From the IMG/VR virus record IMGVR_UViG_3300010356_002077: a stretch of DNA of 64,000 nucleotides; one strand, given 5' to 3'. Made by a program: the position numbers and the translations under genes. The stretch comes from an uncultured virus (IMG/VR IMGVR_UViG_3300010356_002077). Its lineage: Duplodnaviria > Heunggongvirae > Uroviricota > Caudoviricetes. The notes beneath the pieces are model-generated. The model did not search any database. It saw only the letters and a program-made list of their open reading frames with translations, and was not told the origin of the DNA. Position 1 is the first letter of the stretch. Each line of letters starts with the position of its first letter. Of this stretch, positions 1 to 64,000 are shown piece by piece.

Positions 1-2
1 AC

Positions 3-617
3 GGCGACAGCGGCCTCGGGAAGACCCGCGCCGCGAGGGAATACGCCAAGAAGCACCCCGGCCTCATCTTCATCGAGTGCAAAAGCTGGTCGAACAGGAT
101 CACCATCGCCGACGAGCTGGCCACCGCGCTCAGGATAGACCGCAGCGAGGGCTCGGTCGCCGTTCTTCTCCAGCGGGCCGCACGCGCCCTCAAGGGCACC
201 GGCAGGATGCTCGTCATAGACAACGCCCACTTCTTCAAGCCGCAGGTGCTGGACGACCTGTGGGGGATCTACGACGAGTCCGGATGCTCCATCGTCGTCA
301 TGGGCGTGCCCAAGCTATGGGACAGGATGTCGGACCGCAACGGCTGGCGCTACGACCAGTTCCAGAGCCGCGTTGGCGTCACCCGCCATGTTCTGATGAT
401 CACCGGCGAAGATGTCCGCAAGTGGCTCGCCGCCAACGGCATAACCGATCCCAAGATTGTCGCCGAGTTCGACAAGAAAAAAAACCTTCCGGGACACCTG
501 AGATACCTGTCCCAGATATTGACCAAGCTCAAGAGGATCTGCGACGCGGCCAAGTGCGAACCCACGGTAAAGCACTTCGAGATGGCCGTCAAGGCGGTCC
601 GCGAGAGCTTCGTATAG
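3..617 (+). CDS. MuB-like transposition AAA ATPase (5' truncated by window edge)
   Basis: Frame from base 3 reads GDSGLGKT (Walker A), in frame with ORF 207..617 carrying a degenerate Walker B (LVIDNAH). Lies upstream of gam once phage B is removed. Confidence 0.8.
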   Translation, partial: GDSGLGKTRAAREYAKKHPGLIFIECKSWSNRITIADELATALRIDRSEGSVAVLLQRAARALKGTGRMLVIDNAHFFKPQVLDDLWGIYDESGCSIVVMGVPKLWDRMSDRNGWRYDQFQSRVGVTRHVLMITGEDVRKWLAANGITDPKIVAEFDKKKNLPGHLRYLSQILTKLKRICDAAKCEPTVKHFEMAVKAVRESFV

Positions 618-626
618 GAGCCTGAA

Positions 627-2549
627 ATGAAAAGACTGGCCTGCATCGTCCTCGTCCTCCTGTTTTCCCTGGCTGCGGTTGCCGCGGATTACATCACCGT
701 CACCTACAACGTCAAGGACAGCACCGGCGAAGATCTGGCCGCGTGCACGGGGACGGCGCAGGTCATTGTCGAGCCGGGCGATCCCGCCCACTCCCGGCGT
801 CCGCAGGCTGGGACATTCGACGCCACGGCACAGACGCTGACCTGGACGCTCCCTGCGGGGACGACCGTCCGCTTCCGTGTCCCGGAAACGCTGCTCGACG
901 AGACCTTCACCCTGCCCGGCACCAGCTGCACGCTCAACAGCCTGGTCCCGGCCGAGACCGACATCAACACCCCCGCCTGGCTCGCCAACCTCTGGGCCTG
1001 CAACCAGCAGCCCGAGTGCGACATCGTATCCGATTACGATGTAGATGTGGTCGACGGACGATTCTCGGGAACTGTCGCGGCAGCCGGAACGGTCACGGGC
1101 TCGAACCTCTCCGGCTCCAGCTCCGGGACGAACACGGGGGACCAGGACCTATCCGGCCTCCTCCCATATACGGGGGCGACGGGTAATGTTGACTTGGGGA
1201 CGCATAACCTCACCACCACAGGCAAAGGAACATTCGGACAGTTTAAATTGACTGGTGGAATTACAGGATACTTATTGATGTCAGGTGTGGATGGTCTTGC
1301 TCTGTGGTCCTCTCCAAACAGCCACAAACATTCTATTATCCAAAACTATATTGGTGGGGGAAGTGATGTCGGAAGTGTTGAGATTATGACTGATGGGGGT
1401 GCATATTATAGCATCCCGGATGGTTCGATATATCTCGACGGTATATTCCCGTTTTTGTCCCTCACCACAACTCGCGGCATAACCAGTGGAGGGCACGCAG
1501 TTAAATTTTACGATGGTGCCGACACCCACACCTATTATTTTGACCTCCCGCCGTTTACTGATCCTTCCGTTGTTGTTACGTTCCCGCCAGTCAGCGGGTC
1601 GCTATGGGCCTCTGGGAACGATGGCACGGGTTCGGGCTTGGACGCTGACACGCTTGATGGAGACCATGGTTCAGCGTTCCTGAAGGCAGAGGTTGATGGA
1701 GTTATCGGCAACGAAGTGACGGACGCCGCCGATACAACCCTCACCAGAACGGGAAGCGGAACAAGCGGAGACCCGTGGAAGCTGAAACTTGCACTCGGCA
1801 ACGCCAACACTTGGACGGCGAACCAAACAGCACCGTATTTTGTGCAGAGCCTCCGATACTCTGCGGACGACCCCAGGCCGACGGGGTGGCCGCAGACGGC
1901 AAGCAACACGAACATTGACAATGAGTTTAACGGGGAAACGCTGACAGAGTGGGCATGGTACGGCTCTACTCCGGCTTATTTGTTGAGCGGAACGCCAAAC
2001 CAGACGAAGTTTGGAGGCTACATATATTTCAGCAAGGATAGCTCCTCAAACCCAATGAGCGCTTCCTACTATTACAAAACATTGGGCACACCACTCCCGG
2101 CGGCGGCGAGTATGGACACAAACGACAGCCAAACCATTGTGATGAAAACCTGTATGCCAAATTTCGGCTCATACATAGGCTTCGCTCTTCTAGATTCCGC
2201 AGGGACGGGATTTGCCATTTGCCTTTACGGAAACGGAAATGTTTCTTATACCTATAAGGGCGCGATTACCACTTGGGGGGCGTTCCCGTCCACTATTTTG
2301 TCGAATGTGGAGAACTATCCGTATTTGATGATTAAGCGACGAAAGAGCGGGGATGGACATTGTTATATCTCCTATGGCGTTTCGGCTGACGGAGTGACTT
2401 GGAGTGATGTTGGCAACGAAGGCTCCGACACCATAGACAATGCGGTTGCGTATATCGCAGTAACCATATCCTTCAACGCCCGTAATATGCCTGTTCCGGG
2501 GACTGCCGCAGTTGATTTCATTCGTGGCGAAGTTTATGAAGCACCTTGA
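627..2549 (+). CDS. Tail-fibre-like protein with N-terminal signal peptide (copy 1)
   Basis: MKRLACIVLVLLFSLAAVA|AD signal-like N-terminus. Fibre-type motifs SGTNTGDQDLSGL, PYTGATGNVDLG and GSGLDADTLDG. Beta-rich C-terminal domain. Confidence 0.65.
   Translation: MKRLACIVLVLLFSLAAVAADYITVTYNVKDSTGEDLAACTGTAQVIVEPGDPAHSRRPQAGTFDATAQTLTWTLPAGTTVRFRVPETLLDETFTLPGTSCTLNSLVPAETDINTPAWLANLWACNQQPECDIVSDYDVDVVDGRFSGTVAAAGTVTGSNLSGSSSGTNTGDQDLSGLLPYTGATGNVDLGTHNLTTTGKGTFGQFKLTGGITGYLLMSGVDGLALWSSPNSHKHSIIQNYIGGGSDVGSVEIMTDGGAYYSIPDGSIYLDGIFPFLSLTTTRGITSGGHAVKFYDGADTHTYYFDLPPFTDPSVVVTFPPVSGSLWASGNDGTGSGLDADTLDGDHGSAFLKAEVDGVIGNEVTDAADTTLTRTGSGTSGDPWKLKLALGNANTWTANQTAPYFVQSLRYSADDPRPTGWPQTASNTNIDNEFNGETLTEWAWYGSTPAYLLSGTPNQTKFGGYIYFSKDSSSNPMSASYYYKTLGTPLPAAASMDTNDSQTIVMKTCMPNFGSYIGFALLDSAGTGFAICLYGNGNVSYTYKGAITTWGAFPSTILSNVENYPYLMIKRRKSGDGHCYISYGVSADGVTWSDVGNEGSDTIDNAVAYIAVTISFNARNMPVPGTAAVDFIRGEVYEAP
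1008..1797 (+). repeat. ~790-bp direct repeat, copy 1
   Basis: Matches 43654-44443 (offset 42,646). Translations are identical from QPECDIV to WKLKLAL. Confidence 0.95.
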
Positions 2550-2616
2550 TTGGATTCGGGTCAAGTAGGAGGAACGGTAAATGGGGAAGTGGTTGGTCCC
2601 TTGATAGGAGGAAAGA

Positions 2617-2841
2617 ATGGTCGCGGAAACGGTATTAAAAGAGGATTGTAGAGAAACACATCGACAGGTGTCCGTGAGTCTGAAGAGTCTTTTTGAGAAA
2701 GTGGAGGCCATTCAAAAGGACGTTGCCTTCATTCGCGGAAAAAGCAGTTCAAACATTTTCTGGGCGAGTATGATTGGTTCCGGTGTTGTCGCGGTCCTTG
2801 CTACGATAATAATCACGGCAATACAATTGAAAGGAGGTTAA
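2617..2841 (+). CDS. Putative holin / small membrane protein
   Basis: Coiled-coil followed by a C-terminal TM helix, directly upstream of the endolysin. Confidence 0.5.
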   Translation: MVAETVLKEDCRETHRQVSVSLKSLFEKVEAIQKDVAFIRGKSSSNIFWASMIGSGVVAVLATIIITAIQLKGG

Positions 2842-2842
2842 T

Positions 2843-3319
2843 ATGACGCGAATAAGTGACCCCAATTATCTGGTCGCCCCCCTTCGGAGTCTTAACCAGG
2901 AATTTCTTCGTCGGTGCGACCTCCAGATCGGTGAAAACGTGATTCGAAACTTCGAGACTCTCCGAACTCGACTGCGACACGCAACACTCTTTCTCAAGGG
3001 TCGGGCAACCCTGGACGTGGTCAATCAGATAATGACAATCGCCCAGGAGGAACAAATTGCACAAAGTGACAATAACATCGTGACGTGGAGTACGTCGAGT
3101 CCGCATCTTCCCGATATGAATGGATTGTCCCATGCGTTCGACATCGCTGTGTATCGGGACGGGCAACCGACTTGGGACGAGACATCTCTCTCGCTTTATT
3201 TACGAGCCGCGGACATCGGTCGCGAGTTAGGTTTAGAATGTGGTGCGGATTGGCCTCGACCTCGGAGAGACCTACCACACTATCAATTACGAACAAGTGT
3301 TCGAAAGGAGGAACCATGA
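2843..3319 (+). CDS. Endolysin, peptidase M15 family
   Basis: Motifs SxH...AFD and GADW...DLPHYQL. Confidence 0.8.
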   Translation: MTRISDPNYLVAPLRSLNQEFLRRCDLQIGENVIRNFETLRTRLRHATLFLKGRATLDVVNQIMTIAQEEQIAQSDNNIVTWSTSSPHLPDMNGLSHAFDIAVYRDGQPTWDETSLSLYLRAADIGRELGLECGADWPRPRRDLPHYQLRTSVRKEEP

Positions 3320-3843
3320 AACGGATCATTTTAGCTTTTGTTTTGCTTCTCACCCTTCCCGTATTCGCACAGGTTGATGCCTATTCGGGTGTGGGTCGAC
3401 TGTTCACCTCAACCGAGGGAAATGTGATTCGGTACTCAAGCGACTACGAGACCAATTACACGGTCGGGGTTCGATATTACACCGGAGAGAAACTTTCCCT
3501 CAACCTCAACGTTATGCGGGATACCGCGCGAATCGGTGAGTACCTGCTGAAACACAACTACATCGAAAAGGTTCCGACCGTCAAGTACCAGTACACCAAA
3601 GTCCGTCCCTCCATTGAATATTGGTTCGGGGATCTTTACGTTTTCGGTGGACTACCAATATTCTTCTCACCTTCTAAAGGGGTAGAAACCAAGTTCGGAA
3701 TGGAGGTGGGTACCGGAATCAAACACAAACTCTACAAGAAGCTCTTCTGGCAGAGTGAACTTTCGTTCCTTCACGTACAGGACTTTCTCGTTCCAGTTGC
3801 CAACACCGTCAATTGGTCGTTCGCTTTGGGGTACCGTTTCTAG
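3316..3843 (+). CDS. Outer-membrane beta-barrel protein (Lom/Ail-like size)
   Basis: Start revised to ATG 3316 (SD GGAGG). Signal peptide MKRIILAFVLLLTLPVFA, amphipathic strands, C-terminal beta-signal FALGYRF. Confidence 0.75.
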   Translation: MKRIILAFVLLLTLPVFAQVDAYSGVGRLFTSTEGNVIRYSSDYETNYTVGVRYYTGEKLSLNLNVMRDTARIGEYLLKHNYIEKVPTVKYQYTKVRPSIEYWFGDLYVFGGLPIFFSPSKGVETKFGMEVGTGIKHKLYKKLFWQSELSFLHVQDFLVPVANTVNWSFALGYRF

Positions 3844-3852
3844 GAGGACACC

Positions 3853-4500
3853 ATGATCGAGGAAATGCGGCCGGAAGAGATTCGCATCGAGTTAGCCGAC
3901 ATTCTCGGGTACCACAATCCGAGAATTCTCGGACGTATCATACAGTGGTCGACAACTGCATGGCGCGAGCACCCTTCTGTACTATCCCACGTAGGACTCT
4001 TCACGAACGAGTGTAGTCTTCGGAATGCCCACGTTATTGAGAGTCTCGTTCCTTGTGGGGTTCGGTGTCGGCACTTCCACGAGGTCTACGGAGATGGGGA
4101 GAATTGCTACATTTTGAAACCGCTCAACCTCACATTTGACAAGCGGGTCGCAATTACGAATCACGCGTTCCATAGTCTCCACAAACCGTACGGTTACGGA
4201 AAAGCGATCGCGGGAGGTTTGGATGGCATCTTAAGTCGGTTGTTCTACTTGAAACGCGAACCGGTTTTCTTCCGACGACTCTTCATCAACGAAGTTTTCG
4301 AGGATTGCTCCGTCCTTGTTGCAGATTGTTATGGCAAAACGGGTCGGGACTTCGGATTGCGAGACAGTTTCGTCCTCCCGGACGACATTTGGGATTACGG
4401 ACTCACCCATCCGGAACACTACCGTGTAATCAAAGTCATCCCGTCCGGAGCCAATAAGAGACGTACGAGATTCCAAGAGTTCGCGTTTCCCTCTTCATAA
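3853..4500 (+). CDS. Permuted papain-like (NlpC/P60, YiiX/YaeF-like) enzyme
   Basis: His-before-Cys order: SHVGL...VIES...YGY...CSVLV...PDD. Confidence 0.65.
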   Translation: MIEEMRPEEIRIELADILGYHNPRILGRIIQWSTTAWREHPSVLSHVGLFTNECSLRNAHVIESLVPCGVRCRHFHEVYGDGENCYILKPLNLTFDKRVAITNHAFHSLHKPYGYGKAIAGGLDGILSRLFYLKREPVFFRRLFINEVFEDCSVLVADCYGKTGRDFGLRDSFVLPDDIWDYGLTHPEHYRVIKVIPSGANKRRTRFQEFAFPSS

Positions 4501-4516
4501 TAGAACCTCCTTCTCT

Positions 4517-4556
4517 ACGGACTCCGCAACTCACACAGTTGGGGAGTCCGTTTCTT
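4517..4556. terminator. Hairpin between convergent operons
   Basis: ACGGACTCCGCAACT-loop-AGTTGGGGAGTCCGT followed by TTCTT. Confidence 0.6.
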
Positions 4557-4568
4557 GTGTCTTGGGGG

Positions 4569-6839
4569 TTACCGGAGTTTTATCCCGCACCATTGTGGAC
4601 TTCCTCCGTACGAAACTTTTCGGAAACCTCTCTCAACGAGTGCGATGTCAAACAACCGACGTGAGAGAACTCTTTCTCCGGTCTCGGCGCACCAGAAACC
4701 ATAGGAGGCATAAAGATCCTTTCCGTTTGTGCGAGCTTTCGGATCTTGTACTTCACACTGCTCCTCGAGGAACTGTCCAATGACGTCTACCTGCTGTCGG
4801 TACGCTTTTGTCTCTTCCTCGACCTCGGTACGATCGAGTCCGAACTTCCTCCACAACTTGTGACCCTGCACCAACCACCGTAAAATGCCGTCTTTCTCTT
4901 CGAGGAGTTCCGGCAACAAATTCTGGTTCTGTTGCTCCACCGAGAACGAGACGGTAAAGGGAACGAGGCAAACCCTCCGCCAAAAGGCGTCGTCCGCGTA
5001 CCGCGTAAGTGGTTTGTGGTTTGTGACGAGAATGAACTTGAATTGGGGTCGGTACTCAAACGCTTCCTGGTAGAGCTTTCTTGCCGTAATCGTGTCACTT
5101 CCCGTAATCCTTTTTACCATCGCTTCATTCAAAACTCCGCGATTCGATTCGGTTCCGACAACGAGGCGACAACCTACAAGTCTCGCGAGTTCGTGCATCG
5201 ACTCCGAATTGTTGTCCTCCCCGAGAAAGGCTTCCGTGTTAACACTCTGGCAATATTCTCCCAAAATTTGGTGTACGACTTCGAGAAGGGTGGACTTTCC
5301 GTTTGCCCCTCTTCCGTAGAAGATGAAGAAGGTTTGCTCCCCCGTACCTCCACCAATTGCATATCCGAGTAGTCGTTGCACGAAATTGACCATCGCGGGT
5401 CGAACGAAGACCTCATTGAGGAATTTGACCCACTTTGGACACCTTGCATTCGGAAGAAAGTCTACTCGAGTTTGTTTTGTCAGGACGATTTCCGGAGTAT
5501 GCGGAAGGAGCGTACCTGTTGGCAGGTCGATAATCCCGTTTTTCGCATTCAAGTACTCAGGATTCCGATCGAGCATCCCGGGATAAACTTCGACCAGGGG
5601 TTTGACAAGCTCCAACGCACTGTGTAATCTCGCGTACGCGCGGGAGGCGAGGGACCACTTGAGCAACGTTTGTTGTGTTGAGGGATCCTTTTGTGCGAGA
5701 GCTTCCTCGCGTATGACGTCGGGAAGTTTAAGTGCTGCTCCGATCGCGGCCGTTCCCGCGGAGACGTAAACGCCGTTCTTGTACGAGAGAAATCCGAGAC
5801 CGCTGCAGTACCGAAGTGGTTCCGTGGTAATAGTCGCCAACCGTTTCGCGTTCGCGACGTCCGTAGTAGCTTCGAGAACGTCTACCATTTTAACGTGGGA
5901 TTCTTGATCGAGGAACGTCTCCTTCTCGAGATATTCCTGCGCTCCCCGAATCGTTAGGATGGCGTACGAGACACCCTTCTCGCGGGTCTTCGCAGAGATA
6001 CCCCACTGGGTATTACACATTACGGTGAGGAGCTGTCCGGGAGTGTACTTTCGCTTGAGCAACTCTACACACACTCGCCAATCTGCCTTGCTTCGGTCTC
6101 GAAAGTCCCCTTCTACGATAAGGTTTTTCAGTGAACGAGGAAGGGCTTGTAGAAACGCGTCAGGAAGACTTTCCGCCGTAATCTCCCCTTGAGGAGTTTC
6201 GACTTGAGTACTTTCCTGTCGGGGAAAGGCATCTAAACTGTGTCGGGTCTGAAACTGGGGTTTGAGTAGGAAGTAGCACCGTTTCGGGGGTAACACCTTC
6301 CAGTTTAGCGTTCCAGGAACTCGAAGAACACGAGCGAGGTCCGAACACGAATCTGCACTGAGTGCTTTCTCGAGTCCCTTTAATCGCATTTTCATCTCTT
6401 CGAGAGTCTCGGAGAAATGAGTGAGACACCAATACGCGTGAACTCCGTTACCACTACATACGATCGCACTGGGAGACGGAACGAACTTTTCTACGCGACT
6501 CACAAGGATGTCCAGGGGAAGGTCGTCTTTGGGGTCGATGTCTACCCACAAGACACTACTTCCAAGAGTCTGTTCCGCAAGACCCCGTCCTTGTTGCGGG
6601 ACCTCACGAAGTAGGGTCGTTCGACAAAAGAGGTCTTTTCCAAGAGTAGCTTCTTCAATCGCCTTTCGTTTCGCGACCTCGGCATCTCGAACGCGGAAGA
6701 AGAAATGTTGCCACGACGCAGCACTTTTTGAGGAGAGTGCAAGAACGGCATCCTGAGGTGCTTTGGAGGTAAGTAAGTCAATGAATAATTTGATTTCTTC
6801 CGAGTTGACCGTTGCGTAACTATTCTTCGATGAACGCAT
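4569..6839 (-). CDS. Primase-helicase: RepB-type primase plus P4/D5-family SF3 helicase
   Basis: WVDID, SGNGVHAYW and DLARVLRVPGTLN primase motifs; GRGANGKST Walker A; ITGSDTITARKLY. Confidence 0.9.
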   Translation of the reverse strand: MRSSKNSYATVNSEEIKLFIDLLTSKAPQDAVLALSSKSAASWQHFFFRVRDAEVAKRKAIEEATLGKDLFCRTTLLREVPQQGRGLAEQTLGSSVLWVDIDPKDDLPLDILVSRVEKFVPSPSAIVCSGNGVHAYWCLTHFSETLEEMKMRLKGLEKALSADSCSDLARVLRVPGTLNWKVLPPKRCYFLLKPQFQTRHSLDAFPRQESTQVETPQGEITAESLPDAFLQALPRSLKNLIVEGDFRDRSKADWRVCVELLKRKYTPGQLLTVMCNTQWGISAKTREKGVSYAILTIRGAQEYLEKETFLDQESHVKMVDVLEATTDVANAKRLATITTEPLRYCSGLGFLSYKNGVYVSAGTAAIGAALKLPDVIREEALAQKDPSTQQTLLKWSLASRAYARLHSALELVKPLVEVYPGMLDRNPEYLNAKNGIIDLPTGTLLPHTPEIVLTKQTRVDFLPNARCPKWVKFLNEVFVRPAMVNFVQRLLGYAIGGGTGEQTFFIFYGRGANGKSTLLEVVHQILGEYCQSVNTEAFLGEDNNSESMHELARLVGCRLVVGTESNRGVLNEAMVKRITGSDTITARKLYQEAFEYRPQFKFILVTNHKPLTRYADDAFWRRVCLVPFTVSFSVEQQNQNLLPELLEEKDGILRWLVQGHKLWRKFGLDRTEVEEETKAYRQQVDVIGQFLEEQCEVQDPKARTNGKDLYASYGFWCAETGERVLSRRLFDIALVERGFRKVSYGGSPQWCGIKLR

Positions 6840-9234
6840 CTAGCGACCCCCAAGACTTGCCAACCTCCGCGGACACCTTCCAAGAGAAAGGAGACTCACT
6901 ACGTCGCTTCACGAATGTCTGTATGCACGTCGCTATCTTTTGTACTTCCTTTTTGGTAATTCCATCCGGTACCTCTAAAAGCAAACTGTCGTGAACGAGA
7001 TTCACAACTCCGAGGTTTCCGGACATCTTTGAGAGAAGTTGTTTCGTTAGGTGAATTCCCGAGAGTAGTGTAAGATCGGACGCGGTAGATTGTATTGCAA
7101 AGTTTCGAGCTTCTCCACCGAGAGAAGAGAGTGTGAAGTTCGAGACTACCGGGAAGTGTCTCCGACGTCCGAAAGGTGTTTCTAACCACCCCTGCGTACT
7201 CGCGAGGATTGGTTGTTCTTTGAGGTACTTCCAAGCCTGAGGAAAGAGCTTTCCCCAATCTTCTATCAACCGCTGAGAAAATTGGATCGACACGGGTTTC
7301 TTCAACTCTCGAGTAAGCTGGCTCGCGATTGACGGGGCCTGCCGGTTGTAGAGAATCCCGAAGGTCACGGTTTTGGTTATTTCGCGTTGCTCTTTTGTGT
7401 AGTGGTTTCCGAAGATTTGGCGAGACACTTTGTCGTGCAAATCCTCTCCGTGTACAAAGAGTTGAGTGAGATTCTTGTCCCTACTGAGGAGGGCAAGAAC
7501 TCGAAGTTCCGTTTGTGAGTAGTCCATTTCGAGTAACAAGCGTCCCGGAGGAGAACTGAAGATATCCTTCACGACTTTTTCTCGCGGGACCGTTTGTACC
7601 GGAGGGTCCACCGCTACCAATCTTCCCGTTACCGTTCGGTGGAGCAAGAACTGTGGGTACACTCGGTGGGTCTCGGGATCGAGCAACGTGCGCATTTTCG
7701 TGACGTAGCTGGACATTATCTTCTTCGCTTTGCGTTGCTCGAGTAACATCCCGAGAAAGGTTTGGGACCGTTCTCCGATCGCACGTTCTTGGAGATCCTT
7801 CAACACCTCTTCACCGGTTTCTCGTTTCCGGGTGAGTTGCGGTAAGTGGAGAATGTCATAAAGGATGTGGGCGACTTGTGCGGGGGAGTTCGGATTGAAC
7901 GTCTCGAGACTAAACGCTTTTTGCATCTCGCGAGTTAACTCTTTCTCGCGTACTCCGATGGTCGCCTCGAGATTGTCCAAGTGTGCGGTGTCGATGTAGA
8001 TTCCTCTCCGACCGACGTCCGTCAAGAATTTACTCGCCGGAAGAAGAATCTCGTTGTACGCGGACCACTGTCCTCGAGATGCCTTTGCGAGGGGAAGGAG
8101 TACCCGAAAGAGGTTTCCAGTGGTTACTACGTCGCACGCAAGATATTTCTGGAGAAGTTCTCGCGGTACCAACGAGTACGAATCCGATTTGGGGTGCTTT
8201 AACGTCGCGTGAATGTCCTTTTCGTAGTTTCTCATTCCAAGAAACGTCGCTCCGAGGGATTTCAGATCGTGTGGAGGATGTTCCCAAAATGCATAGTGTA
8301 GGAGCATCGTATCCTGATCTACCCGAGCAGGAATTCCTGCGGCACCGAGAAAGCGAATGTCAAACTGACCGTTGTGCCAGATCCACTGTCGTTGCTTCGC
8401 GGTAAAGAACCGCTTGAGAAGTTTGTTGACGGTCTTGTCGTAAACCAATTCTTCCGGGAAGACGATTGGGGGAAACGGAACGTCGAGAGAGTAGATACCT
8501 AAACAGAGAATTCGATCCGTTTCACTCGAAAAACCACTGGTCTCGATATCCGCGGCGAGTAGTTCCGAGGTTTGGAGAGCTTTCAGTGCGAGACGGACGG
8601 CTTTACTATTTGAGATAACTCGGACGTCTGTGGTCGCGTAAGCTTCCACATCCGTAAAAAGTTGTTCGATCGGTTCTCGCTGAAGAAACCTCCTTACGAG
8701 TGCCGTACGCATTCGAAAGAGCAACCAACTCTCGGGAGAACGGAGTAGTTGTGCCGGGTGGGAGCACGGAACGAGTTTGAAGTGCCTTTCCTGCACCGAA
8801 AAATCTTCTATCGAGTGCAAGTCCGTAGAACTCTTTCCGGTTAGTGCTCTCGTTGCTACTCCTCCAACACACAAAATCAATTCGAGGTTTGGCATCGTAC
8901 GAATTTCGTTAAAAACGTTTTGTACACAGTGGGTCGCGACTTGTTCGAGCGCGTCGTCATTCTTCTCATTCGCCACTCCCAGATAACAGCAAACCGTATT
9001 TACGATCCGAGTATGTTTTTCCAGTTCGAATCCCGGAAATGCGTGTCGTAAGATTCGACCGGACTGACCAACGAACGGAGTGTGCTCTACCATTTCTTGC
9101 TTTCCGGGACTCTCTCCAACGATGAGTACTCGAGCATCGAGGTTACCCACTGCCGGAACCATCGGACTTCGATAAAACGGACATCCCGTACAAGTATCGG
9201 GTTTCCGAAGTCCCGAGGTCATTTTCCTCTCCAC
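6820..9234 (-). CDS. Family A DNA polymerase with N-terminal family-4 UDG-like domain and 3'-5' exonuclease
   Basis: UDG: CTGC, GESPG, PFVG, HPA. Exonuclease: DIETSG, HNGQFD, YLACD. Polymerase: DYSQTELR, KTVTFGILY, VHDS. Confidence 0.92.
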   Translation of the reverse strand: MERKMTSGLRKPDTCTGCPFYRSPMVPAVGNLDARVLIVGESPGKQEMVEHTPFVGQSGRILRHAFPGFELEKHTRIVNTVCCYLGVANEKNDDALEQVATHCVQNVFNEIRTMPNLELILCVGGVATRALTGKSSTDLHSIEDFSVQERHFKLVPCSHPAQLLRSPESWLLFRMRTALVRRFLQREPIEQLFTDVEAYATTDVRVISNSKAVRLALKALQTSELLAADIETSGFSSETDRILCLGIYSLDVPFPPIVFPEELVYDKTVNKLLKRFFTAKQRQWIWHNGQFDIRFLGAAGIPARVDQDTMLLHYAFWEHPPHDLKSLGATFLGMRNYEKDIHATLKHPKSDSYSLVPRELLQKYLACDVVTTGNLFRVLLPLAKASRGQWSAYNEILLPASKFLTDVGRRGIYIDTAHLDNLEATIGVREKELTREMQKAFSLETFNPNSPAQVAHILYDILHLPQLTRKRETGEEVLKDLQERAIGERSQTFLGMLLEQRKAKKIMSSYVTKMRTLLDPETHRVYPQFLLHRTVTGRLVAVDPPVQTVPREKVVKDIFSSPPGRLLLEMDYSQTELRVLALLSRDKNLTQLFVHGEDLHDKVSRQIFGNHYTKEQREITKTVTFGILYNRQAPSIASQLTRELKKPVSIQFSQRLIEDWGKLFPQAWKYLKEQPILASTQGWLETPFGRRRHFPVVSNFTLSSLGGEARNFAIQSTASDLTLLSGIHLTKQLLSKMSGNLGVVNLVHDSLLLEVPDGITKKEVQKIATCIQTFVKRRSESPFSWKVSAEVGKSWGSLDAFIEE

Positions 9235-9800
9235 ATACTCAACACCTCCATCTTCGCCCCACTACTCGTCCGAAAGATCCCCGAGACGTACGAAGTAATT
9301 GTGGAGGCACTACTCGATCGAGCCCCTCTACAACTCGCACAGGTATGTACCGCTTCCATTACCACGAAAACTCCCTGAGGTTGTAGAGCCTTCGAAATGG
9401 CCATTCCGATATCTCGAGTTAGGTACTCTTGAAGAGTAGGTGCTTGGTGGCTCGCAACCGTAACGAGTCGACTCAGTTTCGAGAGTCCCACCAACCGTTT
9501 GTTCGGAAGGTATGCGATTGCCGCGTGTCCGTAGAACGGAAAGAAGTGGTGGGCACACAAGGCGGAAAACTGGATGTCCCTTACCATGACAAATTCATCC
9601 AAGGGGGTGTCGCTTGTGGAAGTGAATTGTTTCCCTAACACTTCGACCAGCTGTGTATTGCGGTGCTCGCAGAACTCTGCCCATGCTCGGTAGATTCGTC
9701 CGGGAGTTTCTACTAGGGACTCGTCCGTGAGGTCAAGTCCGAGTTCCGTAAGAACGTCTTGAAGTTTTTCGATTGCTAGGGTCTTTGAACTTTTTTGCAT
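9219..9800 (-). CDS. folE: GTP cyclohydrolase I
   Basis: ETPGR, CAHHFFPF, GLSKL, LQE and HTC..RG motifs. Start revised to ATG 9800. Confidence 0.9.
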   Translation of the reverse strand: MQKSSKTLAIEKLQDVLTELGLDLTDESLVETPGRIYRAWAEFCEHRNTQLVEVLGKQFTSTSDTPLDEFVMVRDIQFSALCAHHFFPFYGHAAIAYLPNKRLVGLSKLSRLVTVASHQAPTLQEYLTRDIGMAISKALQPQGVFVVMEAVHTCASCRGARSSSASTITSYVSGIFRTSSGAKMEVLSMWRGK

Positions 9801-10528
9801 TCCTGTCTCCCTCGTAAGGCTTCTGGCCAGAGAAGCTTGTGAAGTTGTGGTAGAACTCGCACTTTGAATTGGTGAAGTACGGGTTCGGGATGTGTGAGGA
9901 CTTTGTCCACGAGTACGCGGTAGTCCTCCAACAAGGTTTCGGGTGTTCGCGTAACCGGTTGGAGAACTTTGAGGCACGACGGTCGGACCTTTTCGAATAC
10001 CTCGATCGCAAATTGAAGATCGATATCGTCCGCAACGACAATCTTGACGCAGTCGAACAGGGATCCGATTCCTCCAAACCGAAACGGATCGAGGTCTAAC
10101 CACTCTTGTAGGTACCCGAGACTCTGGTTGGCGGAGGGAGGTTTTGGACTGAGGGTAATCGAACCACTCAACGGTTCAAAGGCCTTCACCCATTCCGGTA
10201 CCGGGAGACTCGCTTGCGTTTCGAGGTGGATGTGCCAGTACCTAATTAACTCTGGAATAAGGGAGGTCATGTGATCCTTCCAAAGCACCGGATCACCTCC
10301 GGTTAGTACTAACAAGTCCGAGTAGGGTAGGTTCCTCAATTCTCGAACAATCTCTTCCACGGTGAGGAACCGGTAGTCTTGTCCTTCGACTGCGTACTTC
10401 GTGTCGCACCAAGTGCACGCATGGGGACAACCCCAAGTACGAAGGAAGAGAGCGGGAGCCCCAGCTAGGGCTCCCTCTCCTTGAATCGTCGGACCAAAGA
10501 TTTCCGAGACTGCAATTCTCGGTTCCAT
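9776..10528 (-). CDS. queE: 7-carboxy-7-deazaguanine synthase (radical SAM)
   Basis: EIFGPTIQGEG, CPHACTWCDT (CxxxCxxC), LTGGDP, SPK, PQLHK. Confidence 0.9.
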   Translation of the reverse strand: MEPRIAVSEIFGPTIQGEGALAGAPALFLRTWGCPHACTWCDTKYAVEGQDYRFLTVEEIVRELRNLPYSDLLVLTGGDPVLWKDHMTSLIPELIRYWHIHLETQASLPVPEWVKAFEPLSGSITLSPKPPSANQSLGYLQEWLDLDPFRFGGIGSLFDCVKIVVADDIDLQFAIEVFEKVRPSCLKVLQPVTRTPETLLEDYRVLVDKVLTHPEPVLHQFKVRVLPQLHKLLWPEALRGRQECKKVQRP

Positions 10529-10530
10529 GG

Positions 10531-11073
10531 TTAACTCCCAAACGCGTCCCCGGTGGCAGCGGGTTTGTACGCGACGATCTTAGCCGACAGACCTTCTACT
10601 CCGTCCGTCCTCTTTTCGATCCGCGTAGCCACACGACAAGTCCGACCAACGAGTTCGGCGACGTCCCGACTGGGTACGAAGTTCTTGAGTTCGGATTCTT
10701 CCATTCCGAGAGCTACGACGATCGCTTTGATGCGCGAGATCCCGACCGGATTGTTGAGGACGGTGTAGTCCCACAACTTCGAGTTCGCGTTCTTAGGTCC
10801 GTCAATTCGGAAAACCCACTCGATCATCGAGGACCCTTTAGAGGAGACTTTGCAGTTCGCCTCCTCCAACGAAACGTCGTACGTTCCCGGTTGTGGGGGA
10901 GTGAAATCCCCACCGGTCGCATCGGTGAGATCGATCGCGGAATCGAAAATGTTCTCGGATTGTTCCTCGGGTGACTCTCCCATGAAGTCATCCACGGGTT
11001 TCGGAGTAGGAGTTTTGCGTCCTCCCTTTTTGGTTACTGTCTTGCCCATTTTGTTACCATCCTTTCTGCTCAT
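10531..11073 (-). CDS. ssDNA-binding protein (DUF669-like)
   Basis: PPQPGTY...SSKGSSMI pattern, adjacent to the Sak4-like ATPase. Confidence 0.65.
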   Translation of the reverse strand: MSRKDGNKMGKTVTKKGGRKTPTPKPVDDFMGESPEEQSENIFDSAIDLTDATGGDFTPPQPGTYDVSLEEANCKVSSKGSSMIEWVFRIDGPKNANSKLWDYTVLNNPVGISRIKAIVVALGMEESELKNFVPSRDVAELVGRTCRVATRIEKRTDGVEGLSAKIVAYKPAATGDAFGS

Positions 11074-11085
11074 TTGAGCTCTACG

Positions 11086-11946
11086 CTACTTCTTCTTAGA
11101 AAGTTGAAGGAACCGCTGCATTGTCGGATTGTCCTCGATGTACGGGACGGTGTTGCTCTTGTGGTAGCGGTCCTTTGCCGTAAACTGTGATGTCGGAGAG
11201 AGAAAGAGTGTCCGACGCGGCAACTCTTTCATCGTCGCAGGAGTCGTACAATGTAAATACCCGACAACGTCTACGATTCCGAGAATCTCCAAGGACGATT
11301 TGCCCTGAAGATTCGGGGTGTAGATAACCCGTTGAGTTTCGTCCTGTCGGTCATTCGCGGAACACACGAAGATGACATTGAATGGAAGATCTCTGAACGC
11401 ACGGAGAAGCAAACCGAATTGGTCCCCGATCTTTCCCCAGAGGGGTAACGTTCTCTCAGGAAGATTCATGGTGAAATCCGGAGAGGACGGATCCACACCG
11501 GTGATGTGGTAGATTTGTTGTCTCTGGATCTCTGAAAGGGAATCCAGTACGATCGTCCGGTAAATCGTTGGAGTGGTTTTCTTCGTCCGGGTCACCTTTT
11601 GTTCCAAAGCGAGTAACCCTGCTGTGTCGTTGCGATCGCGTAACTCTCCGTGCTTCTTGAGGAACGCGTACACGGTGGTGAGTTCTTGGGTGTTCCCGAC
11701 ATGTACGACCGAAACGTTGCTAAATCCGTCAAGTGTCATTTGTCCACTTTCCGCGTCGAGAAAGAGGACATTCTGCATGGCTTTTACTTCACTAGCGGTG
11801 GCCGCGAGGTGAGTTTTTCCTACTCCGTAACGACCGTACACTAACATCTTAAGCCACGCCTCCTTACTCGGTGCTACAATTTCGAACGGCAGGTCATTAG
11901 TGGCTCTCCGTTCGGGTGGGACGGGAGGTACTCCCGGTTTAACCAT
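11086..11946 (-). CDS. Sak4-like AAA ATPase (ssDNA annealing)
   Basis: LVYGRYGVGKT, LDAESG, IVLDSLSE, DVVGYL, AKDR. Confidence 0.8.
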   Translation of the reverse strand: MVKPGVPPVPPERRATNDLPFEIVAPSKEAWLKMLVYGRYGVGKTHLAATASEVKAMQNVLFLDAESGQMTLDGFSNVSVVHVGNTQELTTVYAFLKKHGELRDRNDTAGLLALEQKVTRTKKTTPTIYRTIVLDSLSEIQRQQIYHITGVDPSSPDFTMNLPERTLPLWGKIGDQFGLLLRAFRDLPFNVIFVCSANDRQDETQRVIYTPNLQGKSSLEILGIVDVVGYLHCTTPATMKELPRRTLFLSPTSQFTAKDRYHKSNTVPYIEDNPTMQRFLQLSKKK

Positions 11947-13069
11947 TTTGCTCTCCTTTCTGCGTCTGTTTGTGACGCGCTACCGATCTGGCTTGTTCCA
12001 TTACCTGCTCCATTACGTCGTCGATGTCCTTATCGCGTTTACGGAACATCGTTTCCTGAATTACTTGAGGATCCTCTCCGAACTCTATTGCACTGCACAA
12101 AGATCGGTAAGAACACCAACCGCAATGCATGTCGTCAAAGGAGGGATAGAAGACGAGGTTTTCGTCTGCCATTTCCTTTGCGACCGCTAACATGTAGTTG
12201 TGGAAGTTTTGAAGTTGAGACGGGGCTCGAGTGAGGAAGTCCCGTCGGACGAAACAATCCGCCGTGGCCGTTTCCTCCGATGACAACCGTTGCAGCAACT
12301 CGTTATAGCGATCGGGAATTACTTCTCCGAACGCTTGTTGGAGTTGTGCTTTTGCCATGGAGTAGGTAGTCATTTGACTTTTGTCGGCGGAGGGTGTTCC
12401 ATCTTTGAGCATTCTCAAACCCTGCGGGAACGCCTTTTTGTGCTGTTGGTAATACATTCCACCGATTTTGTCCATCCCGAAGATTCTACTGGCGGCATAG
12501 AGGTAGCTCGTGACTTGAACGTCGAACGGGAGTTTGGACGTGCTAAATTGCTTCGCACTTTTGTAGTCGACTACACAAATTCGATCCTGGTCGTCCACCA
12601 CGAGATTATCCCAGCGTCCCTTAAGAAGAACCGTCAAATTCCCCTTCTTGGTCCGAACCTTTCCAATCTCTACTTCAAAGGGCAATTCACAGGAATGTTC
12701 CCCTCCTTGAAACCGGTACGGAGTCAGTCTTGGTCGGGTCGCGAGCCAAACGAACTCGTAATAGTTCAGCATCGCAACTCCGAGAGAGATCATTTCCTCG
12801 CGACTCGTCTCCATAGGAAACTCTTTGTCGGGCCAGAGGGTGACGAGTGCTTCAAAGGCGAGTGCGGGACTTTCGAACAACCGATCGCCTTCAAAATCCT
12901 CCAGAGCAAAGTGCATCGCGGATCCGAACAAAAACGGTGCCGGAATGGTGAGAGGTGCGAGGTCTCGTTTCATGTACGAACCGAACTCCCACGCACGTCG
13001 ACATTCCTGAAACATAAGATAGTCGGACGTGTGAATTTCGAGAACTTTTCCTCGGACTTTCGCTTTCAT
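11939..13069 (-). CDS. PD-(D/E)XK Cas4/RecB-like exonuclease
   Basis: FGSAMH, GRWD, VVDYKS, QxxxY and C-terminal CGWC..C. Confidence 0.8.
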   Translation of the reverse strand: MKAKVRGKVLEIHTSDYLMFQECRRAWEFGSYMKRDLAPLTIPAPFLFGSAMHFALEDFEGDRLFESPALAFEALVTLWPDKEFPMETSREEMISLGVAMLNYYEFVWLATRPRLTPYRFQGGEHSCELPFEVEIGKVRTKKGNLTVLLKGRWDNLVVDDQDRICVVDYKSAKQFSTSKLPFDVQVTSYLYAASRIFGMDKIGGMYYQQHKKAFPQGLRMLKDGTPSADKSQMTTYSMAKAQLQQAFGEVIPDRYNELLQRLSSEETATADCFVRRDFLTRAPSQLQNFHNYMLAVAKEMADENLVFYPSFDDMHCGWCSYRSLCSAIEFGEDPQVIQETMFRKRDKDIDDVMEQVMEQARSVARHKQTQKGEQNG

Positions 13070-13593
13070 TTTAGCTCTCCTTTCAAAACGTTTGGTTTAG
13101 CAAACAACAAAAAGTACATCAAATGCTGGAACGCCGAGAGTTCGTGTTCCGTCTTCAACTCGACTTCCAAAGTCCTACAAACATCCCTAGTAATAAGTCT
13201 ACGACCACTACCGGGTTGCTGCAAGACAAACGGAATACCGCGACTCGTGCAGAGACCGTACAAAAACCCAATTGTTCGAGAAGACGGATTGTCGGTACCA
13301 AGAATGTATTGAGATCGACCCTGCACTTGGAAGTTCTCGCACACGACAAACTGAGGGTTACACGTTTGAAAAGGACTCGCATTGTGTCCCCCGAGTAACT
13401 TGTGTCCGAGAAAGAGTTTCAATTCGTCCAAAGAGTGAACGGTGCAACTCTCGGCGAAGAATAACCCAGTGACCATTGCTATCCCCGTGTGTACTCCTGG
13501 GTCGAACGACCAGATTGTTGCCCGTTGAAGAACTTCCGGAGTCTCCTGCTTTTTATACCGGTACGTTCTAGCAACGAACTCGCGGATGTCCAC
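13066..13593 (-). CDS. RuvC-like Holliday junction resolvase
   Basis: SFDPGVHTGIA, VVCENF and H..SA motifs. Confidence 0.65.
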   Translation of the reverse strand: MDIREFVARTYRYKKQETPEVLQRATIWSFDPGVHTGIAMVTGLFFAESCTVHSLDELKLFLGHKLLGGHNASPFQTCNPQFVVCENFQVQGRSQYILGTDNPSSRTIGFLYGLCTSRGIPFVLQQPGSGRRLITRDVCRTLEVELKTEHELSAFQHLMYFLLFAKPNVLKGELK

Positions 13594-13596
13594 TAC

Positions 13597-14718
13597 TCAC
13601 CTCCACCCACGAGGAGTACCAAAAAGCATTTCCGATATTGCTTCACAATTTAGGTACACTCGTTTTACCGCTTCCGGAGTAAAGTCTCGATTCCGCAGGT
13701 ATCCTCTTGGTCGGTGGGGATGTTCTCCGTTTCGGTAGTGATCCATTTCCCAACGTTTACCTCCAGAACCTAGAGCGATATGTAGAGGTGCCGCAGAGTC
13801 AAGACTTGTTAGGTGTAAGAATAGATCGTTTTGAAAAGTCTGGAACGACAACACATCCTCGGCAAGGCACGGAGACAAACCGAACAAGTGAACGTCCGGA
13901 AAGTACCGCAACTCTTTCATGACGTCCTTCAAGAGGTACAAGAATGCCAACCGTCCGAATATTTTCGTGTCCTCTTCCGTAGGATGAAAAGGTACCGCGA
14001 TACGCGAGACCTCGGCTCCTTTGTACGCCGCGAGGGCTGTATAGACGTGGGCCCAGTTGGTAGTCGGACAAACCACACAAGTGAGGACACACCCAGGGTG
14101 CGTTTGTCGATACTTTATCATACGCGGGTGGTCGAGGGCTCGTAAAGTTGGTTCGATAGTTGCGAGACAGTCTCCATATACGTCGGGTAGGACGAGATAA
14201 TCCGGAGACGTCCTCGTTGCCGCATCCAAAAGTAGTTCGAGATTCGCCGCAGTAAGATCTTCGTAGACGTTGTTGTCGAGGACCGTCTCGAAATTGTACC
14301 GGTGAAGAGTCTCACAAAGTTGGGTCATTTCTTTGGGTTGCTCTCGAACCTGCCGCTCGAGATAGAGAATCCCACCAAAAGGATATCCGGGAGGACCATC
14401 TTTGAGGGACCGCCACACCTGTAGCATTTTTCGAATCAACTTCTCGGGTGCGACTGCAAGGAACTTCGGTCGGGAAGATAGGTTCGGTATTGGAGAGTCC
14501 GGGAGGTCGAAACTCAATTCTAACCAGGCCAGGTAATCTTTTAGTTTTGCGAGGTTTTTCTTTGGATCGTCTTTGAGGAAGAGTCGGTCGAGATACTTTC
14601 GTACGTCTCCAAGCATCGAACCCTGAAAGATTGTCTTTCCGTACGCCTGGTAGAACTCTTCTAGAGTTTCTCGCGATCCCGGACGTTGGTAGTACTGTCC
14701 TCGGGGAACCTTCAGCAT
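13597..14718 (-). CDS. DUF3310-like domain fused to a TGT-fold DpdA-like base-exchange protein
   Basis: Start revised to ATG 14718. N-terminus YY..ETLE..GDVRKYLDR..K..NLAKLKDYL. C-terminal part has VLDNNVYE, LVLPDVYGD, HLFGL and SLDSAAP. Lies among que genes. Confidence 0.6.
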   Translation of the reverse strand: MLKVPRGQYYQRPGSRETLEEFYQAYGKTIFQGSMLGDVRKYLDRLFLKDDPKKNLAKLKDYLAWLELSFDLPDSPIPNLSSRPKFLAVAPEKLIRKMLQVWRSLKDGPPGYPFGGILYLERQVREQPKEMTQLCETLHRYNFETVLDNNVYEDLTAANLELLLDAATRTSPDYLVLPDVYGDCLATIEPTLRALDHPRMIKYRQTHPGCVLTCVVCPTTNWAHVYTALAAYKGAEVSRIAVPFHPTEEDTKIFGRLAFLYLLKDVMKELRYFPDVHLFGLSPCLAEDVLSFQTFQNDLFLHLTSLDSAAPLHIALGSGGKRWEMDHYRNGEHPHRPRGYLRNRDFTPEAVKRVYLNCEAISEMLFGTPRGWR

Positions 14719-14954
14719 TTTTCGGTTCCTGCCTTTCCCCGGAAGATTCCGAGAAACTTCTGGAGGAACCCACCCTTTTTCTGGTCCCGTTTCCTCGTCG
14801 AAATCTTCTTGAGGGACGTCTGAAGACGAGTTGTGAAGCCCGACTTCTCGGACTCGCCTTTCATCTTCCGGTACTCCTTTCCACTCCGTCGGGACACCGG
14901 TAATCCGTAATACCGGAGTTCGTACATCCTCACTGCTTTTCCGTTCGCGTTCAC
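14712..14954 (-). CDS. Small basic hypothetical protein
   Basis: GTG start overlaps the upstream stop; its own stop overlaps the next ATG. Confidence 0.45.
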   Translation of the reverse strand: MNANGKAVRMYELRYYGLPVSRRSGKEYRKMKGESEKSGFTTRLQTSLKKISTRKRDQKKGGFLQKFLGIFRGKAGTEKC

Positions 14955-15214
14955 GATCCACCCCCTATCTCGGTGAACTCCCCGCACCAATCGTCATCTG
15001 CTACCGCGGGTCTCGTATCAACCGCACGTAACTCCGGTTTTCTTGTGAGCGGGTTAACCGCCGGTAGCAACTGAATCGTTTTCGGGTACCGATAACACAC
15101 CCGAACCTTCGTTCCGGTACCCGCGTCTGAAGTAAGTACTCCAAAAAGGCACCGTTTACACCGAAAGGAATTTCGGAGAACCTTATCAATCGTTTCAACG
15201 TTAGATCCTGACAC
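14951..15214 (-). CDS. Hypothetical Cys-containing protein
   Basis: CKRC...CYRYP...DWCGE pattern; SD present; in operon. Confidence 0.5.
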   Translation of the reverse strand: MSGSNVETIDKVLRNSFRCKRCLFGVLTSDAGTGTKVRVCYRYPKTIQLLPAVNPLTRKPELRAVDTRPAVADDDWCGEFTEIGGGS

Positions 15215-16700
15215 AACCTACCTCCTTTTTGAGTTCATTCACAATATCGCTCCACTGCTTCTTCAACTGTACCAACTCGAGGATGCGTTCATCCAATTTA
15301 CCCCGGTGAACAAAGTACCGCACCAAAACCGGTTTTGGAGAAACCTTTCCGGAGGGTCGAACAACCCTCGCGAGTGCTTGTGCGACCGTATTGTAGTTCC
15401 AATCCAACTGCCACACTAGAACCAACTCGGCACCGGCAAGAGAAAAACCTTCCGCCATTCCGATTGAACACAACGCGACTCGGACCTCGGGATCCTCGCG
15501 AAACTGCTTGGAGAACTTCGTCACTTCCTTCGCGGAGGATTGTCCCGTAATAACGACGTGCGGAATGGGTTCGGAATCTCCGAACATCAAACGGCGAGAG
15601 AGATCTTGCAACGGTTGGAGGAACGGAGAAAACACCACCACCTTGCACTGTGTACTGTGTTCTCGAACTTGTTCTGCAATACAATCTATCGGTTCGGTCA
15701 ACCCAACACAGGTAGGGAGGATCGCTCGTGGGCACATTAGGAAGATCCGGAGTTTGGTGAGCATCGCAACTACGTTTGGAAGTGCGAGAGTCTCCTGGTC
15801 AAGGTCCAGTTTCAGTTCCACTTGTAATTTCTTGTAGACCTTCTCAAGTTCGGGTGCGAGTTCGAGATGAACGATTTGAGTTTCCACGGTAGGTAGCTCC
15901 TTTGCAATCTCCGTTCGTCTCCGCGACAACATGTACTGACTCAACCACTCGGTAAACCGTTTGTAGTGGTTCGAAGTCGGGTCTGGTGGAGCAATTTCGG
16001 TACCGAATGGAGTAATGACGATTCCGAAGAACTCCGCCACGCGCTTCCAGAAACTTCTGTTTCCGCGAGGATCGAGAATCTGAACCAAAGGAATGACGTG
16101 ATGGGGATGTCCGACAATTGGAGTACCCGAAAGCATAAACACAAACGGGAGTCCGTTGGATCTCGGAGTAGCGAGTGCTTTGACGATTCGGTACGTCTGG
16201 GTATTCCGACCGCGAACTCGATGTGCCTCGTCCAAAACGATCGCATCAAAGTAAACCTTCTCAAGTTCCTTTAGAAGGGGGTGGTAGGTCGCAAGTAAAA
16301 TGAATCCCGAATGCTTTCGATCTTGTACCCGGGCAACAATTTTGTCTCGTTTCTTTCGCTCGGTCGAGAACGAAATTACCTCAAGAGGAATACCCCATTT
16401 CTTTATCTCGTCCTCCCAAACTCCGATAGCACTTTTTGGTACCACCGCTAGGACTCGAGATAGTTTCAATAGTCGAATTGCCTCGAGAGTTTGGACCGTC
16501 TTTCCGAGACCCATTTCATCGGCAAGAAACGCTCGGTGGTGCTTGATCAAAAACGACACCCCTTCAACCTGGTAGGGTCGTAACTTCTTGTTGACATATC
16601 GTAGGGGACAACCCGGAGTGTGAATTGCCCACTGATAAGAAGTTTGAAATTCCTTTCCACATTCCGGACACGTTAACATTTCATTCCTCGGGTGTCGCAA
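15201..16700 (-). CDS. SNF2-family helicase with N-terminal Zn finger
   Basis: LRPYQ, LADEMGLGKT, LDEAH, LSGTP, QALARVVR. Confidence 0.88.
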   Translation of the reverse strand: MRHPRNEMLTCPECGKEFQTSYQWAIHTPGCPLRYVNKKLRPYQVEGVSFLIKHHRAFLADEMGLGKTVQTLEAIRLLKLSRVLAVVPKSAIGVWEDEIKKWGIPLEVISFSTERKKRDKIVARVQDRKHSGFILLATYHPLLKELEKVYFDAIVLDEAHRVRGRNTQTYRIVKALATPRSNGLPFVFMLSGTPIVGHPHHVIPLVQILDPRGNRSFWKRVAEFFGIVITPFGTEIAPPDPTSNHYKRFTEWLSQYMLSRRRTEIAKELPTVETQIVHLELAPELEKVYKKLQVELKLDLDQETLALPNVVAMLTKLRIFLMCPRAILPTCVGLTEPIDCIAEQVREHSTQCKVVVFSPFLQPLQDLSRRLMFGDSEPIPHVVITGQSSAKEVTKFSKQFREDPEVRVALCSIGMAEGFSLAGAELVLVWQLDWNYNTVAQALARVVRPSGKVSPKPVLVRYFVHRGKLDERILELVQLKKQWSDIVNELKKEVGCVRI

Positions 16701-17139
16701 AAGGAAGAGTAGGTTGATCGTCCGAAACCGATTTTCCGGGGGACTCTAGAACGTCGGGGTACCGAATCGGTTGGTACGTCGCACTCGTCTTCGCACCTTC
16801 CTTAACCGTTACCCGAGAAATCCGAACTCTCGGAGTGTGTCCCTGGACAACCAACTTCTTTCGGATTCCCTCGAAAAAGTAATTCGCGAGATTTTCCGCG
16901 GTCGGATTGAACGGGAGCAACCGATTGAGGTCGTTGTGGTCGAGAACGAGAATCTCTTTTGTCAGTTCTTTGAACTCGTGATAGTCCAACACCATCCCGG
17001 CGTCCGTTAACTCGTGCGCCGCGAGTTCAACGTCAATTTCGTAGTTGTGTCCGTGGTAGTACGTACACGGGTGGTTGGGGGAAAGTAACCTTAATCTGTG
17101 AGCACAACTTATCTCGAACTTCTTCGTTATGTAGTACAT
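16681..17139 (-). CDS. queD: 6-carboxytetrahydropterin synthase
   Basis: AHRL, CxxxHGHNY, LDH, PTAENLA. Confidence 0.9.
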   Translation of the reverse strand: MYYITKKFEISCAHRLRLLSPNHPCTYYHGHNYEIDVELAAHELTDAGMVLDYHEFKELTKEILVLDHNDLNRLLPFNPTAENLANYFFEGIRKKLVVQGHTPRVRISRVTVKEGAKTSATYQPIRYPDVLESPGKSVSDDQPTLPFATPEE

Positions 17140-17152
17140 CGCTACCTCCTAT

Positions 17153-17338
17153 CTACATCCGTCGGTGAATGCAATTTGATATGTTGTAGAGACTTTGTGC
17201 TTTCGCGTCGAACTCCTCTTTAGACCACAACGGAAATCCTTCCCGGGCTTCAAGTCGCAAGTTGTCCGCGTGCATCCCTTCAATTTCCGCGTTCAGGGCG
17301 AACATTTCCGCCATCAGTGCTACCAACCAAGGTTCCAT
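17153..17338 (-). CDS. Hypothetical protein
   Basis: SD GGAGG; compact operon spacing. Confidence 0.5.
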   Translation of the reverse strand: MEPWLVALMAEMFALNAEIEGMHADNLRLEAREGFPLWSKEEFDAKAQSLYNISNCIHRRM

Positions 17339-17341
17339 TTT

Positions 17342-17815
17342 CTACCTCCACCGATAACTTTGTACGTACGTTCCGACACTTCCGATTCGATTGTCCTGTT
17401 CGATCTCTTGAAGTTGAACTTCGATTCCGGTAGGACGCCTTTTCTTGGAAGCACCGCAACCTCGACAGGTCAAATCTCGATCCAAATTTGTTCTACCGCA
17501 GTACTCACACCGGGTTCCGTCGTCAATCGCCTTGGTTATCCTCCCGGTAATGTCCCGGGCGAGGCACTTAGGACACTCCGCACCTTTAGGATAGCTCATT
17601 CCGTGTTCCGGGCACGTTCGCCAAGATAACATTGTTTTCTCCACAATCATTTCGTTTGCGTGTACTACCGTACAACCTAATTCGTTTTCTCGTTTCAACT
17701 GCTTCATTTCTTCCATTCTAGAACCCGAAACAACTTCTCCGGAAAGGAGTTTCACCACGAATATCAACCCAACCGCTACCGCACATAGAAGGAGGATGTC
17801 AACGACGTCGGACAT
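17342..17815 (-). CDS. Membrane-anchored Zn-ribbon protein
   Basis: Start revised to ATG 17815. N-terminal TM helix; CPEH, CPKC, CEYC and CRGC pairs. Confidence 0.5.
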   Translation of the reverse strand: MSDVVDILLLCAVAVGLIFVVKLLSGEVVSGSRMEEMKQLKRENELGCTVVHANEMIVEKTMLSWRTCPEHGMSYPKGAECPKCLARDITGRITKAIDDGTRCEYCGRTNLDRDLTCRGCGASKKRRPTGIEVQLQEIEQDNRIGSVGTYVQSYRWR

Positions 17816-18413
17816 TTTCCCTCCGATTTTGTGACGGGGTGCCGGTCCCCGTCGGGTAAGAGGTAGGCGCCCTACTGAGGAGAGCAGGAGCGATTGCGCC
17901 GGCATCGCAATTCTTGGGTACTCCGTACGGGTTGAAAATAAGTACGTCAACCGTCATTACACCCACACGAAGCATCCCTAATTTGTTTGCTAAAACTTTA
18001 CTCAAATCGAATTCTCGTCCCGAAATGTAGGGTCCTCGGTCTGTTATCCGTCCGAGAGCCCACGAATCTGCGTCACTCCAACATAAAACTACCGTACCAA
18101 AAGGTAGGGTTTTGTGAGCAATATACGGAGCGGTCTGTCGGAAGGGTTTCCCGTTTGCCATTGTCCGCCCCTCGAAAAAGTCAGCGTAGTAAGAACAAGT
18201 TGCTCTGCGAACCGCGGTACAATTGTCTATCCACTCTAGTTGAGTCCGAACTTCCTCCATCAAGTGATTGACCGTCCGAAGTGTGGTATTGTACTCTTGC
18301 TGTGCCTCCCTTATCTCACAAAGTATCCGTTCAGTTTGAAATGGTAGCAACAAACCAACCACGAGCACTAGAAAGTAGAGTACCATAACCCCGCAGAGCA
18401 ACTTGAATTTCAT
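17799..18413 (-). CDS. RlpA-like (DPBB) lytic transglycosylase with N-terminal TM
   Basis: SYY..GRTMANG, AHKTLPFGT, ITDRGPY..GREFDLS. Confidence 0.85.
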   Translation of the reverse strand: MKFKLLCGVMVLYFLVLVVGLLLPFQTERILCEIREAQQEYNTTLRTVNHLMEEVRTQLEWIDNCTAVRRATCSYYADFFEGRTMANGKPFRQTAPYIAHKTLPFGTVVLCWSDADSWALGRITDRGPYISGREFDLSKVLANKLGMLRVGVMTVDVLIFNPYGVPKNCDAGAIAPALLSRAPTSYPTGTGTPSQNRRENVRRR

Positions 18414-18416
18414 CTT

Positions 18417-19067
18417 CTACCCCTCGTACTCTGTTTTGTCCTGCAGTCCCGCGAGAGCGATCGCCTTCTTACGGTTTCGACAGGATTCACAGACTCCACA
18501 ATGGAGTTTTTCGCTTCGGTAACACGACCAGGTGTTGAAGATGATGTCCCCAACTAACGCGTGGGCGCGCTTAAGATTCTCCGCTTTGGAGAATCCACAA
18601 CGTGCCGGACTGTCGATCGTCAGCGGATTGTCGGGATGTCCAGTGTTGAGGGTTTTCTGGAGTTCCGCGACAAATCCGTTTCGACAATCCGGGTAACCCG
18701 CGGCATCGTCCGCATGAGCACCGAAGATGATCTTTCCGGCACCGATCGACTTTGCGTACGCTGCGGCGATTGTGAGCATTACCATATTCCGGAGAGGGAC
18801 CACAACCGTCGGGACGTAATTGTCCTCGATGTCGACCGCTTCATCCGTTAACTGCGATCCCGGCCAAAGTTCTTGCATGAACGACATGTCGATGATTTGA
18901 ACGTCCTGCACGAAAGGAAATCCGGCAACGACGTTTTCGATGACACTGAGTTCTTTGACTCCTTTCTGCCCGTAGTCAAAAGCGAGAACGTGACATTCGT
19001 CGAGATCGTGTTGCGCGAGGAAACACACACTATCCATTCCCCCGCTTACTACCGCAACCACTTTCAT
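18417..19067 (-). CDS. queC: 7-cyano-7-deazaguanine synthase
   Basis: SGGMDS, FDYGQ, VPLRN, YPDCR, SCY, CGVCESC. Start revised to ATG 19067. Confidence 0.92.
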   Translation of the reverse strand: MKVVAVVSGGMDSVCFLAQHDLDECHVLAFDYGQKGVKELSVIENVVAGFPFVQDVQIIDMSFMQELWPGSQLTDEAVDIEDNYVPTVVVPLRNMVMLTIAAAYAKSIGAGKIIFGAHADDAAGYPDCRNGFVAELQKTLNTGHPDNPLTIDSPARCGFSKAENLKRAHALVGDIIFNTWSCYRSEKLHCGVCESCRNRKKAIALAGLQDKTEYEG

Positions 19068-19068
19068 T

Positions 19069-19335
19069 TTAATACGTCCTTTCTGGGGGGATATCCCTTC
19101 CCGCGTTTTTTGTTCGAGTGGAGACCTTTGCCGGAGACACGAGAGTGAGGCGGTCCTCATCGAACCAAGTCCCGATTGCTTGTTTCGTCGGTTCCTTTTT
19201 TGATACCTCTGGTACGACGAGAACCTGAAGGCAACCGGTTGAGTATTTGCAATACCCCACAACCTTGCCTTTGAAGTTCGTCACCACATCCTTCACTTCG
19301 TCGTACCAGCTGAACTTTCCCGAAATTGAAATCAC
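19069..19335 (-). CDS. Hypothetical SH3-like protein
   Basis: GTG start after AGGAGG; VKDVVTNFKG...TGC...WFDE pattern. Confidence 0.5.
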   Translation of the reverse strand: MISISGKFSWYDEVKDVVTNFKGKVVGYCKYSTGCLQVLVVPEVSKKEPTKQAIGTWFDEDRLTLVSPAKVSTRTKNAGRDIPPERTY

Positions 19336-19712
19336 GATACACCTCCTTTTAGGAGAACCACCCAACGCTGGCGAGCTAACTGCTTTAGAGTGTCCGGTGT
19401 TGCATTGTGTTTACCGGCAATAGAAGAGAACGTAATCAGACCGTCTTCCGGATTGATACTTTCAACCGTCCACCGTCTCCACTCGGACCGTGGAAGTGCG
19501 AGTACGTACGCGAGTCCGGTATCGCCATCAATTCGGATTGCACCGGCTCGCTGGAGGGAATCAAACTCGCAACGGGTGAGAACGATATGTCGTGGAGACG
19601 CCTCATCCGGGAGTTGAGTGGACAACCGATGCTGATGATCTTTTGTCGCTTCATACTTCCACGGATGCTCGTCGAAATCCGGAAAGGTGAAGTGCCCGAA
19701 AACGTCTCCCAC
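19332..19712 (-). CDS. Hypothetical protein
   Basis: ORF fits the minus-strand operon. Confidence 0.45.
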   Translation of the reverse strand: MGDVFGHFTFPDFDEHPWKYEATKDHQHRLSTQLPDEASPRHIVLTRCEFDSLQRAGAIRIDGDTGLAYVLALPRSEWRRWTVESINPEDGLITFSSIAGKHNATPDTLKQLARQRWVVLLKGGVS

Positions 19713-19714
19713 TT

Positions 19715-20140
19715 TTACCCCGAGACGCTTTTGTCCGCGGTCTGTTTGTCGACCTGAGCTTTTCTCGCCGCCTTTTTGTTCTTCCGGTCGGTTACGATCT
19801 TCCGGACTTCCTCAATGCAGTGCGTTGCGACGTTCCCGACCATTACCGTCGAGATCTTTCCGAGTCTTTTCCACTCGGAAATGTCCACCGGATCGACCCC
19901 CAACATCTTCGCGATTTCGGAGGCCCGGGCTCTTCCTTCCGGAGCGACGAACTTTGCCTTCTCCGAGACCGGAGGAGTAGTCGGTTTCCCGGGAGTCAAA
20001 GGTGCCTTTTCCTCCGGTAACGGTTGAGATGGAGGTAGTGGAGGAACTTTAGCCTCGATCTTCTTCGGTTTCGGTTTCGGTTTCGCACCAACTTTCGACA
20101 CTACTTTGCGGATCTTTGATTCCTTCGTTTCCTTGGTCAT
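19715..20140 (-). CDS. Putative HTH DNA-binding protein
   Basis: K/P-rich N-terminus; ASEIAKMLGVDPVDISEW helix-turn-helix pattern. Confidence 0.55.
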   Translation of the reverse strand: MTKETKESKIRKVVSKVGAKPKPKPKKIEAKVPPLPPSQPLPEEKAPLTPGKPTTPPVSEKAKFVAPEGRARASEIAKMLGVDPVDISEWKRLGKISTVMVGNVATHCIEEVRKIVTDRKNKKAARKAQVDKQTADKSVSG

Positions 20141-20535
20141 TTTGGATCCTCCTTTCTTTCGAAAAACTCACGGATTTCACGTATACGGGTCTCGATCGGT
20201 TTAAGTACCTTTTCGACTTCCTCGGACCATTCACCTTTCGAGTTGATCTTTTGCTGGAGCAACTTTTTCCACTGCTTCAACCCGTCTTCTACGGCAATTT
20301 GGAGTTGGTGGGCTTCCGCAAAGAAATCGCAGAAGTTTCTGAGTGGTGTTGGAATGGTCGTTCGGGGATAAGGAATGAACCGCAACCACCGATCTTCCGG
20401 TTCGTGCAAATACCCGATCCACCAATACTCGCCTTCCGGTACGGACGAGTGCCGCTCCACAAGAACCAGATCATCGTCTCTCCGCACAAACACTAAGGGG
20501 TCTTGAAATTCCCGAACCTTCTGTCCCCTACGCAT
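20137..20535 (-). CDS. Hypothetical protein
   Basis: Overlapping start/stop with both neighbours. Confidence 0.45.
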   Translation of the reverse strand: MRRGQKVREFQDPLVFVRRDDDLVLVERHSSVPEGEYWWIGYLHEPEDRWLRFIPYPRTTIPTPLRNFCDFFAEAHQLQIAVEDGLKQWKKLLQQKINSKGEWSEEVEKVLKPIETRIREIREFFERKEDPK

Positions 20536-20749
20536 TGGAACCCCTTCCCGGAGTCCACTGAGAAGTAGTATAATCGAAATGCTCAATTTTGTGGGTGGTC
20601 CGCTCCATTCGAAGAACGGGTAACCCGGACTCGAGAATCACCCGGAGTTTCTTTATCGTAGGAACGTTACCACGAGAAATATTCGGTACCCACACTGTGT
20701 ACTTGAGGAACGAAAACTCCACTGCCTCGTTGATGTTCGGTCGGGTCAT
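20528..20749 (-). CDS. Hypothetical protein
   Basis: SD AGGAGG; in operon. Confidence 0.45.
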   Translation of the reverse strand: MTRPNINEAVEFSFLKYTVWVPNISRGNVPTIKKLRVILESGLPVLRMERTTHKIEHFDYTTSQWTPGRGSNA

Positions 20750-20798
20750 TTTCAGTGCCCTCCTTTCCTGACGTAAACGAACGTTGCCAACTCTCGAT

Positions 20799-21362
20799 TC
20801 ATTCCGTCCTCTCCTCCAGCCCTTCGGGGAAAAGGGCTTTGGTCATGTTGACCAATCTCCGAACTAGGTCACAAGTTGCATCTGTCAGTAGCACCAAATC
20901 AGCAACATCACAAGCAATACAAGCCAACTCCCTCACCTTGTCGGCGGGGAGGGCGTTCTTTTGGTATTTCCGCCTCAACTGCTCTTGCCATTCTTCCATC
21001 TGATTCAGCATATCTACGCTGTGATAACAATCCATAGGCAGTTTTACAGCCTTGCTTCCGTCATACCATTTGCCTAGCACAGGATGATTTTTCCCATCAG
21101 TTTTATAGTCGGGATATTCCGCTTCGTACTCCTCCAGATATTTTTCACGGGCTTGGTTTCTTATACAGAATAAGCACGGTCGCTCACCTGATGGTGAACC
21201 GGGGAATGGGTCGTTTGCTCGGCTATGGGCGCACCCAAAACATATTAAATTGACACTCTCCGGCATTTCGGGCGGGGGATAGGTAGAACAAGAACGAGTA
21301 TTACAATTACAAGTTCCCAGTAACATTCCACAAGTGGGACATCTATCAGTATTCACGCTCAC
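20799..21362 (-). CDS. Cys-rich hypothetical protein
   Basis: CPTC, CFGC and CLFC pairs. Confidence 0.5.
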   Translation of the reverse strand: MSVNTDRCPTCGMLLGTCNCNTRSCSTYPPPEMPESVNLICFGCAHSRANDPFPGSPSGERPCLFCIRNQAREKYLEEYEAEYPDYKTDGKNHPVLGKWYDGSKAVKLPMDCYHSVDMLNQMEEWQEQLRRKYQKNALPADKVRELACIACDVADLVLLTDATCDLVRRLVNMTKALFPEGLEERTE

Positions 21363-21406
21363 CTTTCACCTCGATTAAAAACTGGGTGCCGACCGAACCG
21401 AAACGT

Positions 21407-21655
21407 TTAACTTCGGACATACTTCCTCCTCGGACTACAAACACAGGTCAGGGGTAAGTGGGACAGTAGGGCCTTCGGACTTCGCATATGAAGCATCTCC
21501 CGTTCGGGCATTTCCTCCGGTAACGTTTCGTCTGGACGAAGTGCAAACACCGCTACTCCACTTGAGAACGTTCGTGTTTCTATCCGTTTGTTCTCTTCTT
21601 CCGCGTGTACCCGCATCTGTTCCACCATACAATAGTTGCACGGTCTCGAGTTCAT
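21407..21655 (-). CDS. Hypothetical protein
   Basis: ORF in operon, SD upstream. Confidence 0.45.
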   Translation of the reverse strand: MNSRPCNYCMVEQMRVHAEEENKRIETRTFSSGVAVFALRPDETLPEEMPEREMLHMRSPKALLSHLPLTCVCSPRRKYVRS

Positions 21656-21658
21656 TTC

Positions 21659-22060
21659 TCAATCCTCCTCGAAAGATGGTTCTTGATGATCCTCGGTGAA
21701 CGAATATTTCGTCCGACACCGGGGACAATCAAACGTTACGGTACGAGTGAACTCTTTCCGGTGACAACCGGGACACTCGAGTGTTCGTTGGTCCATCGCC
21801 GAAACGATCTGGGAGAACAACCGCAACTTTCGAGTGTTCTCTTTCGTCAGGGCTTCTTCTTCTTGACTGACTCGAATGACTTCCGTTGCTTCCTCCGCGA
21901 ACACTTTGTCGCGCCACTGGTTCAATTCGTTGAGGATATCTACGAGGACTACATTCACGCCGTTTGTTTGTGCGGTGATATTCGTCCGACGCTTTTCATC
22001 TACGACCCGGATGGCAAGTTCGATTCCTTGCACTCCCGAAATTATTCTCTTCTCAGACAT
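21659..22060 (-). CDS. Hypothetical Zn-ribbon protein
   Basis: CPGC...CPRC. Confidence 0.5.
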   Translation of the reverse strand: MSEKRIISGVQGIELAIRVVDEKRRTNITAQTNGVNVVLVDILNELNQWRDKVFAEEATEVIRVSQEEEALTKENTRKLRLFSQIVSAMDQRTLECPGCHRKEFTRTVTFDCPRCRTKYSFTEDHQEPSFEED

Positions 22061-22294
22061 TTTCGGTCCTCCTTCTCAACGGATAAAAATTACCCCTTTT
22101 TAATCCTTCGGATGCGGTTAGATATCGAATCGGGTACGTAAATATGTTGGTGCAAATCTCCCTCTTTGTGAAAAGGGGAGGGAGGGGAGGAAGAAGTTCT
22201 CGTACTTGCTCGCGCTCGACGGTCTGGTCTTGCATCTTGCAATTCGAAAAACATCCGACTCACCACGACGCTCCCTCCCTTTCGGAGTCGCGAA

Positions 22295-23191
22295 CTACTC
22301 GCGACCTTTGATTATGTACTGGTACTCCGTCCACATCGGATCCAACCCCCGATTGTCGACATCGAGAGCGGGTACTGTCAGGGTCCTTTTTGCTACAAGT
22401 GGCCACTCCTGATCTTCTACGAACTTCTGCAGAACGTCGTCGGTGGGATAGTTACTCGACTGGTTAGACAGAATCACGAACCTCGAAGATATCCTCGCCA
22501 GTTCTACCGCGTGTCGGACGTTTTCGAGAATGTCCTCGCTCGTCCACGGTTCGAACGACGTGGGTTTCTGCACCGCCCAACTACCGAGTAAATCCACCAT
22601 CTCGGTGTACTCTTCCGTTCCACGTCCGTCTCTCCAGGGCCAAGCAAAGTCCATGTACACCACGTCGACATTGCTTTCGAGTCCCTTTAGGAAGTCAAAA
22701 ACATCGAGTCGGGTGAGACTTTCAAACCGGACTCCTGCGTCCCGATGCTGAAGAAGCCACTCTCTCCACTTCCTTCGACTGGCTCGGAGTGCTTCTTGAT
22801 TGTCCGGCAACTTCAGTTCGTAACCACCGACCTCGAGTAAGGCCGCTCCGACTGCCGCAACATCGACACTATCTCGAACTTCTCGGACAAGTTCGTCCAA
22901 CCACGGAGTTCCACTTCCTCCTTGTGGTTCCAATGTGGGCCAGTCCGTTGTTTTCCCGGCAAGGGATCGACCAATTGCGTCCGAGAACGGACTGACGTCA
23001 TTCGCGAGAACCTTATGTCCCCACAAACCGACGTTGAACGCAACTGCGTGACTTCCCGCGTTCGTCTCGGCAAAACGAATCTTCTTGCCGGCAGGAAACA
23101 GTCCTACTATCGCCTCGAGGACGAAGTTCACAAGTCGGGCCTGTGAACCGTAGTAGGGGAACCAATTGTGTTCCTTACTCAATAGATACAT
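22295..23191 (-). CDS. Dam/D12-like methyltransferase with atypical motifs
   Basis: FPYYGS, FAETNAGS, VLAND and VVYMDFAW. Start revised to ATG 23191 (SD GAGGTG). Confidence 0.65.
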   Translation of the reverse strand: MYLLSKEHNWFPYYGSQARLVNFVLEAIVGLFPAGKKIRFAETNAGSHAVAFNVGLWGHKVLANDVSPFSDAIGRSLAGKTTDWPTLEPQGGSGTPWLDELVREVRDSVDVAAVGAALLEVGGYELKLPDNQEALRASRRKWREWLLQHRDAGVRFESLTRLDVFDFLKGLESNVDVVYMDFAWPWRDGRGTEEYTEMVDLLGSWAVQKPTSFEPWTSEDILENVRHAVELARISSRFVILSNQSSNYPTDDVLQKFVEDQEWPLVAKRTLTVPALDVDNRGLDPMWTEYQYIIKGRE

Positions 23192-23291
23192 GCAATTCAC
23201 CTCATCCTTTCTTGATCCACCGGTAACGGGTGGTGGCCAAATGGGCATCCGAAATATGTGCACAGCAATCTCCTTCTCGGGGTTCGAGAGA

Positions 23292-23867
23292 CTACTGAAA
23301 GAGCTTGGTGTTCTCGTGGAACTGCTTGCCGAGTTCGGTGAGCTTCTCGTTGAGCTGAACTGCGGGTCCGTTAGGATCGTTCGTGATCGCTTTCGTGACG
23401 ACTTCCTTCGCCTTCCACCAGACGTTCGGGAAGTCCGTCCACTTGGCGGTGGCAACCCGCTTAAGATGCCACTCGAGAGTTTTCTGGGACGGTCCGGTTC
23501 CCTTCACCGGAATGAAGTACGCCTTGATCTGGTTCCACTTTCCCTCGAGAACCTTCTCCGGTGTTCCGTCGAGTGAAACCACTCGCAGTTTGACTCCACC
23601 CCGCACGAAATCCAGGGTGTACATGGTCACCTGATCGCCGTTGCGATTGATGTACATCCTGTCGCCCTGAACTCCGGCGCACTCGCTGAAGTTCTCGAAC
23701 TCGAGATATACATCGTTCGGGTTGAACATCGCGGTGTTCGCGATCTGCTTCGCTTTGTCGAGAAGCATTTTGGTGTGGGTAGGGAGGGCCGATTCCTTAC
23801 ACCAGAACTTCGTGTAAGAGACCGGAACCTTTTCGAGCAACTGATCCTTCATGGTGAGCTTTGACAT
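23292..23867 (-). CDS. Hypothetical early protein
   Basis: Strong SD AAGGAGAG; C-ending codon bias. Confidence 0.6.
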   Translation of the reverse strand: MSKLTMKDQLLEKVPVSYTKFWCKESALPTHTKMLLDKAKQIANTAMFNPNDVYLEFENFSECAGVQGDRMYINRNGDQVTMYTLDFVRGGVKLRVVSLDGTPEKVLEGKWNQIKAYFIPVKGTGPSQKTLEWHLKRVATAKWTDFPNVWWKAKEVVTKAITNDPNGPAVQLNEKLTELGKQFHENTKLFQ

Positions 23868-23914
23868 TTGAAACTCTCCTTTCTCGTTCTCTAGAACGTT
23901 TTACGAACCTACAA

Positions 23915-24697
23915 CTACCTGCCAGTTTCTACCGTTTTTGCTCTCTTCTTTGCTTTCGTATCGGCTATCCTCTGGAGTTTTGCTATCTCCACGGCAATCT
24001 CGTGACTGACGTCCGGTCCGTCTTTAACCGTTTTGCCATAAACGAACGTCCGGTCGAACCAACCCATTCCCTTTTTCTGATATTCGTCGTAAAGACCTAC
24101 GAGGTACACCACTTTCTTCTTTCCTCGGGACGTCACTTTTATCGAGAGTCCGAAACCGCAATCAATGGTGTGTTTCGGTTCTTCGACTTCCTTCGGTTCT
24201 TCGACTTCCTTCTGTTCGACTTCCTGCTGTTCTTCGACTTCCTTCTGTTCTTCGACTTCCTTCTGTTCGACTTCTTTCTGTTCAACCTGAGCAAGATCGG
24301 AAAGAAGAACGGCCATCAACGCTTTGTTTGTGAACTGCTTCCTTACGGGATGGCCGAGTTCCGTGAGAGAGTACTTTCTAGCTTTCCTCATCACGGAAGT
24401 AAGTTCTTCCTCAACTTCCTTTTCGCAATAGGTACTCCGCTTAACGATCGCACTTGCTACACACCTGCCACCAAACATTGGGTGCCGACGACTTTCGGAA
24501 TGGGTGACCAAAAGAGACACGTTCGTTTCGTCAACGGTAACGTAAAGAATCACCGTGCCGACCAGAACCACTTCGTGTTCGACTTTTTCTACCTTACCGG
24601 TCAAAAGTGACATCTCCCGTGTGACTTTTACCAGCTTACCATCCGGGTGGGAAGGGTCAACTTTTGTTCCTTCTTTTACTTCTCTTTCTTCTGTCAT
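23915..24697 (-). CDS. First early-operon protein with EQKEVE repeats
   Basis: SD AAGGAGAG; directly downstream of the leftward promoter. Confidence 0.6.
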   Translation of the reverse strand: MTEEREVKEGTKVDPSHPDGKLVKVTREMSLLTGKVEKVEHEVVLVGTVILYVTVDETNVSLLVTHSESRRHPMFGGRCVASAIVKRSTYCEKEVEEELTSVMRKARKYSLTELGHPVRKQFTNKALMAVLLSDLAQVEQKEVEQKEVEEQKEVEEQQEVEQKEVEEPKEVEEPKHTIDCGFGLSIKVTSRGKKKVVYLVGLYDEYQKKGMGWFDRTFVYGKTVKDGPDVSHEIAVEIAKLQRIADTKAKKRAKTVETGR

Positions 24698-24730
24698 TTT
24701 CGCTCTCCTTTCGTACGAACTACTACCACT

Positions 24731-24772
24731 TACAATTATAATATAGTATATCCTTAACCAAAAATCAAGAGG
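24731..24772 (-). promoter_or_regulatory. Leftward sigma70-like promoter
   Basis: TTGATT-N17-TATATT plus an overlapping TATAAT; near-copy of 26839-26880. Confidence 0.7.
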
Positions 24773-24776
24773 TCCT

Positions 24777-25474
24777 CAAACCTAATATTCATAATGGTTT
24801 GCGGAATTAGGTATTCTCAAACACGTATCTATATTGAGTTTGCGACGGATACTCTCCTCAAACTCAATATTCATAATGGTTTGCGGAGGACGCAACCAAA
24901 AAAACCACGGATTTTCCAGAAAAACCCCGGAAAAACCCGGATTTTGGGCCTTTCCCGCAAAGTATTATATTCATTAGGTTTGAAAACCCATGTCTCTGCA
25001 ACCTTAATATTCATAATACTTTGCGGAACTAAACTTCGCAAACACGTATCTATATTGAGTTTGAGAACACCTACCTTCTCAAACCTAATATTCTCAATGG
25101 TTTGCGACGTACTTAAAATCCAAAAAACACCTAAAATCCAACAACGTCCATTTCAACGCGTTTTCACACCAATCTTCCGCAAACTTAATATTCATGATAC
25201 TTTGCGGAAACCACACCCTTTCAAAAAACATTTTTTCATTTAGCAATTTGGCGCAAAGTATCAGGAATATTAAGTTTGCGTACGTATGTCTCAAACCTAA
25301 TATTCATGATACTTTGCGGTGTACAGAGTACCAAACCTAATATTCATAATGGTTTGCGTACGTACATTTCAAACCTAACATTCATAATGGTTTGCGGCAT
25401 ACCTAAACGCAAACCTAATAAACTCAATGGTTTGCGTACGTATGCCGCAAACCTAATATTCATAATAGTTTCCG
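24777..25474. repeat. Array of 14 imperfect 25-bp dyads
   Basis: Consensus CAAACCTAATATTCATAATGGTTTG(CG); 38-41 bp spacing within clusters; both orientations. Confidence 0.9.
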
Positions 25475-25906
25475 AAAGGTACCCTCACGGCACACAGTGC
25501 AACGCAGTTTCTCACCTCCAACCCCTTCCCATTGCGTTTCCCAACGTTTCGGTGTACTGTGTAGTTACCCAGCAACTTGAGAACTTCTGCAAGCAAACGA
25601 GCAAATCCCTCGAGTCGGAGGAAGCGCGAGAGCAAACGACTTTGAAGTTGCGGTAGTGGAGGAGTGGGAGGGAGTAGAAGTGAGTGCGTGAGTGCGTGAG
25701 TGCGTGTACGGAGGATCTTTCGTGATCTCGGGAATCTCGCGAGGTATAAAGATATAACCGTGATTGCTTCCTAACTGATAATGAACGATTAAAAAGGGGG
25801 TTTGCTCGCGATAGTGAGTGATCTCGAGGATTTCTTGCAGATTTCAGTGGAGGAGGAGGAGACTTGCTAATCTTGAGAAAAAGATATGCGTATACAAATT
25901 GGGTGA

Positions 25907-26126
25907 AAAAACCGGCGCAAACCATTATAGATATTAAGGATATTATGGATATGGGTCAAAAGTCCCAAAACGGACGATTATGAAAAAAAGTACGAGTTTG
26001 AGTAGGGGGACGCAATACCAGGAAGTCCCCAGGATATAGAGAGGTATATAGAGACCGTCGCGTTTTGGGGGAAAACACCCATATCCATAATATCCTTAAT
26101 ATCTATAATGGTTTGAGCCGGTTTTT
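25907..26126. repeat. 50-bp inverted repeat
   Basis: Arms 25907-25956 and 26077-26126, one mismatch. Confidence 0.9.
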
Positions 26127-26163
26127 ATACGGGTCGGATATACGCATACAAATTTATCAACCC

Positions 26164-26276
26164 TAACCCGTTGATAATCAATGAGTTAAGTTTAACCTGT
26201 TGATAATCAATGAGTTAAGTTTAACCCGTTGATAATCAATGAGTTAAGTTTAACCCGTTGATAATCAATGAGTTAA
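26164..26276. repeat. Four tandem 29-bp palindromic repeats
   Basis: TAACCCGTTGATAATCAATGAGTTAAGTT at 26164, 26193, 26222 and 26251. Confidence 0.95.
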
Positions 26277-26303
26277 CTTTCTAAACTAAAAAGGCGGGGG
26301 GAC

Positions 26304-26649
26304 CCTTGCGGACTTAGAGAACTAAAAGACCTTTCGTTTTATCCTTAGGTAAACACGGATATACAAACGTTACTCCATTTCGATTGTAAGTTGTACCTAC
26401 GGATTCTTGGTATCTGTTTGATCTATCCTTGTGGACTTAGAGAACTAAAAGACCTTTCGTTTTATCCTTAGGTAAACATGGATATACAAACGTTACTCCT
26501 TCTTCGGATTGTAGATTGTACACCCGGATTCTTGGTATCTGTTTGATCTATCCTTGTTGACTTAGAGAACTAAAAGACCTTTCGTTTTATCCTTAGGTAA
26601 ACACGGATATACAAACGTTACTCCATCTTCGGATTGTAGATTGTACACC
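26304..26649. repeat. ~2.8 tandem copies of a ~124-bp unit
   Basis: Units start at 26304, 26427 and 26552 (CCTTG..GACTTAGAGAACTAAAAGACC...). Confidence 0.95.
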
Positions 26650-26838
26650 GAAGACAGGATACGGCGAGTCGACTCGTACGTACACCCCTACCCCCGCGTG
26701 GTTTCCCGAAATTTCACGTGAGTCATGAGTAAACATGCCTCATTTAGCGACCCCCGATTTTCCTACCCCCGGTCTTTCGCAATCACCTTTTTCTGTTTGC
26801 AATCACGAAATGTCAGTGATCACTTTTATCTTGTTGTG

Positions 26839-26880
26839 CCTCTTGATTTTTCCATAGCAATATACTATATTATAATCGTA
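26839..26880 (+). promoter_or_regulatory. Rightward sigma70-like promoter of the virion operon
   Basis: TTGATT 26843-N17-TATATT 26866; SD GGAGG follows. Confidence 0.7.
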
Positions 26881-26894
26881 GGGAGGATGATCGG

Positions 26895-27401
26895 ATGACG
26901 CAAAAAGTGGTAGATTGGGAGAAGGTAAAACTTACGTACGTCCTTGCGGACGAAGTTTCCCTGCCTCTCATTGCGAGACTTTTTGGAGTTCCTCTTCCCG
27001 AACTTCGCAAGCGGGTCAAGGAGGGGTGGGAGAAAGAACGCGAGGAAGTCCTCCGCCAATTCGAGACCGACGTCTTTAACGAATTGCGGGAGTACCTTGT
27101 CGACCTGAAGACGCGGCAGTTGCGACAGTTGTACACCGTACGGGCACATCTCTGGCACGAAATTGAGGATCGTCTCTGCAAGAACGAGGATTTTCTGGAT
27201 CCGAAGAACTTGTCGTTGGGTAACCTCGTAAAGTTGCTCCTGGAAGTGATGAAGGGTGAAAGAGAGACCGTCGTCACGAAACAGGACGGACCGCAGAAGA
27301 TAACCGAACTCCCCGATTTGTCAAAGATGACCGATGCCGAACTGATCGCGTTTGCATCCGCCCAGACCGCACAAGTCTCGGATGTAGAGAAGGAGGCGTG
27401 A
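26895..27401 (+). CDS. Putative terminase small subunit
   Basis: HTH-like N-terminus, DLSKMTDAEL tail, directly upstream of the large terminase. Confidence 0.6.
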   Translation: MTQKVVDWEKVKLTYVLADEVSLPLIARLFGVPLPELRKRVKEGWEKEREEVLRQFETDVFNELREYLVDLKTRQLRQLYTVRAHLWHEIEDRLCKNEDFLDPKNLSLGNLVKLLLEVMKGERETVVTKQDGPQKITELPDLSKMTDAELIAFASAQTAQVSDVEKEA

Positions 27402-28813
27402 TGTCGGACCCCCTCCAGTACTCCCGACCCGTCGAATCGCGAGAAGGTGCGTTGGTAGAGTTGGAACTTCGCAGACGGGGATTGAAAACAGGCAGGTCCT
27501 CCCGGTTTGAGTTTAGGGGCGCTCTCCTTTCGGCTCAAACTGAGTCCACCCACGAATGGATTGTTGGGGGACCTGCTGAAACTGGGAAAACCTTTGCCCT
27601 GTTGCATCGCCTCAACGACCTGTGTTTGTTGACCCCGTACGGACGAGGCGCGATTGTGCGAAAGGTTCGGGCGGATATGGATTCAACGGTGTTGGAAACG
27701 TGGAATCGCATTTTGTTGACTATGCCGGCGAGTCTGCGTCCGAAGGTTTACGGAGGAACGAAACCAATCCAGTATACGTACGCAAATGGGGCGTGTGTGC
27801 ATATTGTAGGATTGGATAAGGCGTCGAAAGTGTTGTCCGCGGAGAGAGATTGGATTTATGTGAATCAGGCCGAGGAACTTTCGTTGGATGATTGGGAGTA
27901 TTTGCTCACGCGTGTGACCGGACGAGGAGCAGTTTCCCAGACTCCGATGTTGTTTGGAGATTGTAACCCGTCGCACTCCCAACATTGGATCCTGAAACGG
28001 AGTTGCTTGAAGTTGTCCACGACCAAGCACGAGGATAATCCGACGTTGTTTCGGTCGGACGGGATTCCGACAATTCAGGGTCGTCGGACGATGGATATTT
28101 TGGGTTCGTTAACGGGAGTACGTCGAGCTCGGTTGTTTGAGGGGATTTGGCAGTCGGTAGAAGGATTGATTTATCCCGAGTGGGATCGTTCTGTTCATTG
28201 GTTGCCCCGAGAAAAGTGTCCGAGAGACTTTCGTCGGAGGATCCTTAGTGTTGACTTTGGATATACCCACCCGATGGTCGTTCAGTGGTGGGGTGAGGAT
28301 AGTGACGGTCGGTTGTATCGCTACCGCGAGTTGTTCAAAACGCAGACGTTGGTTGAAGATATGGCAAGACGGGTCAAACGGATTAACGCGGGAATGCACG
28401 AGGAAGTAAAGTACGCCGTTTGCGATTGGGATGCGGAAGGACGGGCGACCTTTGAGAAGTATTCCGGACTTAAGACCGTTGCTGCGGATAAGAAAGTGGT
28501 TGAGGGAATCCAGTTGGTACAGAGTCGCATGAAAGTTGTGGCGGATGGAAAACCTCGGGTTTTTCTCGTGCAAGGATCTTTGGTTGAGGAAGATTCGTTG
28601 CTTCGGGCGTCGAAACTTCCTGTTTGTACCGAGGATGAGTTGGATGCGTATATTTGGGGTAGCGGTCGGAAGGAAGAACCGGTTAAGGAAAATGATCACG
28701 GATGCGATTGTGTCCGGTACGCGGTAAGCTATTTTGACGGAAGTCTCGTTCCGTTTCGGGGGTTGTTGGAGTTCTATAATAATACCAATTCGGAAGAGGA
28801 GAGCAAACGATGA
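27398..28813 (+). CDS. Terminase large subunit
   Basis: GGPAETGKT, DCNP, SVDFGYTHP, NDHGCDCVRY. Confidence 0.9.
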   Translation: MMSDPLQYSRPVESREGALVELELRRRGLKTGRSSRFEFRGALLSAQTESTHEWIVGGPAETGKTFALLHRLNDLCLLTPYGRGAIVRKVRADMDSTVLETWNRILLTMPASLRPKVYGGTKPIQYTYANGACVHIVGLDKASKVLSAERDWIYVNQAEELSLDDWEYLLTRVTGRGAVSQTPMLFGDCNPSHSQHWILKRSCLKLSTTKHEDNPTLFRSDGIPTIQGRRTMDILGSLTGVRRARLFEGIWQSVEGLIYPEWDRSVHWLPREKCPRDFRRRILSVDFGYTHPMVVQWWGEDSDGRLYRYRELFKTQTLVEDMARRVKRINAGMHEEVKYAVCDWDAEGRATFEKYSGLKTVAADKKVVEGIQLVQSRMKVVADGKPRVFLVQGSLVEEDSLLRASKLPVCTEDELDAYIWGSGRKEEPVKENDHGCDCVRYAVSYFDGSLVPFRGLLEFYNNTNSEEESKR

Positions 28814-30903
28814 AATTTGCGATAGAATTGAGTTTCGGGAAAGGGAAGAAAGTTGTCGACCTTCCTCTCCCGGCAACGAATGTAAAGGTAGAACCTACAA
28901 TGGTGAGCCCTCCTCCGGAGACGTTCCATCCGTACTACGTTGCCGGAGAACCTCCAATGGCCGCGATCCCTGCGCAGTACAACCAGTACTATTCTCCGAC
29001 GAAGACGGGAGTGCCTTTTTCCGTATGTCGATACTTCGCTACGGAGTGTTTCGGGATGACCATTCCGTTGATGCAACTGCAGAAGGAAGTGCGGAGTGGT
29101 GATTTCACCGTTGCGTACGAAGACGGAAAGGAACTGAGTCCGACCGACAAGAAAACTGTAGACGCGTTTCTGGTGCAACCCGATCCCGAGTTTGGGACGT
29201 TTGACGATTGGGTTTCTGCGTACCTCGCGGACTTTGTCGAGATTGGTTGCGTCGGTTTAGCTCCGTTGGTCGATGGGGTCGGAAAAGCTCGGGGGTTGCG
29301 ACTTGTAGATGCGTCGTTGCTGATTCCAGTGCGGACCGAGGGAGGAATGCTTCCGAAAACACCGGATATCGCGTACGTTTTATATACCGAGGGACAGCAA
29401 TGGCGGGTGTTCTCCCGGGATGAATTAACGTACCGAAAGTTGTTTTCGCGAACGTGGACACCTTTTGGAGTGGGAGTCGTAGAGTTGGTGTTGTCTCTCG
29501 CGATGTTGAGTTTCAACCGAGGAAATTGGTACACGAAACAATACTCCGGATCAGAACTTCCTCCGGGAATGATAACCCTACCGGAAGGTTGGGATGCAGA
29601 AGCGATCAAGTTGTTCGAGAAGAACTTCTGGGCGATATACGCAGCGGCGAAGAACGGTAGGAAGTTGGTCTTTGCTCCGGACAAGACGAAGTACACGGAA
29701 ATGCGAACCAGTCCGGAGTGGAAGTACGAGTTTGATGAATTCATAATGCGGATGGCGAGTTGGGCGATTGGAATTGCCGCTACTCCGATCGTCAAAAACG
29801 CCACGTTGGGTCAGGGGAGTGAGGGACTCGAGAAAGTTTCGGTTGCTTCCGGAGCGTGGTTTTACGGAACGAGTGTCGCGAAATCGCTAACGGAGTACAT
29901 TCAGAACGAGCGAACTGGAACGACCACATTGGGTGCTCCGATCAAACTCGGATTGGGATTGAAAAGGGTGGTGGTGTCGTACTCCCCGAACAATTATAAG
30001 TCCCCGGGTGCGGAGTTGTCGGAGGCGTTGGATTTGTTCGATCGGACAGCAATTACTACGGACGAACTTCGTAGTCTCCGAGGTTGGCCCGCGAACAAGA
30101 AGATTCAGGGACGTCCGATGCCGTCACCGAATCAACCGGCAGTAAAGCCAACCGAACCTCCCTCGTCTAAAGATAATGAATCTGAGGATCCGGAAGCGTC
30201 TTTGGTTTATCGGTTTGCTGCTCGAAAGGCCGCGAAACGTAGGAAGCGGAGTTCTCAGGACGTCCAGTTGCTAAAAGCTCAGGGATATGTGTTGTTCGAT
30301 CGCATCTACAAACGGAAGGTGAAATCGCACGTTCCGCAGATGATCCAGTGGTTCGAACACGCACAGAAAACTTCCAGTAGCGATGATGGTACCGAGTTCG
30401 AGTTCACCGAACAGGAACTTAAAGATATCAAGAGTTGGTTGAAAAGTGGTGTTCGTTTAGGTGGTCGGGGAGTTCTTATGGAAGAGGAACTTCTCGCGTT
30501 CGTGGAGTCGCGTAGTGGAGAGTTGTTAACGCGAGGTGGAAGTCAGTACGTTCTTGCTACTCTGCAGAGTGAATTGAAGACTCTACTCGAGGGGGCCGTT
30601 TCGGAAGGTTGGACGGTTGGAGAGTTACGAGAAGGGTTAGATCAGTTTATGGTGGACGAGGTTCCTTCTCGTGCACTTACGATCGCCCGAACGGAAGTCG
30701 GGAACGTGTTCAATGGCGGTAGTTTGAGTGCAATGGAGAAACTCGGAGTTACCCACGTTATGGTACTTGATGGTGCGGGATGTGAGGCCTGTCGGATGGC
30801 GGATGGACAGATTTGGACGATCGCAGAAGCCAAAGAAAGATTGCTCGAGCATCCCGATTGTGAACGGGACTTTGTTGAAGTGGAAGAGGAGGACCTGGTA
30901 TGA
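28810..30903 (+). CDS. Portal protein fused to a Mu gpF/SPP1 gp7-like domain
   Basis: Position after TerL; C-terminal RALTIARTE...CEAC...HPDC. Confidence 0.75.
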   Translation: MKFAIELSFGKGKKVVDLPLPATNVKVEPTMVSPPPETFHPYYVAGEPPMAAIPAQYNQYYSPTKTGVPFSVCRYFATECFGMTIPLMQLQKEVRSGDFTVAYEDGKELSPTDKKTVDAFLVQPDPEFGTFDDWVSAYLADFVEIGCVGLAPLVDGVGKARGLRLVDASLLIPVRTEGGMLPKTPDIAYVLYTEGQQWRVFSRDELTYRKLFSRTWTPFGVGVVELVLSLAMLSFNRGNWYTKQYSGSELPPGMITLPEGWDAEAIKLFEKNFWAIYAAAKNGRKLVFAPDKTKYTEMRTSPEWKYEFDEFIMRMASWAIGIAATPIVKNATLGQGSEGLEKVSVASGAWFYGTSVAKSLTEYIQNERTGTTTLGAPIKLGLGLKRVVVSYSPNNYKSPGAELSEALDLFDRTAITTDELRSLRGWPANKKIQGRPMPSPNQPAVKPTEPPSSKDNESEDPEASLVYRFAARKAAKRRKRSSQDVQLLKAQGYVLFDRIYKRKVKSHVPQMIQWFEHAQKTSSSDDGTEFEFTEQELKDIKSWLKSGVRLGGRGVLMEEELLAFVESRSGELLTRGGSQYVLATLQSELKTLLEGAVSEGWTVGELREGLDQFMVDEVPSRALTIARTEVGNVFNGGSLSAMEKLGVTHVMVLDGAGCEACRMADGQIWTIAEAKERLLEHPDCERDFVEVEEEDLV

Positions 30904-31880
30904 TAGACGTGCGAAAGGAGTTGCGATACCAGTTTGTCATAAAAAGTGTTCTCAATGACGGAATACTTATTCGAGGTGTCGCTACCGACGAAACTCCCGA
31001 CTGCGAGAACGAGATTATCGATTATGACAGTGCAAAGGCGGCCTTCCAGGAATGGGAGAAGGTTGGCAACGTTCGGGTTATGCACCAGTTGGTCGCGGCG
31101 GGAGTTACCCGGAAAGTCGAGTACGATGATGAAGCCCGGAGGATTACGGTAGAGGTCTTCATTTCTTCCGGTAACCCGGAAGCTATTAAACTCGTACAAG
31201 CCGGGGTACTTAAATACTTCTCGATCGGTGCTCGGTATGATTGGGATCGGAAAGCGATACCGATCACTCTACCCGGTGGAGAAATCGTTTGGAGGGTGTT
31301 CCTCAAATCGATGTTCGAACTGAGTATCGTCGACATCGGTTGCAATCCGGGTACGCCCTTCGAGATTCTAAAAGCTTGGCACTTACAGAAAGGAGGTACT
31401 AATATGTTCGAGTTAACGAAGGAACTCTGGGAAGGTCTCGTTACCCGCACTGGGGATCTCGAGAAGACACTGAACCTTTTGAAGGAATCGGGTGAGGTGG
31501 TACTCAAGACCCAGGGGGTGCACTCGAAGAGTATCGAGGAACTCGTCGGGTGTAAGAAGTGTGTCGAAGAAACCGGCGCCAAGGTTACGGAGATGGAGAA
31601 GCACGCGACCTCACTGAAGGAGAAGACCGAGGGTGTAGAAAAGACCCTCGCGGAACTTCAGAAGAGCGTCACCGTCATCACGGAGCTTTCAAAAACGATT
31701 TCGGATCTGAAGACCGAAGTCGAAGCTCTGAAGTCTCACATCAAAGAACCGGGTACGACGGTCAACAATTCTCTCACAATCGACGCACTCATCCCGGCAC
31801 TGCAGAAAGTCGGTGGTAACGAAGAAATCATCAAGTTCGCAACAGCGATTCTTGCAAGTAGCAAGAAGAAAGGAGCGTGA
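30900..31880 (+). CDS. Prohead protease plus coiled-coil scaffold
   Basis: VRVMH, YFSIG and ELSIVD..CNP motifs; coiled-coil C-terminus. Confidence 0.8.
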   Translation: MIDVRKELRYQFVIKSVLNDGILIRGVATDETPDCENEIIDYDSAKAAFQEWEKVGNVRVMHQLVAAGVTRKVEYDDEARRITVEVFISSGNPEAIKLVQAGVLKYFSIGARYDWDRKAIPITLPGGEIVWRVFLKSMFELSIVDIGCNPGTPFEILKAWHLQKGGTNMFELTKELWEGLVTRTGDLEKTLNLLKESGEVVLKTQGVHSKSIEELVGCKKCVEETGAKVTEMEKHATSLKEKTEGVEKTLAELQKSVTVITELSKTISDLKTEVEALKSHIKEPGTTVNNSLTIDALIPALQKVGGNEEIIKFATAILASSKKKGA

Positions 31881-33448
31881 GTATGTTAGAGAACTGGAAA
31901 GCTCTGCTAGAGGCTTCCGGCCTCAAAGTGGAGGATGTCCGAAGAGCATTCAAAGCCGGGACAACCATCGAGATCGCCTCGGGTCTCTATGGAACCTCGC
32001 TAGAACCGCTCGTTCGGATGCTCATCCCGACACTGGACGGATGGGTGAGGCGCGTTCCCCGTAAAAATCTCGAGACGGGTCTCACGCAGACGTTCAAGAA
32101 GATCACCGGGGTGACCCTCCAGGGAAAGGGAACGGTCGCAAATGGAACGAGAGGTAACTCCGCATCCATTACGACCGGTTCGAAGACGATCCACTTGGGT
32201 AACCTCACCAGTGGAGTTTTCTCGACCGATCTCCAGACGGAGAAGACCGGGGGCACGTATGAGGACATCGTTGCCCGGTTGCAGGTCCTGAAGCTCATGA
32301 ACGCACTTCGAACGGAAAACAATCACATTCTCGGTGGAAACGTTTACGCCCTAGCAGTTCCGGCGGTAACGGTAGCCGAGAATACCTCGGTTGCGGGAGT
32401 GCTCGATCACGCCGCGACGTATTACATTTACGTCCGTGCGTTGACAGCAAACGCCGCAAACAAAGCACTTCTCGGACAGCTGTATCCGATTCCCGGTCCG
32501 ACAAAGTCCAGTACCTACTACACGATCGATCCTTCGAAGATCTGCGGTGGTTCTCCGAGTGCAGACTTGCTGGACGGGTATTCAGCTCCCTCCACCGTCG
32601 ATGCACTTGCTACCCCCGTTGCGACGAGCTCCATTGACATTTCGTGGAGTCCGATCCCGGGTGCGGTTGCATACGCGATCTTCATCGGAACGACCACGGG
32701 CATCACAAACGCGGCACTCCAGTGCGTCACCGCACAGTGCAACGTAACCCTGCTAAACGTGAGCACCGGTGGAACAAAAGCTTCCGCCACCACCACGTAT
32801 TACGACGGGTACGGTGTGGCACAGACGGCAGACGCAACTGGAGACACTTCCGCCGACACGAACGACTACGAGGGCATTCTCTCCAGTCTGTACGGTCTGG
32901 ACGGGGCAGGAACGTGCACCCCTTCAGGTTGTTACCTCAAGCATCTGGGTGCCCAGCTCTCGACCGCCGCCGGAACCGGTATCGCCGAAATCGATGAAAT
33001 GTTGGTTTCGCAGTTCTACAACATGCTTCTCAACGACGATGTTACCATTCTCTGCGGGGGTCTCACTCGTAAGTCGATCAACCGGTCTTTCGGTACCGCG
33101 ACAACCGGAGCAACTCTCAACTTGGTCGCTCCGAACACGAACGGAGCACAGAACTCCGTCGCCGGTCTGTACGTGGTCAAGTACATCCACCCGGTCACTC
33201 AGCGCCTCATCAATATCGAGACCGATCCCGGACTGGCGGACGGTATCATCCTTAGCATGCCGAACTCCGTACCGTACGCCGACAGCGGAATCACGGATCT
33301 ATTGACGCTCTGGGATTTGTACGATTGGCTCGCACTCGACTATGCGATGACGAGACCCAAGAAAGAGGGCGAGTTGCAGAAACGTGGCGGACTGATGAAC
33401 TACGCACCTACGGCGTGGGGCATCATCGACAACATTTACGCAGGATAG
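31877..33448 (+). CDS. Major capsid protein with inserted beta-rich domain
   Basis: Follows the protease; E..ILGG motif followed by an FN3-like segment (ISWSPIPGAVAYAIF). Confidence 0.65.
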   Translation: MSMLENWKALLEASGLKVEDVRRAFKAGTTIEIASGLYGTSLEPLVRMLIPTLDGWVRRVPRKNLETGLTQTFKKITGVTLQGKGTVANGTRGNSASITTGSKTIHLGNLTSGVFSTDLQTEKTGGTYEDIVARLQVLKLMNALRTENNHILGGNVYALAVPAVTVAENTSVAGVLDHAATYYIYVRALTANAANKALLGQLYPIPGPTKSSTYYTIDPSKICGGSPSADLLDGYSAPSTVDALATPVATSSIDISWSPIPGAVAYAIFIGTTTGITNAALQCVTAQCNVTLLNVSTGGTKASATTTYYDGYGVAQTADATGDTSADTNDYEGILSSLYGLDGAGTCTPSGCYLKHLGAQLSTAAGTGIAEIDEMLVSQFYNMLLNDDVTILCGGLTRKSINRSFGTATTGATLNLVAPNTNGAQNSVAGLYVVKYIHPVTQRLINIETDPGLADGIILSMPNSVPYADSGITDLLTLWDLYDWLALDYAMTRPKKEGELQKRGGLMNYAPTAWGIIDNIYAG

Positions 33449-33457
33449 GAGCACGCG

Positions 33458-34060
33458 ATGACTGAAGCCGCGACCCTTATCACAAAAGACGAGTTGTTCG
33501 CACTTATGGCGCCAACCAGTTCACTCAAGGGGTCGGGTTCTATCGACATCTGCATCGAGGCTGCCAGTTCTTGGGTAGTTGGAGAGTTGGGTGTTCCCGT
33601 ACTGGAAGCAGTCTTTACGGAGCACCCAACTTCCGACAACGAGATTCTTCTCGGACTAAAAGCCTATCCCGTAACTGCAATAAGTTCTCTTACTTATCAG
33701 GGTGCACCCCTTTTGTGGTTCAGCGATGACATAACCGGTTCTACGGGTGCGTACAACACGTACGACATTTGGGTGTACTCCAAGTGGGGCATTCTGATGA
33801 GCAAGAACAACCTCTTCTCGCGTTGGCCGGGAGACTTCTTGATCACTTACACCGCGGGATACAAATGTTCGGTCGTTCCGAGGGATCTCAAAATGGCCAC
33901 CGCCATAGTTGCGCATCTTCTCGCGATTGAACCAAATCGTGTAGGTGTCGGTGCAAAAACGATGGGACCCGAACAGATCTCAATGATCGTCCGTAACGCA
34001 AAGGAGTACACGACCATGGTAACCGATGCGATCGCGCACAACCGGAGAAAGGTGCTATGA
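33458..34060 (+). CDS. Head-tail adaptor
   Basis: ITYTAGY...VPRDLK motif. Confidence 0.7.
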   Translation: MTEAATLITKDELFALMAPTSSLKGSGSIDICIEAASSWVVGELGVPVLEAVFTEHPTSDNEILLGLKAYPVTAISSLTYQGAPLLWFSDDITGSTGAYNTYDIWVYSKWGILMSKNNLFSRWPGDFLITYTAGYKCSVVPRDLKMATAIVAHLLAIEPNRVGVGAKTMGPEQISMIVRNAKEYTTMVTDAIAHNRRKVL

Positions 34061-34695
34061 CCACCCAGAGTCAGGAAGCCCTTTTACGACAAATCGATGT
34101 TGTCCGGAAGGTTCTCGGACGACTCGCGGTTGAGACTCGCGGGATGAAGGATCTCAAGTTGCGGTTTCTTCGACTAGTAAAACTCCACGCACTTGCGAAT
34201 CTCAGTGGTCGTCTCGTACAGACAAGAACGGGACAACTCCGAAGAACGGTAAATCACACGGGATTTGAAACCCAAGGCAATGCCCTGTGTTGGGGATTGC
34301 AGGAAGGGTCGGAGCAAGTCGGAATTGCGGTGACCCTCGAAGAGGGAAAGACTATTCTCCCGAAGAACGGAAAGAGTTTGCGTATTCCTTTAAAGGCGGC
34401 GATGACCGCAAAGGGTGTCGATCGGTTGCTCGGAATTAAACTCCGCGAACACGACATTTGGAAGGAGTACCGGTTGTTAACGTTTTCGGGACCCCACCAG
34501 AACGTCATTTGGCGTAAGAGTGGTTCGGGTGACGTCTTTTCCGGTGGTGCTTTTGCTCCGTGGTACCTGTTGGTGCGCTCGGTATCGATTCGGGGTCGGT
34601 TCTGGTTGAAGCGGGCAGTGGACGAAAGTTTCGGAAGTTTAGATGAGTTCTCACGGAACGAATTGGAAAAGGCGATTCGGGGAGAAATGTCATGA
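34057..34695 (+). CDS. Neck / tail completion protein
   Basis: RTGQLR and LEEG motifs; gene order. Confidence 0.55.
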   Translation: MTTQSQEALLRQIDVVRKVLGRLAVETRGMKDLKLRFLRLVKLHALANLSGRLVQTRTGQLRRTVNHTGFETQGNALCWGLQEGSEQVGIAVTLEEGKTILPKNGKSLRIPLKAAMTAKGVDRLLGIKLREHDIWKEYRLLTFSGPHQNVIWRKSGSGDVFSGGAFAPWYLLVRSVSIRGRFWLKRAVDESFGSLDEFSRNELEKAIRGEMS

Positions 34696-35132
34696 CTACG
34701 TATGTGAGCGTTCGGGAAGAACAAATTGAGTTCCTAGAGGATGCTCTAACTGTCGCGTTACAAGCGAAGTATGCGGAGTCCAGTCCAATTGCAACGCGAG
34801 ATCTTTCTCGGGATCCTCAGACGTTCCTTCCCGAAGAACTACCGCGACTTCTTATCTTGGAGGGGTACCGTAAGAAAGTTGATCCGGAATGTTTTATGTA
34901 CCAACTCGCGTTAACTCTCGTTTTGATTGTACGAACGAGTGAGGTTTTCGAGGATCAACTCCACACCGGGTACGAGTTGGAGAGGTGGATGGATACGTTC
35001 CTCCCGACACTTAACCGGTCCGGAATAACGGTTGTCCAAGTTGAGGGACAATCTACGAATATTCAGTACGGAGAACGCGAAGTAATTTTGTCTTACGAAG
35101 CGACACTAATCTATGTAGAAGGGAGGTACTAA
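34692..35132 (+). CDS. Putative tail terminator
   Basis: Size and position upstream of the tail tube. Confidence 0.45.
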   Translation: MTTYVSVREEQIEFLEDALTVALQAKYAESSPIATRDLSRDPQTFLPEELPRLLILEGYRKKVDPECFMYQLALTLVLIVRTSEVFEDQLHTGYELERWMDTFLPTLNRSGITVVQVEGQSTNIQYGEREVILSYEATLIYVEGRY

Positions 35133-35133
35133 A

Positions 35134-35760
35134 ATGCCGTTACCAACTCAGAACACCCTTGATTACATTAAGGGGACCTATCCATACTTTCAACTCGCTC
35201 CTTACGTGTCCGCGGGTGTAGAGGCGTCTTCATTTATTGACATCGGTTCGATGTCGGACGTTAGCGTCGACACGGAAGGTACCGTAAACGAGTTAGTGGT
35301 AGACACCTGCCCGTTTCCGGTAGACGCTTGGATAAGTTCCGTCAAGGCGACGATTAAGGGAACTCTGCACGAAGCGGACGCGCGAAAACTCGCGATCGTT
35401 CTGAATCAGTATGATGCGGGACTTGGAGGTTTTGCGGATCCCGACAACCCCGAAATCACCGCACGCGTCGGGGGTACTACAGACGGAACAATGGTGACGC
35501 GAGTTGGAATGCCGACTCTCGCATATTGGCAGGTGAAGCTGACTTTGGACGATCAGTCCTTTAAGTCGGTCCTGCCAAGTGGTGACACCTACACGAAGCG
35601 GTATTACAACATTTGGAAAGTGATGATCGTTCCAAAGGCCGCGCACACGTTCAAACCGACGGATCACGTCAAGACGGGATTTGAGATGAGAGTTCTCTAC
35701 GACAGTTCTGTCGCGACGGACGACAAACTTTACAAGATCACCGATTTCCTGGCGAAGTGA
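35134..35760 (+). CDS. Major tail tube protein
   Basis: Beta-rich 208 aa; gene order. Confidence 0.6.
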   Translation: MPLPTQNTLDYIKGTYPYFQLAPYVSAGVEASSFIDIGSMSDVSVDTEGTVNELVVDTCPFPVDAWISSVKATIKGTLHEADARKLAIVLNQYDAGLGGFADPDNPEITARVGGTTDGTMVTRVGMPTLAYWQVKLTLDDQSFKSVLPSGDTYTKRYYNIWKVMIVPKAAHTFKPTDHVKTGFEMRVLYDSSVATDDKLYKITDFLAK

Positions 35761-35770
35761 GGAGTCCGGG

Positions 35771-36397
35771 GTGAGTTACGAACGGTACCTTGTCAAAAAG
35801 CGGGCGATACCAATCCGTCGGTGGTGGATGAGAACCGCTCGGGAACTGATCGTCAAACCGTTAAGTTTGAAGCAGTTCCTCCTGTTTTTGGACTTTGCTC
35901 CCAAACTCGACAAGTTCATTGGAGGGAGCATTTTTCTCACTCCCTCTAATGAACTTTCGACGAATTTGGATTTCCTTCGTCCGCTGGTGCCGTTAATTTG
36001 TCCTGGAGGAACGGTCGGAGTAAGACTAAACGACCGAGAACTCGCAACGTTATGGCAGGTGTTCGCGGAGGTGAATCATTTGGAGTACCTCTACTCTCGT
36101 CTTCACGAACTTACTCAGGGCAAACCCTCCCAGACCACTTTTGGTCGGTCCCTCAGTACTTTCTGTTCGTACTTTCCTGCGTACCGGATCGACGACGTTT
36201 TGAATGAACCCGCGCACCGACTTTATCAAGTTTTGGACGACCTCGAGAAGGATCCCGGGGATACCGAATCTCCTCTTGAGTATCGGAATATGACCGACCA
36301 GGAAATGGACCGGTTAGTCGGATCGGTTACTCAAGAAGAGGTAGATGCGATACGAACCGAATTGAAGGGAGGACCTCGTGCCAGAGTATCTAATTAG
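35771..36397 (+). CDS. Putative tail assembly chaperone
   Basis: Between tail tube and TMP. Confidence 0.45.
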   Translation: MSYERYLVKKRAIPIRRWWMRTARELIVKPLSLKQFLLFLDFAPKLDKFIGGSIFLTPSNELSTNLDFLRPLVPLICPGGTVGVRLNDRELATLWQVFAEVNHLEYLYSRLHELTQGKPSQTTFGRSLSTFCSYFPAYRIDDVLNEPAHRLYQVLDDLEKDPGDTESPLEYRNMTDQEMDRLVGSVTQEEVDAIRTELKGGPRARVSN

Positions 36398-38657
36398 TGT
36401 ACGTGTTACCTCCGATAGTGATGACCGTGGTTTGCAAGCGGCAACGGACTCGTTGAAGAAAGTTGGAGAAGCCGCGGAACGGACGGAAAAGAAAGTTCGG
36501 GATTCGTCCCAGAAGATGGCGGACGGACACAAAGCGCATCGAGAAGAAAGTGACCGGTTGTCGAAGGCTTTGTCCGAGGGTCTCGGGGGAGCCATTGCAA
36601 ACGTAGCAGTGAAGTATCTTGGGTTGCTCGAAATCATTACACGAGTGTACGAGTTCTTCAAAGAATCTATCAAGATGTCGATCGAGAATGAAGCTTCCAA
36701 TATCCGGTTGGCGGAAAGTCTTCGAGTATTTACTGGTGCGAACAAGGGAGCAATTGAATCGATCTCTGGTACAATCGAGCGTCTGGCGGCTTTAAACGGA
36801 TACAGTGAAGATGCCGCGAAGGAGGGTTTCACAAAGTTTCTCGCCGTTACAAAGGACTCCGATCAGGCCCTAAAGCTACTGCAACTTGCGATGGGAGGAG
36901 CGAGAAAGTCCGGTATTGACCTCGACAAAGCCATTCAAGATTGGGTACAGACTCTTCGGGGTCGTGCAGTTATGGACACGAGTGCTTTTGGTACCGTTTT
37001 GCGAGAGTTGACGAAGGACGGAAAACTCACTACGGAAGAGATGCAGAAACTCGATATGATGTACGGAAATCTCAGTACGACGACGACTTCGACTTCCCTC
37101 CGACAGGCGGAGCTAAAGGAAAAGATCGCACAAACGAGACAGGAAATTGGTTCACAGTTCATGCCCTCTTTGAATTCCTGGTTGGAGTTGTTCCTGCGAT
37201 TCGGGGAGCGAGCTTCCACGTTTGTATTGGATACAATTACGTTTATCAAGATTCTCGTTCAGGGAGCAACGGACTTGTTAGTCACCCACGTAACTGCGAC
37301 GTGGCATCTGGTTTCCTTCCAGTGGGGAAAGGTCAAAGAAGATCTGACGATCGGTCAGGAAGTAGCAAAGGATCACTTTACCGAAACTTTGGATGAGGCG
37401 GCTGCGTACCGGAAGAAGTTAAAGGACATTTGGGGTACGGAACCACTTACGATACCGACTACGAAACCTCCGGAAATACCGGACCGGGACAAAGGAGACA
37501 AAGCACTTGAGCAGGAACAAACCGCAGTAGCAGCCCTCGCGAATTCTTACCGAGATCTCGCCCGACAAGAGTTTGATCAGGCGGCAGCAAAGGTTCGGGA
37601 AGCCGAGACGGGTCGGGAAGCTTTTGAAGCGTTCGAGGAAGCTTCCAAACGTCGGATGATCCTCGCGAAATTTGAGCAGGACGCATTGTTTACTCAGTAT
37701 CAGAAAGATCTTGCCGCAGCAAAGAATAATGTAGCCGCGAAGGAAGCGATCTACAAGAAATACCTTGTAGACAAGGAACGACTCGAAAAAGCGTGTAACG
37801 CGGATATTCAAAAGTTACAGGAGACATTAAACACGCATTACTTGAACGACCAGAAGAAACTCGAAGCGGACCTCGAGAAACTCCGTGAGAAACGCGAGAA
37901 AGAAGTTGCGAAAGCCGAGCAGGAGGCACAACGAAATCGAGAACGTGCCGACGCGTTGTTTGGAAGACGCGAACTAAGTCAACGGGCGAAGGAACTGAAG
38001 GATTACCGACGAAACCTTCGAGATGAACTCGAGATGGAAGAGGTTACGGCCGCACGAAAGAAAGAGATCGCCGAACAACTCGCACAAGTCGATCTTGAAA
38101 TCGCGAAAGAGGAAGCGGCCGCAAAAAGAGCCCTTACCGCGGATGTGATGTCCGATTTGCTTATGTCCGCGTCTCAAGCGTTCGGGAACAACAAAGCACT
38201 GGCGATCGCTTCTACAATTCTCTCGACATACTCGGCGGCACAAAAAGCATATGAAGCGATGGTCGGAATACCGTACATCGGTCCGGCTCTAGCCGTTGCT
38301 GCGGCTGCTGCGGCAGTACTTTCAGGTCTCGCTCGAGTAAAGCAAATTCAGTCGCAAGAAATGAAATCCGCCGCGGGTGGGTTCGACGTTCCCGAGGGAG
38401 AAAGTCCCCTGACTCGGTTGCACCCCCGAGAAATGGTGTTACCCGAAAAGTACGCGGACGTTCTTCGAGACTTAGCTCGGGATCGACAAATCATTAACTC
38501 GCACAAGACGACTCACAATAATCGAAGCTGGAATGTAGCAATCAACACACTTGATGGAGGTACCGGACGAATCGCCGAACGGAACGTTGCTAAGCGGTTG
38601 TACGGTGGCGAACGTTTGTACGAGGGAACGGTCCTCAAGGGGTCGAAAAGAAAATGA
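36378..38657 (+). CDS. Tape measure protein
   Basis: Long helical A/E/K-rich protein; SAAGGFDVP...LHPREMVLP C-terminus. Confidence 0.85.
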   Translation: MPEYLISVRVTSDSDDRGLQAATDSLKKVGEAAERTEKKVRDSSQKMADGHKAHREESDRLSKALSEGLGGAIANVAVKYLGLLEIITRVYEFFKESIKMSIENEASNIRLAESLRVFTGANKGAIESISGTIERLAALNGYSEDAAKEGFTKFLAVTKDSDQALKLLQLAMGGARKSGIDLDKAIQDWVQTLRGRAVMDTSAFGTVLRELTKDGKLTTEEMQKLDMMYGNLSTTTTSTSLRQAELKEKIAQTRQEIGSQFMPSLNSWLELFLRFGERASTFVLDTITFIKILVQGATDLLVTHVTATWHLVSFQWGKVKEDLTIGQEVAKDHFTETLDEAAAYRKKLKDIWGTEPLTIPTTKPPEIPDRDKGDKALEQEQTAVAALANSYRDLARQEFDQAAAKVREAETGREAFEAFEEASKRRMILAKFEQDALFTQYQKDLAAAKNNVAAKEAIYKKYLVDKERLEKACNADIQKLQETLNTHYLNDQKKLEADLEKLREKREKEVAKAEQEAQRNRERADALFGRRELSQRAKELKDYRRNLRDELEMEEVTAARKKEIAEQLAQVDLEIAKEEAAAKRALTADVMSDLLMSASQAFGNNKALAIASTILSTYSAAQKAYEAMVGIPYIGPALAVAAAAAAVLSGLARVKQIQSQEMKSAAGGFDVPEGESPLTRLHPREMVLPEKYADVLRDLARDRQIINSHKTTHNNRSWNVAINTLDGGTGRIAERNVAKRLYGGERLYEGTVLKGSKRK

Positions 38658-39094
38658 GCTACTACACTACGTACTTTCAGTTGCGGGTTAAGAATTCTGG
38701 TGGAACGGTCTTGTACACTTTTAAACCGCACGATTCCGTTCGGACGGATGTAGACGTCGAACGCGGAGAGGCCGTAGTAATCGAGCGAATGAAAGCACTC
38801 CAAGTTAACGCGGATTACCACCTCGGGTACAAACAACGAGTCGGGGGACTCTTTACCGCAATTGGAAAGTCGATTACCGCAGCTACGGGTTACGCAACTC
38901 TCGAAGTCGTACTGAATGCGCATACTACCGGTGGGACTTTGGAATATTCCGTAGATGGGGGTTCCACGTGGGTACCGTGTGTACTTGAAGGAGACCCCGA
39001 TCGTTTTAAACAGGAAGGACAGAACTACACGGAACAAGTTCGGGTATCGTGCATCAGTAAAGAGTGTGTAGCAACTCCCTGGAGGACGAGCTAG
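38654..39094 (+). CDS. Putative distal tail protein
   Basis: Directly after TMP. Confidence 0.4.
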   Translation: MSYYTTYFQLRVKNSGGTVLYTFKPHDSVRTDVDVERGEAVVIERMKALQVNADYHLGYKQRVGGLFTAIGKSITAATGYATLEVVLNAHTTGGTLEYSVDGGSTWVPCVLEGDPDRFKQEGQNYTEQVRVSCISKECVATPWRTS

Positions 39095-42060
39095 TGGCCA
39101 ATTTGAAGGTCAACTTACAGACCCCTGCGGGAACGAAATACGAGATAACGGACAAACTTCTCGGAGCACCGGGAATCAATCCAAACGTGGAAGATAACCT
39201 TTTCGTTTTTGATGCGGGTACCCTCGATTTGGAAGTGGACGACGCCGACGGTTTCTTTACCGGACTTCTTGGAGGAACTCTCGACGGGTCGTTGAAGTGG
39301 GACTACGTAACGAGTAAGGGAACGTGGTACGTTGAGATTCTAAAGAATGGAACGGATGTAAGTTGGTGTGGGGACATTGATGTAAAGACCGTTTTCTTGA
39401 ACGAGGAAGAGAAGACGTGCAAGTTTTCCGTTCTCGGGGTACTGAGTCGGGCACTCCAATTTGATGCCGAGACCCTCCAACGAGTAACTACCGATCCAAT
39501 TTACTTTACGAACGAACGAAACAAACGAGTTTTAACTCTCTGGCAGGATCTAGCTCACACAATTCCCTTAGCCGTCTCCGGTACCGGTCTTGCCGTTGAA
39601 GATCGCATCAAGACCGAAAAACTTACTCGAAACGCGCGAGTCGTCGATCAGGAACTCGAGATTCGACACCTCGGACCCAGTTCCACACCCCTGCTAACGG
39701 CGTACCAAGTTAAAGTTCGACAAAGATGCAAACGAGAGTACGCTCAGGGAGTTTGTGCTACTCCCTGGTGGAAAGGCCTTACCGTTGGTGCGTGCGTTCT
39801 AAAGTGTCTCCAAGCAATGGGTGTCACCAGCTACGAAATCGCCGGGACCGGTACGACGTACGTGGTCCAAGAACTCGACACTGAAGGAAAGAAAGTCTCC
39901 GAGGTTCTCGCAGAACTGGCGGAATATGGCACCTGTGTATTGTTTAACGTCGGAAATCAGTGGTGCTTTCTCGACCGACAACAAGTTCGGTCGGGGGCGT
40001 CCTCGAAGCCGGTCGATTCTCTCATTTGTTCTTGGGAAAGTCAAGGTTTGAAGGACCGGTACTATCTCACGATCAAAGTGACGGGTCGACCCCCGCATTT
40101 TGCTCCGGAAAGTACTCCCCGATCTTGTCGTGTTGGACAAACGACTACTCCAAACCTGACTTTCGAAATCGAAACGGACTTCACCGATGATATCGATACT
40201 CTGAAGACAATTGGTGGACACGCCTACGATGAATTTGCCTATCGTCGGCGACTTGTAGAAGTGAAGGTGTTGGATGACGGAACGGCGTATCACTTGTGGG
40301 ATGAGATTACTCGTTCTTCCGTTGCTTGGAGAATCTTACGAATTTCCGAACCCGTTTTTAGCGTTTGTGATTATACCGTTGCGGGTTCGAGTGTTCCCAT
40401 CCGGGATATGATTACGTTGTTGGTCGAGGAAAAAGTAGGTGTCGCCCCCACTACGGCGACGTATTCGGAGTACAACCGAAACAAGGATGACGATCCACCC
40501 TATCCTCCGGAGTACGTTGAAGCAAGCTCCGCGAAACTCTCAAAACGAAAAGCGTGGTGGTCTCTCTTTCGAGTCCGCTTTCCTGGTACTAATCCCGAAT
40601 TTGCTCCCCGAAAGTGGGAGAAACTCAAAAAGGTTATCAATGAAGGGACCGCGGACGAGGAGGAGATTGAGTACTGGCAAGAGTACATTTTATGGGCGGT
40701 TCGCGCGAAGATGCCGACCGATTACGGAGTGGACGTACAACAGGACACTCCGGACGAACTCATTCTAACTTGCTTTACCGACGATCCGTCGAATCCAAGA
40801 CGACACAAGCGGTTTCCGAATTGTCAACCGGATGCCGATGGTTGGTACTACAGTTACTTCTACAAACCAATTACGTCTTCTCCCGTCGAGTGGTTCATTG
40901 CCGTACAGACGTACGAGTGGGGAAAAGACCTTTCTGCCTACTCGGACGAAGTCTCTACCCTAGCAGACGACGAGGGTGAGTCTCCGGTCTACCCGGCACC
41001 CGTAATTGAAGAACCCGCGACTTTCCAGTCGGGAGTTGGAATGAACCTCATTGTAAAATACGGAGGAACGGATACAAGTGATCCGAATTACAACACTGTA
41101 CCGACGAAGATAAAGATATGGTTGAGCCAGACCGGGACATTTTCAAGTACCTACTATCAATACTACGGTGTTCCGACTACTTTCGATACTGCAAACCACC
41201 GAGTTCTCGTCCCTTGCGCCTACTACAATAATGGGAGTGGAACCAACCAAGCTCTTACCTCCGACTGTACGTGTTACATCAAAGTCCAGTTGGAATACGA
41301 CACGGATGTTTTCACGGAGGAGAGTGCCGTATTCGTACATACATTCCTCGCGACTACCTACCAAACACCCCTGCGAAAGTCCATATCCTATGTAGAGAGT
41401 ACCGGAGTGGTGACGGTGAAGTGGACCTTCTCAAACGCGATTGCCTCGGGTGACAACGTAAAAGGTTTCGCGATCTTCAACCCGTACAAGGCCGTGGTTA
41501 GACCCGATCTTACTTGTGATGGTTATACCCCCGCAACGTACCCGATAACGAATAATTGGGTTCGACTTGGATCCACCCCCTACACTTTTGACGTTACCAC
41601 CGCGGTAGAATCGGGAGAGAATGTCTTCACTAAAACCTTTACATTGGACACCTACCTTACAGAGTTCTCAATTGACCTCTGTTGTGGAGATGGCAGTGCT
41701 GACTGGGGAGATTGGGCCCTAGCCTTTCCTTACGGAACGACCGATACTACCCAACCCCCTGCACCGGTCTTCACTCAAGTTAGTGGACAAACGTACAAAA
41801 TAACATGGTCGGGTAGTGGTCGGTACTATCTCCATTTACAAATCGCGGTAGGGGCGATGTATACGGATATCGTAACTCCAGAAAACGTTTCGAACACGAA
41901 AGTTGCTTCCGGGGGGTACTCGTACACTTTTAGTCTTAACCAAACCTACCGGGTCCGACTTTGTGACGTTGCCGACGATGAAGTCGGACAGGTAGCGGAT
42001 TATTGGCACAGTGAGTGGGTCGGGAAGACTTTCTCACAAACGGGTCCGATCGAGAAGTAG
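39094..42060 (+). CDS. Tail tip hub / central fibre protein
   Basis: ~990 aa with FN3-like C-terminal segments; GTG start after GGAGG. Confidence 0.55.
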   Translation: MANLKVNLQTPAGTKYEITDKLLGAPGINPNVEDNLFVFDAGTLDLEVDDADGFFTGLLGGTLDGSLKWDYVTSKGTWYVEILKNGTDVSWCGDIDVKTVFLNEEEKTCKFSVLGVLSRALQFDAETLQRVTTDPIYFTNERNKRVLTLWQDLAHTIPLAVSGTGLAVEDRIKTEKLTRNARVVDQELEIRHLGPSSTPLLTAYQVKVRQRCKREYAQGVCATPWWKGLTVGACVLKCLQAMGVTSYEIAGTGTTYVVQELDTEGKKVSEVLAELAEYGTCVLFNVGNQWCFLDRQQVRSGASSKPVDSLICSWESQGLKDRYYLTIKVTGRPPHFAPESTPRSCRVGQTTTPNLTFEIETDFTDDIDTLKTIGGHAYDEFAYRRRLVEVKVLDDGTAYHLWDEITRSSVAWRILRISEPVFSVCDYTVAGSSVPIRDMITLLVEEKVGVAPTTATYSEYNRNKDDDPPYPPEYVEASSAKLSKRKAWWSLFRVRFPGTNPEFAPRKWEKLKKVINEGTADEEEIEYWQEYILWAVRAKMPTDYGVDVQQDTPDELILTCFTDDPSNPRRHKRFPNCQPDADGWYYSYFYKPITSSPVEWFIAVQTYEWGKDLSAYSDEVSTLADDEGESPVYPAPVIEEPATFQSGVGMNLIVKYGGTDTSDPNYNTVPTKIKIWLSQTGTFSSTYYQYYGVPTTFDTANHRVLVPCAYYNNGSGTNQALTSDCTCYIKVQLEYDTDVFTEESAVFVHTFLATTYQTPLRKSISYVESTGVVTVKWTFSNAIASGDNVKGFAIFNPYKAVVRPDLTCDGYTPATYPITNNWVRLGSTPYTFDVTTAVESGENVFTKTFTLDTYLTEFSIDLCCGDGSADWGDWALAFPYGTTDTTQPPAPVFTQVSGQTYKITWSGSGRYYLHLQIAVGAMYTDIVTPENVSNTKVASGGYSYTFSLNQTYRVRLCDVADDEVGQVADYWHSEWVGKTFSQTGPIEK

Positions 42061-42069
42061 GAGAGATCG

Positions 42070-43260
42070 ATGGCGAACCGAAACGATTTTGACAAAAGTT
42101 TTTACCCGGATGCCTATCGACTTGACAACTGGAGTGTCGATGAAGCAATTTTGATGACCCCGGGACAATGGTATCTCGAAAGTGGAGGGGTCGTCCTAGA
42201 ACCTCGTCGACTCCGAATCACCGCTACGGGTGCGTCTTTTGCCTTCCCCCACAAGTTCCATGTTCGGTACGACCTCCGCTGTGTAGATTTGACCGCGGTG
42301 TCTGCAACGTTAAAAAATGCGTCCAACAACGGATACAAAATTTCCTTTCCTACGGATGCTTCAATAAAGTTAGAACGACTAGACGCGGGGAGTGGAACGG
42401 AAATTGTAACCGTTGATACTACCTCTCTTGCCCTCGGAGACGACATTCGTTTCGTGCTGGATTTGTGGAGGTATCCAAATGGAGGAATTGTCCTTCAACT
42501 TAACGGAACGACGGTTATCAATACGGTAGAGGCGACCTACTTTGGAACGGATTCGGTTCCGATGAAGTGGTATTGGACGTCTTCGGGTATTTTGTACATC
42601 TATCTTTTTCGTGGAGACCTTTATCGACTCTACACCGGACGGGAAGAGTACCAACGTTCGCTGGTACAACAAGACGAGTACGCACTCGGAACTAGTGCTC
42701 TTAAAGTTCCCGAATTCGTTTTCACGAACGAATTTAAGATGGAGTTGAACAAACCGTTATTGCCCGAGAAAGGTTACTATCTCGAATTTAACATGCTCAA
42801 CTCTGGGGGGTACCAAAAGTTAAAAGTTGGACTAACTACCCCGGATCGGGTCCGAGGAATCTATGTCGAGTTCTTTAACGATGGAGCAAAAAACACGGTC
42901 CGGATTTGCACGGCAGACGGAACTGTTCGGGCAACTTCTTCTAGTACCGTTAACGTCCAAAGTTTTCGGATATACGTAGATAGCGCGACCTACGCTGCCA
43001 ACTATATATCTATAACGGGACTTACCGGGTCTCCCCCAACTCCTTGGGTTGACTATTCTGCCGGGGCGACGTATCTTTCTCGAAACATGGTACTGTGGAT
43101 TGAAGGTGCCGAAACTGCAAAAACGAGTTTTTGGTTGTACGGAGTTGCTTGCACAATCGACGGAACAGACCTACAAAATGTAAACGACTTCGGGGTGATA
43201 ACTACGGAAACGAACGGACAAATTGACATATCTCAGCGGAAGATTGTTACGCCGTATTAG
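42070..43260 (+). CDS. Beta-rich minor tail protein
   Basis: Gene order and composition. Confidence 0.45.
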   Translation: MANRNDFDKSFYPDAYRLDNWSVDEAILMTPGQWYLESGGVVLEPRRLRITATGASFAFPHKFHVRYDLRCVDLTAVSATLKNASNNGYKISFPTDASIKLERLDAGSGTEIVTVDTTSLALGDDIRFVLDLWRYPNGGIVLQLNGTTVINTVEATYFGTDSVPMKWYWTSSGILYIYLFRGDLYRLYTGREEYQRSLVQQDEYALGTSALKVPEFVFTNEFKMELNKPLLPEKGYYLEFNMLNSGGYQKLKVGLTTPDRVRGIYVEFFNDGAKNTVRICTADGTVRATSSSTVNVQSFRIYVDSATYAANYISITGLTGSPPTPWVDYSAGATYLSRNMVLWIEGAETAKTSFWLYGVACTIDGTDLQNVNDFGVITTETNGQIDISQRKIVTPY

Positions 43261-43269
43261 GAGGTAGAG

Positions 43270-45123
43270 ATGCTTCGAAAATGTTGGATTTGGATTTTCG
43301 TCTTGCTCCTGACCCTACCGGTATGGGCAACGGACTACGTTACAATTACGTACAATGTAAAGCTCCCTGCGGGAACTCCTTCTTCGAGTATTCGCGCGTC
43401 CGCACGACTAACGTACGATGCGTTTCGGAATCCCGCACACATTGTGTATGCTCAAGACGGAACTTATGACGCAACTCTCGGAACCTTTACTTGGACCCTA
43501 CCAAAGGGTTGCTACTTTCAGTTCGTTTGTAAAGCGACGAATTTGGATGACGAGTATCAGATTCCGACGGTGAGTTCTCTTCTGAACGACCTCATTCCTG
43601 CCGAACCTCCACCCACTCCGTCCTGGGCTTCTCTCCTCTGGTCCTGTTCTCAACAGCCCGAGTGCGACATCGTATCCGATTACGATGTAGATGTGGTCGA
43701 CGGACGATTCTCGGGAACTGTCGCGGCAGCCGGAACGGTCACGGGCTCGAACCTCTCCGGCTCCAGCTCCGGGACGAACACGGGGGACCAGGACCTATCC
43801 GGCCTCCTCCCATATACGGGGGCGACGGGTAATGTTGACTTGGGGACGCATAACCTCACCACCACAGGCAAAGGAACATTCGGACAGTTTAAATTGACTG
43901 GTGGAATTACAGGATACTTATTGATGTCAGGTGTGGATGGTCTTGCTCTGTGGTCCTCTCCAAACAGCCACAAACATTCTATTATCCAAAACTATATTGG
44001 TGGGGGAAGTGATGTCGGAAGTGTTGAGATTATGACTGATGGGGGTGCATATTATAGCATCCCGGATGGTTCGATATATCTCGACGGTATATTCCCGTTT
44101 TTGTCCCTCACCACAACTCGCGGCATAACCAGTGGAGGGCACGCAGTTAAATTTTACGATGGTGCCGACACCCACACCTATTATTTTGACCTCCCGCCGT
44201 TTACTGATCCTTCCGTTGTTGTTACGTTCCCGCCAGTCAGCGGGTCGCTATGGGCCTCTGGGAACGATGGCACGGGTTCGGGCTTGGACGCTGACACGCT
44301 TGATGGAGACCATGGTTCAGCGTTCCTGAAGGCAGAGGTTGATGGAGTTATCGGCAACGAAGTGACGGACGCCGCCGATACAACCCTCACCAGAACGGGA
44401 AGCGGAACAAGCGGAGACCCGTGGAAGCTGAAACTTGCACTCGCCAACGCAAACACTTGGGAAGTGAACCAGACAGCACCGTATTGGCTATCAAGCGTTC
44501 AATATGACCCAAACAATCCCAGGCCCTACGGCTGGCCTCTGACCGCCGCAAACTCAAACGACCTTGAGTTTAACGGGGCGAACCCGATGACGGACACGGC
44601 AGACCTTGATAGTTCGACGACGGAGATTCCGGGGTGGATAACTCTCGACACGGCAGGATTGGCGAAGCAGGGCCTGGCATACAAAACACTTGCGAGTGCC
44701 TTTGCTACCGACAGCGTGATTGACTGCCGGGCGCACATATCTTGTAATGCTTGGACAAACGGCTCAACCGTCGTGCTTGCGTTCCTGTATGACAATGCAG
44801 GCTCGATGGACGGGTGGTATGTCGGACTAAAAGGCAACAACGGCTATTGGCAGAGGGGTTGGGGAACCGTTACGAATTATGTTCTGTCTGCCCCGACAGC
44901 CGCAACCCTCTACGATTACAAGCCTTATATCGGCGTATACCGCTACGCCACAGGCGACCTTTATTTTACAGATAGTGAGGACGGAATCACTTGGGGCACA
45001 TACGCCAGATTGACGACAGGTGCGAATAAGGCGTTCACGGTGTTTGGGGTTGGCGCGGATCTGTCAGCAAATTCCACACCAGAGGTGAATACCGTTGCAG
45101 TAGATTGGGTTCGGTTCAAATAA
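43270..45123 (+). CDS. Tail-fibre-like protein with signal peptide (copy 2)
   Basis: MLRKCWIWIFVLLLTLPVWA|TD N-terminus. Central region identical to 627..2549; N- and C-termini homologous but diverged. Confidence 0.65.
   Translation: MLRKCWIWIFVLLLTLPVWATDYVTITYNVKLPAGTPSSSIRASARLTYDAFRNPAHIVYAQDGTYDATLGTFTWTLPKGCYFQFVCKATNLDDEYQIPTVSSLLNDLIPAEPPPTPSWASLLWSCSQQPECDIVSDYDVDVVDGRFSGTVAAAGTVTGSNLSGSSSGTNTGDQDLSGLLPYTGATGNVDLGTHNLTTTGKGTFGQFKLTGGITGYLLMSGVDGLALWSSPNSHKHSIIQNYIGGGSDVGSVEIMTDGGAYYSIPDGSIYLDGIFPFLSLTTTRGITSGGHAVKFYDGADTHTYYFDLPPFTDPSVVVTFPPVSGSLWASGNDGTGSGLDADTLDGDHGSAFLKAEVDGVIGNEVTDAADTTLTRTGSGTSGDPWKLKLALANANTWEVNQTAPYWLSSVQYDPNNPRPYGWPLTAANSNDLEFNGANPMTDTADLDSSTTEIPGWITLDTAGLAKQGLAYKTLASAFATDSVIDCRAHISCNAWTNGSTVVLAFLYDNAGSMDGWYVGLKGNNGYWQRGWGTVTNYVLSAPTAATLYDYKPYIGVYRYATGDLYFTDSEDGITWGTYARLTTGANKAFTVFGVGADLSANSTPEVNTVAVDWVRFK
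43654..44443 (+). repeat. ~790-bp direct repeat, copy 2
   Basis: Matches 1008-1797. Confidence 0.95.
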
Positions 45124-45147
45124 CTCATTTCATAGGAGGAACGGACG

Positions 45148-45687
45148 ATGAAAGAGAAAGGGCATGTCATTGAAATGACGGGGCTGGAGAAGCTTACTCG
45201 GGAGTACGCCGACTGCTTCAACAGGATCCGGGGGATCGTGGACGAGATGGAGACGGAGATCCGCGCAATCAAGAAGAGCAAAACGCCCAGGCTGATGACA
45301 CACCTGGAAACATTGGAGGAGCGGCGCAACGCGCTCAAGGCCGCGATCGAAAAAAACGCCCAGATCTTCGACAAGCCCAAGACGCGGGCTTTCCACGGCA
45401 TCAAGATCGGCTTCCGCAAGGGGCCCGGCGAACTGAACATCGAAGACCCGGAGAAGACGATCGCCCTCATCAAGAAGAACTACCCCGAAAAGGCAAAGGT
45501 GCTGATCCAGACGACCGAGAAGCTTTTGAAAAAGCCGCTCGGGCTCATGCCGGCGGCGGACCTCAAGAAGCTCGGAGTGGAAGTGAACGACACCTGCGAC
45601 GAAGTTTACATCGCCCCCTTGGACGGAGACATCGAGAAGATCGCCCAGGGCGTCATAAACGAGATGAAGGCGGCCAAGGCGGTGTAG
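45148..45687 (+). CDS. gam: Mu Gam-like host-nuclease inhibitor
   Basis: Coiled coil followed by FDKPKT..HGIKIGFRKG; Mu early-region position. Confidence 0.8.
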   Translation: MKEKGHVIEMTGLEKLTREYADCFNRIRGIVDEMETEIRAIKKSKTPRLMTHLETLEERRNALKAAIEKNAQIFDKPKTRAFHGIKIGFRKGPGELNIEDPEKTIALIKKNYPEKAKVLIQTTEKLLKKPLGLMPAADLKKLGVEVNDTCDEVYIAPLDGDIEKIAQGVINEMKAAKAV

Positions 45688-46086
45688 ATGGCCAGACTCG
45701 CGCTTACGGCCCTTATTTGGCTTGTCAGCGCTCCGCTGGGCGCAGGTTGGAGGCCCATGCCGGTCAGGGCTTTGCCGCAGATCGAAAAGGCGAGGGAGAG
45801 CGTCACGGTCACGGCAAGCTGGTACGGCCCCGGGTTCTTCGGCAAAACGACGGCAAGCGGCGAGGTTTTCCTGCCGCACCTTCCCACCTGCGCCCACAAG
45901 GAACTCCCATTCGGGACAAGGGTAAGATTGACCAACCCCGAGAACAACCGGTCGTTGGTTTTAAGAGTGAACGACCGCGGCCCCTTCATCCCCGGCCGCG
46001 ATATTGACTTGAACGAATTCCCCGCGTGGATCCTCGGATACCACAAAAAAGGCGTTCACAAGCTTCAGCTGGAGGTGCTGGAATGA
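45688..46086 (+). CDS. RlpA-like lytic transglycosylase
   Basis: ASWYG..GKTTASGE, AHKELPFGT, VNDRGPF..GRDIDL. Confidence 0.88.
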   Translation: MARLALTALIWLVSAPLGAGWRPMPVRALPQIEKARESVTVTASWYGPGFFGKTTASGEVFLPHLPTCAHKELPFGTRVRLTNPENNRSLVLRVNDRGPFIPGRDIDLNEFPAWILGYHKKGVHKLQLEVLE

Positions 46087-46286
46087 GCAGGCAAAAACGT
46101 ATACAGGTCAGGATGAAAGGCAGGCCGCCCGTATATGGCGCCTACCGGAGGCAGCTCAAGGGGCATTACTTCTGGGACATTTTCGGCGGCGGAGAGATCA
46201 TTGCAACGGTCGGTGATATGGCGTTCAAACGGGATTTCGAGATCGTTCCTCCGGGGGAGAAACAAGAGCTGAAGGCTGAAGGCTGA
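46083..46286 (+). CDS. Hypothetical protein
   Basis: ATGA overlap with the upstream gene. Confidence 0.45.
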   Translation: MSRQKRIQVRMKGRPPVYGAYRRQLKGHYFWDIFGGGEIIATVGDMAFKRDFEIVPPGEKQELKAEG

Positions 46287-46297
46287 AGGAGGAGAAG

Positions 46298-46573
46298 ATG
46301 AACAAGGAACAAGAGAAAAGCGCTTTGAGAGAGAAATACTATGACGAAGTGGAATCATCCATCAAGAGGAAATATGGACATCGCAGGCTCAGGGAAGAGC
46401 AGAAGTGTAGATTAAATGCCATATCAAGGGGGATAGGTGAAGCAGAATGGGAAATTCGCACCAATACAAAGGCTGCATCTCGCGAAACAGCTATTGCCCT
46501 TTCGAGATTAGAGGAGGCACTCCTTTGGGCAAGACGTTCAATTGAGATGGAACCTAACGGGGTTAAGCCATGA
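46298..46573 (+). CDS. Acb2/Tad1-like helical hairpin protein (candidate anti-defence sponge)
   Basis: YGHRRL.EEQ..RLN and SRETAIALSRLEEALLWARRSI pattern. Confidence 0.55.
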   Translation: MNKEQEKSALREKYYDEVESSIKRKYGHRRLREEQKCRLNAISRGIGEAEWEIRTNTKAASRETAIALSRLEEALLWARRSIEMEPNGVKP

Positions 46574-46734
46574 TAGGCGGGATGAGCGGTTATGGAGAAG
46601 TGACTGAAGATAAAAAAATAGAAGAACGTCCTCGATGTGCCTTATGCTGTAACCCTCTTGAAGATGAAGAAATAGAACGGGGTGAAAGATATTGTCTTGA
46701 ATGTCAACTTGAATCGCCCTGGGAGTGTGACTAA
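46570..46734 (+). CDS. Small Zn-finger protein (not in ORF track)
   Basis: 54 aa, CALC...CLEC; ATGA overlap with the upstream gene. Confidence 0.5.
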   Translation: MIGGMSGYGEVTEDKKIEERPRCALCCNPLEDEEIERGERYCLECQLESPWECD

Positions 46735-47076
46735 ATGAACGCAGCCATCATCACCTTCCTCAAGGAGCATCTGAAGTCCGGCGTGTGGCTGGGATGTGAG
46801 GGAACGCCTACCTACAAGGACTCCTTTCTTGAATCATTCGCGGACCTGGGCGGCTCGCTTCACTACCTCTTCCTCGCGGTTGATTCGAACATCGCCGAGG
46901 AGAATTCCATAGATTATGACGCGGTGATCAAGGATTATGAATGGCTTGACGATGTTGCCGTGGATCTCCCCTCCTGCAAATGCGAAATGCCGGACGAATG
47001 CGAACATCAGTTCGAGCCCTTCGACACCGGCCGCAGGTGGTGCATCAAATGCGGCAGGATAGAAAATTACGGATGA
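46735..47076 (+). CDS. Hypothetical protein
   Basis: Abuts both neighbours; C-terminal CEH..CIKC. Confidence 0.5.
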   Translation: MNAAIITFLKEHLKSGVWLGCEGTPTYKDSFLESFADLGGSLHYLFLAVDSNIAEENSIDYDAVIKDYEWLDDVAVDLPSCKCEMPDECEHQFEPFDTGRRWCIKCGRIENYG

Positions 47077-47504
47077 AGACCTACAAGAACCGGCGGGCAA
47101 AGGAGATCGCGCTGATCCACATCGCCAAGGCGGAGTTGGGGATGGACGAGAAGGATTACCGCTCGTTCATCAAGTATCACGGCGGCGAAGCCAGCGCGAA
47201 GGATCTCTCCTCCCAGGGCCGGTTCAAGGTCCTCAAGGCGTTCATCGCGGCCGGGGCGGACATCAACATCCCGGCGCCTTTCAGCTCGGGAATGCCAACT
47301 CCCGAGGCGGACAAGGCCCCGCTCATCAGGAAGATAGACGCGATCCTTTACGACATCAATGCCGACAGAAACTATGTGCGAGCAATGGCAAAGCGGATGT
47401 TCCAGGAAAAGGCCGTGGATGTCCTGGAATGGACGCCGGTCGAACAGCTCCGGAAGCTGGCGTCCGCGCTCTCATACCACCAGAGGCGGGTCCATGGAGA
47501 CTGA
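47073..47504 (+). CDS. Mu gp16/GemA-like regulator
   Basis: IALIHIAKAELGMDE..YR..SAKDL and QLRKL..AL motifs. Confidence 0.85.
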   Translation: MKTYKNRRAKEIALIHIAKAELGMDEKDYRSFIKYHGGEASAKDLSSQGRFKVLKAFIAAGADINIPAPFSSGMPTPEADKAPLIRKIDAILYDINADRNYVRAMAKRMFQEKAVDVLEWTPVEQLRKLASALSYHQRRVHGD

Positions 47505-47506
47505 CA

Positions 47507-47860
47507 ATGGCTGAGCCTGTTCTCGAACGCCTGATCATCGCCGTCGGAATAGACTCGGCCTTTCTGCTCGTCAGGAAGCGCGGCGGCGAGCGGATCTACA
47601 TCCCGTCGAGGGAAATATCCGGCGGCCACTGGCTCGCGGAACTGCTGGGCCCCGAGGCGGCGGCGCGGCTGGTGGAGGCATACGGCGGCGAGTCGGTGGA
47701 CATCCCCCGGCTGAACCCGCACGACCTCCGCGCCCGTGACATGGAGATCTGCCGCAGGGCTGCGGGGGGCGAAAAAGCCCGTGCGCTGGCGCGGGAGTAC
47801 GGCGTATCCACCCGCTGGGTCCGCAGGATAGTCAAATTGGGGGGAAGTAGTTCCCCTTGA
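47507..47860 (+). CDS. Mor/C-family transcription activator
   Basis: GGERIYIP, YGGESVDIP and LAREYGVSTRWVRRI. Confidence 0.85.
   Translation: MAEPVLERLIIAVGIDSAFLLVRKRGGERIYIPSREISGGHWLAELLGPEAAARLVEAYGGESVDIPRLNPHDLRARDMEICRRAAGGEKARALAREYGVSTRWVRRIVKLGGSSSP
47834..47860 (+). promoter_or_regulatory. Putative late-promoter activator box (lysis operon)
   Basis: AAATTGGGGGGAAGTAGTTCCCCTTGA, identical at 55400-55426. Confidence 0.7.
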
Positions 47861-47903
47861 TTGGTTTTCCCCTCCCACTCAAACTGGTGCTGAAGGAGAA
47901 GGT

Positions 47904-48413
47904 ATGGCATCGTTCAAACAGGCTGTATATGTGGTCCTTCAGCACGAGGGGCTTCTCTCCGAGGACCCCGCCGACCACGGCGGGACAACCAACTACGGCA
48001 TCAGCCTCGGCTTCCTGAAGGCCGAGGGGATCGACATTGACGGCGACGGCGACTCGGACGCGATCGATGTCCGGGAGTTGTCGAAAGAAAAGGCCATGGA
48101 TATCTACGAGGAGTATTTCTGGGACCGCCACCAGTACGGCAGGATCTTTGACCAGCAGGTTGCCACCAAGGTATTCGACCTGGCGGTCAACATGGGTGCG
48201 AAACGCCTCCACAAGCTTCTCCAGCGGGCTCTCTGCTCGATCGGACTGCCGGTGGCGGTGGACGGCATCTTCGGGCAGGAAACGCTCAACGCGGTGAACT
48301 GCGCGGATCCGGACCAGCTCCACGCCGCCCTCCGGAAAGAGGCCGACAGGTTCTACCGCTCCCTCAACCAGCCGAGGTTCCTGGAGGGCTGGCTCAGGAG
48401 GCTTTACTCGTGA
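47904..48413 (+). CDS. Endolysin, GH108 family with PG-binding domain
   Basis: HEG..DPADHGGTTNYGIS, FDLAVNMG, VDGIFG, FLEGWLRR. Confidence 0.9.
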   Translation: MASFKQAVYVVLQHEGLLSEDPADHGGTTNYGISLGFLKAEGIDIDGDGDSDAIDVRELSKEKAMDIYEEYFWDRHQYGRIFDQQVATKVFDLAVNMGAKRLHKLLQRALCSIGLPVAVDGIFGQETLNAVNCADPDQLHAALRKEADRFYRSLNQPRFLEGWLRRLYS

Positions 48414-48655
48414 AGAAGAAAACCTACTGGAGAGAATCGACAACTTTCAGGTATGGCGCGTGGACTATCGGCATCTGCCTCACCGTGGTTATCCTGGGCA
48501 ACATCCTCAACGCCGTTTTCGGCATCGAGATAGTCCCCTCCGCGATAGTATCCCAGGCAACGACCGGAGTCGGGATCGGGCTCATACTAATAATCGTCCG
48601 TGCCCGGAGCCTGGCGTTCAAAAAAAACAAAATATCGAAAGGAGACGATAAATGA
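48410..48655 (+). CDS. Putative holin
   Basis: Two TM helices and a basic C-terminus. Confidence 0.6.
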   Translation: MKKKTYWRESTTFRYGAWTIGICLTVVILGNILNAVFGIEIVPSAIVSQATTGVGIGLILIIVRARSLAFKKNKISKGDDK

Positions 48656-49197
48656 AAAAGTTCGTGATGACCTGTTTTTTTGCGTTCCTGTTATGGTTCA
48701 GCCTCGCGGCCTTCGCGGATGAACCCTTTTCGCTGGAGGTCGGGACCGGGCACATCTGGACCGGCTCCGGGAACTACATGGCCACACTCGACAAGGCCGA
48801 ATGGCAGTATTCCCTCGCCGCCGGAATGGAGTTGACGGAGCGCCACAACCTGACGCTCGGCGTCGCCCACGACGGGGTCAAGGTGACCACCTGGATGCAG
48901 AGGCACAACTTCATGGATTCGGTGCCCGAGATGCATCACTATACGGCGGTCGATCTGCTTTACGGCTATACGCTGAACCCGAACGACAAGGCGAAGGTCA
49001 CCCTCGAATTGGGGCCCACCTGGTATCGGGCAGGAGATTTGGACAAAGCCGGCATTACCGCCGGCGCCGTCCTGAAGTATCCGCTGGCAACCCGTCTTTA
49101 CGCCTCTGTGGCGCTTCGATTCAGGCACGTCCAGGATTTCATCGTGCCGGTGGCGAATGTCGTCGAGACTAGGTTCGCTCTGGGGTTCAGGTTCTGA
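48652..49197 (+). CDS. Outer-membrane beta-barrel protein, homologue of 3316..3843
   Basis: Signal peptide; HVQDFIVPVANVVETRFALGFRF C-terminus. Confidence 0.75.
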   Translation: MKKFVMTCFFAFLLWFSLAAFADEPFSLEVGTGHIWTGSGNYMATLDKAEWQYSLAAGMELTERHNLTLGVAHDGVKVTTWMQRHNFMDSVPEMHHYTAVDLLYGYTLNPNDKAKVTLELGPTWYRAGDLDKAGITAGAVLKYPLATRLYASVALRFRHVQDFIVPVANVVETRFALGFRF

Positions 49198-49220
49198 GGC
49201 AACGCGCAGAACATTATGCA

Positions 49221-49248
49221 AGGCTGGGGCGAAAGCCCCGGCCTTTTT
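49221..49248 (+). terminator. Rho-independent terminator
   Basis: AGGCTGGGGC-GAAA-GCCCCGGCCT followed by TTTT. Confidence 0.75.
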
Positions 49249-49260
49249 GAAAGAGATTGA

Positions 49261-49842
49261 ATGGAAAGAATAACGAGTTGGAAAGAGATAGAGTTAGGGG
49301 ACCTGGGGTTTTACGCGGGTGACGGATTCCTTTCGGAATCCATCGAACACCTCACCCACAGGGACGACCTCGATGGCCTCCCGACGCCCTCGCACAGCCT
49401 GATCATTCTTAGCAAGTCTCAAGTATTCGAATCTGTGAAGTATACCCGCATCCGCCCGCTGATGCTTTACGAGGACGATTTCAAGGCCGGCCGGATGATC
49501 GTTTTCAGGCCGCCCCTGTCGAAGGATCTCCGGGCCGAAGCCCTGTCAGAGATGACGATCAAATACAACAACGCGATCTATGGCTGGGGCCAGATACTGG
49601 CGTTCATACCCGTCCTGTGGTGGCGCAGGCTTACCGGGAATCAGGGCATCAACGTCCTCCCGGCCGGGACGGTATGCTCCGAGCTGTCATTGATCCTTTG
49701 CAGGAAATACTACGACAAGGCGGATTCTACGGCCGCCAGACTGCTTAGATGGGCCTATCAGCTCAACAAAAACACGACCGATCCGGCCCTGCTGATGTCG
49801 TGTTGCATCCACGACCGCCTGCCGGTCGATCTGGCCGGATAA
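49261..49842 (+). CDS. Permuted papain-like (NlpC/P60) enzyme
   Basis: GDLGF, SH, FES, YGW and VCSEL motifs. Confidence 0.6.
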   Translation: MERITSWKEIELGDLGFYAGDGFLSESIEHLTHRDDLDGLPTPSHSLIILSKSQVFESVKYTRIRPLMLYEDDFKAGRMIVFRPPLSKDLRAEALSEMTIKYNNAIYGWGQILAFIPVLWWRRLTGNQGINVLPAGTVCSELSLILCRKYYDKADSTAARLLRWAYQLNKNTTDPALLMSCCIHDRLPVDLAG

Positions 49843-49851
49843 GGAGATTAT

Positions 49852-50229
49852 ATGGGACAGCAGATATCGTTAAGCGTGGATTGGGGAGCGGTCGGAGTCA
49901 TCGGCGTCATGCTTGTCGCCTGGACCGGGGCGGTCATATTCATCCTGCGCTGGTTTCTTCTCAGGGAGATCCAGCGGCAGGACGAGAAGTTCGAATCTTA
50001 CGAACAGGACAAAGCACGGAACACCGCCGATCACCATACGCTTGAAATCAAATTCATGGACCGCTACAACCAGCACAGCCTGGAAGCGGCCCGGCAGAGG
50101 ATGGAGGACAAGGTCCAGACGACCCTACTCCTCGAAAAGAAGTTCAGCGAGGTTTATACCGAACTCGGCAAGGTCAGGACGGAAATAATGAACAGGCTCA
50201 ACGAACTCATAGACAAGGGAAAAGCATGA
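49852..50229 (+). CDS. Mu gp25-like membrane/coiled-coil protein
   Basis: N-terminal TM plus coiled coil; gene order. Confidence 0.5.
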   Translation: MGQQISLSVDWGAVGVIGVMLVAWTGAVIFILRWFLLREIQRQDEKFESYEQDKARNTADHHTLEIKFMDRYNQHSLEAARQRMEDKVQTTLLLEKKFSEVYTELGKVRTEIMNRLNELIDKGKA

Positions 50230-50534
50230 ACGACCTCGAGAAGATCCAGAGAGAACAGGCGCGGTGGTTTATCCTCGTCGCCCTCAATGACGCAAGCCCG
50301 ATGGAGTTGTCGGACAAGCTTCTCGCCAGCTATATCGGATCGCTGGGCATAACGCTGGGCGAGCACGAGATCCGCAAGGAGCTGGACTACCTGGAAAGCC
50401 GCAAGCTGGTCAAGCTCAGGCGCGGTGACGAACTGCCCTGCTGGTTCGCCGATATCGCCCGATACGGGGTCGATGTGGTCCAATACACGGTCCCCTGCGA
50501 GCCCGGCATCGCCCGGCCGCCGAGGTTCTCGTGA
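50226..50534 (+). CDS. Mu gp26-like winged-helix protein
   Basis: RWFIL..ELDYLE..GVDVV..PGIARP. Confidence 0.75.
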   Translation: MNDLEKIQREQARWFILVALNDASPMELSDKLLASYIGSLGITLGEHEIRKELDYLESRKLVKLRRGDELPCWFADIARYGVDVVQYTVPCEPGIARPPRFS

Positions 50535-51076
50535 GCCCCGAGCGGTCGAAAGTCTGCTCGCTCCCGGAAGGGATAAAAGCGGAGCTTGAAAAAAAACTTG
50601 TCGGAAACGGCTTCAGGGATTACGTCCAGCTTGAAGAATGGCTCAACCTCCAAGGATTCGAGATCTCAAAAAGCGCGATCCACCGTTACGGCCAGAACCT
50701 CGAACGCCAACTTTCCGCCATCAAGGCAAGCACCGAAGCGGCAAGGCTGATATCGGAAGCCGCCCCGGACGAAAAGGGCGACCTGAACGCCGCGGCCATA
50801 TCTCTTATCCAGTCGGGGATGTTTGAAGCGCTCCTGGCCTATGCAGAGGCGGAAGGCGCCCTACCTGAAGACAGGGTAAAGCTGCTGTCCCGCAGCGCCA
50901 AGGCCATCGCCGAAATCACACATGCCTCCGTCAGCCAGAAGAAGTGGGCGGAAGAGATAAGCGTCAAGATCATGAAAACGGCGAATGAGGTGAAGACCCT
51001 GCTCACAAAAGAGTCAACCTCTGAGGAAGTTATAAAACGCACTTGCGATAAAATCCTGGGAATAGCAAATGGCTGA
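50531..51076 (+). CDS. Mu gp27-like terminase small subunit (DUF3486)
   Basis: SKV..LP, GFEISKSAIHRYG. Confidence 0.85.
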   Translation: MSPERSKVCSLPEGIKAELEKKLVGNGFRDYVQLEEWLNLQGFEISKSAIHRYGQNLERQLSAIKASTEAARLISEAAPDEKGDLNAAAISLIQSGMFEALLAYAEAEGALPEDRVKLLSRSAKAIAEITHASVSQKKWAEEISVKIMKTANEVKTLLTKESTSEEVIKRTCDKILGIANG

Positions 51077-52619
51077 TGCCCTGATCGATCTTAAAACAGC
51101 GGGCAGCAGTGGAGGCGTTCTCCTGCCTTATCAAAGGCGCTGGGTTGAAGACCGAAGCCCTGTAAAGGTTATAGAGAAATCCCGCCGAGTCGGGTTGTCC
51201 TGGGCTGAAGCCGCCGACGCTGTCCGCTATGCCGCGCTTAAAGGCAACGGCACAACCAGGAATGTCTGGTACATCGGCTACACGAAAGACATGGCGTTTG
51301 AGTTCATCAATGACTGCGCTAATTGGGCAAAGAATTTCAATGAAGCGATATCCGCGATAGAAGAATATGACGAGCCTGACTCAGCAGAAGGCGGGTCTCT
51401 TCTGGAAGGCAAGAAAATTCAAGCTTTCAGGATCACCTTTAAATCAGGCTGGAGGATAACCGCCCTTTCGTCCCGGCCCTCGAATCTGAGAGGCAAGCAG
51501 GGCAGAATTATCATTGACGAGGCGGCGTTTCATCCCGATTTAAAGGGCCTTTTAAAAGCCGCTATGGCTTTCCTTATGTGGGGCGGGGAAGTGCGGATAA
51601 TCTCTACCCACAACGGTGTCGACAATGAATTCAACAACCTGATTAAAGATATTCGCGCCGGCAAAAAACCTTATGGCTTACATAAGGTAACGCTGGACGA
51701 CGCACTAACAGACGGCCTCTACCGCCGGATATGTCTCGTTTTAAAACGCGAATGGACGCAAGCCGGCCAGGACAAGTGGCGGGAAGAACTGCGTGATTTC
51801 TACGGCGACGACGCCGAGGAAGAGCTGGACTGCGTGCCGAAGAACAGCGGGGGCGCATGGCTGTCCCGAGTGCTTATCGAAGCGAGGATGGCGGACCGCC
51901 CGGTGATCCGCTGGGAGCCGCCGGCCAACTTCGAAGTGTGGGAGGAACAGCGCCGGATCGAGGAATGCGAAAACTGGATGTCCGCGAACCTGCGGCCCCT
52001 GCTCGCGAAGCTCGACCCTGCTCACGGAAGCGGCCTGGGCTGGGATTTCGGCAGGACGGGCGACCTCAGCGTAGGGGCCCCGTTCCAGTATGCCGACAAC
52101 CTGGCAAGGAAGTTCCCCTTCATCTTGGAGCTTCGGAATGTCCCCTTCCAGCAGCAGCAGCAAGTCGCGTTTGCCCTGATGGATGGACTGCCGAACTTCC
52201 AGAAGGGCGCGTTCGACGCCCGCGGCAACGGCCAGTACCTGGCCGAAGTGGCCATGCAGAGATACGGCACGGACAGGATAGAGCGGGTGATGCTTTCCGA
52301 GAAGTGGTACGCCGAGAACACCGCCCCTTTTAAGGCCGCGTTCGAGGACGGCACCATCGAGATCCCGAAGGACGAAAACATCCTCAACGACCTTCGGGGT
52401 TTCCAGGTTATCAAAGGCATCCCCAGAATGCCGGATTCAAGAATAAAAGACATCAACAGCACGAAGACGCGCCACGGCGACGCGGGTATCGCCCTGCTCC
52501 TGGCTTACTTCGCCTCTCAGCAGGAGTTCTCGCCGATAGAGTTTCAAAGCGCCGGGGAGCGGGAATCATTCGGGGCTTTCAGCGGCTACGCCGGCGACCT
52601 CGATACACGCGGCTGGTAA
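51069..52619 (+). CDS. Mu gp28-like terminase large subunit
   Basis: LLPYQ, EKSRRVGLSW, IIDEAAFH, DFGRTGD, HGDA. Confidence 0.92.
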   Translation: MADALIDLKTAGSSGGVLLPYQRRWVEDRSPVKVIEKSRRVGLSWAEAADAVRYAALKGNGTTRNVWYIGYTKDMAFEFINDCANWAKNFNEAISAIEEYDEPDSAEGGSLLEGKKIQAFRITFKSGWRITALSSRPSNLRGKQGRIIIDEAAFHPDLKGLLKAAMAFLMWGGEVRIISTHNGVDNEFNNLIKDIRAGKKPYGLHKVTLDDALTDGLYRRICLVLKREWTQAGQDKWREELRDFYGDDAEEELDCVPKNSGGAWLSRVLIEARMADRPVIRWEPPANFEVWEEQRRIEECENWMSANLRPLLAKLDPAHGSGLGWDFGRTGDLSVGAPFQYADNLARKFPFILELRNVPFQQQQQVAFALMDGLPNFQKGAFDARGNGQYLAEVAMQRYGTDRIERVMLSEKWYAENTAPFKAAFEDGTIEIPKDENILNDLRGFQVIKGIPRMPDSRIKDINSTKTRHGDAGIALLLAYFASQQEFSPIEFQSAGERESFGAFSGYAGDLDTRGW

Positions 52620-52628
52620 GGAGAGACG

Positions 52629-54119
52629 ATGGCAGAGAAAACCAAAAAGATAAAGGCTCCCGAGCTTAACGAAATCGCCACATCCGCCGACGGCAACGAC
52701 ATAACCAAGGGCTTCGTGAACGCGCTTGACATCGCCGGGACCACGGACGAGCTTCTCCGGGCGAAGGGCGACGACCTTTCCGTCTATCAGGAACTACTGA
52801 ACGACGACCAGGTCAAGTCATGCCTCGACCAGAGGAAACAGGCGTGCATACAGGCCGAGTGGTATGTAGAACCGGGCGGGGACAATCCCATAGACCGCGA
52901 GGCCGCCGACTCTCTGAACAGGATCCTCGACAATTGCAAGTTCGACCGGGTCAGCAACAAGATGCTCTCCGGCCTCCTCTACGGCTTCTCAGTTGCAGAG
53001 GTCATGTGGGGCTATGACGGCGGACAGGTGGTCATCTCCGAGATCAAGGTCCGCAACCGCCGCCGGTTCAAGTTCACCAACAGCGGCGAGCTGAGGCTGA
53101 TAACCACGAAGGCCCCCAAAGGCATCGAACTGCCCGACAAAAAGTTCTGGGCCGTGACATTCGGGGCGGACGACGACGACGAGATCTACGGCAGAGGCCT
53201 CGGCTACTGGGTCTACTGGCCTGTCAAGTTCAAGCGCTCCGGGATCCGGTATTGGATGATCTTCCTGGACAAATACGGCATGGGCACGGCCGTCGGGAAG
53301 TATCCTCCGGGGACGAACAAGGACGGGCAGAGCAAACTTCTGGACGCGGCCGGCGCGCTCCAGAAGGACTCGGCAGTGATCATTCCCAACACGATGATGA
53401 TCGAGCTCCTCGAAGCGACGCGCTCCTCCGGAGGAGACTACAACCTCATGTGCGCCCGAATGGACAAGGCGATCGCCAAGGTGATCATCGGCCAGACCGC
53501 TTCGACCGAAGGGACTCCCGGCAAACTCGGGAACGAGGACGCGCAGAACGATGTCCGACAGGAGTACGTGAAGGCCGACGCGGACCTGCTTTGCGAGTCG
53601 TTCAACGAAGGCCCCGCCCGCTGGCTCACCGACTGGAACTTTCCCGGCGCGGCGTATCCCAAGGTGTGGCGCAAAGTGGATCCGGATGACGACCTCGGCA
53701 AGGAGATCGATCGCGACCAGAAGCTTGCCGGGATCATTCCCGTCCCTGTCAGCTACTTCCAGGAGAAATACTCGATCCCCGCCGCCAAGAAGGGGGAACC
53801 CGTCGCCGGGAAACCCGCCGCGCCCAAGGCGCCCCCGGAACCCGGGGAGGAAGTGGCCTTCGCGGAGGGCGATCTGGCCGACGGCACGGAGGCCCTTGCC
53901 GACAAGGCCCGTGAGGAAGCCGGCAAACTGATAGACGGCTGGCTGGATGAAGTTGGCGCCATCGTCGAGAAGGCCGAATCCCTCGAGGACCTTCAGGCGA
54001 TGATCGACAAGAAATTCGGAAAGCTCGACAAGAAGCAGTTCGCAAAGGTAATGGAGAAGGCCATGCTGGCCGCCCAGCTCATGGGCAGAAGCGATGTGAT
54101 GGATGAGGTGAACGGGTGA
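52629..54119 (+). CDS. Mu gp29-like portal (DUF935)
   Basis: FLDKYGM..GKYP, IAKVIIGQT. Confidence 0.9.
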   Translation: MAEKTKKIKAPELNEIATSADGNDITKGFVNALDIAGTTDELLRAKGDDLSVYQELLNDDQVKSCLDQRKQACIQAEWYVEPGGDNPIDREAADSLNRILDNCKFDRVSNKMLSGLLYGFSVAEVMWGYDGGQVVISEIKVRNRRRFKFTNSGELRLITTKAPKGIELPDKKFWAVTFGADDDDEIYGRGLGYWVYWPVKFKRSGIRYWMIFLDKYGMGTAVGKYPPGTNKDGQSKLLDAAGALQKDSAVIIPNTMMIELLEATRSSGGDYNLMCARMDKAIAKVIIGQTASTEGTPGKLGNEDAQNDVRQEYVKADADLLCESFNEGPARWLTDWNFPGAAYPKVWRKVDPDDDLGKEIDRDQKLAGIIPVPVSYFQEKYSIPAAKKGEPVAGKPAAPKAPPEPGEEVAFAEGDLADGTEALADKAREEAGKLIDGWLDEVGAIVEKAESLEDLQAMIDKKFGKLDKKQFAKVMEKAMLAAQLMGRSDVMDEVNG

Positions 54120-54787
54120 GCGTATATTACAACCGCCTCACCTTCTCCCAGATGATCGCCTACTTCCTGGCGAAGGTGAACATCCCCACCGAAACATGGC
54201 TGGACATGTGGACATACGAGCATATTCATGCCTTCACGGTAGCCGGGGCAACACAGGCGGCGCTTCTTGCAGATCTCCGGAAGGCGGTTGAAAAAGCGAT
54301 CACACAGGGCACCACCCTGCAAGAATTCCGGAAGGACTTCAAAAACATTATCGCCAAGACCGGCTGGCAGTACAACGGGGATTTCGACTGGCGGACGCGG
54401 GTTATCTACGGCACCAACGTCAGGACGGCCTATGCCGCAGGGCGCTGGCGCCAGCTGATGGAGATGGACAGCATCGTTTACCTGAAATACAACCACAGCC
54501 ACGCCGTAAAGGTCCCCCGGGAGAAGCATTTGATGTGGGACGGGCTGGTCCTCCGGAAGGATGACCCGTGGTGGATTATCCATGCCCCGCCGAACGGCTG
54601 GGGCTGTCAGTGTTACCTCACCGGCGTCAGCGAAGCCGGATTGAAGCGCCTCGGCAAGGACGGCCCGGATACGCCGCCTCAGGATGGCACGTACCAGTGG
54701 TTGAACAAGAGCACCGGGGAAGTGGTTGATGTCCCGGTCGGGATCGATCCCGGCTGGGACTACAACCCGGGAGAGCAGGCGGCATGA
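54116..54787 (+). CDS. Mu gpF head morphogenesis protein
   Basis: AFTVAGA, TNVRTAYAAGRW, PPNGWGCQC, GIDPGWDYNPG. Confidence 0.9.
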   Translation: MSVYYNRLTFSQMIAYFLAKVNIPTETWLDMWTYEHIHAFTVAGATQAALLADLRKAVEKAITQGTTLQEFRKDFKNIIAKTGWQYNGDFDWRTRVIYGTNVRTAYAAGRWRQLMEMDSIVYLKYNHSHAVKVPREKHLMWDGLVLRKDDPWWIIHAPPNGWGCQCYLTGVSEAGLKRLGKDGPDTPPQDGTYQWLNKSTGEVVDVPVGIDPGWDYNPGEQAA

Positions 54788-55233
54788 GCGGCTCCGGCAT
54801 AACCCTCAAGGTGGACAATCCGGGTGTCATCGAGGTCCTTAATGAAATCCTTCGGCGCGGCCAGAACCTCAGGCCGGCCCTGGAGATGATCGCCGAGGAA
54901 GTTCTCCAGCCGTCCACGAGGGAACGATTCGACACCGAGGAGGCGCCGGACGGCACCAAGTGGATGCCGCTGAGCCCCGAATACCAGGCCCGCAAGAAAA
55001 AGAACGCCGACAAGATCCTCACTCTGGAAGCCTTCCTCCGTGAATCCTTTTTCCCGGAGATCTCCGATACCCAGCTTTTGTTCGGTACTGACAAGATACA
55101 GGCGGCGACACACCAGTTCGGCAGGCCGGTAGGCGATGGCGAGATCCCAGCACGCCCATTCCTGGGCATATCAGACGACGACGAACGCCACATCATAGAC
55201 ATCCTTCAGACTTTCCTCCTGGAGGGAAAATGA
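54784..55233 (+). CDS. Mu gpG-like virion morphogenesis protein
   Basis: PDGTKW, HQFG, IPARPFLG. Confidence 0.88.
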   Translation: MSGSGITLKVDNPGVIEVLNEILRRGQNLRPALEMIAEEVLQPSTRERFDTEEAPDGTKWMPLSPEYQARKKKNADKILTLEAFLRESFFPEISDTQLLFGTDKIQAATHQFGRPVGDGEIPARPFLGISDDDERHIIDILQTFLLEGK

Positions 55234-55399
55234 CGCGGCGCGTTAAAACGGCCGGGAAGGCCCTGCACCCCCATTTTGGCTACCACCCTACCAGCGGGGA
55301 GCGTTCCTTAGCGTTCGAACACCGTTCGACCGCCGTTAAAACGGTATTAAAAACAGGTCACCGACCGTTCTTTTCCATCCCCGTCAGAAGGGAAACAAA

Positions 55400-55426
55400 A
55401 AATTGGGGGGAAGTAGTTCCCCTTGA
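55400..55426 (+). promoter_or_regulatory. Putative late-promoter activator box (head operon)
   Basis: Identical to 47834-47860. Confidence 0.7.
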
Positions 55427-55471
55427 AAGAAATTCGAGCGCCATCAAAAATGGCAGTGTGAGGTGAGAGAA

Positions 55472-56566
55472 ATGAAAAAGATCCCCATATTGAGAGCAGG
55501 AACGTTTACACCACTTCAGAGGCCGGGTTCCCCCAAAAAAGTCACGATCACCGACGAGGACCTTATCGGGCTCGCCAAATCGTTCAACGCCCAGAATGGA
55601 GAAACTCCGCTTGTGCTGGGCCACCCCACGAACACGGACCTTACCGCCCCCGTCGGGAAACCCTTCGGGACGGTCAAAGCGCTAGAGTTCGCAGATGGCG
55701 TGCTGTCGGCGATTCCTAAAAATGTGGATCCCGATTTCTCCAGCCTGGTCAAGAAAGGCAAATTCCCCAGCAGATCGGCAGGGCTCAAAATATCAAAATC
55801 CGACGGGAAGATTTTGGGGCTTTCGCATATCGGGTTCCTTGGCAAGGTTCCGCCGGCCGTCGACAACCTGCCCGATGTGGTGTTTGCCGGCCTCCCGGAA
55901 GACACGATTTTCGTCGAGTTCGCGGAACCTACCTCCACTATCTCGCGCATGTTCAGCGCAATCCGGGAGTGGCTCATCGAACAAAAAAGTATCGACGAGG
56001 CGGACAAGGTCCTTTCCAAGTGGGACATCGAATACCTCGACAATTTCAAGCCGGAAGGATCAGTCCCTGAGGCTGCCGGCTTCGCAAAAGGAGATGACGA
56101 AATGGACAAGGAACTGCTGGCAGCAAAAACGAAAGAACTTGACGATCGCGAGGCGCAGCTGAAGGTTCGCGAGGAAGCCCAGGCGCAGAAAGACGAGACA
56201 GACAGAAAAGCGGCAATAGTCGCTTTTGCCGAAGGCCTCGTAAAGGACGGCAAAATACTTCCCCGCCAGAAGGATGGATTCATCGGTCTCCTGAACGGGA
56301 TCGGCGACACAGTTACGATCGTGTTCGCTTCAGGCAAAGACAATGCCCCGGTCGAAGCCACCGGGCTTGAGGCAGCCAAGAGACTCCTCAGCGAAATGCC
56401 GAAGGCGATCGAGTTCAAGGAGCTGGCCGGCGGGGAAGTGCCGAGGAAGGCCCCGACCGACGAGAAGGAGATCGCCAAGGCCGCCAGGCAAAAGATAGAC
56501 GCCGCCGCAAAGGAAGGCAAGACCCTCAGCGCCGCTCAGGCTGTCCAGGAAGTAACAGCAGAATAA
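55472..56566 (+). CDS. Mu gpI-like protease/scaffold
   Basis: PLVLGHP, HIGFLGKVPPAV, EGLVKDGKILP. Confidence 0.85.
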   Translation: MKKIPILRAGTFTPLQRPGSPKKVTITDEDLIGLAKSFNAQNGETPLVLGHPTNTDLTAPVGKPFGTVKALEFADGVLSAIPKNVDPDFSSLVKKGKFPSRSAGLKISKSDGKILGLSHIGFLGKVPPAVDNLPDVVFAGLPEDTIFVEFAEPTSTISRMFSAIREWLIEQKSIDEADKVLSKWDIEYLDNFKPEGSVPEAAGFAKGDDEMDKELLAAKTKELDDREAQLKVREEAQAQKDETDRKAAIVAFAEGLVKDGKILPRQKDGFIGLLNGIGDTVTIVFASGKDNAPVEATGLEAAKRLLSEMPKAIEFKELAGGEVPRKAPTDEKEIAKAARQKIDAAAKEGKTLSAAQAVQEVTAE

Positions 56567-56604
56567 CCGACCCTGCCCAAAGCAGGTCATGAAAGGAGGA
56601 ACAC

Positions 56605-57390
56605 ATGTACGATATCCTTACAACCGCTCACGTGGCAGGGGCGACAGTCAACCCCTACCGTATCGTGAAAACCGACAGCAGCGGCGACATCATCCAGGCC
56701 GCCGCGGCCAGCGACCTTTTTGAGGGCGTCTCCAGCGCGAACCTTGAAAAAGGCAAGACCTACGCCGACGGCGAGAGGATCGAAGTCCACAGGATCGGCC
56801 TCGTCGACATCGAAGCCGGCGGGACAATCTCCAAGGGCGCCAGGCTCACCTCCGACACCGTCGGCAGGGCCGTCACCGCCAGCGCCGGGGACAATACCAT
56901 CGGCATCGCGCCCTGCGACGCCGTGGTTGGCGACATCATGGAGAACGTCCTCATCAACCTCAACCAGGAGCAGAAGGACACCAACCTCTACACGGCGGAA
57001 GTGACGGTCTCCACTGCCGAACTGCTCGCCCTCAACGCGACCCCCAAGCCCCTCGTCGCCGCTCCCGGAACCGGGAAGGCGATCGTCGTCGAGGACGTCG
57101 AGCTCTTCCTCGATTATGCAGGCACCGCTTATGACGGCATTGCCTCGGGCGAGGACCTTGAAGTCCGATACACAGACGGCTCGGGCCAGCTCGTCAGCAC
57201 AATCGAGACGACCGGCTTCCTCGATGCCACGGCGGACGCCGTGCGCTTTTCCAAACCGGCGACAACCGCCGCGATCACGCCCGTCGCTAACGCCGCGATC
57301 GTCCTCAGGCTTGCCTCGGGAGAGATTGCCACCGGCACCTCGCCGCTCAAGGTCAGGGTCACTTACAAGATCATCGACATGTCCTGGTAA
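56605..57390 (+). CDS. Capsid decoration protein (DUF2190-like) with C-terminal extension
   Basis: PYRIVK, EAGGTI..GARLTSD..GRAV; position before the capsid gene. Confidence 0.65.
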   Translation: MYDILTTAHVAGATVNPYRIVKTDSSGDIIQAAAASDLFEGVSSANLEKGKTYADGERIEVHRIGLVDIEAGGTISKGARLTSDTVGRAVTASAGDNTIGIAPCDAVVGDIMENVLINLNQEQKDTNLYTAEVTVSTAELLALNATPKPLVAAPGTGKAIVVEDVELFLDYAGTAYDGIASGEDLEVRYTDGSGQLVSTIETTGFLDATADAVRFSKPATTAAITPVANAAIVLRLASGEIATGTSPLKVRVTYKIIDMSW

Positions 57391-57408
57391 GCAGGACCTT
57401 TGAAAACA

Positions 57409-57430
57409 GCCGCCCTCGAAAGGGGGCGGC
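57409..57430. other. GC-rich hairpin upstream of the capsid gene
   Basis: GCCGCCCTC-GAAA-GGGGGCGGC; no U-tract on the + strand. Confidence 0.45.
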
Positions 57431-57453
57431 ATCTCTGAGAAAGGAGAAAGGAA

Positions 57454-58407
57454 ATGTCAGGACAGAATGCAAACTTCACAGTCGACCCCAAGCTGGTGGC
57501 CGTCGCGCTGGCCTACAAGAACCAGGCCATGATCGCCGACGAAGTCCTTCCCAGGATGGACGTCGGCGCTTCGGAATTCAAATACCCGTCCTACGACCTG
57601 GACAAAGGGTTCACGGTCGTCAAGGACGATGTGGGCAGGACAAGCCCCCCCAACGAACTAACCTGGAGATCCACCCAGGTCACCGGGTCCCTTCTGGACC
57701 ACGGCCTGATCCATAAGATCCCCGAAAGGGACTACACCAACCTGCCCGAGGGGAGGACCAAGGACTCCCTCAACGCCGAGGCGGTCGAAGCCCTTCAGGA
57801 CCAAATCCTGCTCAACAGGGAGGTCCGTGCCGCGGCAATCGTGTTCGCAACAACCAGCTATGCTTCGGGGCACTCGACGACCCTCAGCGGTACTAACCAG
57901 TGGAGCCACGCCAGCTCCAACCCGATCACGGCCATATCGGCGGCCATGGACGCAGGCATCATGCCCTACAACGTCCTGGTGCTCGGCCAGGAAGTCGCGA
58001 CCAAGCTCCGCCAGAACCCTGTCATCGTAAAGGCGTTCAACGGCAGCACCGGAGATTCCGGGATTGTCCCCCTCGATTTCATCAGGAACCTTTTCGGCCT
58101 CGAAAAGATCCTCGTGGGACAGGGATGGGTCAATACCGCCAAGAAGGGCCAGACGCCGACCTATTCCCGCGCGTGGGGCAAGGGCGCGGCGCTCCTCCAT
58201 GTCCCCGCCGTGGTCCAGTCCGTCAATGTGATGAACTTCAGACCCATCTTCGGGTTCAGTCCCCACAATGGCCAGAAGTTCGTCGGCTCCGCCTTCGACA
58301 AGGACATCGGCCTCAGGGGCGGCACCGAGATCCGCGTGGGCGAGGAGATCAACGAGTACGTGGTAGCCAATGCCCTCGGCTATTACTGGGACGCGGCGAT
58401 AGCCTGA
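57454..58407 (+). CDS. Major capsid protein
   Basis: DPKLVAVALAYKN..IADEVLP, REVRAA, LSGTNQWS..SNPI. Confidence 0.85.
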   Translation: MSGQNANFTVDPKLVAVALAYKNQAMIADEVLPRMDVGASEFKYPSYDLDKGFTVVKDDVGRTSPPNELTWRSTQVTGSLLDHGLIHKIPERDYTNLPEGRTKDSLNAEAVEALQDQILLNREVRAAAIVFATTSYASGHSTTLSGTNQWSHASSNPITAISAAMDAGIMPYNVLVLGQEVATKLRQNPVIVKAFNGSTGDSGIVPLDFIRNLFGLEKILVGQGWVNTAKKGQTPTYSRAWGKGAALLHVPAVVQSVNVMNFRPIFGFSPHNGQKFVGSAFDKDIGLRGGTEIRVGEEINEYVVANALGYYWDAAIA

Positions 58408-58829
58408 TGAGCTACACCACTCTGAACGCCTTCAAGTCGAAGTTCGGCGAGTCGGAGTTGATCCAACTGACCGACAGGGACGGGAAGGGTGTGTACGACG
58501 AGGAAGTATTCGACGCGGCAAACGCAGAAACAGATGCCGAGATCGACGCCTCCCTTTCGCCGATATACACCCTCCCGCTCTCTTCGGTTCCCGTGTTCCT
58601 GACGTCGATTGCGAACGACTTGACCCGGGAAAAGCTCTACACAAACAATGTCCCCGAATCTGTCCAGAAGAAGGGCGAAGTTGCCCGGAAAAACCTCGGC
58701 CTGATCCGCGACGGCAAGATGAGCCTCGGCCTCCCCACGGCGAGCGAGCCGGCTTCAAACGACCTGCCCTCTTTCGACGGTCCCGACAGCCGTGAATGGG
58801 ATGCCGACACCCTTGGGGATTTCAAATGA
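58407..58829 (+). CDS. Mu gp36-like head-tail adaptor (DUF1320)
   Basis: MSY..FGESELIQLTD, EIDA.L..YTLPL, GKMSLG. Confidence 0.85.
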   Translation: MSYTTLNAFKSKFGESELIQLTDRDGKGVYDEEVFDAANAETDAEIDASLSPIYTLPLSSVPVFLTSIANDLTREKLYTNNVPESVQKKGEVARKNLGLIRDGKMSLGLPTASEPASNDLPSFDGPDSREWDADTLGDFK

Positions 58830-59269
58830 CCGAACAGACTTTCAATGACGAATTCTTTGCGGCAGAAGAATTGATAGTGGACAAGATCAAAGAGATCACA
58901 GAATTTATAAGGGTGGCATCCGTATCCAACCTGGGCGATGTGAAGGACAACCAGCAGCAGGTCCCGGCCTGTTATGTGATGTACGCGGGCGAGGATGTGG
59001 GAGAGTCCGTCAAGCAGGCCGCGACACCGCAAAGGACCGTCCAGAAGTGGTATGTCATCGTCGCGGTCCGCAACGTCGACCAGCAGGATAAAAAGGCCTC
59101 CAGGAGCGCGGCAAGCCCGCTCGTTTCCCTCCTCCTGGCCAAGCTGGCCGGATACAAGCCCTTCACCAACTGCAAGCCCCTGGCGCGCCGCACGGCTCCC
59201 GTGCCGGCCTACCTGAACGGCTTCGCCTATTTTCCGTTCCGTTATGACCTGGAGGTGATAACCCCATGA
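58826..59269 (+). CDS. Mu gp37-like tail terminator
   Basis: Gene order; QKWYVIVAVRN. Confidence 0.65.
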   Translation: MTEQTFNDEFFAAEELIVDKIKEITEFIRVASVSNLGDVKDNQQQVPACYVMYAGEDVGESVKQAATPQRTVQKWYVIVAVRNVDQQDKKASRSAASPLVSLLLAKLAGYKPFTNCKPLARRTAPVPAYLNGFAYFPFRYDLEVITP

Positions 59270-59463
59270 AAATGATAGAAGTGACGCTATTGAAAGAGCA
59301 CACTCACGCCGGGATCAAGAAGCATCCCGGCGCGGTGATCGAAGTAGAGGAATGGCTCGCCGACTGGCTGATAAAGCAGGGCGCGGCCGAGATATACGAA
59401 GCCCCGAAGAAAACCCCGAAAAACGAAAAAGAGCCTGCCAAGGGCGGACCGAAAGGAGAATAG
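59266..59463 (+). CDS. Small virion-associated protein
   Basis: LLKEHTHAG...ADWLI..G. Confidence 0.55.
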   Translation: MKMIEVTLLKEHTHAGIKKHPGAVIEVEEWLADWLIKQGAAEIYEAPKKTPKNEKEPAKGGPKGE

Positions 59464-59466
59464 AAA

Positions 59467-60225
59467 ATGGCTTACTTTGTGGGACAAGGGAAAGTATACG
59501 CGGCCAAGCGGAACACCGACGGCAGCCCGAAGGCTTTCAGGTACCTGCTGAACTGTTCGAAGTTAAACTTCAACATGAAAACGTCGAGGATAGACCACCA
59601 GGAATCCAACACCGGCCAGCGCGGCACGGATGCCACCGTGGTCACCGGCAAGGAAATCAGCGGAACCCTGACCGTTGATAACTGGACGGCGGACAACCTG
59701 GCATTCGTTCTATACGGCAAGACAGCCACCGTCACCGGAAGCACGGTGTCGGCGGAAACCCTGCCAAGCGGCCTCGTCGTCGGGGATTTCGTCAGGCTCG
59801 ACAATCCGATGCTGACGAACGTGGTGATCACCGATTCGACGGGAACGCCGAAGACGCTCACCGCCGACACAAACTATAAGCTCAACGCCGATCACGGGTC
59901 CATCGAGATCCTCGACCTGACGACCGGCGGCGCGTTCACCCAGCCCCTCAAGGCGGCCTATACCTACGCGTCAAGGGTGGATGTCGCGGCATTCAACGAC
60001 ATTCCCGAGGACCTGTGGCTCAGGTTCGAAGGTCTGAATATGGCCGACGAAGGCAATCCTGTCCTGATCGAAGCGTTCAAGTGCCAGATCGATCCCGCCA
60101 AGATCCTTGAAGCAATCGGCGAAAAGTTCTCCGAATTCGAGCTCGACATGAAGGTTCTCAAGGACGACCTCCGGGACGAAGACGATGACCTCGGGCAGTA
60201 CTTCAGAGTGACGCCGCTGACATGA
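59467..60225 (+). CDS. Major tail tube protein
   Basis: YFVGQGKV, HQES.TGQR, LRFEGLN.A. Confidence 0.8.
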   Translation: MAYFVGQGKVYAAKRNTDGSPKAFRYLLNCSKLNFNMKTSRIDHQESNTGQRGTDATVVTGKEISGTLTVDNWTADNLAFVLYGKTATVTGSTVSAETLPSGLVVGDFVRLDNPMLTNVVITDSTGTPKTLTADTNYKLNADHGSIEILDLTTGGAFTQPLKAAYTYASRVDVAAFNDIPEDLWLRFEGLNMADEGNPVLIEAFKCQIDPAKILEAIGEKFSEFELDMKVLKDDLRDEDDDLGQYFRVTPLT

Positions 60226-60632
60226 CGGACGACCTGAAAACCCTGTTCCCGGATCCCATTATGGTGGACATTGGAGGCGAACGGCTTGAAATACGGCCGT
60301 TCGCTTCCGGCATATTGCTGAAGAAGGTCCTTCCGCTGATGAAGGGACTCGACCTTACTTCTTTCGTCTTCGGGGAAAAGCCCTCGGAAGAAGTCATTAC
60401 CAATCTGGTAATGGAAAACGGCGACACCGCCATAAAATTGGCGGTGTATGGTTCCGGGAAGGACGAGGCCTGGGTTGATGCCCTCCCGCCAGGTCTGCTT
60501 GTCAGATTGCTCGGCGCGATCATCAAGGCAAACATTGATTTTTTCGTCCGGGAAGTCCTGCCCGAACTGGGCGGGGCGGTAAAAAGCCTGAAGGAAAGTA
60601 TCCGGATTATGGCGAGATCTTCGGAAGGCTGA
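60222..60632 (+). CDS. Tail assembly chaperone (G-like)
   Basis: Between tube and TMP; ANIDFF motif. Confidence 0.75.
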   Translation: MTDDLKTLFPDPIMVDIGGERLEIRPFASGILLKKVLPLMKGLDLTSFVFGEKPSEEVITNLVMENGDTAIKLAVYGSGKDEAWVDALPPGLLVRLLGAIIKANIDFFVREVLPELGGAVKSLKESIRIMARSSEG

Positions 60633-60832
60633 TCGACCATGGCCACCGTTACCCTGACTTCCTTGAGACTTACACCCTCGCCCAGATCAAGCTCTTCTAC
60701 CGGCAGGCGGTTGCCTCGGACCTTGAAAGCCAGCTTCGAATGGCTGAGGTCTCGGGTATCGAGTGGGCCCCCAAGGAAGAACGCAGGAAGCTCCTCCGTG
60801 GGCTCAGGAAGGCGATAGACGATGGCCGGTGA
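60539..60832 (+). CDS. -1 frameshift extension of the chaperone (GT-like)
   Basis: T TTT TTC at 60539; the -1 frame is open to TGA 60832 and encodes LIDHGH...YTLAQI. Confidence 0.65.
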   Translation, partial: FFRPGSPARTGRGGKKPEGKYPDYGEIFGRLIDHGHRYPDFLETYTLAQIKLFYRQAVASDLESQLRMAEVSGIEWAPKEERRKLLRGLRKAIDDGR

Positions 60833-63497
60833 CATGAACCTCAAGCTGTCGATCGAGGCCGCTTTCAAGGGCGTCCAAGAGATCAAGGACGGCGCCAAGG
60901 AAATCGACAACCTGGTCAAAAAGGCGTCTCAGACCGTCCCGCAGGGATCGATCCTTTCGGGCGGCGCCATCGGCCAGGTCAAGCAGGAGTTTGGCGAACT
61001 TGGTAAAGAGCTTCAGTCTCTCGTCGGCAGGCTCGACCCTCTCACCAAGCACTTCGCGGATTTCGACCGCGAGCTGGGCGTCCTCAGGCAGGGCATGAAG
61101 GACGGGGCGCTCTCGCACAAGGACTACAACCAGCTCGTCGAGCGCCTGGGCAACGAATACCAGAAGATGGAACCCAAGGCGCGCGCCGCCAGCGAAGCCC
61201 TCGCGGATGTCAACAAGAACGCCGCCGGGGGCGGGACAAGCCTTAAGGATCTCGGCCGGGATCTCGGGATCCTCGGCGGGGAGATCGCTGTTCTTTACAA
61301 GCTGTTCGATTTCGCGAAAGACTCCGGGAAAGAGTTCGCGAACAAGGAACGGCTTCTCAACCAGATCGGCACGACAGCGGCAAGGATGGGTCAAAGCTCG
61401 CAGGATGCAGCCGAAAAGGCCGAAATGCTTGAACAGGCCCTCGGCAAGGTGGGAATTACGGGGGACCAAACCCTGGGCGTATTTCAGGAAATGCTTCTCA
61501 TCACCAAGGACACCGAACAGGCCTATTCCGCGGCAAGCCTGGCTGCTGATATTAGCGCCGGGTCTACCAAGTCCCTGTCGGAAGCGTCTCAGATCCTCAA
61601 GATGGCCCTCGCCGGGGATGAACGCGGATTAAAGCCTGCCATGAAAGAGCTGGGCATTGAAGCCAACACCACGGAAGAGGCCCTGAAGAAACTGGAAGCA
61701 CAATTCCGGGGACAGGCATCAGCTCTCCATGACACCAAAAGCGCCTATGCCGGGGCGGCCGAGGAGTGGAGACAGTTTAAGGAAGAAGTCGGAGCGGGCA
61801 CGGGGCCGTTCTTTGCCACGATTGCGCAGACGGTAGTCGGCTGGGTGCGGCGGATAGCCAATGCATTCGCGGATATCCTGGCCATGGCGATCGAGGCTAG
61901 TAGGAATATCGTCCAGCTGGCAGCGGCAACGATTCAAGGCTTCTGGAACGGACTAAAAACGGGGGATTTCTCGGGATCGTTCAAAAGCTCTTTCTCGTCT
62001 GCATTCGACAATATTGGGGACGAGTGGGGCGCCCTTCTGGACAACATGCAGGAAAAGTGGAACGGCGCGATGGGCCCGGACAAGCCGAAGGAAATTCTGC
62101 CCCCGCGCGATATTGCCGCCGCCAAGAAAAATATAGATGAGTTGATGAATTCCGTTTCCGGGAAAAATGTCAGTTACGGGAAATTGCAGGAAGTCTTATC
62201 AACCCTTACCGCCTTGCGCGATAAGGCCGGAGAGGGAACGAAGATTTATGATCTCTATAATGAAGCCATAGAAAAAGTCGGCGAGCGCTTCGAAAAGCTG
62301 AATGAGAAAATCCAGGCAAAAGCGGAAAAGATAAAACAGGAGATCCTTGACCTCCGGCAGCAGCTCGCCATGCTGGGAATGTCTGATGCCGATAAGGCAG
62401 CCTCCGGGATAGCCGGCATGGGTGGAAGCGCGCAACAGCAGGACGAAGCCCGCGAATTGGTGAAGGCGATCGAGGCCAAGAAGGAACACCTCCGGGTGAC
62501 TCAGGAGATGATTCCCCAGCTCGAGCTGGAGATCGCCACATTCAGGATGTCGGCGATCGAGAAGGCAATTTATATCGAGAGGACAAAAGGCGCGACAGAG
62601 GCCGATCTAGCTCTCCTCAGGGTCCAGCTGGAAAAGAAACAGGCGCTCGAGACGGCCGCAGCGGAAGAAAAAAAGGCCGCAGCCGCCGCAAAACAGCACG
62701 ACGCGGAGCTGGATAAGCAGGCGGAGACGCTCCGGAACAGCCTCGACCCGATGAGGCAGTACAACAAACAGCTCTCCCTGTTCGACGAACTGCTGAAAGC
62801 CGGGAAAATCTCCTCGGCGGAGTGGACGGCCGCGGTCGGAAACATTCGCGGACAGATGAAAAAACTGGCGCAGGAAAGCAATCTCGCGTTCCAGGAAATG
62901 AGAAAACTTGGGCAGGGCGTGGCACAACAACTGCAATCTGCATTTGCACAATTTCTGTTCGACCCTTTCAGCTCAAACCTCAAGGACATGCTGAGAAACT
63001 TTATAGACACGATCCGTCAAATGATCGCTGAGGCCCTGGCGTTCGCGGCGATTCAGGCCGCACTGAAAGCTATGTTTCCGGAAGGTTCCGCGGGGGCGGG
63101 CGGTGGCTTTATGACAGGGTTCCTACAGGCTTTCAATCTACATTCCGGCGGGGTTGTCGGGCAGGGCGGCACCGAGAGGCTCGCCTCGATCTTTGCCTTT
63201 GCGGATCCAGTGCGCCTTCACAACGGCGGGGCGCTTTTCGGCCTCGACCGCGACGAGGTCCCGGCGATCCTCCTGACCGGTGAGGAAGTGCTCTCCCGGA
63301 CGGATCCCCGGAATGTGCTCAACGGGGGCAGGAATGCCGGCGGCGGCAATAACGGCTCCGGCGGTGGGACCACCCGTGTCATCAACATCTTCGACAAGGA
63401 CATTGTCGAGGACTACATGGGCTCCGAAAAGGGCGAAAAAATCATCATCAATACGATCAGCAAGAAACGGGACACGATCAAACAGTTAATAAGGTAG
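60822..63497 (+). CDS. Tape measure protein
   Basis: 891-aa helical protein; HSGGVVG...DEVPAIL..GEEVL C-terminus. Confidence 0.9.
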   Translation: MAGDMNLKLSIEAAFKGVQEIKDGAKEIDNLVKKASQTVPQGSILSGGAIGQVKQEFGELGKELQSLVGRLDPLTKHFADFDRELGVLRQGMKDGALSHKDYNQLVERLGNEYQKMEPKARAASEALADVNKNAAGGGTSLKDLGRDLGILGGEIAVLYKLFDFAKDSGKEFANKERLLNQIGTTAARMGQSSQDAAEKAEMLEQALGKVGITGDQTLGVFQEMLLITKDTEQAYSAASLAADISAGSTKSLSEASQILKMALAGDERGLKPAMKELGIEANTTEEALKKLEAQFRGQASALHDTKSAYAGAAEEWRQFKEEVGAGTGPFFATIAQTVVGWVRRIANAFADILAMAIEASRNIVQLAAATIQGFWNGLKTGDFSGSFKSSFSSAFDNIGDEWGALLDNMQEKWNGAMGPDKPKEILPPRDIAAAKKNIDELMNSVSGKNVSYGKLQEVLSTLTALRDKAGEGTKIYDLYNEAIEKVGERFEKLNEKIQAKAEKIKQEILDLRQQLAMLGMSDADKAASGIAGMGGSAQQQDEARELVKAIEAKKEHLRVTQEMIPQLELEIATFRMSAIEKAIYIERTKGATEADLALLRVQLEKKQALETAAAEEKKAAAAAKQHDAELDKQAETLRNSLDPMRQYNKQLSLFDELLKAGKISSAEWTAAVGNIRGQMKKLAQESNLAFQEMRKLGQGVAQQLQSAFAQFLFDPFSSNLKDMLRNFIDTIRQMIAEALAFAAIQAALKAMFPEGSAGAGGGFMTGFLQAFNLHSGGVVGQGGTERLASIFAFADPVRLHNGGALFGLDRDEVPAILLTGEEVLSRTDPRNVLNGGRNAGGGNNGSGGGTTRVINIFDKDIVEDYMGSEKGEKIIINTISKKRDTIKQLIR

Positions 63498-63503
63498 GGC
63501 GAC

Positions 63504-64000
63504 ATGGCAGTAGAAACCGGAACCGCCACAAGCTATACGGACCTCCTGGCAAAGCTCAAGACCTTCCTGACGGGGCTCGCATCGAACCCTTGGGTGGCGC
63601 TGAAGGATGCCGACGGCGAACTGATCCTCCAGGGAGAAGGGCTTGCCGGCCTCGATGAGATATTCGTCGGGATCAAGACCTACTATGACGCCCCCGGGGA
63701 CTACTACAACTGGCGGCTTCAGGGGTACACGGGTTACAGTGCCGGTTTGACATTCGACACCCAGCCCGGGGCCATCACCACCGAGGTGTCACAGAACTAT
63801 TGCCCGAGACTGTGTCTCTGGAACAGCTCCATCCCCTACTGGTTCATCGCCAACGGCCGAAGGTTCATCGTCATCGCGAAGGTGTCGACCGTCTACCAGG
63901 TCCTTTACATGGGTTTCATCCGGGCCTATGCCACCCCCGGACAGTATCCCTATCCCCTCGCGATCGGAGGGTCGTCCAATGCCCAATCAGGGAATCGGTG
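63504..64000 (+). CDS. Virion tail protein (3' truncated)
   Basis: Open frame MAVETGTATSYTDLLAKL... to the window end, directly after TMP. Confidence 0.65.
   Translation, partial: MAVETGTATSYTDLLAKLKTFLTGLASNPWVALKDADGELILQGEGLAGLDEIFVGIKTYYDAPGDYYNWRLQGYTGYSAGLTFDTQPGAITTEVSQNYCPRLCLWNSSIPYWFIANGRRFIVIAKVSTVYQVLYMGFIRAYATPGQYPYPLAIGGSSNAQSGNR

Follow-up and report, generated by a model that had tools for sequence, protein, structure and literature searches.

A conserved gene pair for an outer-membrane β-barrel and a C92-type enzyme adjoins lysis genes in uncultivated tailed phages and may help to breach the outer membrane

The window analyzed here, a 64-kb stretch of DNA, is a composite of two phage genomes: that of phage B, which is complete in the window, and that of a Mu-like phage, which is only partly visible. 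Each carries a cassette of lysis-related genes (Table 1). All eight cassette genes named in a preliminary description of this DNA were recovered at their positions. That description regarded the two phages as unrelated. Their endolysins indeed differ (M15-type versus GH108), but the phages are not wholly unrelated. An identical 790-bp stretch that belongs to a fiber-like gene joins both (1008–1797 and 43654–44443), and RlpA-like genes are also common to them. Because they share this identical stretch, phage B and the Mu-like phage probably meet in one host. The hosts of phages that carry the barrel and the C92 enzyme are probably Acidobacteriota.

The four genes of the phage B cassette (2617–4500) form one tightly packed operon that encodes a coiled-coil/TM protein, an M15-type endolysin, the barrel, and the C92 enzyme. 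The first of these proteins comprises a charged or coiled-coil N-terminal part and a single C-terminal TM segment (residues 46–74), and it matched no family in Pfam, PHROG, or NCBIfam; only its position suggests that it may be a holin or holin-associated protein. A 77-aa protein of lineage L004 shares this architecture but no detectable sequence similarity; unlike the phage B protein, that of L004 weakly matches phrog_1193 'hemolysin'. The Pfam family Peptidase_M15_4 matched the endolysin only at E 0.0042, under the cut-off, and a TM scan revealed neither a signal nor a TM segment in it. The start of the barrel gene overlaps the endolysin stop by 4 nt. The barrel contains a signal peptide and ends in GYRF. 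A primase gene on the minus strand (4569–6839) converges on the C92 gene, and the interval at 4501–4568 folds with -29.3 kcal/mol (z -4.06; 0 of 200 shuffles were as stable). The hairpin in this interval is likely a two-way terminator that closes the cassette.

In the Mu-like phage (cassette at 47904–50229), the order is Mor, GH108 endolysin, holin candidate, barrel, hairpin, C92 enzyme, and a gp25-like tethered protein. No signal, TM segment, or SAR domain was found in the endolysin by TM scan. The gene for the 81-aa membrane protein overlaps each of its neighbors by 4 nt; the protein matched no family in Pfam, PHROG, or NCBIfam and is regarded here as a candidate holin. Neither the hairpin between the barrel and C92 genes nor the gene for the 125-aa tethered protein figured in the preliminary description. 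L022 encodes a homologue of the tethered protein at the corresponding position (31% identity, E 1e-14), and this homologue matches phrog_462.

Table 1 Features of the two cassettes (positions in the window)
Feature	Position	Strand	Evidence or remark
Phage B, 74-aa protein	2617..2841	+	ORF, Shine-Dalgarno site, TM scan
Phage B, endolysin, M15-type peptidase	2843..3319	+	phrog_465 endolysin, E 1.4e-15
Phage B, outer-membrane β-barrel, 175 aa	3316..3843	+	OMP_b-brl (PF13505), AF2 model
Phage B, C92 (YaeF/YiiX-type permuted papain-like) enzyme, 215 aa	3853..4500	+	PF05708 below cut-off, relatives, fold
Phage B, hairpin	4517..4551	.	Between convergent C92 and primase genes
Mu-like phage, Mor	47429-47860		phrog_836; directly 5' of endolysin
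Mu-like phage, endolysin, GH108 + PG_binding_3	47904..48413	+	Pfam 1.6e-21 and 2.4e-14; phrog_315, 3.4e-35
Mu-like phage, 81-aa membrane protein	48410..48655	+	Hydrophobic over residues 15-70, charged C-terminus
Mu-like phage, outer-membrane β-barrel, 181 aa	48652..49197	+	Homologue of 3316-3843
Mu-like phage, GC-rich hairpin	49220..49250	+	11-bp stem, GAAA loop, U-run
Mu-like phage, C92-type enzyme, 193 aa	49261..49842	+	Family alignment, hhalign to phage B family
Mu-like phage, 125-aa tethered protein	49852..50229	+	N-terminal TM (residues 4-38), then coiled coil

The homology of the two barrels, which the preliminary description had deduced from shared motifs, is borne out by BLASTP (56 of 185 residues identical, 30%; E 3e-21), and the motifs are present in both proteins. 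Against a gathering cut-off of 28.7 bits, the Pfam family OMP_b-brl (PF13505) matched the phage B barrel at 33 bits and that of L013 at 36.3 bits; the Mu-like barrel, at 25.8 bits, falls below the cut-off. A Pfam scan at E <= 0.1 listed OMP_b-brl only and thus no Ail_Lom match for either barrel, and NCBIfam yielded nothing for either. The AF2 model of the phage B barrel (pLDDT 78.2, pTM 0.70) contains seven long predicted strands and a fifth position that is split (residues 107–112 and 115–117); read together, these give eight. The model most resembles OprF-N (fold Z 17.0), OmpW (16.4), NspA (16.4), and OmpA (15.7), and matches Ail and OmpX more weakly than these other 8-stranded barrels (about 11.5–12). 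Matches to PagL (2erv; 14.4) and PagP (3gp6; 11.6) are at the level of the fold only. The mature barrel is 156 amino acids long, and its terminal F is kept in 93% of 28 barrel sequences. The most conserved residues (D69, W76, H80, F82, Y93, H153, F157, P160, and N163) are located in loops predicted to be external or at the ends of strands, a clustering that is based on strand order rather than on measured distances. The periplasmic turns of the model are just 2–4 residues long, and it contains no periplasmic domain. Because of these short turns, the barrel would offer little docking surface to an enzyme that has been released on the periplasmic side. The barrel family is tiny and sharply bounded, with 30 clusters among 1.84 billion representatives, 29 of them at E <= 1e-10. 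Pattern scans of IMG/VR with the barrel, first as a single protein and then as an alignment, found no relative; the IMG/VR barrel relatives L011 and L013 came up solely through C92 queries. Among 50,697 GenBank phage records, tblastn produced no match for the Mu-like barrel or for either C92 protein. The record nearest to the window among those searched, a 19-kb fragment, lacks the barrel gene.

Membership of the two enzymes in the C92 family is less straightforward. The Pfam family PF05708 (Peptidase_C92; gathering cut-off 27 bits) matched the phage B enzyme at only 18.3 bits, and no Pfam match was found for the Mu-like enzyme. Relatives do pass this threshold: a protein of L009 scored 31.9 bits, and P0015–P0017 carry precomputed PF05708 assignments. 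Because both window proteins fall below the cut-off that their relatives exceed, we consider them divergent members of the clade, although not by Pfam's own threshold. The phage B family invariably has His46, Glu63, and Cys152, and the Mu-type family His45, Glu57, and Cys139; both families thus display the circularly permuted order of His, polar residue, and then Cys. BLASTP gave no alignment between the two window proteins. An hhalign comparison of the two families aligns their His, Glu, YG, and Cys motifs with each other (probability 75%, E 2.4e-5), and the Mu-type HMM finds B-type ORFs at 4e-6 to 5e-5. These profile comparisons indicate that the two proteins are distant homologues. The phage B enzyme and relatives of both types (Mu-type in L001 and L013; B-type in L023) match phrog_1128, a family of 381 positions with an enoyl-CoA hydratase-like label, of which the C92 match spans only about positions 20–148; the Mu-like protein of the window matched no PHROG.

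Structural comparisons point in the same direction. The AF2 model of the phage B enzyme has a pLDDT of 70 with three low-confidence stretches. Foldseek ranked 3kw0 first (E 3.4e-5, TM 0.51-0.58) and YiiX (2if6) second (E 8.3e-4, TM 0.44-0.51), followed by matches with E >= 0.2. The profile of the Mu-like enzyme also matched YiiX 2if6 in the PDB (E 0.036), and the NCBIfam model YaeF matched that enzyme at E 0.0053, far below the cut-off. Neither enzyme carries a signal peptide. As described in excerpts of PMC12994826, the permuted NlpC/P60 clade is lipid-directed rather than wall-directed, and its member Tox-Act1, a phospholipase active from the periplasm, cleaves phosphatidylglycerol (PG) and phosphatidylethanolamine (PE) and lyses cells. 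YiiX has been co-crystallized with a fatty acid, as noted in excerpts of PMC12994826 and PMC7387801. Genes of C92 type also occur without the barrel (L008, L009, L010, and L015), and the nearest Atlas clusters of these proteins are mostly viral; therefore, C92 may also function independently of the barrel.

Barrel genes were found in ten lineages: phage B, the Mu-like phage, L001 (= L005), L004 (= L003), L007, L011, L013, L021/L022, L023, and L024. Eight lie outside the window, all of them uncultivated, and phage genes adjoin the barrel in all ten. The linkage presumed in the preliminary description extends across these lineages: where DNA downstream of the barrel is visible, the next gene encodes a C92 enzyme with a single exception (8 of 9 lineages). 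An endolysin gene lies <= 2.2 kb from the barrel in 8 of 10 lineages, and the endolysins represent six catalytic families (M15 and GH108 twice each, SLT, GH24, glucosaminidase, and CHAP). Among relatives of the Mu-like phage the type of endolysin is swapped (GH108 versus M15), but the holin, barrel, C92 enzyme, and tethered protein stay. In L021/L022, P0023, and P0024, a holin-like stretch with two TMs continues in frame into the barrel with no stop. Identities between barrels and between C92 enzymes are uncorrelated (Spearman 0.11, p 0.5; 36 pairs from nine loci, with L021/L022 near-identical); the barrel of L011, for instance, shares 55% identity with that of phage B, yet it lies beside a Mu-type C92 gene. 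Because the subtype identities are uncorrelated, the pairing has been kept through reshuffling and not by descent alone.

Several lineages depart from this arrangement. The L011 pair is flanked by a Mu gp36-like gene and the tail sheath gene, and no lysin was found among the six ORFs scanned around it. In L004, the barrel occurs without C92 at a prophage end, where it adjoins an integrase gene and an Acb2/Tad1-like (counter-defense) gene. The pair of L023 also lies beside an integrase gene at a prophage end and has a gene for a small lipoprotein just upstream of the barrel. A 151-aa membrane protein of L004 with the motif Cys-Cys-x-x-His-Asp was considered as phospholipase-A2-like and rejected, as searches of Pfam, PDB sequences, and NCBIfam were empty; its only match, a weak one, was to phrog_6098 (function unassigned; E 0.0036).

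A hairpin 3' of the barrel gene is a hallmark of morons. Because a consensus terminator scan did not list the hairpin of the Mu-like phage, it was confirmed by folding of 49198–49262 (-26 kcal/mol, z -4.0; 0 of 200 shuffles were as stable). Its U-run ends 12 nt before the C92 start, and we read it as a terminator-like attenuator inside the operon. Of the eight lineages that have both genes, five show a stable hairpin after the barrel gene, three of them with a clear U-run: those of the Mu-like phage, L011, and L023 are terminator-like, and L013 and L024 also contain hairpins. A scan for sigma-70 promoters produced nothing above the number expected from shuffles. Since the barrel start overlaps the preceding gene in both window phages, there is no possible place for an upstream promoter. 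The preliminary description had offered a Lom-like conversion protein as the alternative for the barrel. For phage B this is weakened by the overlap of the barrel and endolysin genes, by the absence of an integrase or repressor among the ORFs scanned, and by the missing Ail_Lom match. Moron-like features nevertheless persist: the hairpin after the barrel gene, the prophage-end positions beside an integrase gene in L004 and L023, the distance of the L011 pair from any lysin gene, and the predicted outward orientation of the conserved barrel residues.

The preliminary description saw no spanins in either cassette, and our searches agree: no canonical spanin is recognizable in phage B, whose genome is complete, or in as much of the Mu-like genome as is visible. 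A lipobox scan of the 64-kb window in all frames and from all starts returned only two implausible ORFs, located inside the terminase and tape-measure genes; the same scan detects the clear lipoprotein of L023. No spanin PHROG matched any of 79 window ORFs (12 + 67), and searches of records G002 and G403 with PF03245 (Rz) and DUF2730 gave sub-threshold matches only, elsewhere in the MAG. The sole match to a spanin family in any lineage is that of a 112-aa protein of L007 to phrog_739 'Rz-like spanin', which is weak (E 0.0054). The lipobox scan found no lipoprotein partner in 9 of 10 lineages. An i-spanin would have an N-in TM followed by a periplasmic coiled coil; the phage B cassette encodes only a protein with a C-terminal TM. 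In the 125-aa protein of the Mu-like phage, basic residues are absent ahead of the TM, and four follow it. Because positive charges follow the TM, the positive-inside rule predicts an N-out/C-in topology, unlike that of an i-spanin. In place and predicted architecture the protein resembles Mu gp25 (releasin), although neither it nor its L022 homologue matched DUF2730 (PF10805) at E up to 10.

From these observations we infer the timing, location, and substrate of the pair and any role that it has in lysis. Judging from sequence, we tentatively favor the possibility that the barrel and the C92 enzyme constitute a late, lipid-directed accessory that would breach the outer membrane. The two genes would then form an envelope module within the late (lysis) operon of uncultivated tailed phages. 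Late in infection, the barrel would be exported by Sec and inserted into the outer membrane by the BAM machinery of the host. The hairpin before the C92 gene would probably keep the level of the enzyme lower in most lineages. C92, a signal-less, permuted papain-like enzyme of Cys-His type whose characterized relatives cleave or transfer fatty-acyl groups, would be cytoplasmic; because of this, it would reach the periplasm and outer membrane only after the holin opens the inner membrane. Once released, it could attack acyl linkages in outer-membrane lipids or lipoproteins and thereby weaken the last layer of the envelope after the endolysin cuts the wall, the job of spanins elsewhere. The barrel might serve as a docking site, give access to lipids, or contribute through a conserved Asp/His site of its own. 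Several points weigh against such a breaching role: the hairpins after the barrel gene; the setting of the pair in L011, where none of the six scanned ORFs encodes a lysin; the barrel without C92 in L004; the integrase gene and the lipoprotein gene next to the pair in L023; the external conserved residues and short periplasmic turns of the barrel; and the C92-type genes without a barrel. In addition, a phospholipase lacking specificity would harm the inner membrane from the cytoplasm even before holin triggering. We are doubtful about the broader proposal that the pair represents a third, enzyme-based class of outer-membrane disruption after spanins and disruptin in phages of Acidobacteriota, in which the barrel would be catalytic at its conserved external Asp/His site or would expose lipids to holin-released C92. 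Acidobacteriota are reported to make membrane-spanning lipids; it is tempting to speculate that such lipids, if present in the envelope, could make membrane fusion of the spanin type unworkable.

The same genes could instead remodel the cell surface during the lytic cycle. The barrel would mask or alter a receptor or LPS, so that superinfecting phages are excluded or fresh progeny do not become trapped on the host cell and its remains. The task of C92 would be to donate or trim an acyl group while in the cytoplasm. We consider this rather unlikely. Conserved residues on the predicted external face are unusual for a passive barrel, and the cassette directly follows fiber-like genes in phage B, L007, and L013; also in keeping with remodeling are the identical fiber-like stretch in the two window phages, which probably share a host, the neighboring counter-defense gene in L004, the extra lipoprotein in L023, and the phrog_1128 match, which hints at acyl-thioester chemistry. 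Yet endolysin or holin genes overlap the barrel gene or are fused to it, and in 8 of 10 lineages the barrel gene lies by a lysin gene, not a fiber gene. Moreover, no known exclusion family was matched, and no receptor or partner was identified.

It is improbable, in our estimate, that the two are accessory genes without a joint role, namely a moron resembling Lom, Ail, or OmpX that would alter the surface of lysogens and, beside it, a second cell-wall hydrolase or unrelated phage enzyme. The terminator-like hairpins, the prophage-end locations in L004 (barrel without C92) and L023, the location between head and tail genes in L011, the 8-stranded fold that also matches Ail and OmpX, and the frequency of C92-type proteins in barrel-less phages are all compatible with separate roles. 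They must be set against the lack of lysogeny genes among the scanned ORFs of phage B, the lack of an Ail_Lom Pfam match, and the lack of room for promoters (4-nt overlaps 5' of the barrel and 12 nt from U-run to C92 start). In addition, linkage in 8 of 9 lineages survives subtype reshuffling, and the permuted NlpC/P60 clade is lipid-directed, not wall-directed, according to excerpts of PMC12994826. We judge it highly improbable that the cassettes encode a new two-part spanin, with the barrel as its outer-membrane half and a small TM-plus-coiled-coil protein as its inner-membrane half. Such small proteins do occur close to the lysin in L001 (111 aa) and in L007 (112 aa; the protein with the weak phrog_739 match) and after C92 in Mu-like phages, and 9 of 10 lineages lack a lipoprotein partner. 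However, the 125-aa protein has the predicted N-out/C-in topology of Mu gp25, phage B and L004 encode only C-terminal-TM proteins, the coiled-coil parts are short, and the barrel, with its predicted turns of 2–4 residues, has no periplasmic domain.

How spanin-less phages of diderm bacteria pass the outer membrane is a question for which the pair offers a clonable two-gene candidate, found in ten lineages with six kinds of endolysin. The phages of the probable hosts, Acidobacteriota, are almost unstudied. If the breaching role is correct, the known repertoire of lysis proteins would grow by an enzyme-plus-barrel solution, a first function could be assigned to a C92 branch that is widespread in phages, and a new tool to permeabilize Gram-negative envelopes would become available. 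Should the lysis reading prove wrong, the pair would remain a surface module that is unusually well conserved and presumably expressed late, and whose barrel has a conserved, predicted external site.

About 15% of phages are reported to have no spanin gene, according to an excerpt of bioRxiv 10.1101/515445. In the titles and abstract beginnings covered by our literature search, no β-barrel protein or C92 enzyme was described as part of a lysis cassette. The phage enzymes share the circularly permuted His...Cys core of the T6SS effectors Tox-Act1 and TseH, as well as LnsA, LRAT/PLAAT, YiiX, and 3kw0; PLAAT3 matched the fold of the phage B model more weakly than 3kw0 and YiiX did. In contrast to these lipid enzymes, the phage C92 proteins form their own subfamilies and carry no secretion signal or toxin-delivery domain. 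PagL and PagP, too, are barrels of eight strands whose conserved polar residues lie toward the outer leaflet, but the phage barrel has no sequence similarity to them and its conserved set is D69, H80, H153, and N163. We take PagL and PagP to contain motifs of His-Ser type, none of which was seen in the barrel. Lambda Lom, with Ail/OmpX, and Bor are also small phage-borne outer-membrane proteins, and Bor presumably adjoins the lambda lysis genes. The barrel differs from Lom/Ail/OmpX in that it is coupled to lysis genes, occurs in a phage without detected lysogeny genes, and has conserved rather than variable external loops.

The 125-aa protein is like the Mu releasin gp25 (DUF2730) in its N-terminal TM, its predicted N-out/C-in topology, and its position within five genes after the endolysin. 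It lies just before gp26- and gp27-like genes, which fits the description of DUF2730 proteins in an excerpt of PMC9239132, but it lacks a DUF2730 match, and the endolysin here lacks a SAR domain. Disruptin (gp28 of phage phiKT) likewise disrupts the outer membrane of the host of a spanin-less phage without a spanin, as stated in an excerpt of bioRxiv 10.1101/515445; disruptin is a small cationic peptide, whereas the pair consists of a mature barrel of 156 amino acids and an enzyme of roughly 200. Mycobacteriophage LysB, a mycolyl-arabinogalactan esterase, is likewise a lipid-cleaving enzyme of the lysis cassette that replaces spanins for the outer lipid layer, according to an excerpt of PMC5707550. 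Unlike C92, LysB has no barrel partner, and its hosts are mycobacteria. LysB is, we assume, a serine esterase whose fold and catalytic type are unlike those of C92. Two-component spanins (lambda Rz/Rz1 and Mu gp23/gp23.1) occupy the same slot after the endolysin and have the same outer-membrane task as that proposed here; an excerpt of PMC9239132 places the Mu slot between lys and gp25–gp27. In place of a lipobox lipoprotein and an N-in TM protein with a periplasmic coiled coil, the cassettes described here encode a β-barrel and a soluble enzyme, and the mechanism that we propose would be enzymatic rather than one of membrane fusion.

The window is not one genome but a composite of two phages, the Mu-like phage and phage B, each of which is also found alone on a metagenome contig (L002 and L006, respectively) that matches parts of the window. 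Each phage contributes one signal-peptide-bearing fiber-like gene, and these two genes share an exactly identical core between divergent ends; the join of the two phages passes through this core. Together, the contig matches and the shared core establish the order of the window: the Mu-like early region (MuB, phrog_296 in the PHROG collection of phage protein families), the entire phage B genome (about 42.6 kb), and the remaining Mu-like phage (Gam, GemA, Mor, lysis genes, terminase, portal, and head and tail genes). The identical core points to a recent exchange between the two phages, and the window itself is a chimera, assembled through the repeat, or else a true co-integrate. Whichever origin holds, the whole phage B genome is open to a search for spanins, the phage proteins for outer-membrane breach. 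Phage B encodes a Pol I, a primase-helicase, an exonuclease, and a Sak4-like protein of its own. Its genes for GTP cyclohydrolase I and for QueD-like and QueC-like proteins suggest 7-deazaguanine modification of its DNA. Between its leftward replication and rightward packaging genes lies a divergent-promoter or origin-like region with three sets of repeats: a 33-nt palindromic-looking unit in ten copies, a 29-nt tandem unit in five, and a 125-nt unit in three.

An ORF check confirmed the presence and position of every gene named in the preliminary description of the two lysis cassettes. The phage B cassette consists of four genes with spacings of 1, −4, and 9 nt, each preceded by a GGAGG-type ribosome site, and has a strong hairpin at its end. 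In the Mu-like phage, the cassette follows Mor, and the successive genes for the endolysin, 81-aa protein, and barrel overlap by 4 nt each. The outer-membrane β-barrel proteins of the two phages, described previously as homologous, are indeed related (30% identity, E 3e-21).

Features of the window and of related loci (L-numbered loci in their own coordinates)
Feature	Coordinates (strand)	Size	Details
Match to L002	1-1839; 43635 onward		99.6-99.9% identity
Match to L006	989-11840; 37962-44485	42,797 bp (contig)	99.9% identity
Fiber-like gene	627-2549	640 aa	signal-peptide-like N-terminus
Fiber-like gene	43270-45123	617 aa	signal-peptide-like N-terminus
Core of fiber-like genes	1008-1797 = 43654-44443	790 bp	
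Phage B cassette, gene 1		74 aa	single C-terminal TM segment
Phage B cassette, gene 2			M15-type endolysin; phrog_465, E 1.4e-15; Pfam M15_4, just E 0.0042
Phage B cassette, gene 3	3316-3843 (+)	175 aa	barrel; PF13505, 33 bits
Phage B cassette, gene 4	3853-4500 (+)	215 aa	C92; sub-threshold match, 18.3 bits
Mu-like cassette, 1			GH108 endolysin
Mu-like cassette, 2		81 aa	hydrophobic protein
Mu-like cassette, 3	48652-49197 (+)	181 aa	barrel
Mu-like cassette, 4		63 nt	spacer between barrel and C92
Hairpin in this spacer	49220-49250		z −4.0; 11-bp stem and U-run
Mu-like cassette, 5	49261-49842 (+)	193 aa	C92-type; no Pfam match
Mu-like cassette, 6		125 aa	protein
Mu-like cassette, 7			gp26-like, gp27-like, large terminase genes
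GTP cyclohydrolase I, phage B	9219-10103 (−)		
QueD-like, phage B	16681-17139 (−)		
QueC-like, phage B	18417-19262 (−)		
Origin-like region, phage B	24773-25476; 26135-26631		
RlpA-like, phage B	17799-18413 (−)		
RlpA-like, Mu-like phage	45688-46086 (+)		
L001	1272-5036	1254 aa	LPD38 domain
L004	2752-2970 and 3638-4771 (−)		Acb2/Tad1-hairpin-domain protein (E 1.3e-22), then integrase
L007	3-1823		fiber-like protein
L022	7871-8683		holin-like stretch and barrel
L023	8595-8855 (−)	86 aa	textbook lipobox leader
L023	11109-16793 (−)	1894 aa	GGDEF domain (E 1e-11)

Searched with a nine-member barrel profile, 1.84 billion cluster representatives yielded 30 proteins in all, 29 of them at E ≤ 1e-10; the matches did not trail off into the large, generic OMP_b-brl family. 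Alignment of 28 members shows G35 and D69 to be invariant, with conservation of at least 90% at G25, G27, H80, G128, and the terminal F, and of at least 70% at W76, F82, Y93, H153, F157, P160, A162, and N163. We read the AF2 model (pLDDT 78) as an 8-stranded barrel with periplasmic turns of 2–4 residues and a second loop of 24 residues that includes a short helix. The ends and short turns of small outer-membrane barrels are periplasmic. This standard topology predicts that loops 2 and 4, at the outer rim, carry most of the conserved polar residues. The fold matches (Z 15–17 for OprF-N, OmpW, NspA, and OmpA, 14.4 for PagL, 11.6 for PagP, and about 12 for OmpX and Ail) give no function because all small barrels match, and neither barrel matches the Ail_Lom profile. 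In L021 and L022, as in P0023 and P0024 from the database, a holin-like stretch in which a basic tail follows two hydrophobic segments continues in frame into the barrel, with no stop before the barrel’s own Met and signal peptide. This arrangement, found in two divergent lineages, may represent a holin-barrel fusion or an internal start.

The assignment of a permuted NlpC/P60 enzyme to both phages also stands. BLASTP does not align the two C92 enzymes (permuted papain-like, YaeF/YiiX-type, PF05708). However, hhalign of their family alignments gives a probability of 75% (E 2.4e-5, 129 columns) and aligns their His, Glu, Tyr-Gly, and Cys motifs, and an HMM of one type detects the other at 4e-6 to 5e-5. 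The family phrog_1128 is matched by phage B C92 and by relatives of both types (L001, L013, and L023); the Mu-like C92 of the window has no PHROG match. YiiX (2if6) is a weak match of the Mu-type profile (E 0.036), and the sole clear solved matches of the phage B AF2 model (pLDDT 70) are 3kw0 and 2if6. Together, these lines of evidence show the two enzymes to be distant homologues. A TM/signal scan found no signal peptide or TM segment in either. Published work separates the canonical NlpC/P60 families, which cut the wall, from the permuted ones (YaeF/YiiX-like, LRAT-like), which have a hydrophobic lipid pocket. It describes a permuted T6SS effector, Tox-Act1, that acts from the periplasm, cleaves phosphatidylglycerol and phosphatidylethanolamine so that lysolipids form, and disrupts membranes (PMC12994826). 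Another study reports a co-crystal of YiiX with a fatty acid and a part for its S. aureus relative LnsA in lipoprotein N-acylation (PMC7387801). Viral, unnamed clusters predominate among the closest ESM-Atlas neighbors of Mu-type C92 (27 of the nearest 30 lack a common Pfam family), and C92-type genes occur without a barrel in L008, L009, L010, and L015; the phage C92 proteins therefore look like a widespread, uncharacterized phage branch of the permuted clade. We found no characterized member of this branch or of the barrel family.

Ten barrel lineages were recovered: phage B, the Mu-like phage, L001 (=L005; labeled as belonging to an Acidobacteria MAG), the metagenomic L004 (=L003) and L007, the IMG/VR loci L011 and L013, L021/L022 (prophages in two genomes, 96–99% identical), L023, and L024. 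The last three were found by searching 401 genomes from the phylum to which the L001 MAG belongs, four of which matched; the Acidobacteria link consists of this MAG and this search and bears indirectly on the host phylum of the window’s own phages. As expected of the shared module proposed in the preliminary description, C92 is the very next gene after the barrel in eight of the nine lineages whose downstream DNA is visible; the L007 contig stops after the barrel. The exception is L004, in which an Acb2/Tad1-like counter-defense gene and an integrase follow the barrel and C92 is absent. Both C92 subtypes are found beside the barrel, and barrel and C92 identities are uncorrelated (Spearman 0.11, p 0.5; 36 pairs from nine loci, two of them near-identical). 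The barrel of L011, for example, is 55% identical to that of phage B, and the neighboring C92 is Mu-type, 62% identical to that of the Mu-like phage. These data indicate that partners have been exchanged and the arrangement kept, which argues for selection on having both proteins and against a tight, co-evolving complex.

In eight of the ten lineages, the barrel has an endolysin-type gene no more than 2.2 kb away (M15 in phage B and L021/L022, GH108 in the Mu-like phage and L004, SLT in L001, GH24 in L007, glucosaminidase in L013, and CHAP in L023). L011 has none among six ORFs scanned, and its barrel and C92 are flanked by a gp36-like gene on one side and the tail sheath on the other; the L024 sequence begins within the barrel. 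Just upstream of the lysis genes, L023 encodes the GGDEF protein and L001 the LPD38 protein. The fiber-like protein upstream of the L007 cassette contains, by eye, a Cys...His-Asn stretch like a Hint/intein-type module.

Consistent with the preliminary description, neither cassette contains a recognizable spanin, and the search extended to the complete phage B genome. A lipobox scan of all start codons in six frames, which required a lipobox after a charged, hydrophobic leader, returned just two implausible ORFs from the window, within the terminase and tape-measure genes. The same script found a textbook small lipoprotein in L023 and is thus able to see lipoproteins. None of the 79 window ORFs scanned matched a spanin PHROG family. 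The 125-aa protein after the Mu-like C92 has an N-terminal TM segment followed by a coiled coil, with no basic residues before the TM and four directly after, which predicts an N-out/C-in topology; a homologue occupies the same position in L022 (E 1e-14). Mu gp25, the "releasin" (DUF2730), is also N-out/C-in, and such proteins occur up to five genes after the endolysin, according to PMC9239132; the 125-aa protein shares its predicted topology and map position but has no DUF2730 match. We thus find no spanin; one too diverged for these tests may have escaped them. The L023 lipoprotein, which has a Pro/Glu-rich mature part and is encoded just upstream of the barrel, is the only credible one of small size in the ten lineages; it could be an o-spanin-like or exclusion lipoprotein. 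Each phage has, in its early region rather than in its lysis cassette, a gene for an RlpA-like DPBB protein of the lytic transglycosylase type whose N-terminus is a signal or anchor. The two proteins are 38% identical (E 3e-17) and match phrog_7930 "lipoprotein precursor" yet lack a lipobox.

A stable hairpin, absent from the preliminary description, separates barrel and C92 in five of the eight paired lineages: the Mu-like phage, L011 (z −2.0; 12-bp stem and U6), L023 (z −2.1; U-rich tail), L013 (z −2.9), and L024 (z −1.8). The hairpin in the L022 spacer is not significant, and the spacer measures just 9 nt in phage B and 3 nt in L001. The U-run and the C92 start are just 12 nt apart in the Mu-like phage and L011, a gap too small to hold a promoter, so that transcription of C92 has to pass through the hairpin. 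The hairpin may be read as an attenuator that would yield much barrel and little enzyme, or equally as the kind of terminator that marks morons.

As the likeliest of the readings considered, we tentatively propose that barrel and C92 form an envelope module, made late, with a part in breaching the outer membrane. The barrel would be exported and inserted; C92 would wait in the cytoplasm, gain access via the holin lesion, and then cut acyl linkages in the outer membrane. Against such a role stand the predicted outward orientation of the conserved barrel face, the short periplasmic turns, the hairpins after the barrel gene, the atypical contexts in L011, L004, and L023 (the last with its lipoprotein), and the lack of a clear reason for a cytoplasmic lipase to spare the inner membrane. 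Surface remodeling or exclusion during the lytic cycle would account for the conserved external site and the proximity to fiber genes, but it leaves the coupling to lysis genes unexplained and seems to us unlikely. The hairpins and prophage-end positions would also fit two independent morons; this explanation, which we judge less probable still, sits poorly with a phage in which no lysogeny genes were detected, with overlapping starts, and with a linkage kept through reshuffling. That the barrel is itself an o-spanin is highly improbable on topology.

The Mu-like barrel and both C92 proteins, used as queries, had no match in 50,697 GenBank phage records, and none of the paper titles and abstract openings surveyed describes such a pair. 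Outer-membrane breach by a barrel and C92 would follow a logic analogous to that of mycobacteriophage LysB and of colicin lysis proteins that act through the phospholipase OMPLA. It is doubtful that the pair constitutes a distinct class of outer-membrane disruption system; we rate it as a putative lysis-cassette accessory that would be enzyme-based like LysB.

Follow-up and report, generated by a model that had tools for sequence, protein, structure and literature searches.

Results

Organization of the locus

Within the window, by which we mean the whole 64,000-nucleotide stretch of DNA analyzed, a phage replication module contains a single ORF that joins an N-terminal DUF3310 domain to a C-terminal DpdA3-type barrel (Table 1). 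The genes for FolE, QueE, QueD and QueC lie within 5 kb of this fusion gene on the same strand, and together the four constitute the full preQ0 pathway. Because the FolE ORF overlaps QueE, the true FolE start is probably later than the one listed. The fusion protein is the only base-exchange candidate, the phage having yielded no second transglycosylase, and a search of the phage for MazG, HD or other dGTP-removing enzymes was likewise negative.

Where does the fusion protein begin? Translation from the ATG at position 14718 yields a product of 373 aa, and the same frame is open further 5′ to a GTG at 14961, which would yield a 454-aa form. Gene callers in public collections are split between the two, predicting the 373-aa product on three contigs and the 454-aa form on two. 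It is possible that the additional 81 codons are translated as part of the fusion protein. The extension that they encode is charged and of low complexity, no family match was found for it, and the GTG overlaps the stop codon of an upstream 87-aa ORF. A competing 92-aa ORF (14712-14990, minus strand) has a TGA stop codon overlapping the 14718 ATG.

Table 1. Coordinates of the fusion gene, its parts and the associated preQ0 and polymerase genes in the window.
Feature	Position	Strand	Evidence or description
Fusion ORF	13597..14718	-	373 aa from ATG; DUF3310, linker and DpdA3-type barrel
Stop codon of fusion ORF	13597-13599	-	
DpdA3-type TGT-fold (beta/alpha)8 barrel, aa 83-367	13618..14472	-	Eight strand-helix units (model)
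Interdomain linker, aa 70-82	14473..14511	-	Predicted disordered; pLDDT <50 for residues 66-81
DUF3310 domain, aa 5-69	14512..14706	-	Helical hairpin with conserved core of T7 gp1.7
Possible N-terminal extension, 81 aa	14719..14961	-	If GTG at 14961 is the start
UDG-fused family A DNA polymerase	6820..9234	-	DNA_pol_A 2e-68, UDG 1e-16, exonuclease 2e-8
FolE (GTP cyclohydrolase I), first preQ0 step	9219..10103	-	PF01227, E 2e-51, aa 112-290
QueE-like radical SAM enzyme (7-carboxy-7-deazaguanine synthase)	9776..10528	-	phrog_2076 E 1e-30; Radical_SAM E 3e-12
QueD (6-carboxytetrahydropterin synthase)	16681..17139	-	Pfam PTPS, E 7e-29
QueC (7-cyano-7-deazaguanine synthase), makes preQ0	18417..19262	-	Pfam QueC, E 4e-50

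The N-terminal DUF3310 domain

The original prediction read the first ~66 aa of the protein as a degenerate DUF3310 domain, and profile comparisons bear this out. The Pfam model for DUF3310, PF11753, matches residues 14-63 of the 373-aa form at E 3.6e-5 with 24.2 bits, a marginal score at a cut-off of 24, and it matches the 454-aa form with 23.7 bits, just below that cut-off. Four PHROG families labelled "nucleotide kinase" weakly match the same N-terminal stretch (E 1e-3 to 0.19). When the domain was combined in a profile with nine DUF3310 ORFs of related phages, hhalign aligned it with residues 122-184 of T7 gp1.7 (96.4%, E 1.3e-9). Among the 10 aligned DUF3310 sequences, Y10, R45, K49 and K58 are invariant and E17 and Y42 are nearly so. 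The protein thus opens with a DUF3310 domain, if a slightly degenerate one.

The predicted fold of the domain is a helical hairpin consisting of helices 18-48 and 52-69, with pLDDT above 85 at residues 21-70. When predicted viral structures were searched with this model, the best matches included proteins annotated as "DUF3310" or "nucleotide kinase", and some matches were labelled "SaV-like" and not kinase; the best E value was 0.016 and none was ≤0.001. A search of solved structures likewise returned no match at E ≤0.001, its top rows being generic helical hairpins.

T7 gp1.7 is a nucleotide kinase that acts on dGMP and dTMP (PMC11897194). The fusion protein has in common with it the DUF3310 core and the conserved Tyr, Glu, Lys, Arg and Lys positions. 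However, the first 121 of the 196 gp1.7 residues are without counterpart in the phage fusion, in which DUF3310 is instead joined to another enzyme, and a whole-protein BLASTP comparison with gp1.7 found nothing significant, the lowest E being 0.31 and that on unrelated segments. Because DUF3310 is only the C-terminal third of gp1.7, the assignment of kinase activity to the 65-aa domain is annotation transfer, and the helical hairpin may be inactive as a kinase on its own.

The C-terminal DpdA3-type barrel

The remainder of the protein had been described as a TGT-like barrel on the strength of the motifs LDN, LPDV.GD, HLFG and SLDS. All are found in the translation, as LDN at 147-149, LPDVYGD at 177-183, HLFG at 277-280 and SLDS at 305-308, and they coincide with invariant columns in an alignment of 86 family members, across which D148, E153, D179, R256, H277, G280, D307 and P311 are invariant. 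On this conservation we predict that D148, D179 and D307 are the catalytic acids, and their positions within the motifs suggest that they are equivalent to TGT Asp102, Asp156 and Asp280.

The structural model, with its eight strand-helix units, agrees with the description. Foldseek ranks 1-10 for the barrel are all TGT (E 7e-6, TM 0.45), and TGT and DpdA make up the whole of the top 50 in VIA, at Z 15.9-16.3, scores to be read against the 980 of 1000 chains, mostly other barrels, that also reach Z ≥8. The barrel has the same (beta/alpha)8 fold as TGT (PF01702), which supplies nearly all of the top VIA rows, yet the two are only ~10-13% identical, and the fusion gene stands in a DNA-modification context, not a tRNA context. 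The C-terminal subdomain of TGT carries a zinc-binding CxCxxC...H motif. This motif, and with it the zinc subdomain, is absent after D307 in the fusion barrel, and no cysteines are conserved in that region of the 86-sequence alignment.

Bacterial DpdA 7ui4 is the best solved relative by profile, being the sole PDB match to the 86-member family profile below E 0.01 (E 0.002), and it is among the best by structure (VIA Z 16.1, rmsd 3.5 over 236 residues, 19% identity). The HLLG and DS..P motifs line up in the alignment of the two barrels. In contrast to the fusion barrel, which spans ~285 residues and is without the zinc-binding cysteine motif, 7ui4 has 413-436 residues.

The original prediction of a divergent DpdA/TGT-fold enzyme was thus right about the fold, and the barrel can be placed more precisely: it belongs to the DpdA3 family. 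The family profile aligns with the DpdA3 proteins gp206 of Flavobacterium phage immuto and gp056 of Campylobacter phage CP220 over 241 columns (hhalign, 99.6%, E 4.7e-24), and the 373-aa protein (P0001) taken alone aligns with DpdA3 over 185 columns (68%, E 4.8e-5). Supplementary Data S1 of PMC10516641 assigns a related protein of Bacillus phage BSP7 to DpdA3. Pfam models do not detect the family: PF01702 matched neither the 454-aa form (E ≤10) nor nine aligned members (E ≤1), and PF23859 (DpdA) matched neither the 454-aa form (E ≤10) nor any of five related viral records (E ≤1). PF23859 also misses the founding DpdA3 proteins (E ≤0.01).

The family has at least 596 homologues. Its members are ~260 aa long and mostly acidic, with a median pI of 5.7 and a pI above 7.5 in only seven of the 86. 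The fusion barrel is just 19-27% identical to any other member, and it is the odd one out at columns conserved in ≥88% of the family, where it carries the substitutions A121E, H122R, S150N, G155L, Q217C, G218P and R244F, found in no other of the 86 sequences. Its pocket may be different, or the barrel may be impaired.

Distribution of the fusion and neighboring kinases

Searches that used the fusion protein itself as the query recovered little. A word-index search returned only the query, a full HMMER search returned eight weak real matches and one repetitive false match (P0004), and neither phmmer against PDB nor tblastn against phages gave anything significant. Locus scans with either P0001 or a second fused protein (P0008) as single query found no related loci. 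With a five-sequence sub-alignment as query, 63 loci were obtained, and gene neighborhoods were counted over 46 related viral loci. The gene is absent from the nearest related record (G001).

How widespread is the fusion? The survey suggested with the original prediction found the fused ORF on at least five public contigs from three sources (Logan, ENA and JGI/IMG), and on one public contig a frameshift divides the copy into parts of 271 and 174 aa. A second fused lineage (P0008/P0141), present on two contigs, has a barrel ~27-29% identical and a canonical DUF3310 domain at the same end. The DUF3310-barrel fusion is real but rare. DUF3310 also occurs as a separate gene adjacent to the barrel gene in three of the 46 viral loci. 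In L062 and L064 it lies directly upstream, in an ORF of its own that overlaps the barrel ORF, and in L066 it lies directly downstream; L067 adds a weak case (E 0.023). The small ORFs that separate FolE from the barrel gene in the family's crown group were considered as hidden DUF3310 domains, a reading that was rejected: the 17 ORFs aligned show no likeness to one another as a group, and only those of L062 and L064 are DUF3310.

Kinases of other types are also found near DpdA3-type genes. For example, CP220 and immuto encode AAA_28 P-loop kinases next to DpdA3 or close by, an HD-plus-kinase gene lies upstream of DpdA3 in CP220, and weak P-loop kinase-like ORFs lie directly upstream of the barrel gene in L065 and in Bacillus phage BSTP12. 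In L064, a MazG gene is located two ORFs upstream. With the exception of L062, L064, L065, L066 and L067, which are excluded from the count, none of the 41 crown-group loci has a kinase-associated ORF within three ORFs. Such a kinase is not universal in the relatives, since DUF3310 was detected in nine, AAA_28 in three and DNMK in three of the 41 related records searched, and a genome-wide search for these three families found none of them in five of 13 near-complete relatives. Kinase-linked members lie near the base of a crude Biopython neighbor-joining tree, a topology that is only indicative because the tree has no support values.

Of the 46 related loci, 38 have at least one deazaguanine-synthesis gene within three ORFs, and in 36 the three ORFs downstream of the barrel gene include a family A polymerase; in most related phages the UDG-fused type sits directly downstream of the DpdA3-type gene.

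Discussion

This analysis shows what the two domains are, that the acids are conserved, in which gene context the fusion stands and that it recurs. We consider it very probable that one polypeptide combines a DpdA3-type barrel with DUF3310 in the service of deazaguanine insertion. The fusion had been singled out as the strongest candidate for a novel system in the window; it proves to be a variant of the DpdA3 system already published, rather than a wholly new one. The fusion barrel is homologous to the ~260-aa barrel of published DpdA3, the motif set LDNS, PD, QG, HLLG and DS/T..P being common to the family; both are encoded among FolE, QueD, QueE and QueC, and both are missed by the Pfam TGT and DpdA models. 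The fusion differs in being very divergent, without the QG motif and R244, and in adding an N-terminal DUF3310 domain; the terms "kinase" and "DUF3310" occur 0 times in the main text and one supplement file of PMC10516641. In addition, it belongs to a ~42-kb phage with a UDG-PolA and not to a large myovirus, and it is known from contigs alone.

Does this enzyme exchange bases in DNA or in free nucleotides? We propose, with a little less than even confidence, that both domains act as one unit on deoxyguanosine nucleotides prior to replication; the substrate (nucleotide versus DNA), the kinase activity of DUF3310 and all later steps are what we infer. First, preQ0 would be built from GTP by FolE, QueD, QueE and QueC. 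Second, the barrel would act on a free deoxyguanosine nucleotide, in the simplest case dGMP, and put preQ0 in the place of its guanine by the chemistry of TGT, with D307 as the presumed aspartate nucleophile at C1′ and D148 and D179 assisting. Third, the DUF3310 domain would bind and phosphorylate the product monophosphate, as T7 gp1.7 does dGMP. Host nucleoside diphosphate kinase would then make the triphosphate, and the phage UDG-PolA would incorporate it.

Pre-replicative base replacement is familiar in phages: T4 employs hydroxymethyl-dCMP with a dNMP kinase and a dCTPase, and S-2L employs PurZ with MazZ and DatZ. The proposed logic is the same, in that a monophosphate is modified, a phage kinase phosphorylates it and a phage polymerase incorporates the product. 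However, the fusion phage yielded no enzyme for removing the canonical dNTP. This lack we count against the nucleotide route, together with the degeneracy of a DUF3310 domain at the Pfam cut-off, its match to no more than the C-terminal third of gp1.7, the 41 crown-group loci with no kinase-associated ORF within three ORFs and the five of 13 near-complete relatives without detected DUF3310, AAA_28 or DNMK. To our knowledge, moreover, every characterized TGT-fold enzyme (TGT, archaeal TGT and bacterial DpdA) works on a polynucleotide, which also counts against it, and we know of no precedent for a TGT-fold base exchanger acting on free nucleotides.

On the other side, the recurrent linkage of DpdA3-type genes to unrelated types of kinase favors a nucleotide-level route. 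The two fused lineages, the adjacent DUF3310 genes and the P-loop kinases beside DpdA3 lend it real comparative support. We also count for this route the small size and mostly acidic character of the family and the lack of the CxCxxC...H motif in the fusion protein. We count for it, too, the nucleoside form of ADG detected in infected cells, the replacement of all G in DpdA3 phages and the failure of DpdA3 in E. coli (PMC10516641). For Campylobacter phages, a route through modified dGTP had already been suggested in print in 2019 (PMC6884629), a remark that was the only treatment of a nucleotide-level or pre-replicative deazaguanine route found in the portions of the literature covered.

A post-replicative role seems to us possible, if somewhat doubtful. 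The barrel would then be a DNA transglycosylase that swaps G for preQ0 in phage DNA, with DUF3310 in an accessory role. The domain might serve in oligomerization or as a tether to DNA or to the replisome; alternatively, it might be an independent module for the nucleotide pool or an early function, fused through the adjacency of the genes. This is the route proposed in print for DpdA3; it was favored in 2023, once DpdA3 had been found, within a published view that all deazaguanine insertion is post-replicative (PMC10516641). The nearest solved relative, DpdA 7ui4, is a DNA preQ0 insertase, and the polymerase gene within three downstream ORFs in 36 of 46 loci would suit an enzyme working at or behind the fork. 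The majority of family members are stand-alone proteins, and among the best 120 homologues listed PF11753 is carried by the query P0008 only. The relatives that lack all three kinase-associated families point the same way, as does the fold of DUF3310, a plain helical hairpin that matched none of the solved structures significantly, whether nucleotide-binding or not. Yet a post-replicative enzyme makes it hard to explain why two lineages are fused, why DUF3310 genes lie adjacent in others and why unrelated P-loop kinases occupy the same position, and the barrel proteins are small, mostly acidic and without the zinc subdomain. All G is replaced in DpdA3 phages, and DpdA3 could not be made functional in the authors' E. 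coli model, both of which are awkward for a stand-alone DNA enzyme (PMC10516641).

We think it improbable that the fusion barrel has diverged so as to use RNA, tRNA or a different deazapurine as its substrate, or has lost exchange activity. The seven substitutions peculiar to P0001, its low identity to other members and the contig with the frameshifted copy speak for this reading, but all eight invariant residues, the three acids included, are retained, the intact ORF occurs on five contigs, and the protein is the sole transglycosylase candidate beside an intact four-gene preQ0 pathway. Finally, since the DUF3310 and barrel ORFs are separate and overlapping in L062 and L064, a one-base assembly or sequencing error could join two such genes, but we hold an artefact to be extremely unlikely given the same continuous ORF on five contigs from three sources, the second fused lineage on two contigs and the 13-residue in-frame linker between the domains.

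Two routes have been put forward for how phages swap every G for a 7-deazaguanine, and DpdA3 has never been reconstituted. Of the DUF3310 proteins, only a dGMP/dTMP kinase has a known activity, and the fusion attaches the conserved core of that protein to a DpdA3-type barrel, so that both routes can be tested in vitro on a single polypeptide; the unrelated P-loop kinases found at this position in other DpdA3 lineages add a comparative argument. Returning to the nucleotide-level route, we suggest, more tentatively still, that DpdA3-type enzymes are the first members of the TGT superfamily to act on free deoxynucleotides and that such 7-deazaguanine genomes are made pre-replicatively. If so, the post-replicative model for DpdA3 would be overturned, and DUF3310 would be a minimal nucleotide-kinase module. 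The TGT fold would gain a new class of reaction, and the fusion would provide a compact enzymatic source of deazaguanine dNTPs. Should the nucleotide route fail, the fusion would still give DUF3310, a very common phage domain, its first partner and context.

The fused gene and its two domains

The target gene can be read from either of two starts (see the table; residues are counted here from the ATG). The GTG overlaps the stop of an 87-aa ORF upstream, and the ATG is overlapped by the TGA of a rival 92-aa ORF in a different frame. Both starts are used by public gene calls, which give 373 aa on three contigs and 454 aa on two.

The original prediction had read the N-terminus, by eye, as DUF3310, and this match held. 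Pfam places DUF3310 at aa 14–63 of the 373-aa form (E 3.6e-5, 24.2 bits against a cut-off of 24; 23.7 bits in the 454-aa form), and four PHROG families labelled 'nucleotide kinase' weakly match the same stretch. Within T7 gp1.7, DUF3310 spans residues 122–184 of 196; an alignment of the target's N-terminal 85 residues with nine ORFs of related viral records that carry DUF3310 matches this region with an hhalign probability of 96.4% (E 1.3e-9), while whole-protein BLASTP of the target against gp1.7 found nothing significant. Residues Y10, R45, K49 and K58 are invariant among the 10 aligned sequences, and E17 and Y42 are nearly so. The fold model built on these 10 sequences is a helical hairpin (helices 18–48 and 52–69; pLDDT >85 at residues 21–70). 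No solved structure matches it significantly; among predicted viral structures its top-scoring set (TM about 0.6–0.68, best E 0.016) contains proteins annotated as DUF3310, 'nucleotide kinase' or 'SaV-like'. Thus, the N-terminal domain is a slightly degenerate DUF3310, and it is the conserved gp1.7 core only, not the whole kinase, which phosphorylates dGMP and dTMP (PMC11897194).

The remainder of the protein, for which a DpdA/TGT fold had been proposed, has no match in Pfam, NCBIfam or a direct PDB sequence search, and the TGT zinc motif is absent from the target translation. HMMER over 1.8 billion representatives recovered eight real but weak relatives of 249–371 aa (a ninth match was false, a repetitive sequence). 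One of the eight, P0008, likewise starts with DUF3310; a search from it found, among 8000 candidates scored, at least 596 proteins at E 0.001 or better, almost all of 240–310 aa and without any Pfam domain. Eight columns are invariant in an 86-sequence alignment of the family (D148, E153, D179, R256, H277, G280, D307 and P311), and the TGT-like motifs named in the original prediction coincide with them. The AlphaFold model, which rests on nine sequences (mean pLDDT 71, barrel mostly 77–95), has eight strand-helix units at aa 85–366. Its ten best Foldseek matches are all tRNA-guanine transglycosylase (E 7e-6, TM 0.45), followed by other barrels, e.g., aldolases, with similar E-values; the best 50 entries of a VIA comparison are all TGT or DNA preQ0 insertase DpdA, with DpdA 7ui4 at Z 16.1 (rmsd 3.5, 236 residues aligned) and the highest identity, 19%. 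Because Z is at least 8 in 980 of 1000 chains, the fold alone does not single out TGT; it is the sequence evidence that singles out the predicted kinship with TGT/DpdA.

In the PDB, the family profile has a single match below E 0.1, namely 7ui4 (E 0.002). Against the DpdA3 proteins of Flavobacterium phage immuto_2-6A and Campylobacter phage CP220 it aligns at full length over 241 columns (hhalign 99.6%, E 4.7e-24), and P0001 alone scores 68% (E 4.8e-5). Tblastn ties the family to proteins of Brevundimonas and Bacillus phages, the latter being matched by DpdA3 itself as well, and Supplementary Data S1 of PMC10516641 assigns a Bacillus phage BSP7 protein to DpdA3. By this profile, hhalign and tblastn kinship the barrel is a divergent DpdA3, and the proposed C-terminal assignment therefore stands. 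The Pfam DpdA model PF23859 matches neither the barrel family nor the founding DpdA3 proteins.

Features of the window and of loci with a DpdA3-type gene (46 loci, three flanking ORFs per side)
Feature	Position	Strand	Content or occurrence
Target ORF, DUF3310 plus DpdA3-type barrel (P0001)	ATG 14718 to stop 13597	-	373 aa
Longer form of target ORF (P0002)	GTG 14961 to stop 13597	-	454 aa, frame open upstream
Replication module, first part			D5-type primase-helicase, UDG-fused family A polymerase, FolE, QueE, SSB-like protein
Replication module, rest			AAA_24 ATPase, PD-(D/E)XK nuclease, target gene, SNF2 helicase, QueD, QueC
UDG-fused family A polymerase	6820-9234	-	
FolE, longest ORF	9219-10103	-	
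QueE ORF	9776-10528	-	
DPBB_1 (lytic transglycosylase-like) proteins	17799-18413; 45688-46086	-; +	one in each phage
Near-exact repeat	1006-1830; 43652-44476		~800 bp, offset 42646 bases
Long ORFs containing the repeat	627-2549; 43270-45123		
Mu-like phage	45148-63998		Gam, GemA, Mu gp27, large terminase, Mu portal, Mu F, virion morphogenesis protein, tail terminator
Gene row in locus L064	6782-7938 of L064		Vut_1/YhhQ-type transporter, MazG pyrophosphohydrolase, 72-aa DUF3310 protein, DpdA3-type gene, PolA without UDG
FolE, QueE, QueD or QueC, at least one	within three ORFs of DpdA3-type gene		38/46 loci
Family A polymerase	downstream, within three ORFs		36/46 loci, 35 UDG-fused
DUF3310 gene	directly adjacent		3/46 loci (L062, L064 upstream; L066 downstream)
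Weak DUF3310	downstream		1/46 loci (L067, E 0.023)
Weak P-loop thymidylate-kinase-like ORF	directly upstream		1/46 loci (L065)

Genomic setting

The phage is about 42 kb long, and the target gene belongs to its replication module; beyond the module come the genes for terminase, portal and tail, on the opposite strand. FolE, QueE, QueD and QueC make up a complete preQ0 pathway, and since neither QueF nor another tailoring enzyme was detected in this phage, the expected base is preQ0. Even relaxed thresholds revealed no second transglycosylase in the phage, and no MazG, HD hydrolase or nucleotide kinase. Taken at its longest, the FolE ORF shares 328 bases with that of QueE; since its Pfam domain does not start until residue 112, translation of FolE probably begins a good way downstream of the listed GTG. 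UDG-PolA fusions have been ascribed to phages with T-modified genomes (2026 NAR, PMC13697223); that paper names deazaguanine only in its reference list, and the tight link of UDG-PolA to deazaguanine clusters may therefore be unreported so far.

More than one phage may be represented in the window. A second, Mu-like phage of higher G+C (0.55–0.61) begins 25 bases past the last ORF of the deazaguanine phage. The repeat keeps 95–100% identity in each 100-base block between 1001 and 1800. The two long ORFs that contain it come after the tail genes and have no Pfam matches; the repeat may represent shared tail-fibre modules of two related phages.

Distribution of the fusion and its neighbours

A survey of the fusion's distribution found two lineages. 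The target's fused ORF occurs on five public contigs, and P0008, whose full-length form P0141 carries a canonical DUF3310, represents the second lineage on two; among the best 120 P0008 relatives listed, PF11753 is found only in P0008 itself. The DUF3310-DpdA3 fusion is reproducible yet rare. A frameshifted copy of the target's ORF lies on one further contig, of 15 kb, where the gene is split into 271 and 174 aa (P0138 and P0139, in the cluster of P0003) just 5' of the LPDV motif, within the barrel rather than where the two domains meet; the copy may be broken, or the split may stem from a sequencing error.

For the neighbourhood comparison, 63 viral loci were fetched and 46 kept (6 duplicates were dropped, as were 11 loci whose gene was missed by a simple ORF picker, 17 in all), and the Pfam scan covered 255 of 257 flanking ORFs. 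In L064 the MazG gene lies two ORFs upstream of the DpdA3-type gene, and the L064 transporter belongs to a family that includes queuosine-precursor transporters. Two genes flank the canonical DpdA3 of CP220, one HD-plus-P-loop and the other an AAA_28 kinase; near that of immuto lie a phosphoribosyltransferase and, at a distance of three genes, an AAA_28 kinase. In Bacillus phage BSTP12 the DpdA3-type gene directly follows a weak P-loop, dNK-like ORF, and in Brevundimonas phage MaInes a dNMP kinase lies 6 kb from it. Across whole related records DUF3310 is present in 9 of 41, and AAA_28 and DNMK in 3 of 41 each; all three, the families by which genome-wide kinase absence was judged, are absent from 5 of the 13 records that are at least 90% complete. 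In a neighbour-joining tree that is crude and has no support values (57 sequences, 252 columns), the kinase-linked members branch off deeply and apart from one another, intermediate between canonical DpdA3 and a large crown group without an adjacent kinase, a sign that they may not form one tight clade. In six loci (L019, L028, L029, L031, L033 and L039) a small acidic ORF of 66–84 aa lies directly upstream of the DpdA3-type gene, between it and FolE or QueE; several of these crown-group ORFs share a loosely similar C-terminal helix, and neither a Pfam match nor any similarity to DUF3310 could be detected for them.

Discussion

By its identity and its role in the pathway, the target is, with high confidence, the enzyme that places preQ0 instead of guanine for its phage. 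Does it act on nucleotides or on DNA? The published position is that the DpdA subfamilies all exchange the base post-replicatively in DNA (PMC10516641); the same paper also records that all G is replaced in DpdA3 phages, that DpdA3 was inactive when its authors tried it in E. coli, and that infected cells contained ADG in nucleoside form. These last three observations fit awkwardly with post-replicative exchange. A term search of the main text and one supplement file of that paper returns no mention of a kinase. A modified-dGTP route was raised for Campylobacter phages in 2019 (PMC6884629), and we found no later publication that resolves the two routes.

At least two types of kinase-associated protein, unrelated to each other, are linked to DpdA3-type genes, which have been fused twice to one of them (DUF3310) and are sometimes accompanied by a dNTP pyrophosphatase or HD hydrolase. 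These features point the same way, as a genomic signature of pre-replicative base replacement; small size, mostly acidic members (family median pI 5.7) and the lack of a zinc subdomain fit a small-molecule substrate weakly. We tentatively propose, at somewhat short of an even chance, that the base is exchanged on the free nucleotide. Against this proposal, DUF3310 by itself may lack kinase activity, no kinase was detected in many relatives, the target's phage has no detectable dGTP-removing enzyme, and no TGT-fold enzyme is known to use a mononucleotide. Base exchange by the barrel in DNA, the published position, is a serious contender with appreciably less than an even chance. P0001 is an outlier of its family, unique among the 86 sequences at E121, R122, N150, L155, C217, P218 and F244, in columns conserved in 88–98% of them; that it is a diverged or impaired enzyme is improbable. 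An artefactual fusion is scarcely credible.

As a member of DpdA3, the target barrel is of an already known kind. The DUF3310-DpdA3 architecture is absent, by term search, from the main text and one supplement file of PMC10516641, and is unmentioned in the titles and abstract openings of 20 of the 22 papers that name DUF3310. Whereas the DpdA3 of CP220 and immuto has a P-loop kinase (AAA_28) nearby, the target has an unrelated kinase-associated domain, DUF3310, in the same role. The use of an unrelated domain in that role strengthens the argument from non-homologous replacement, without proving it.
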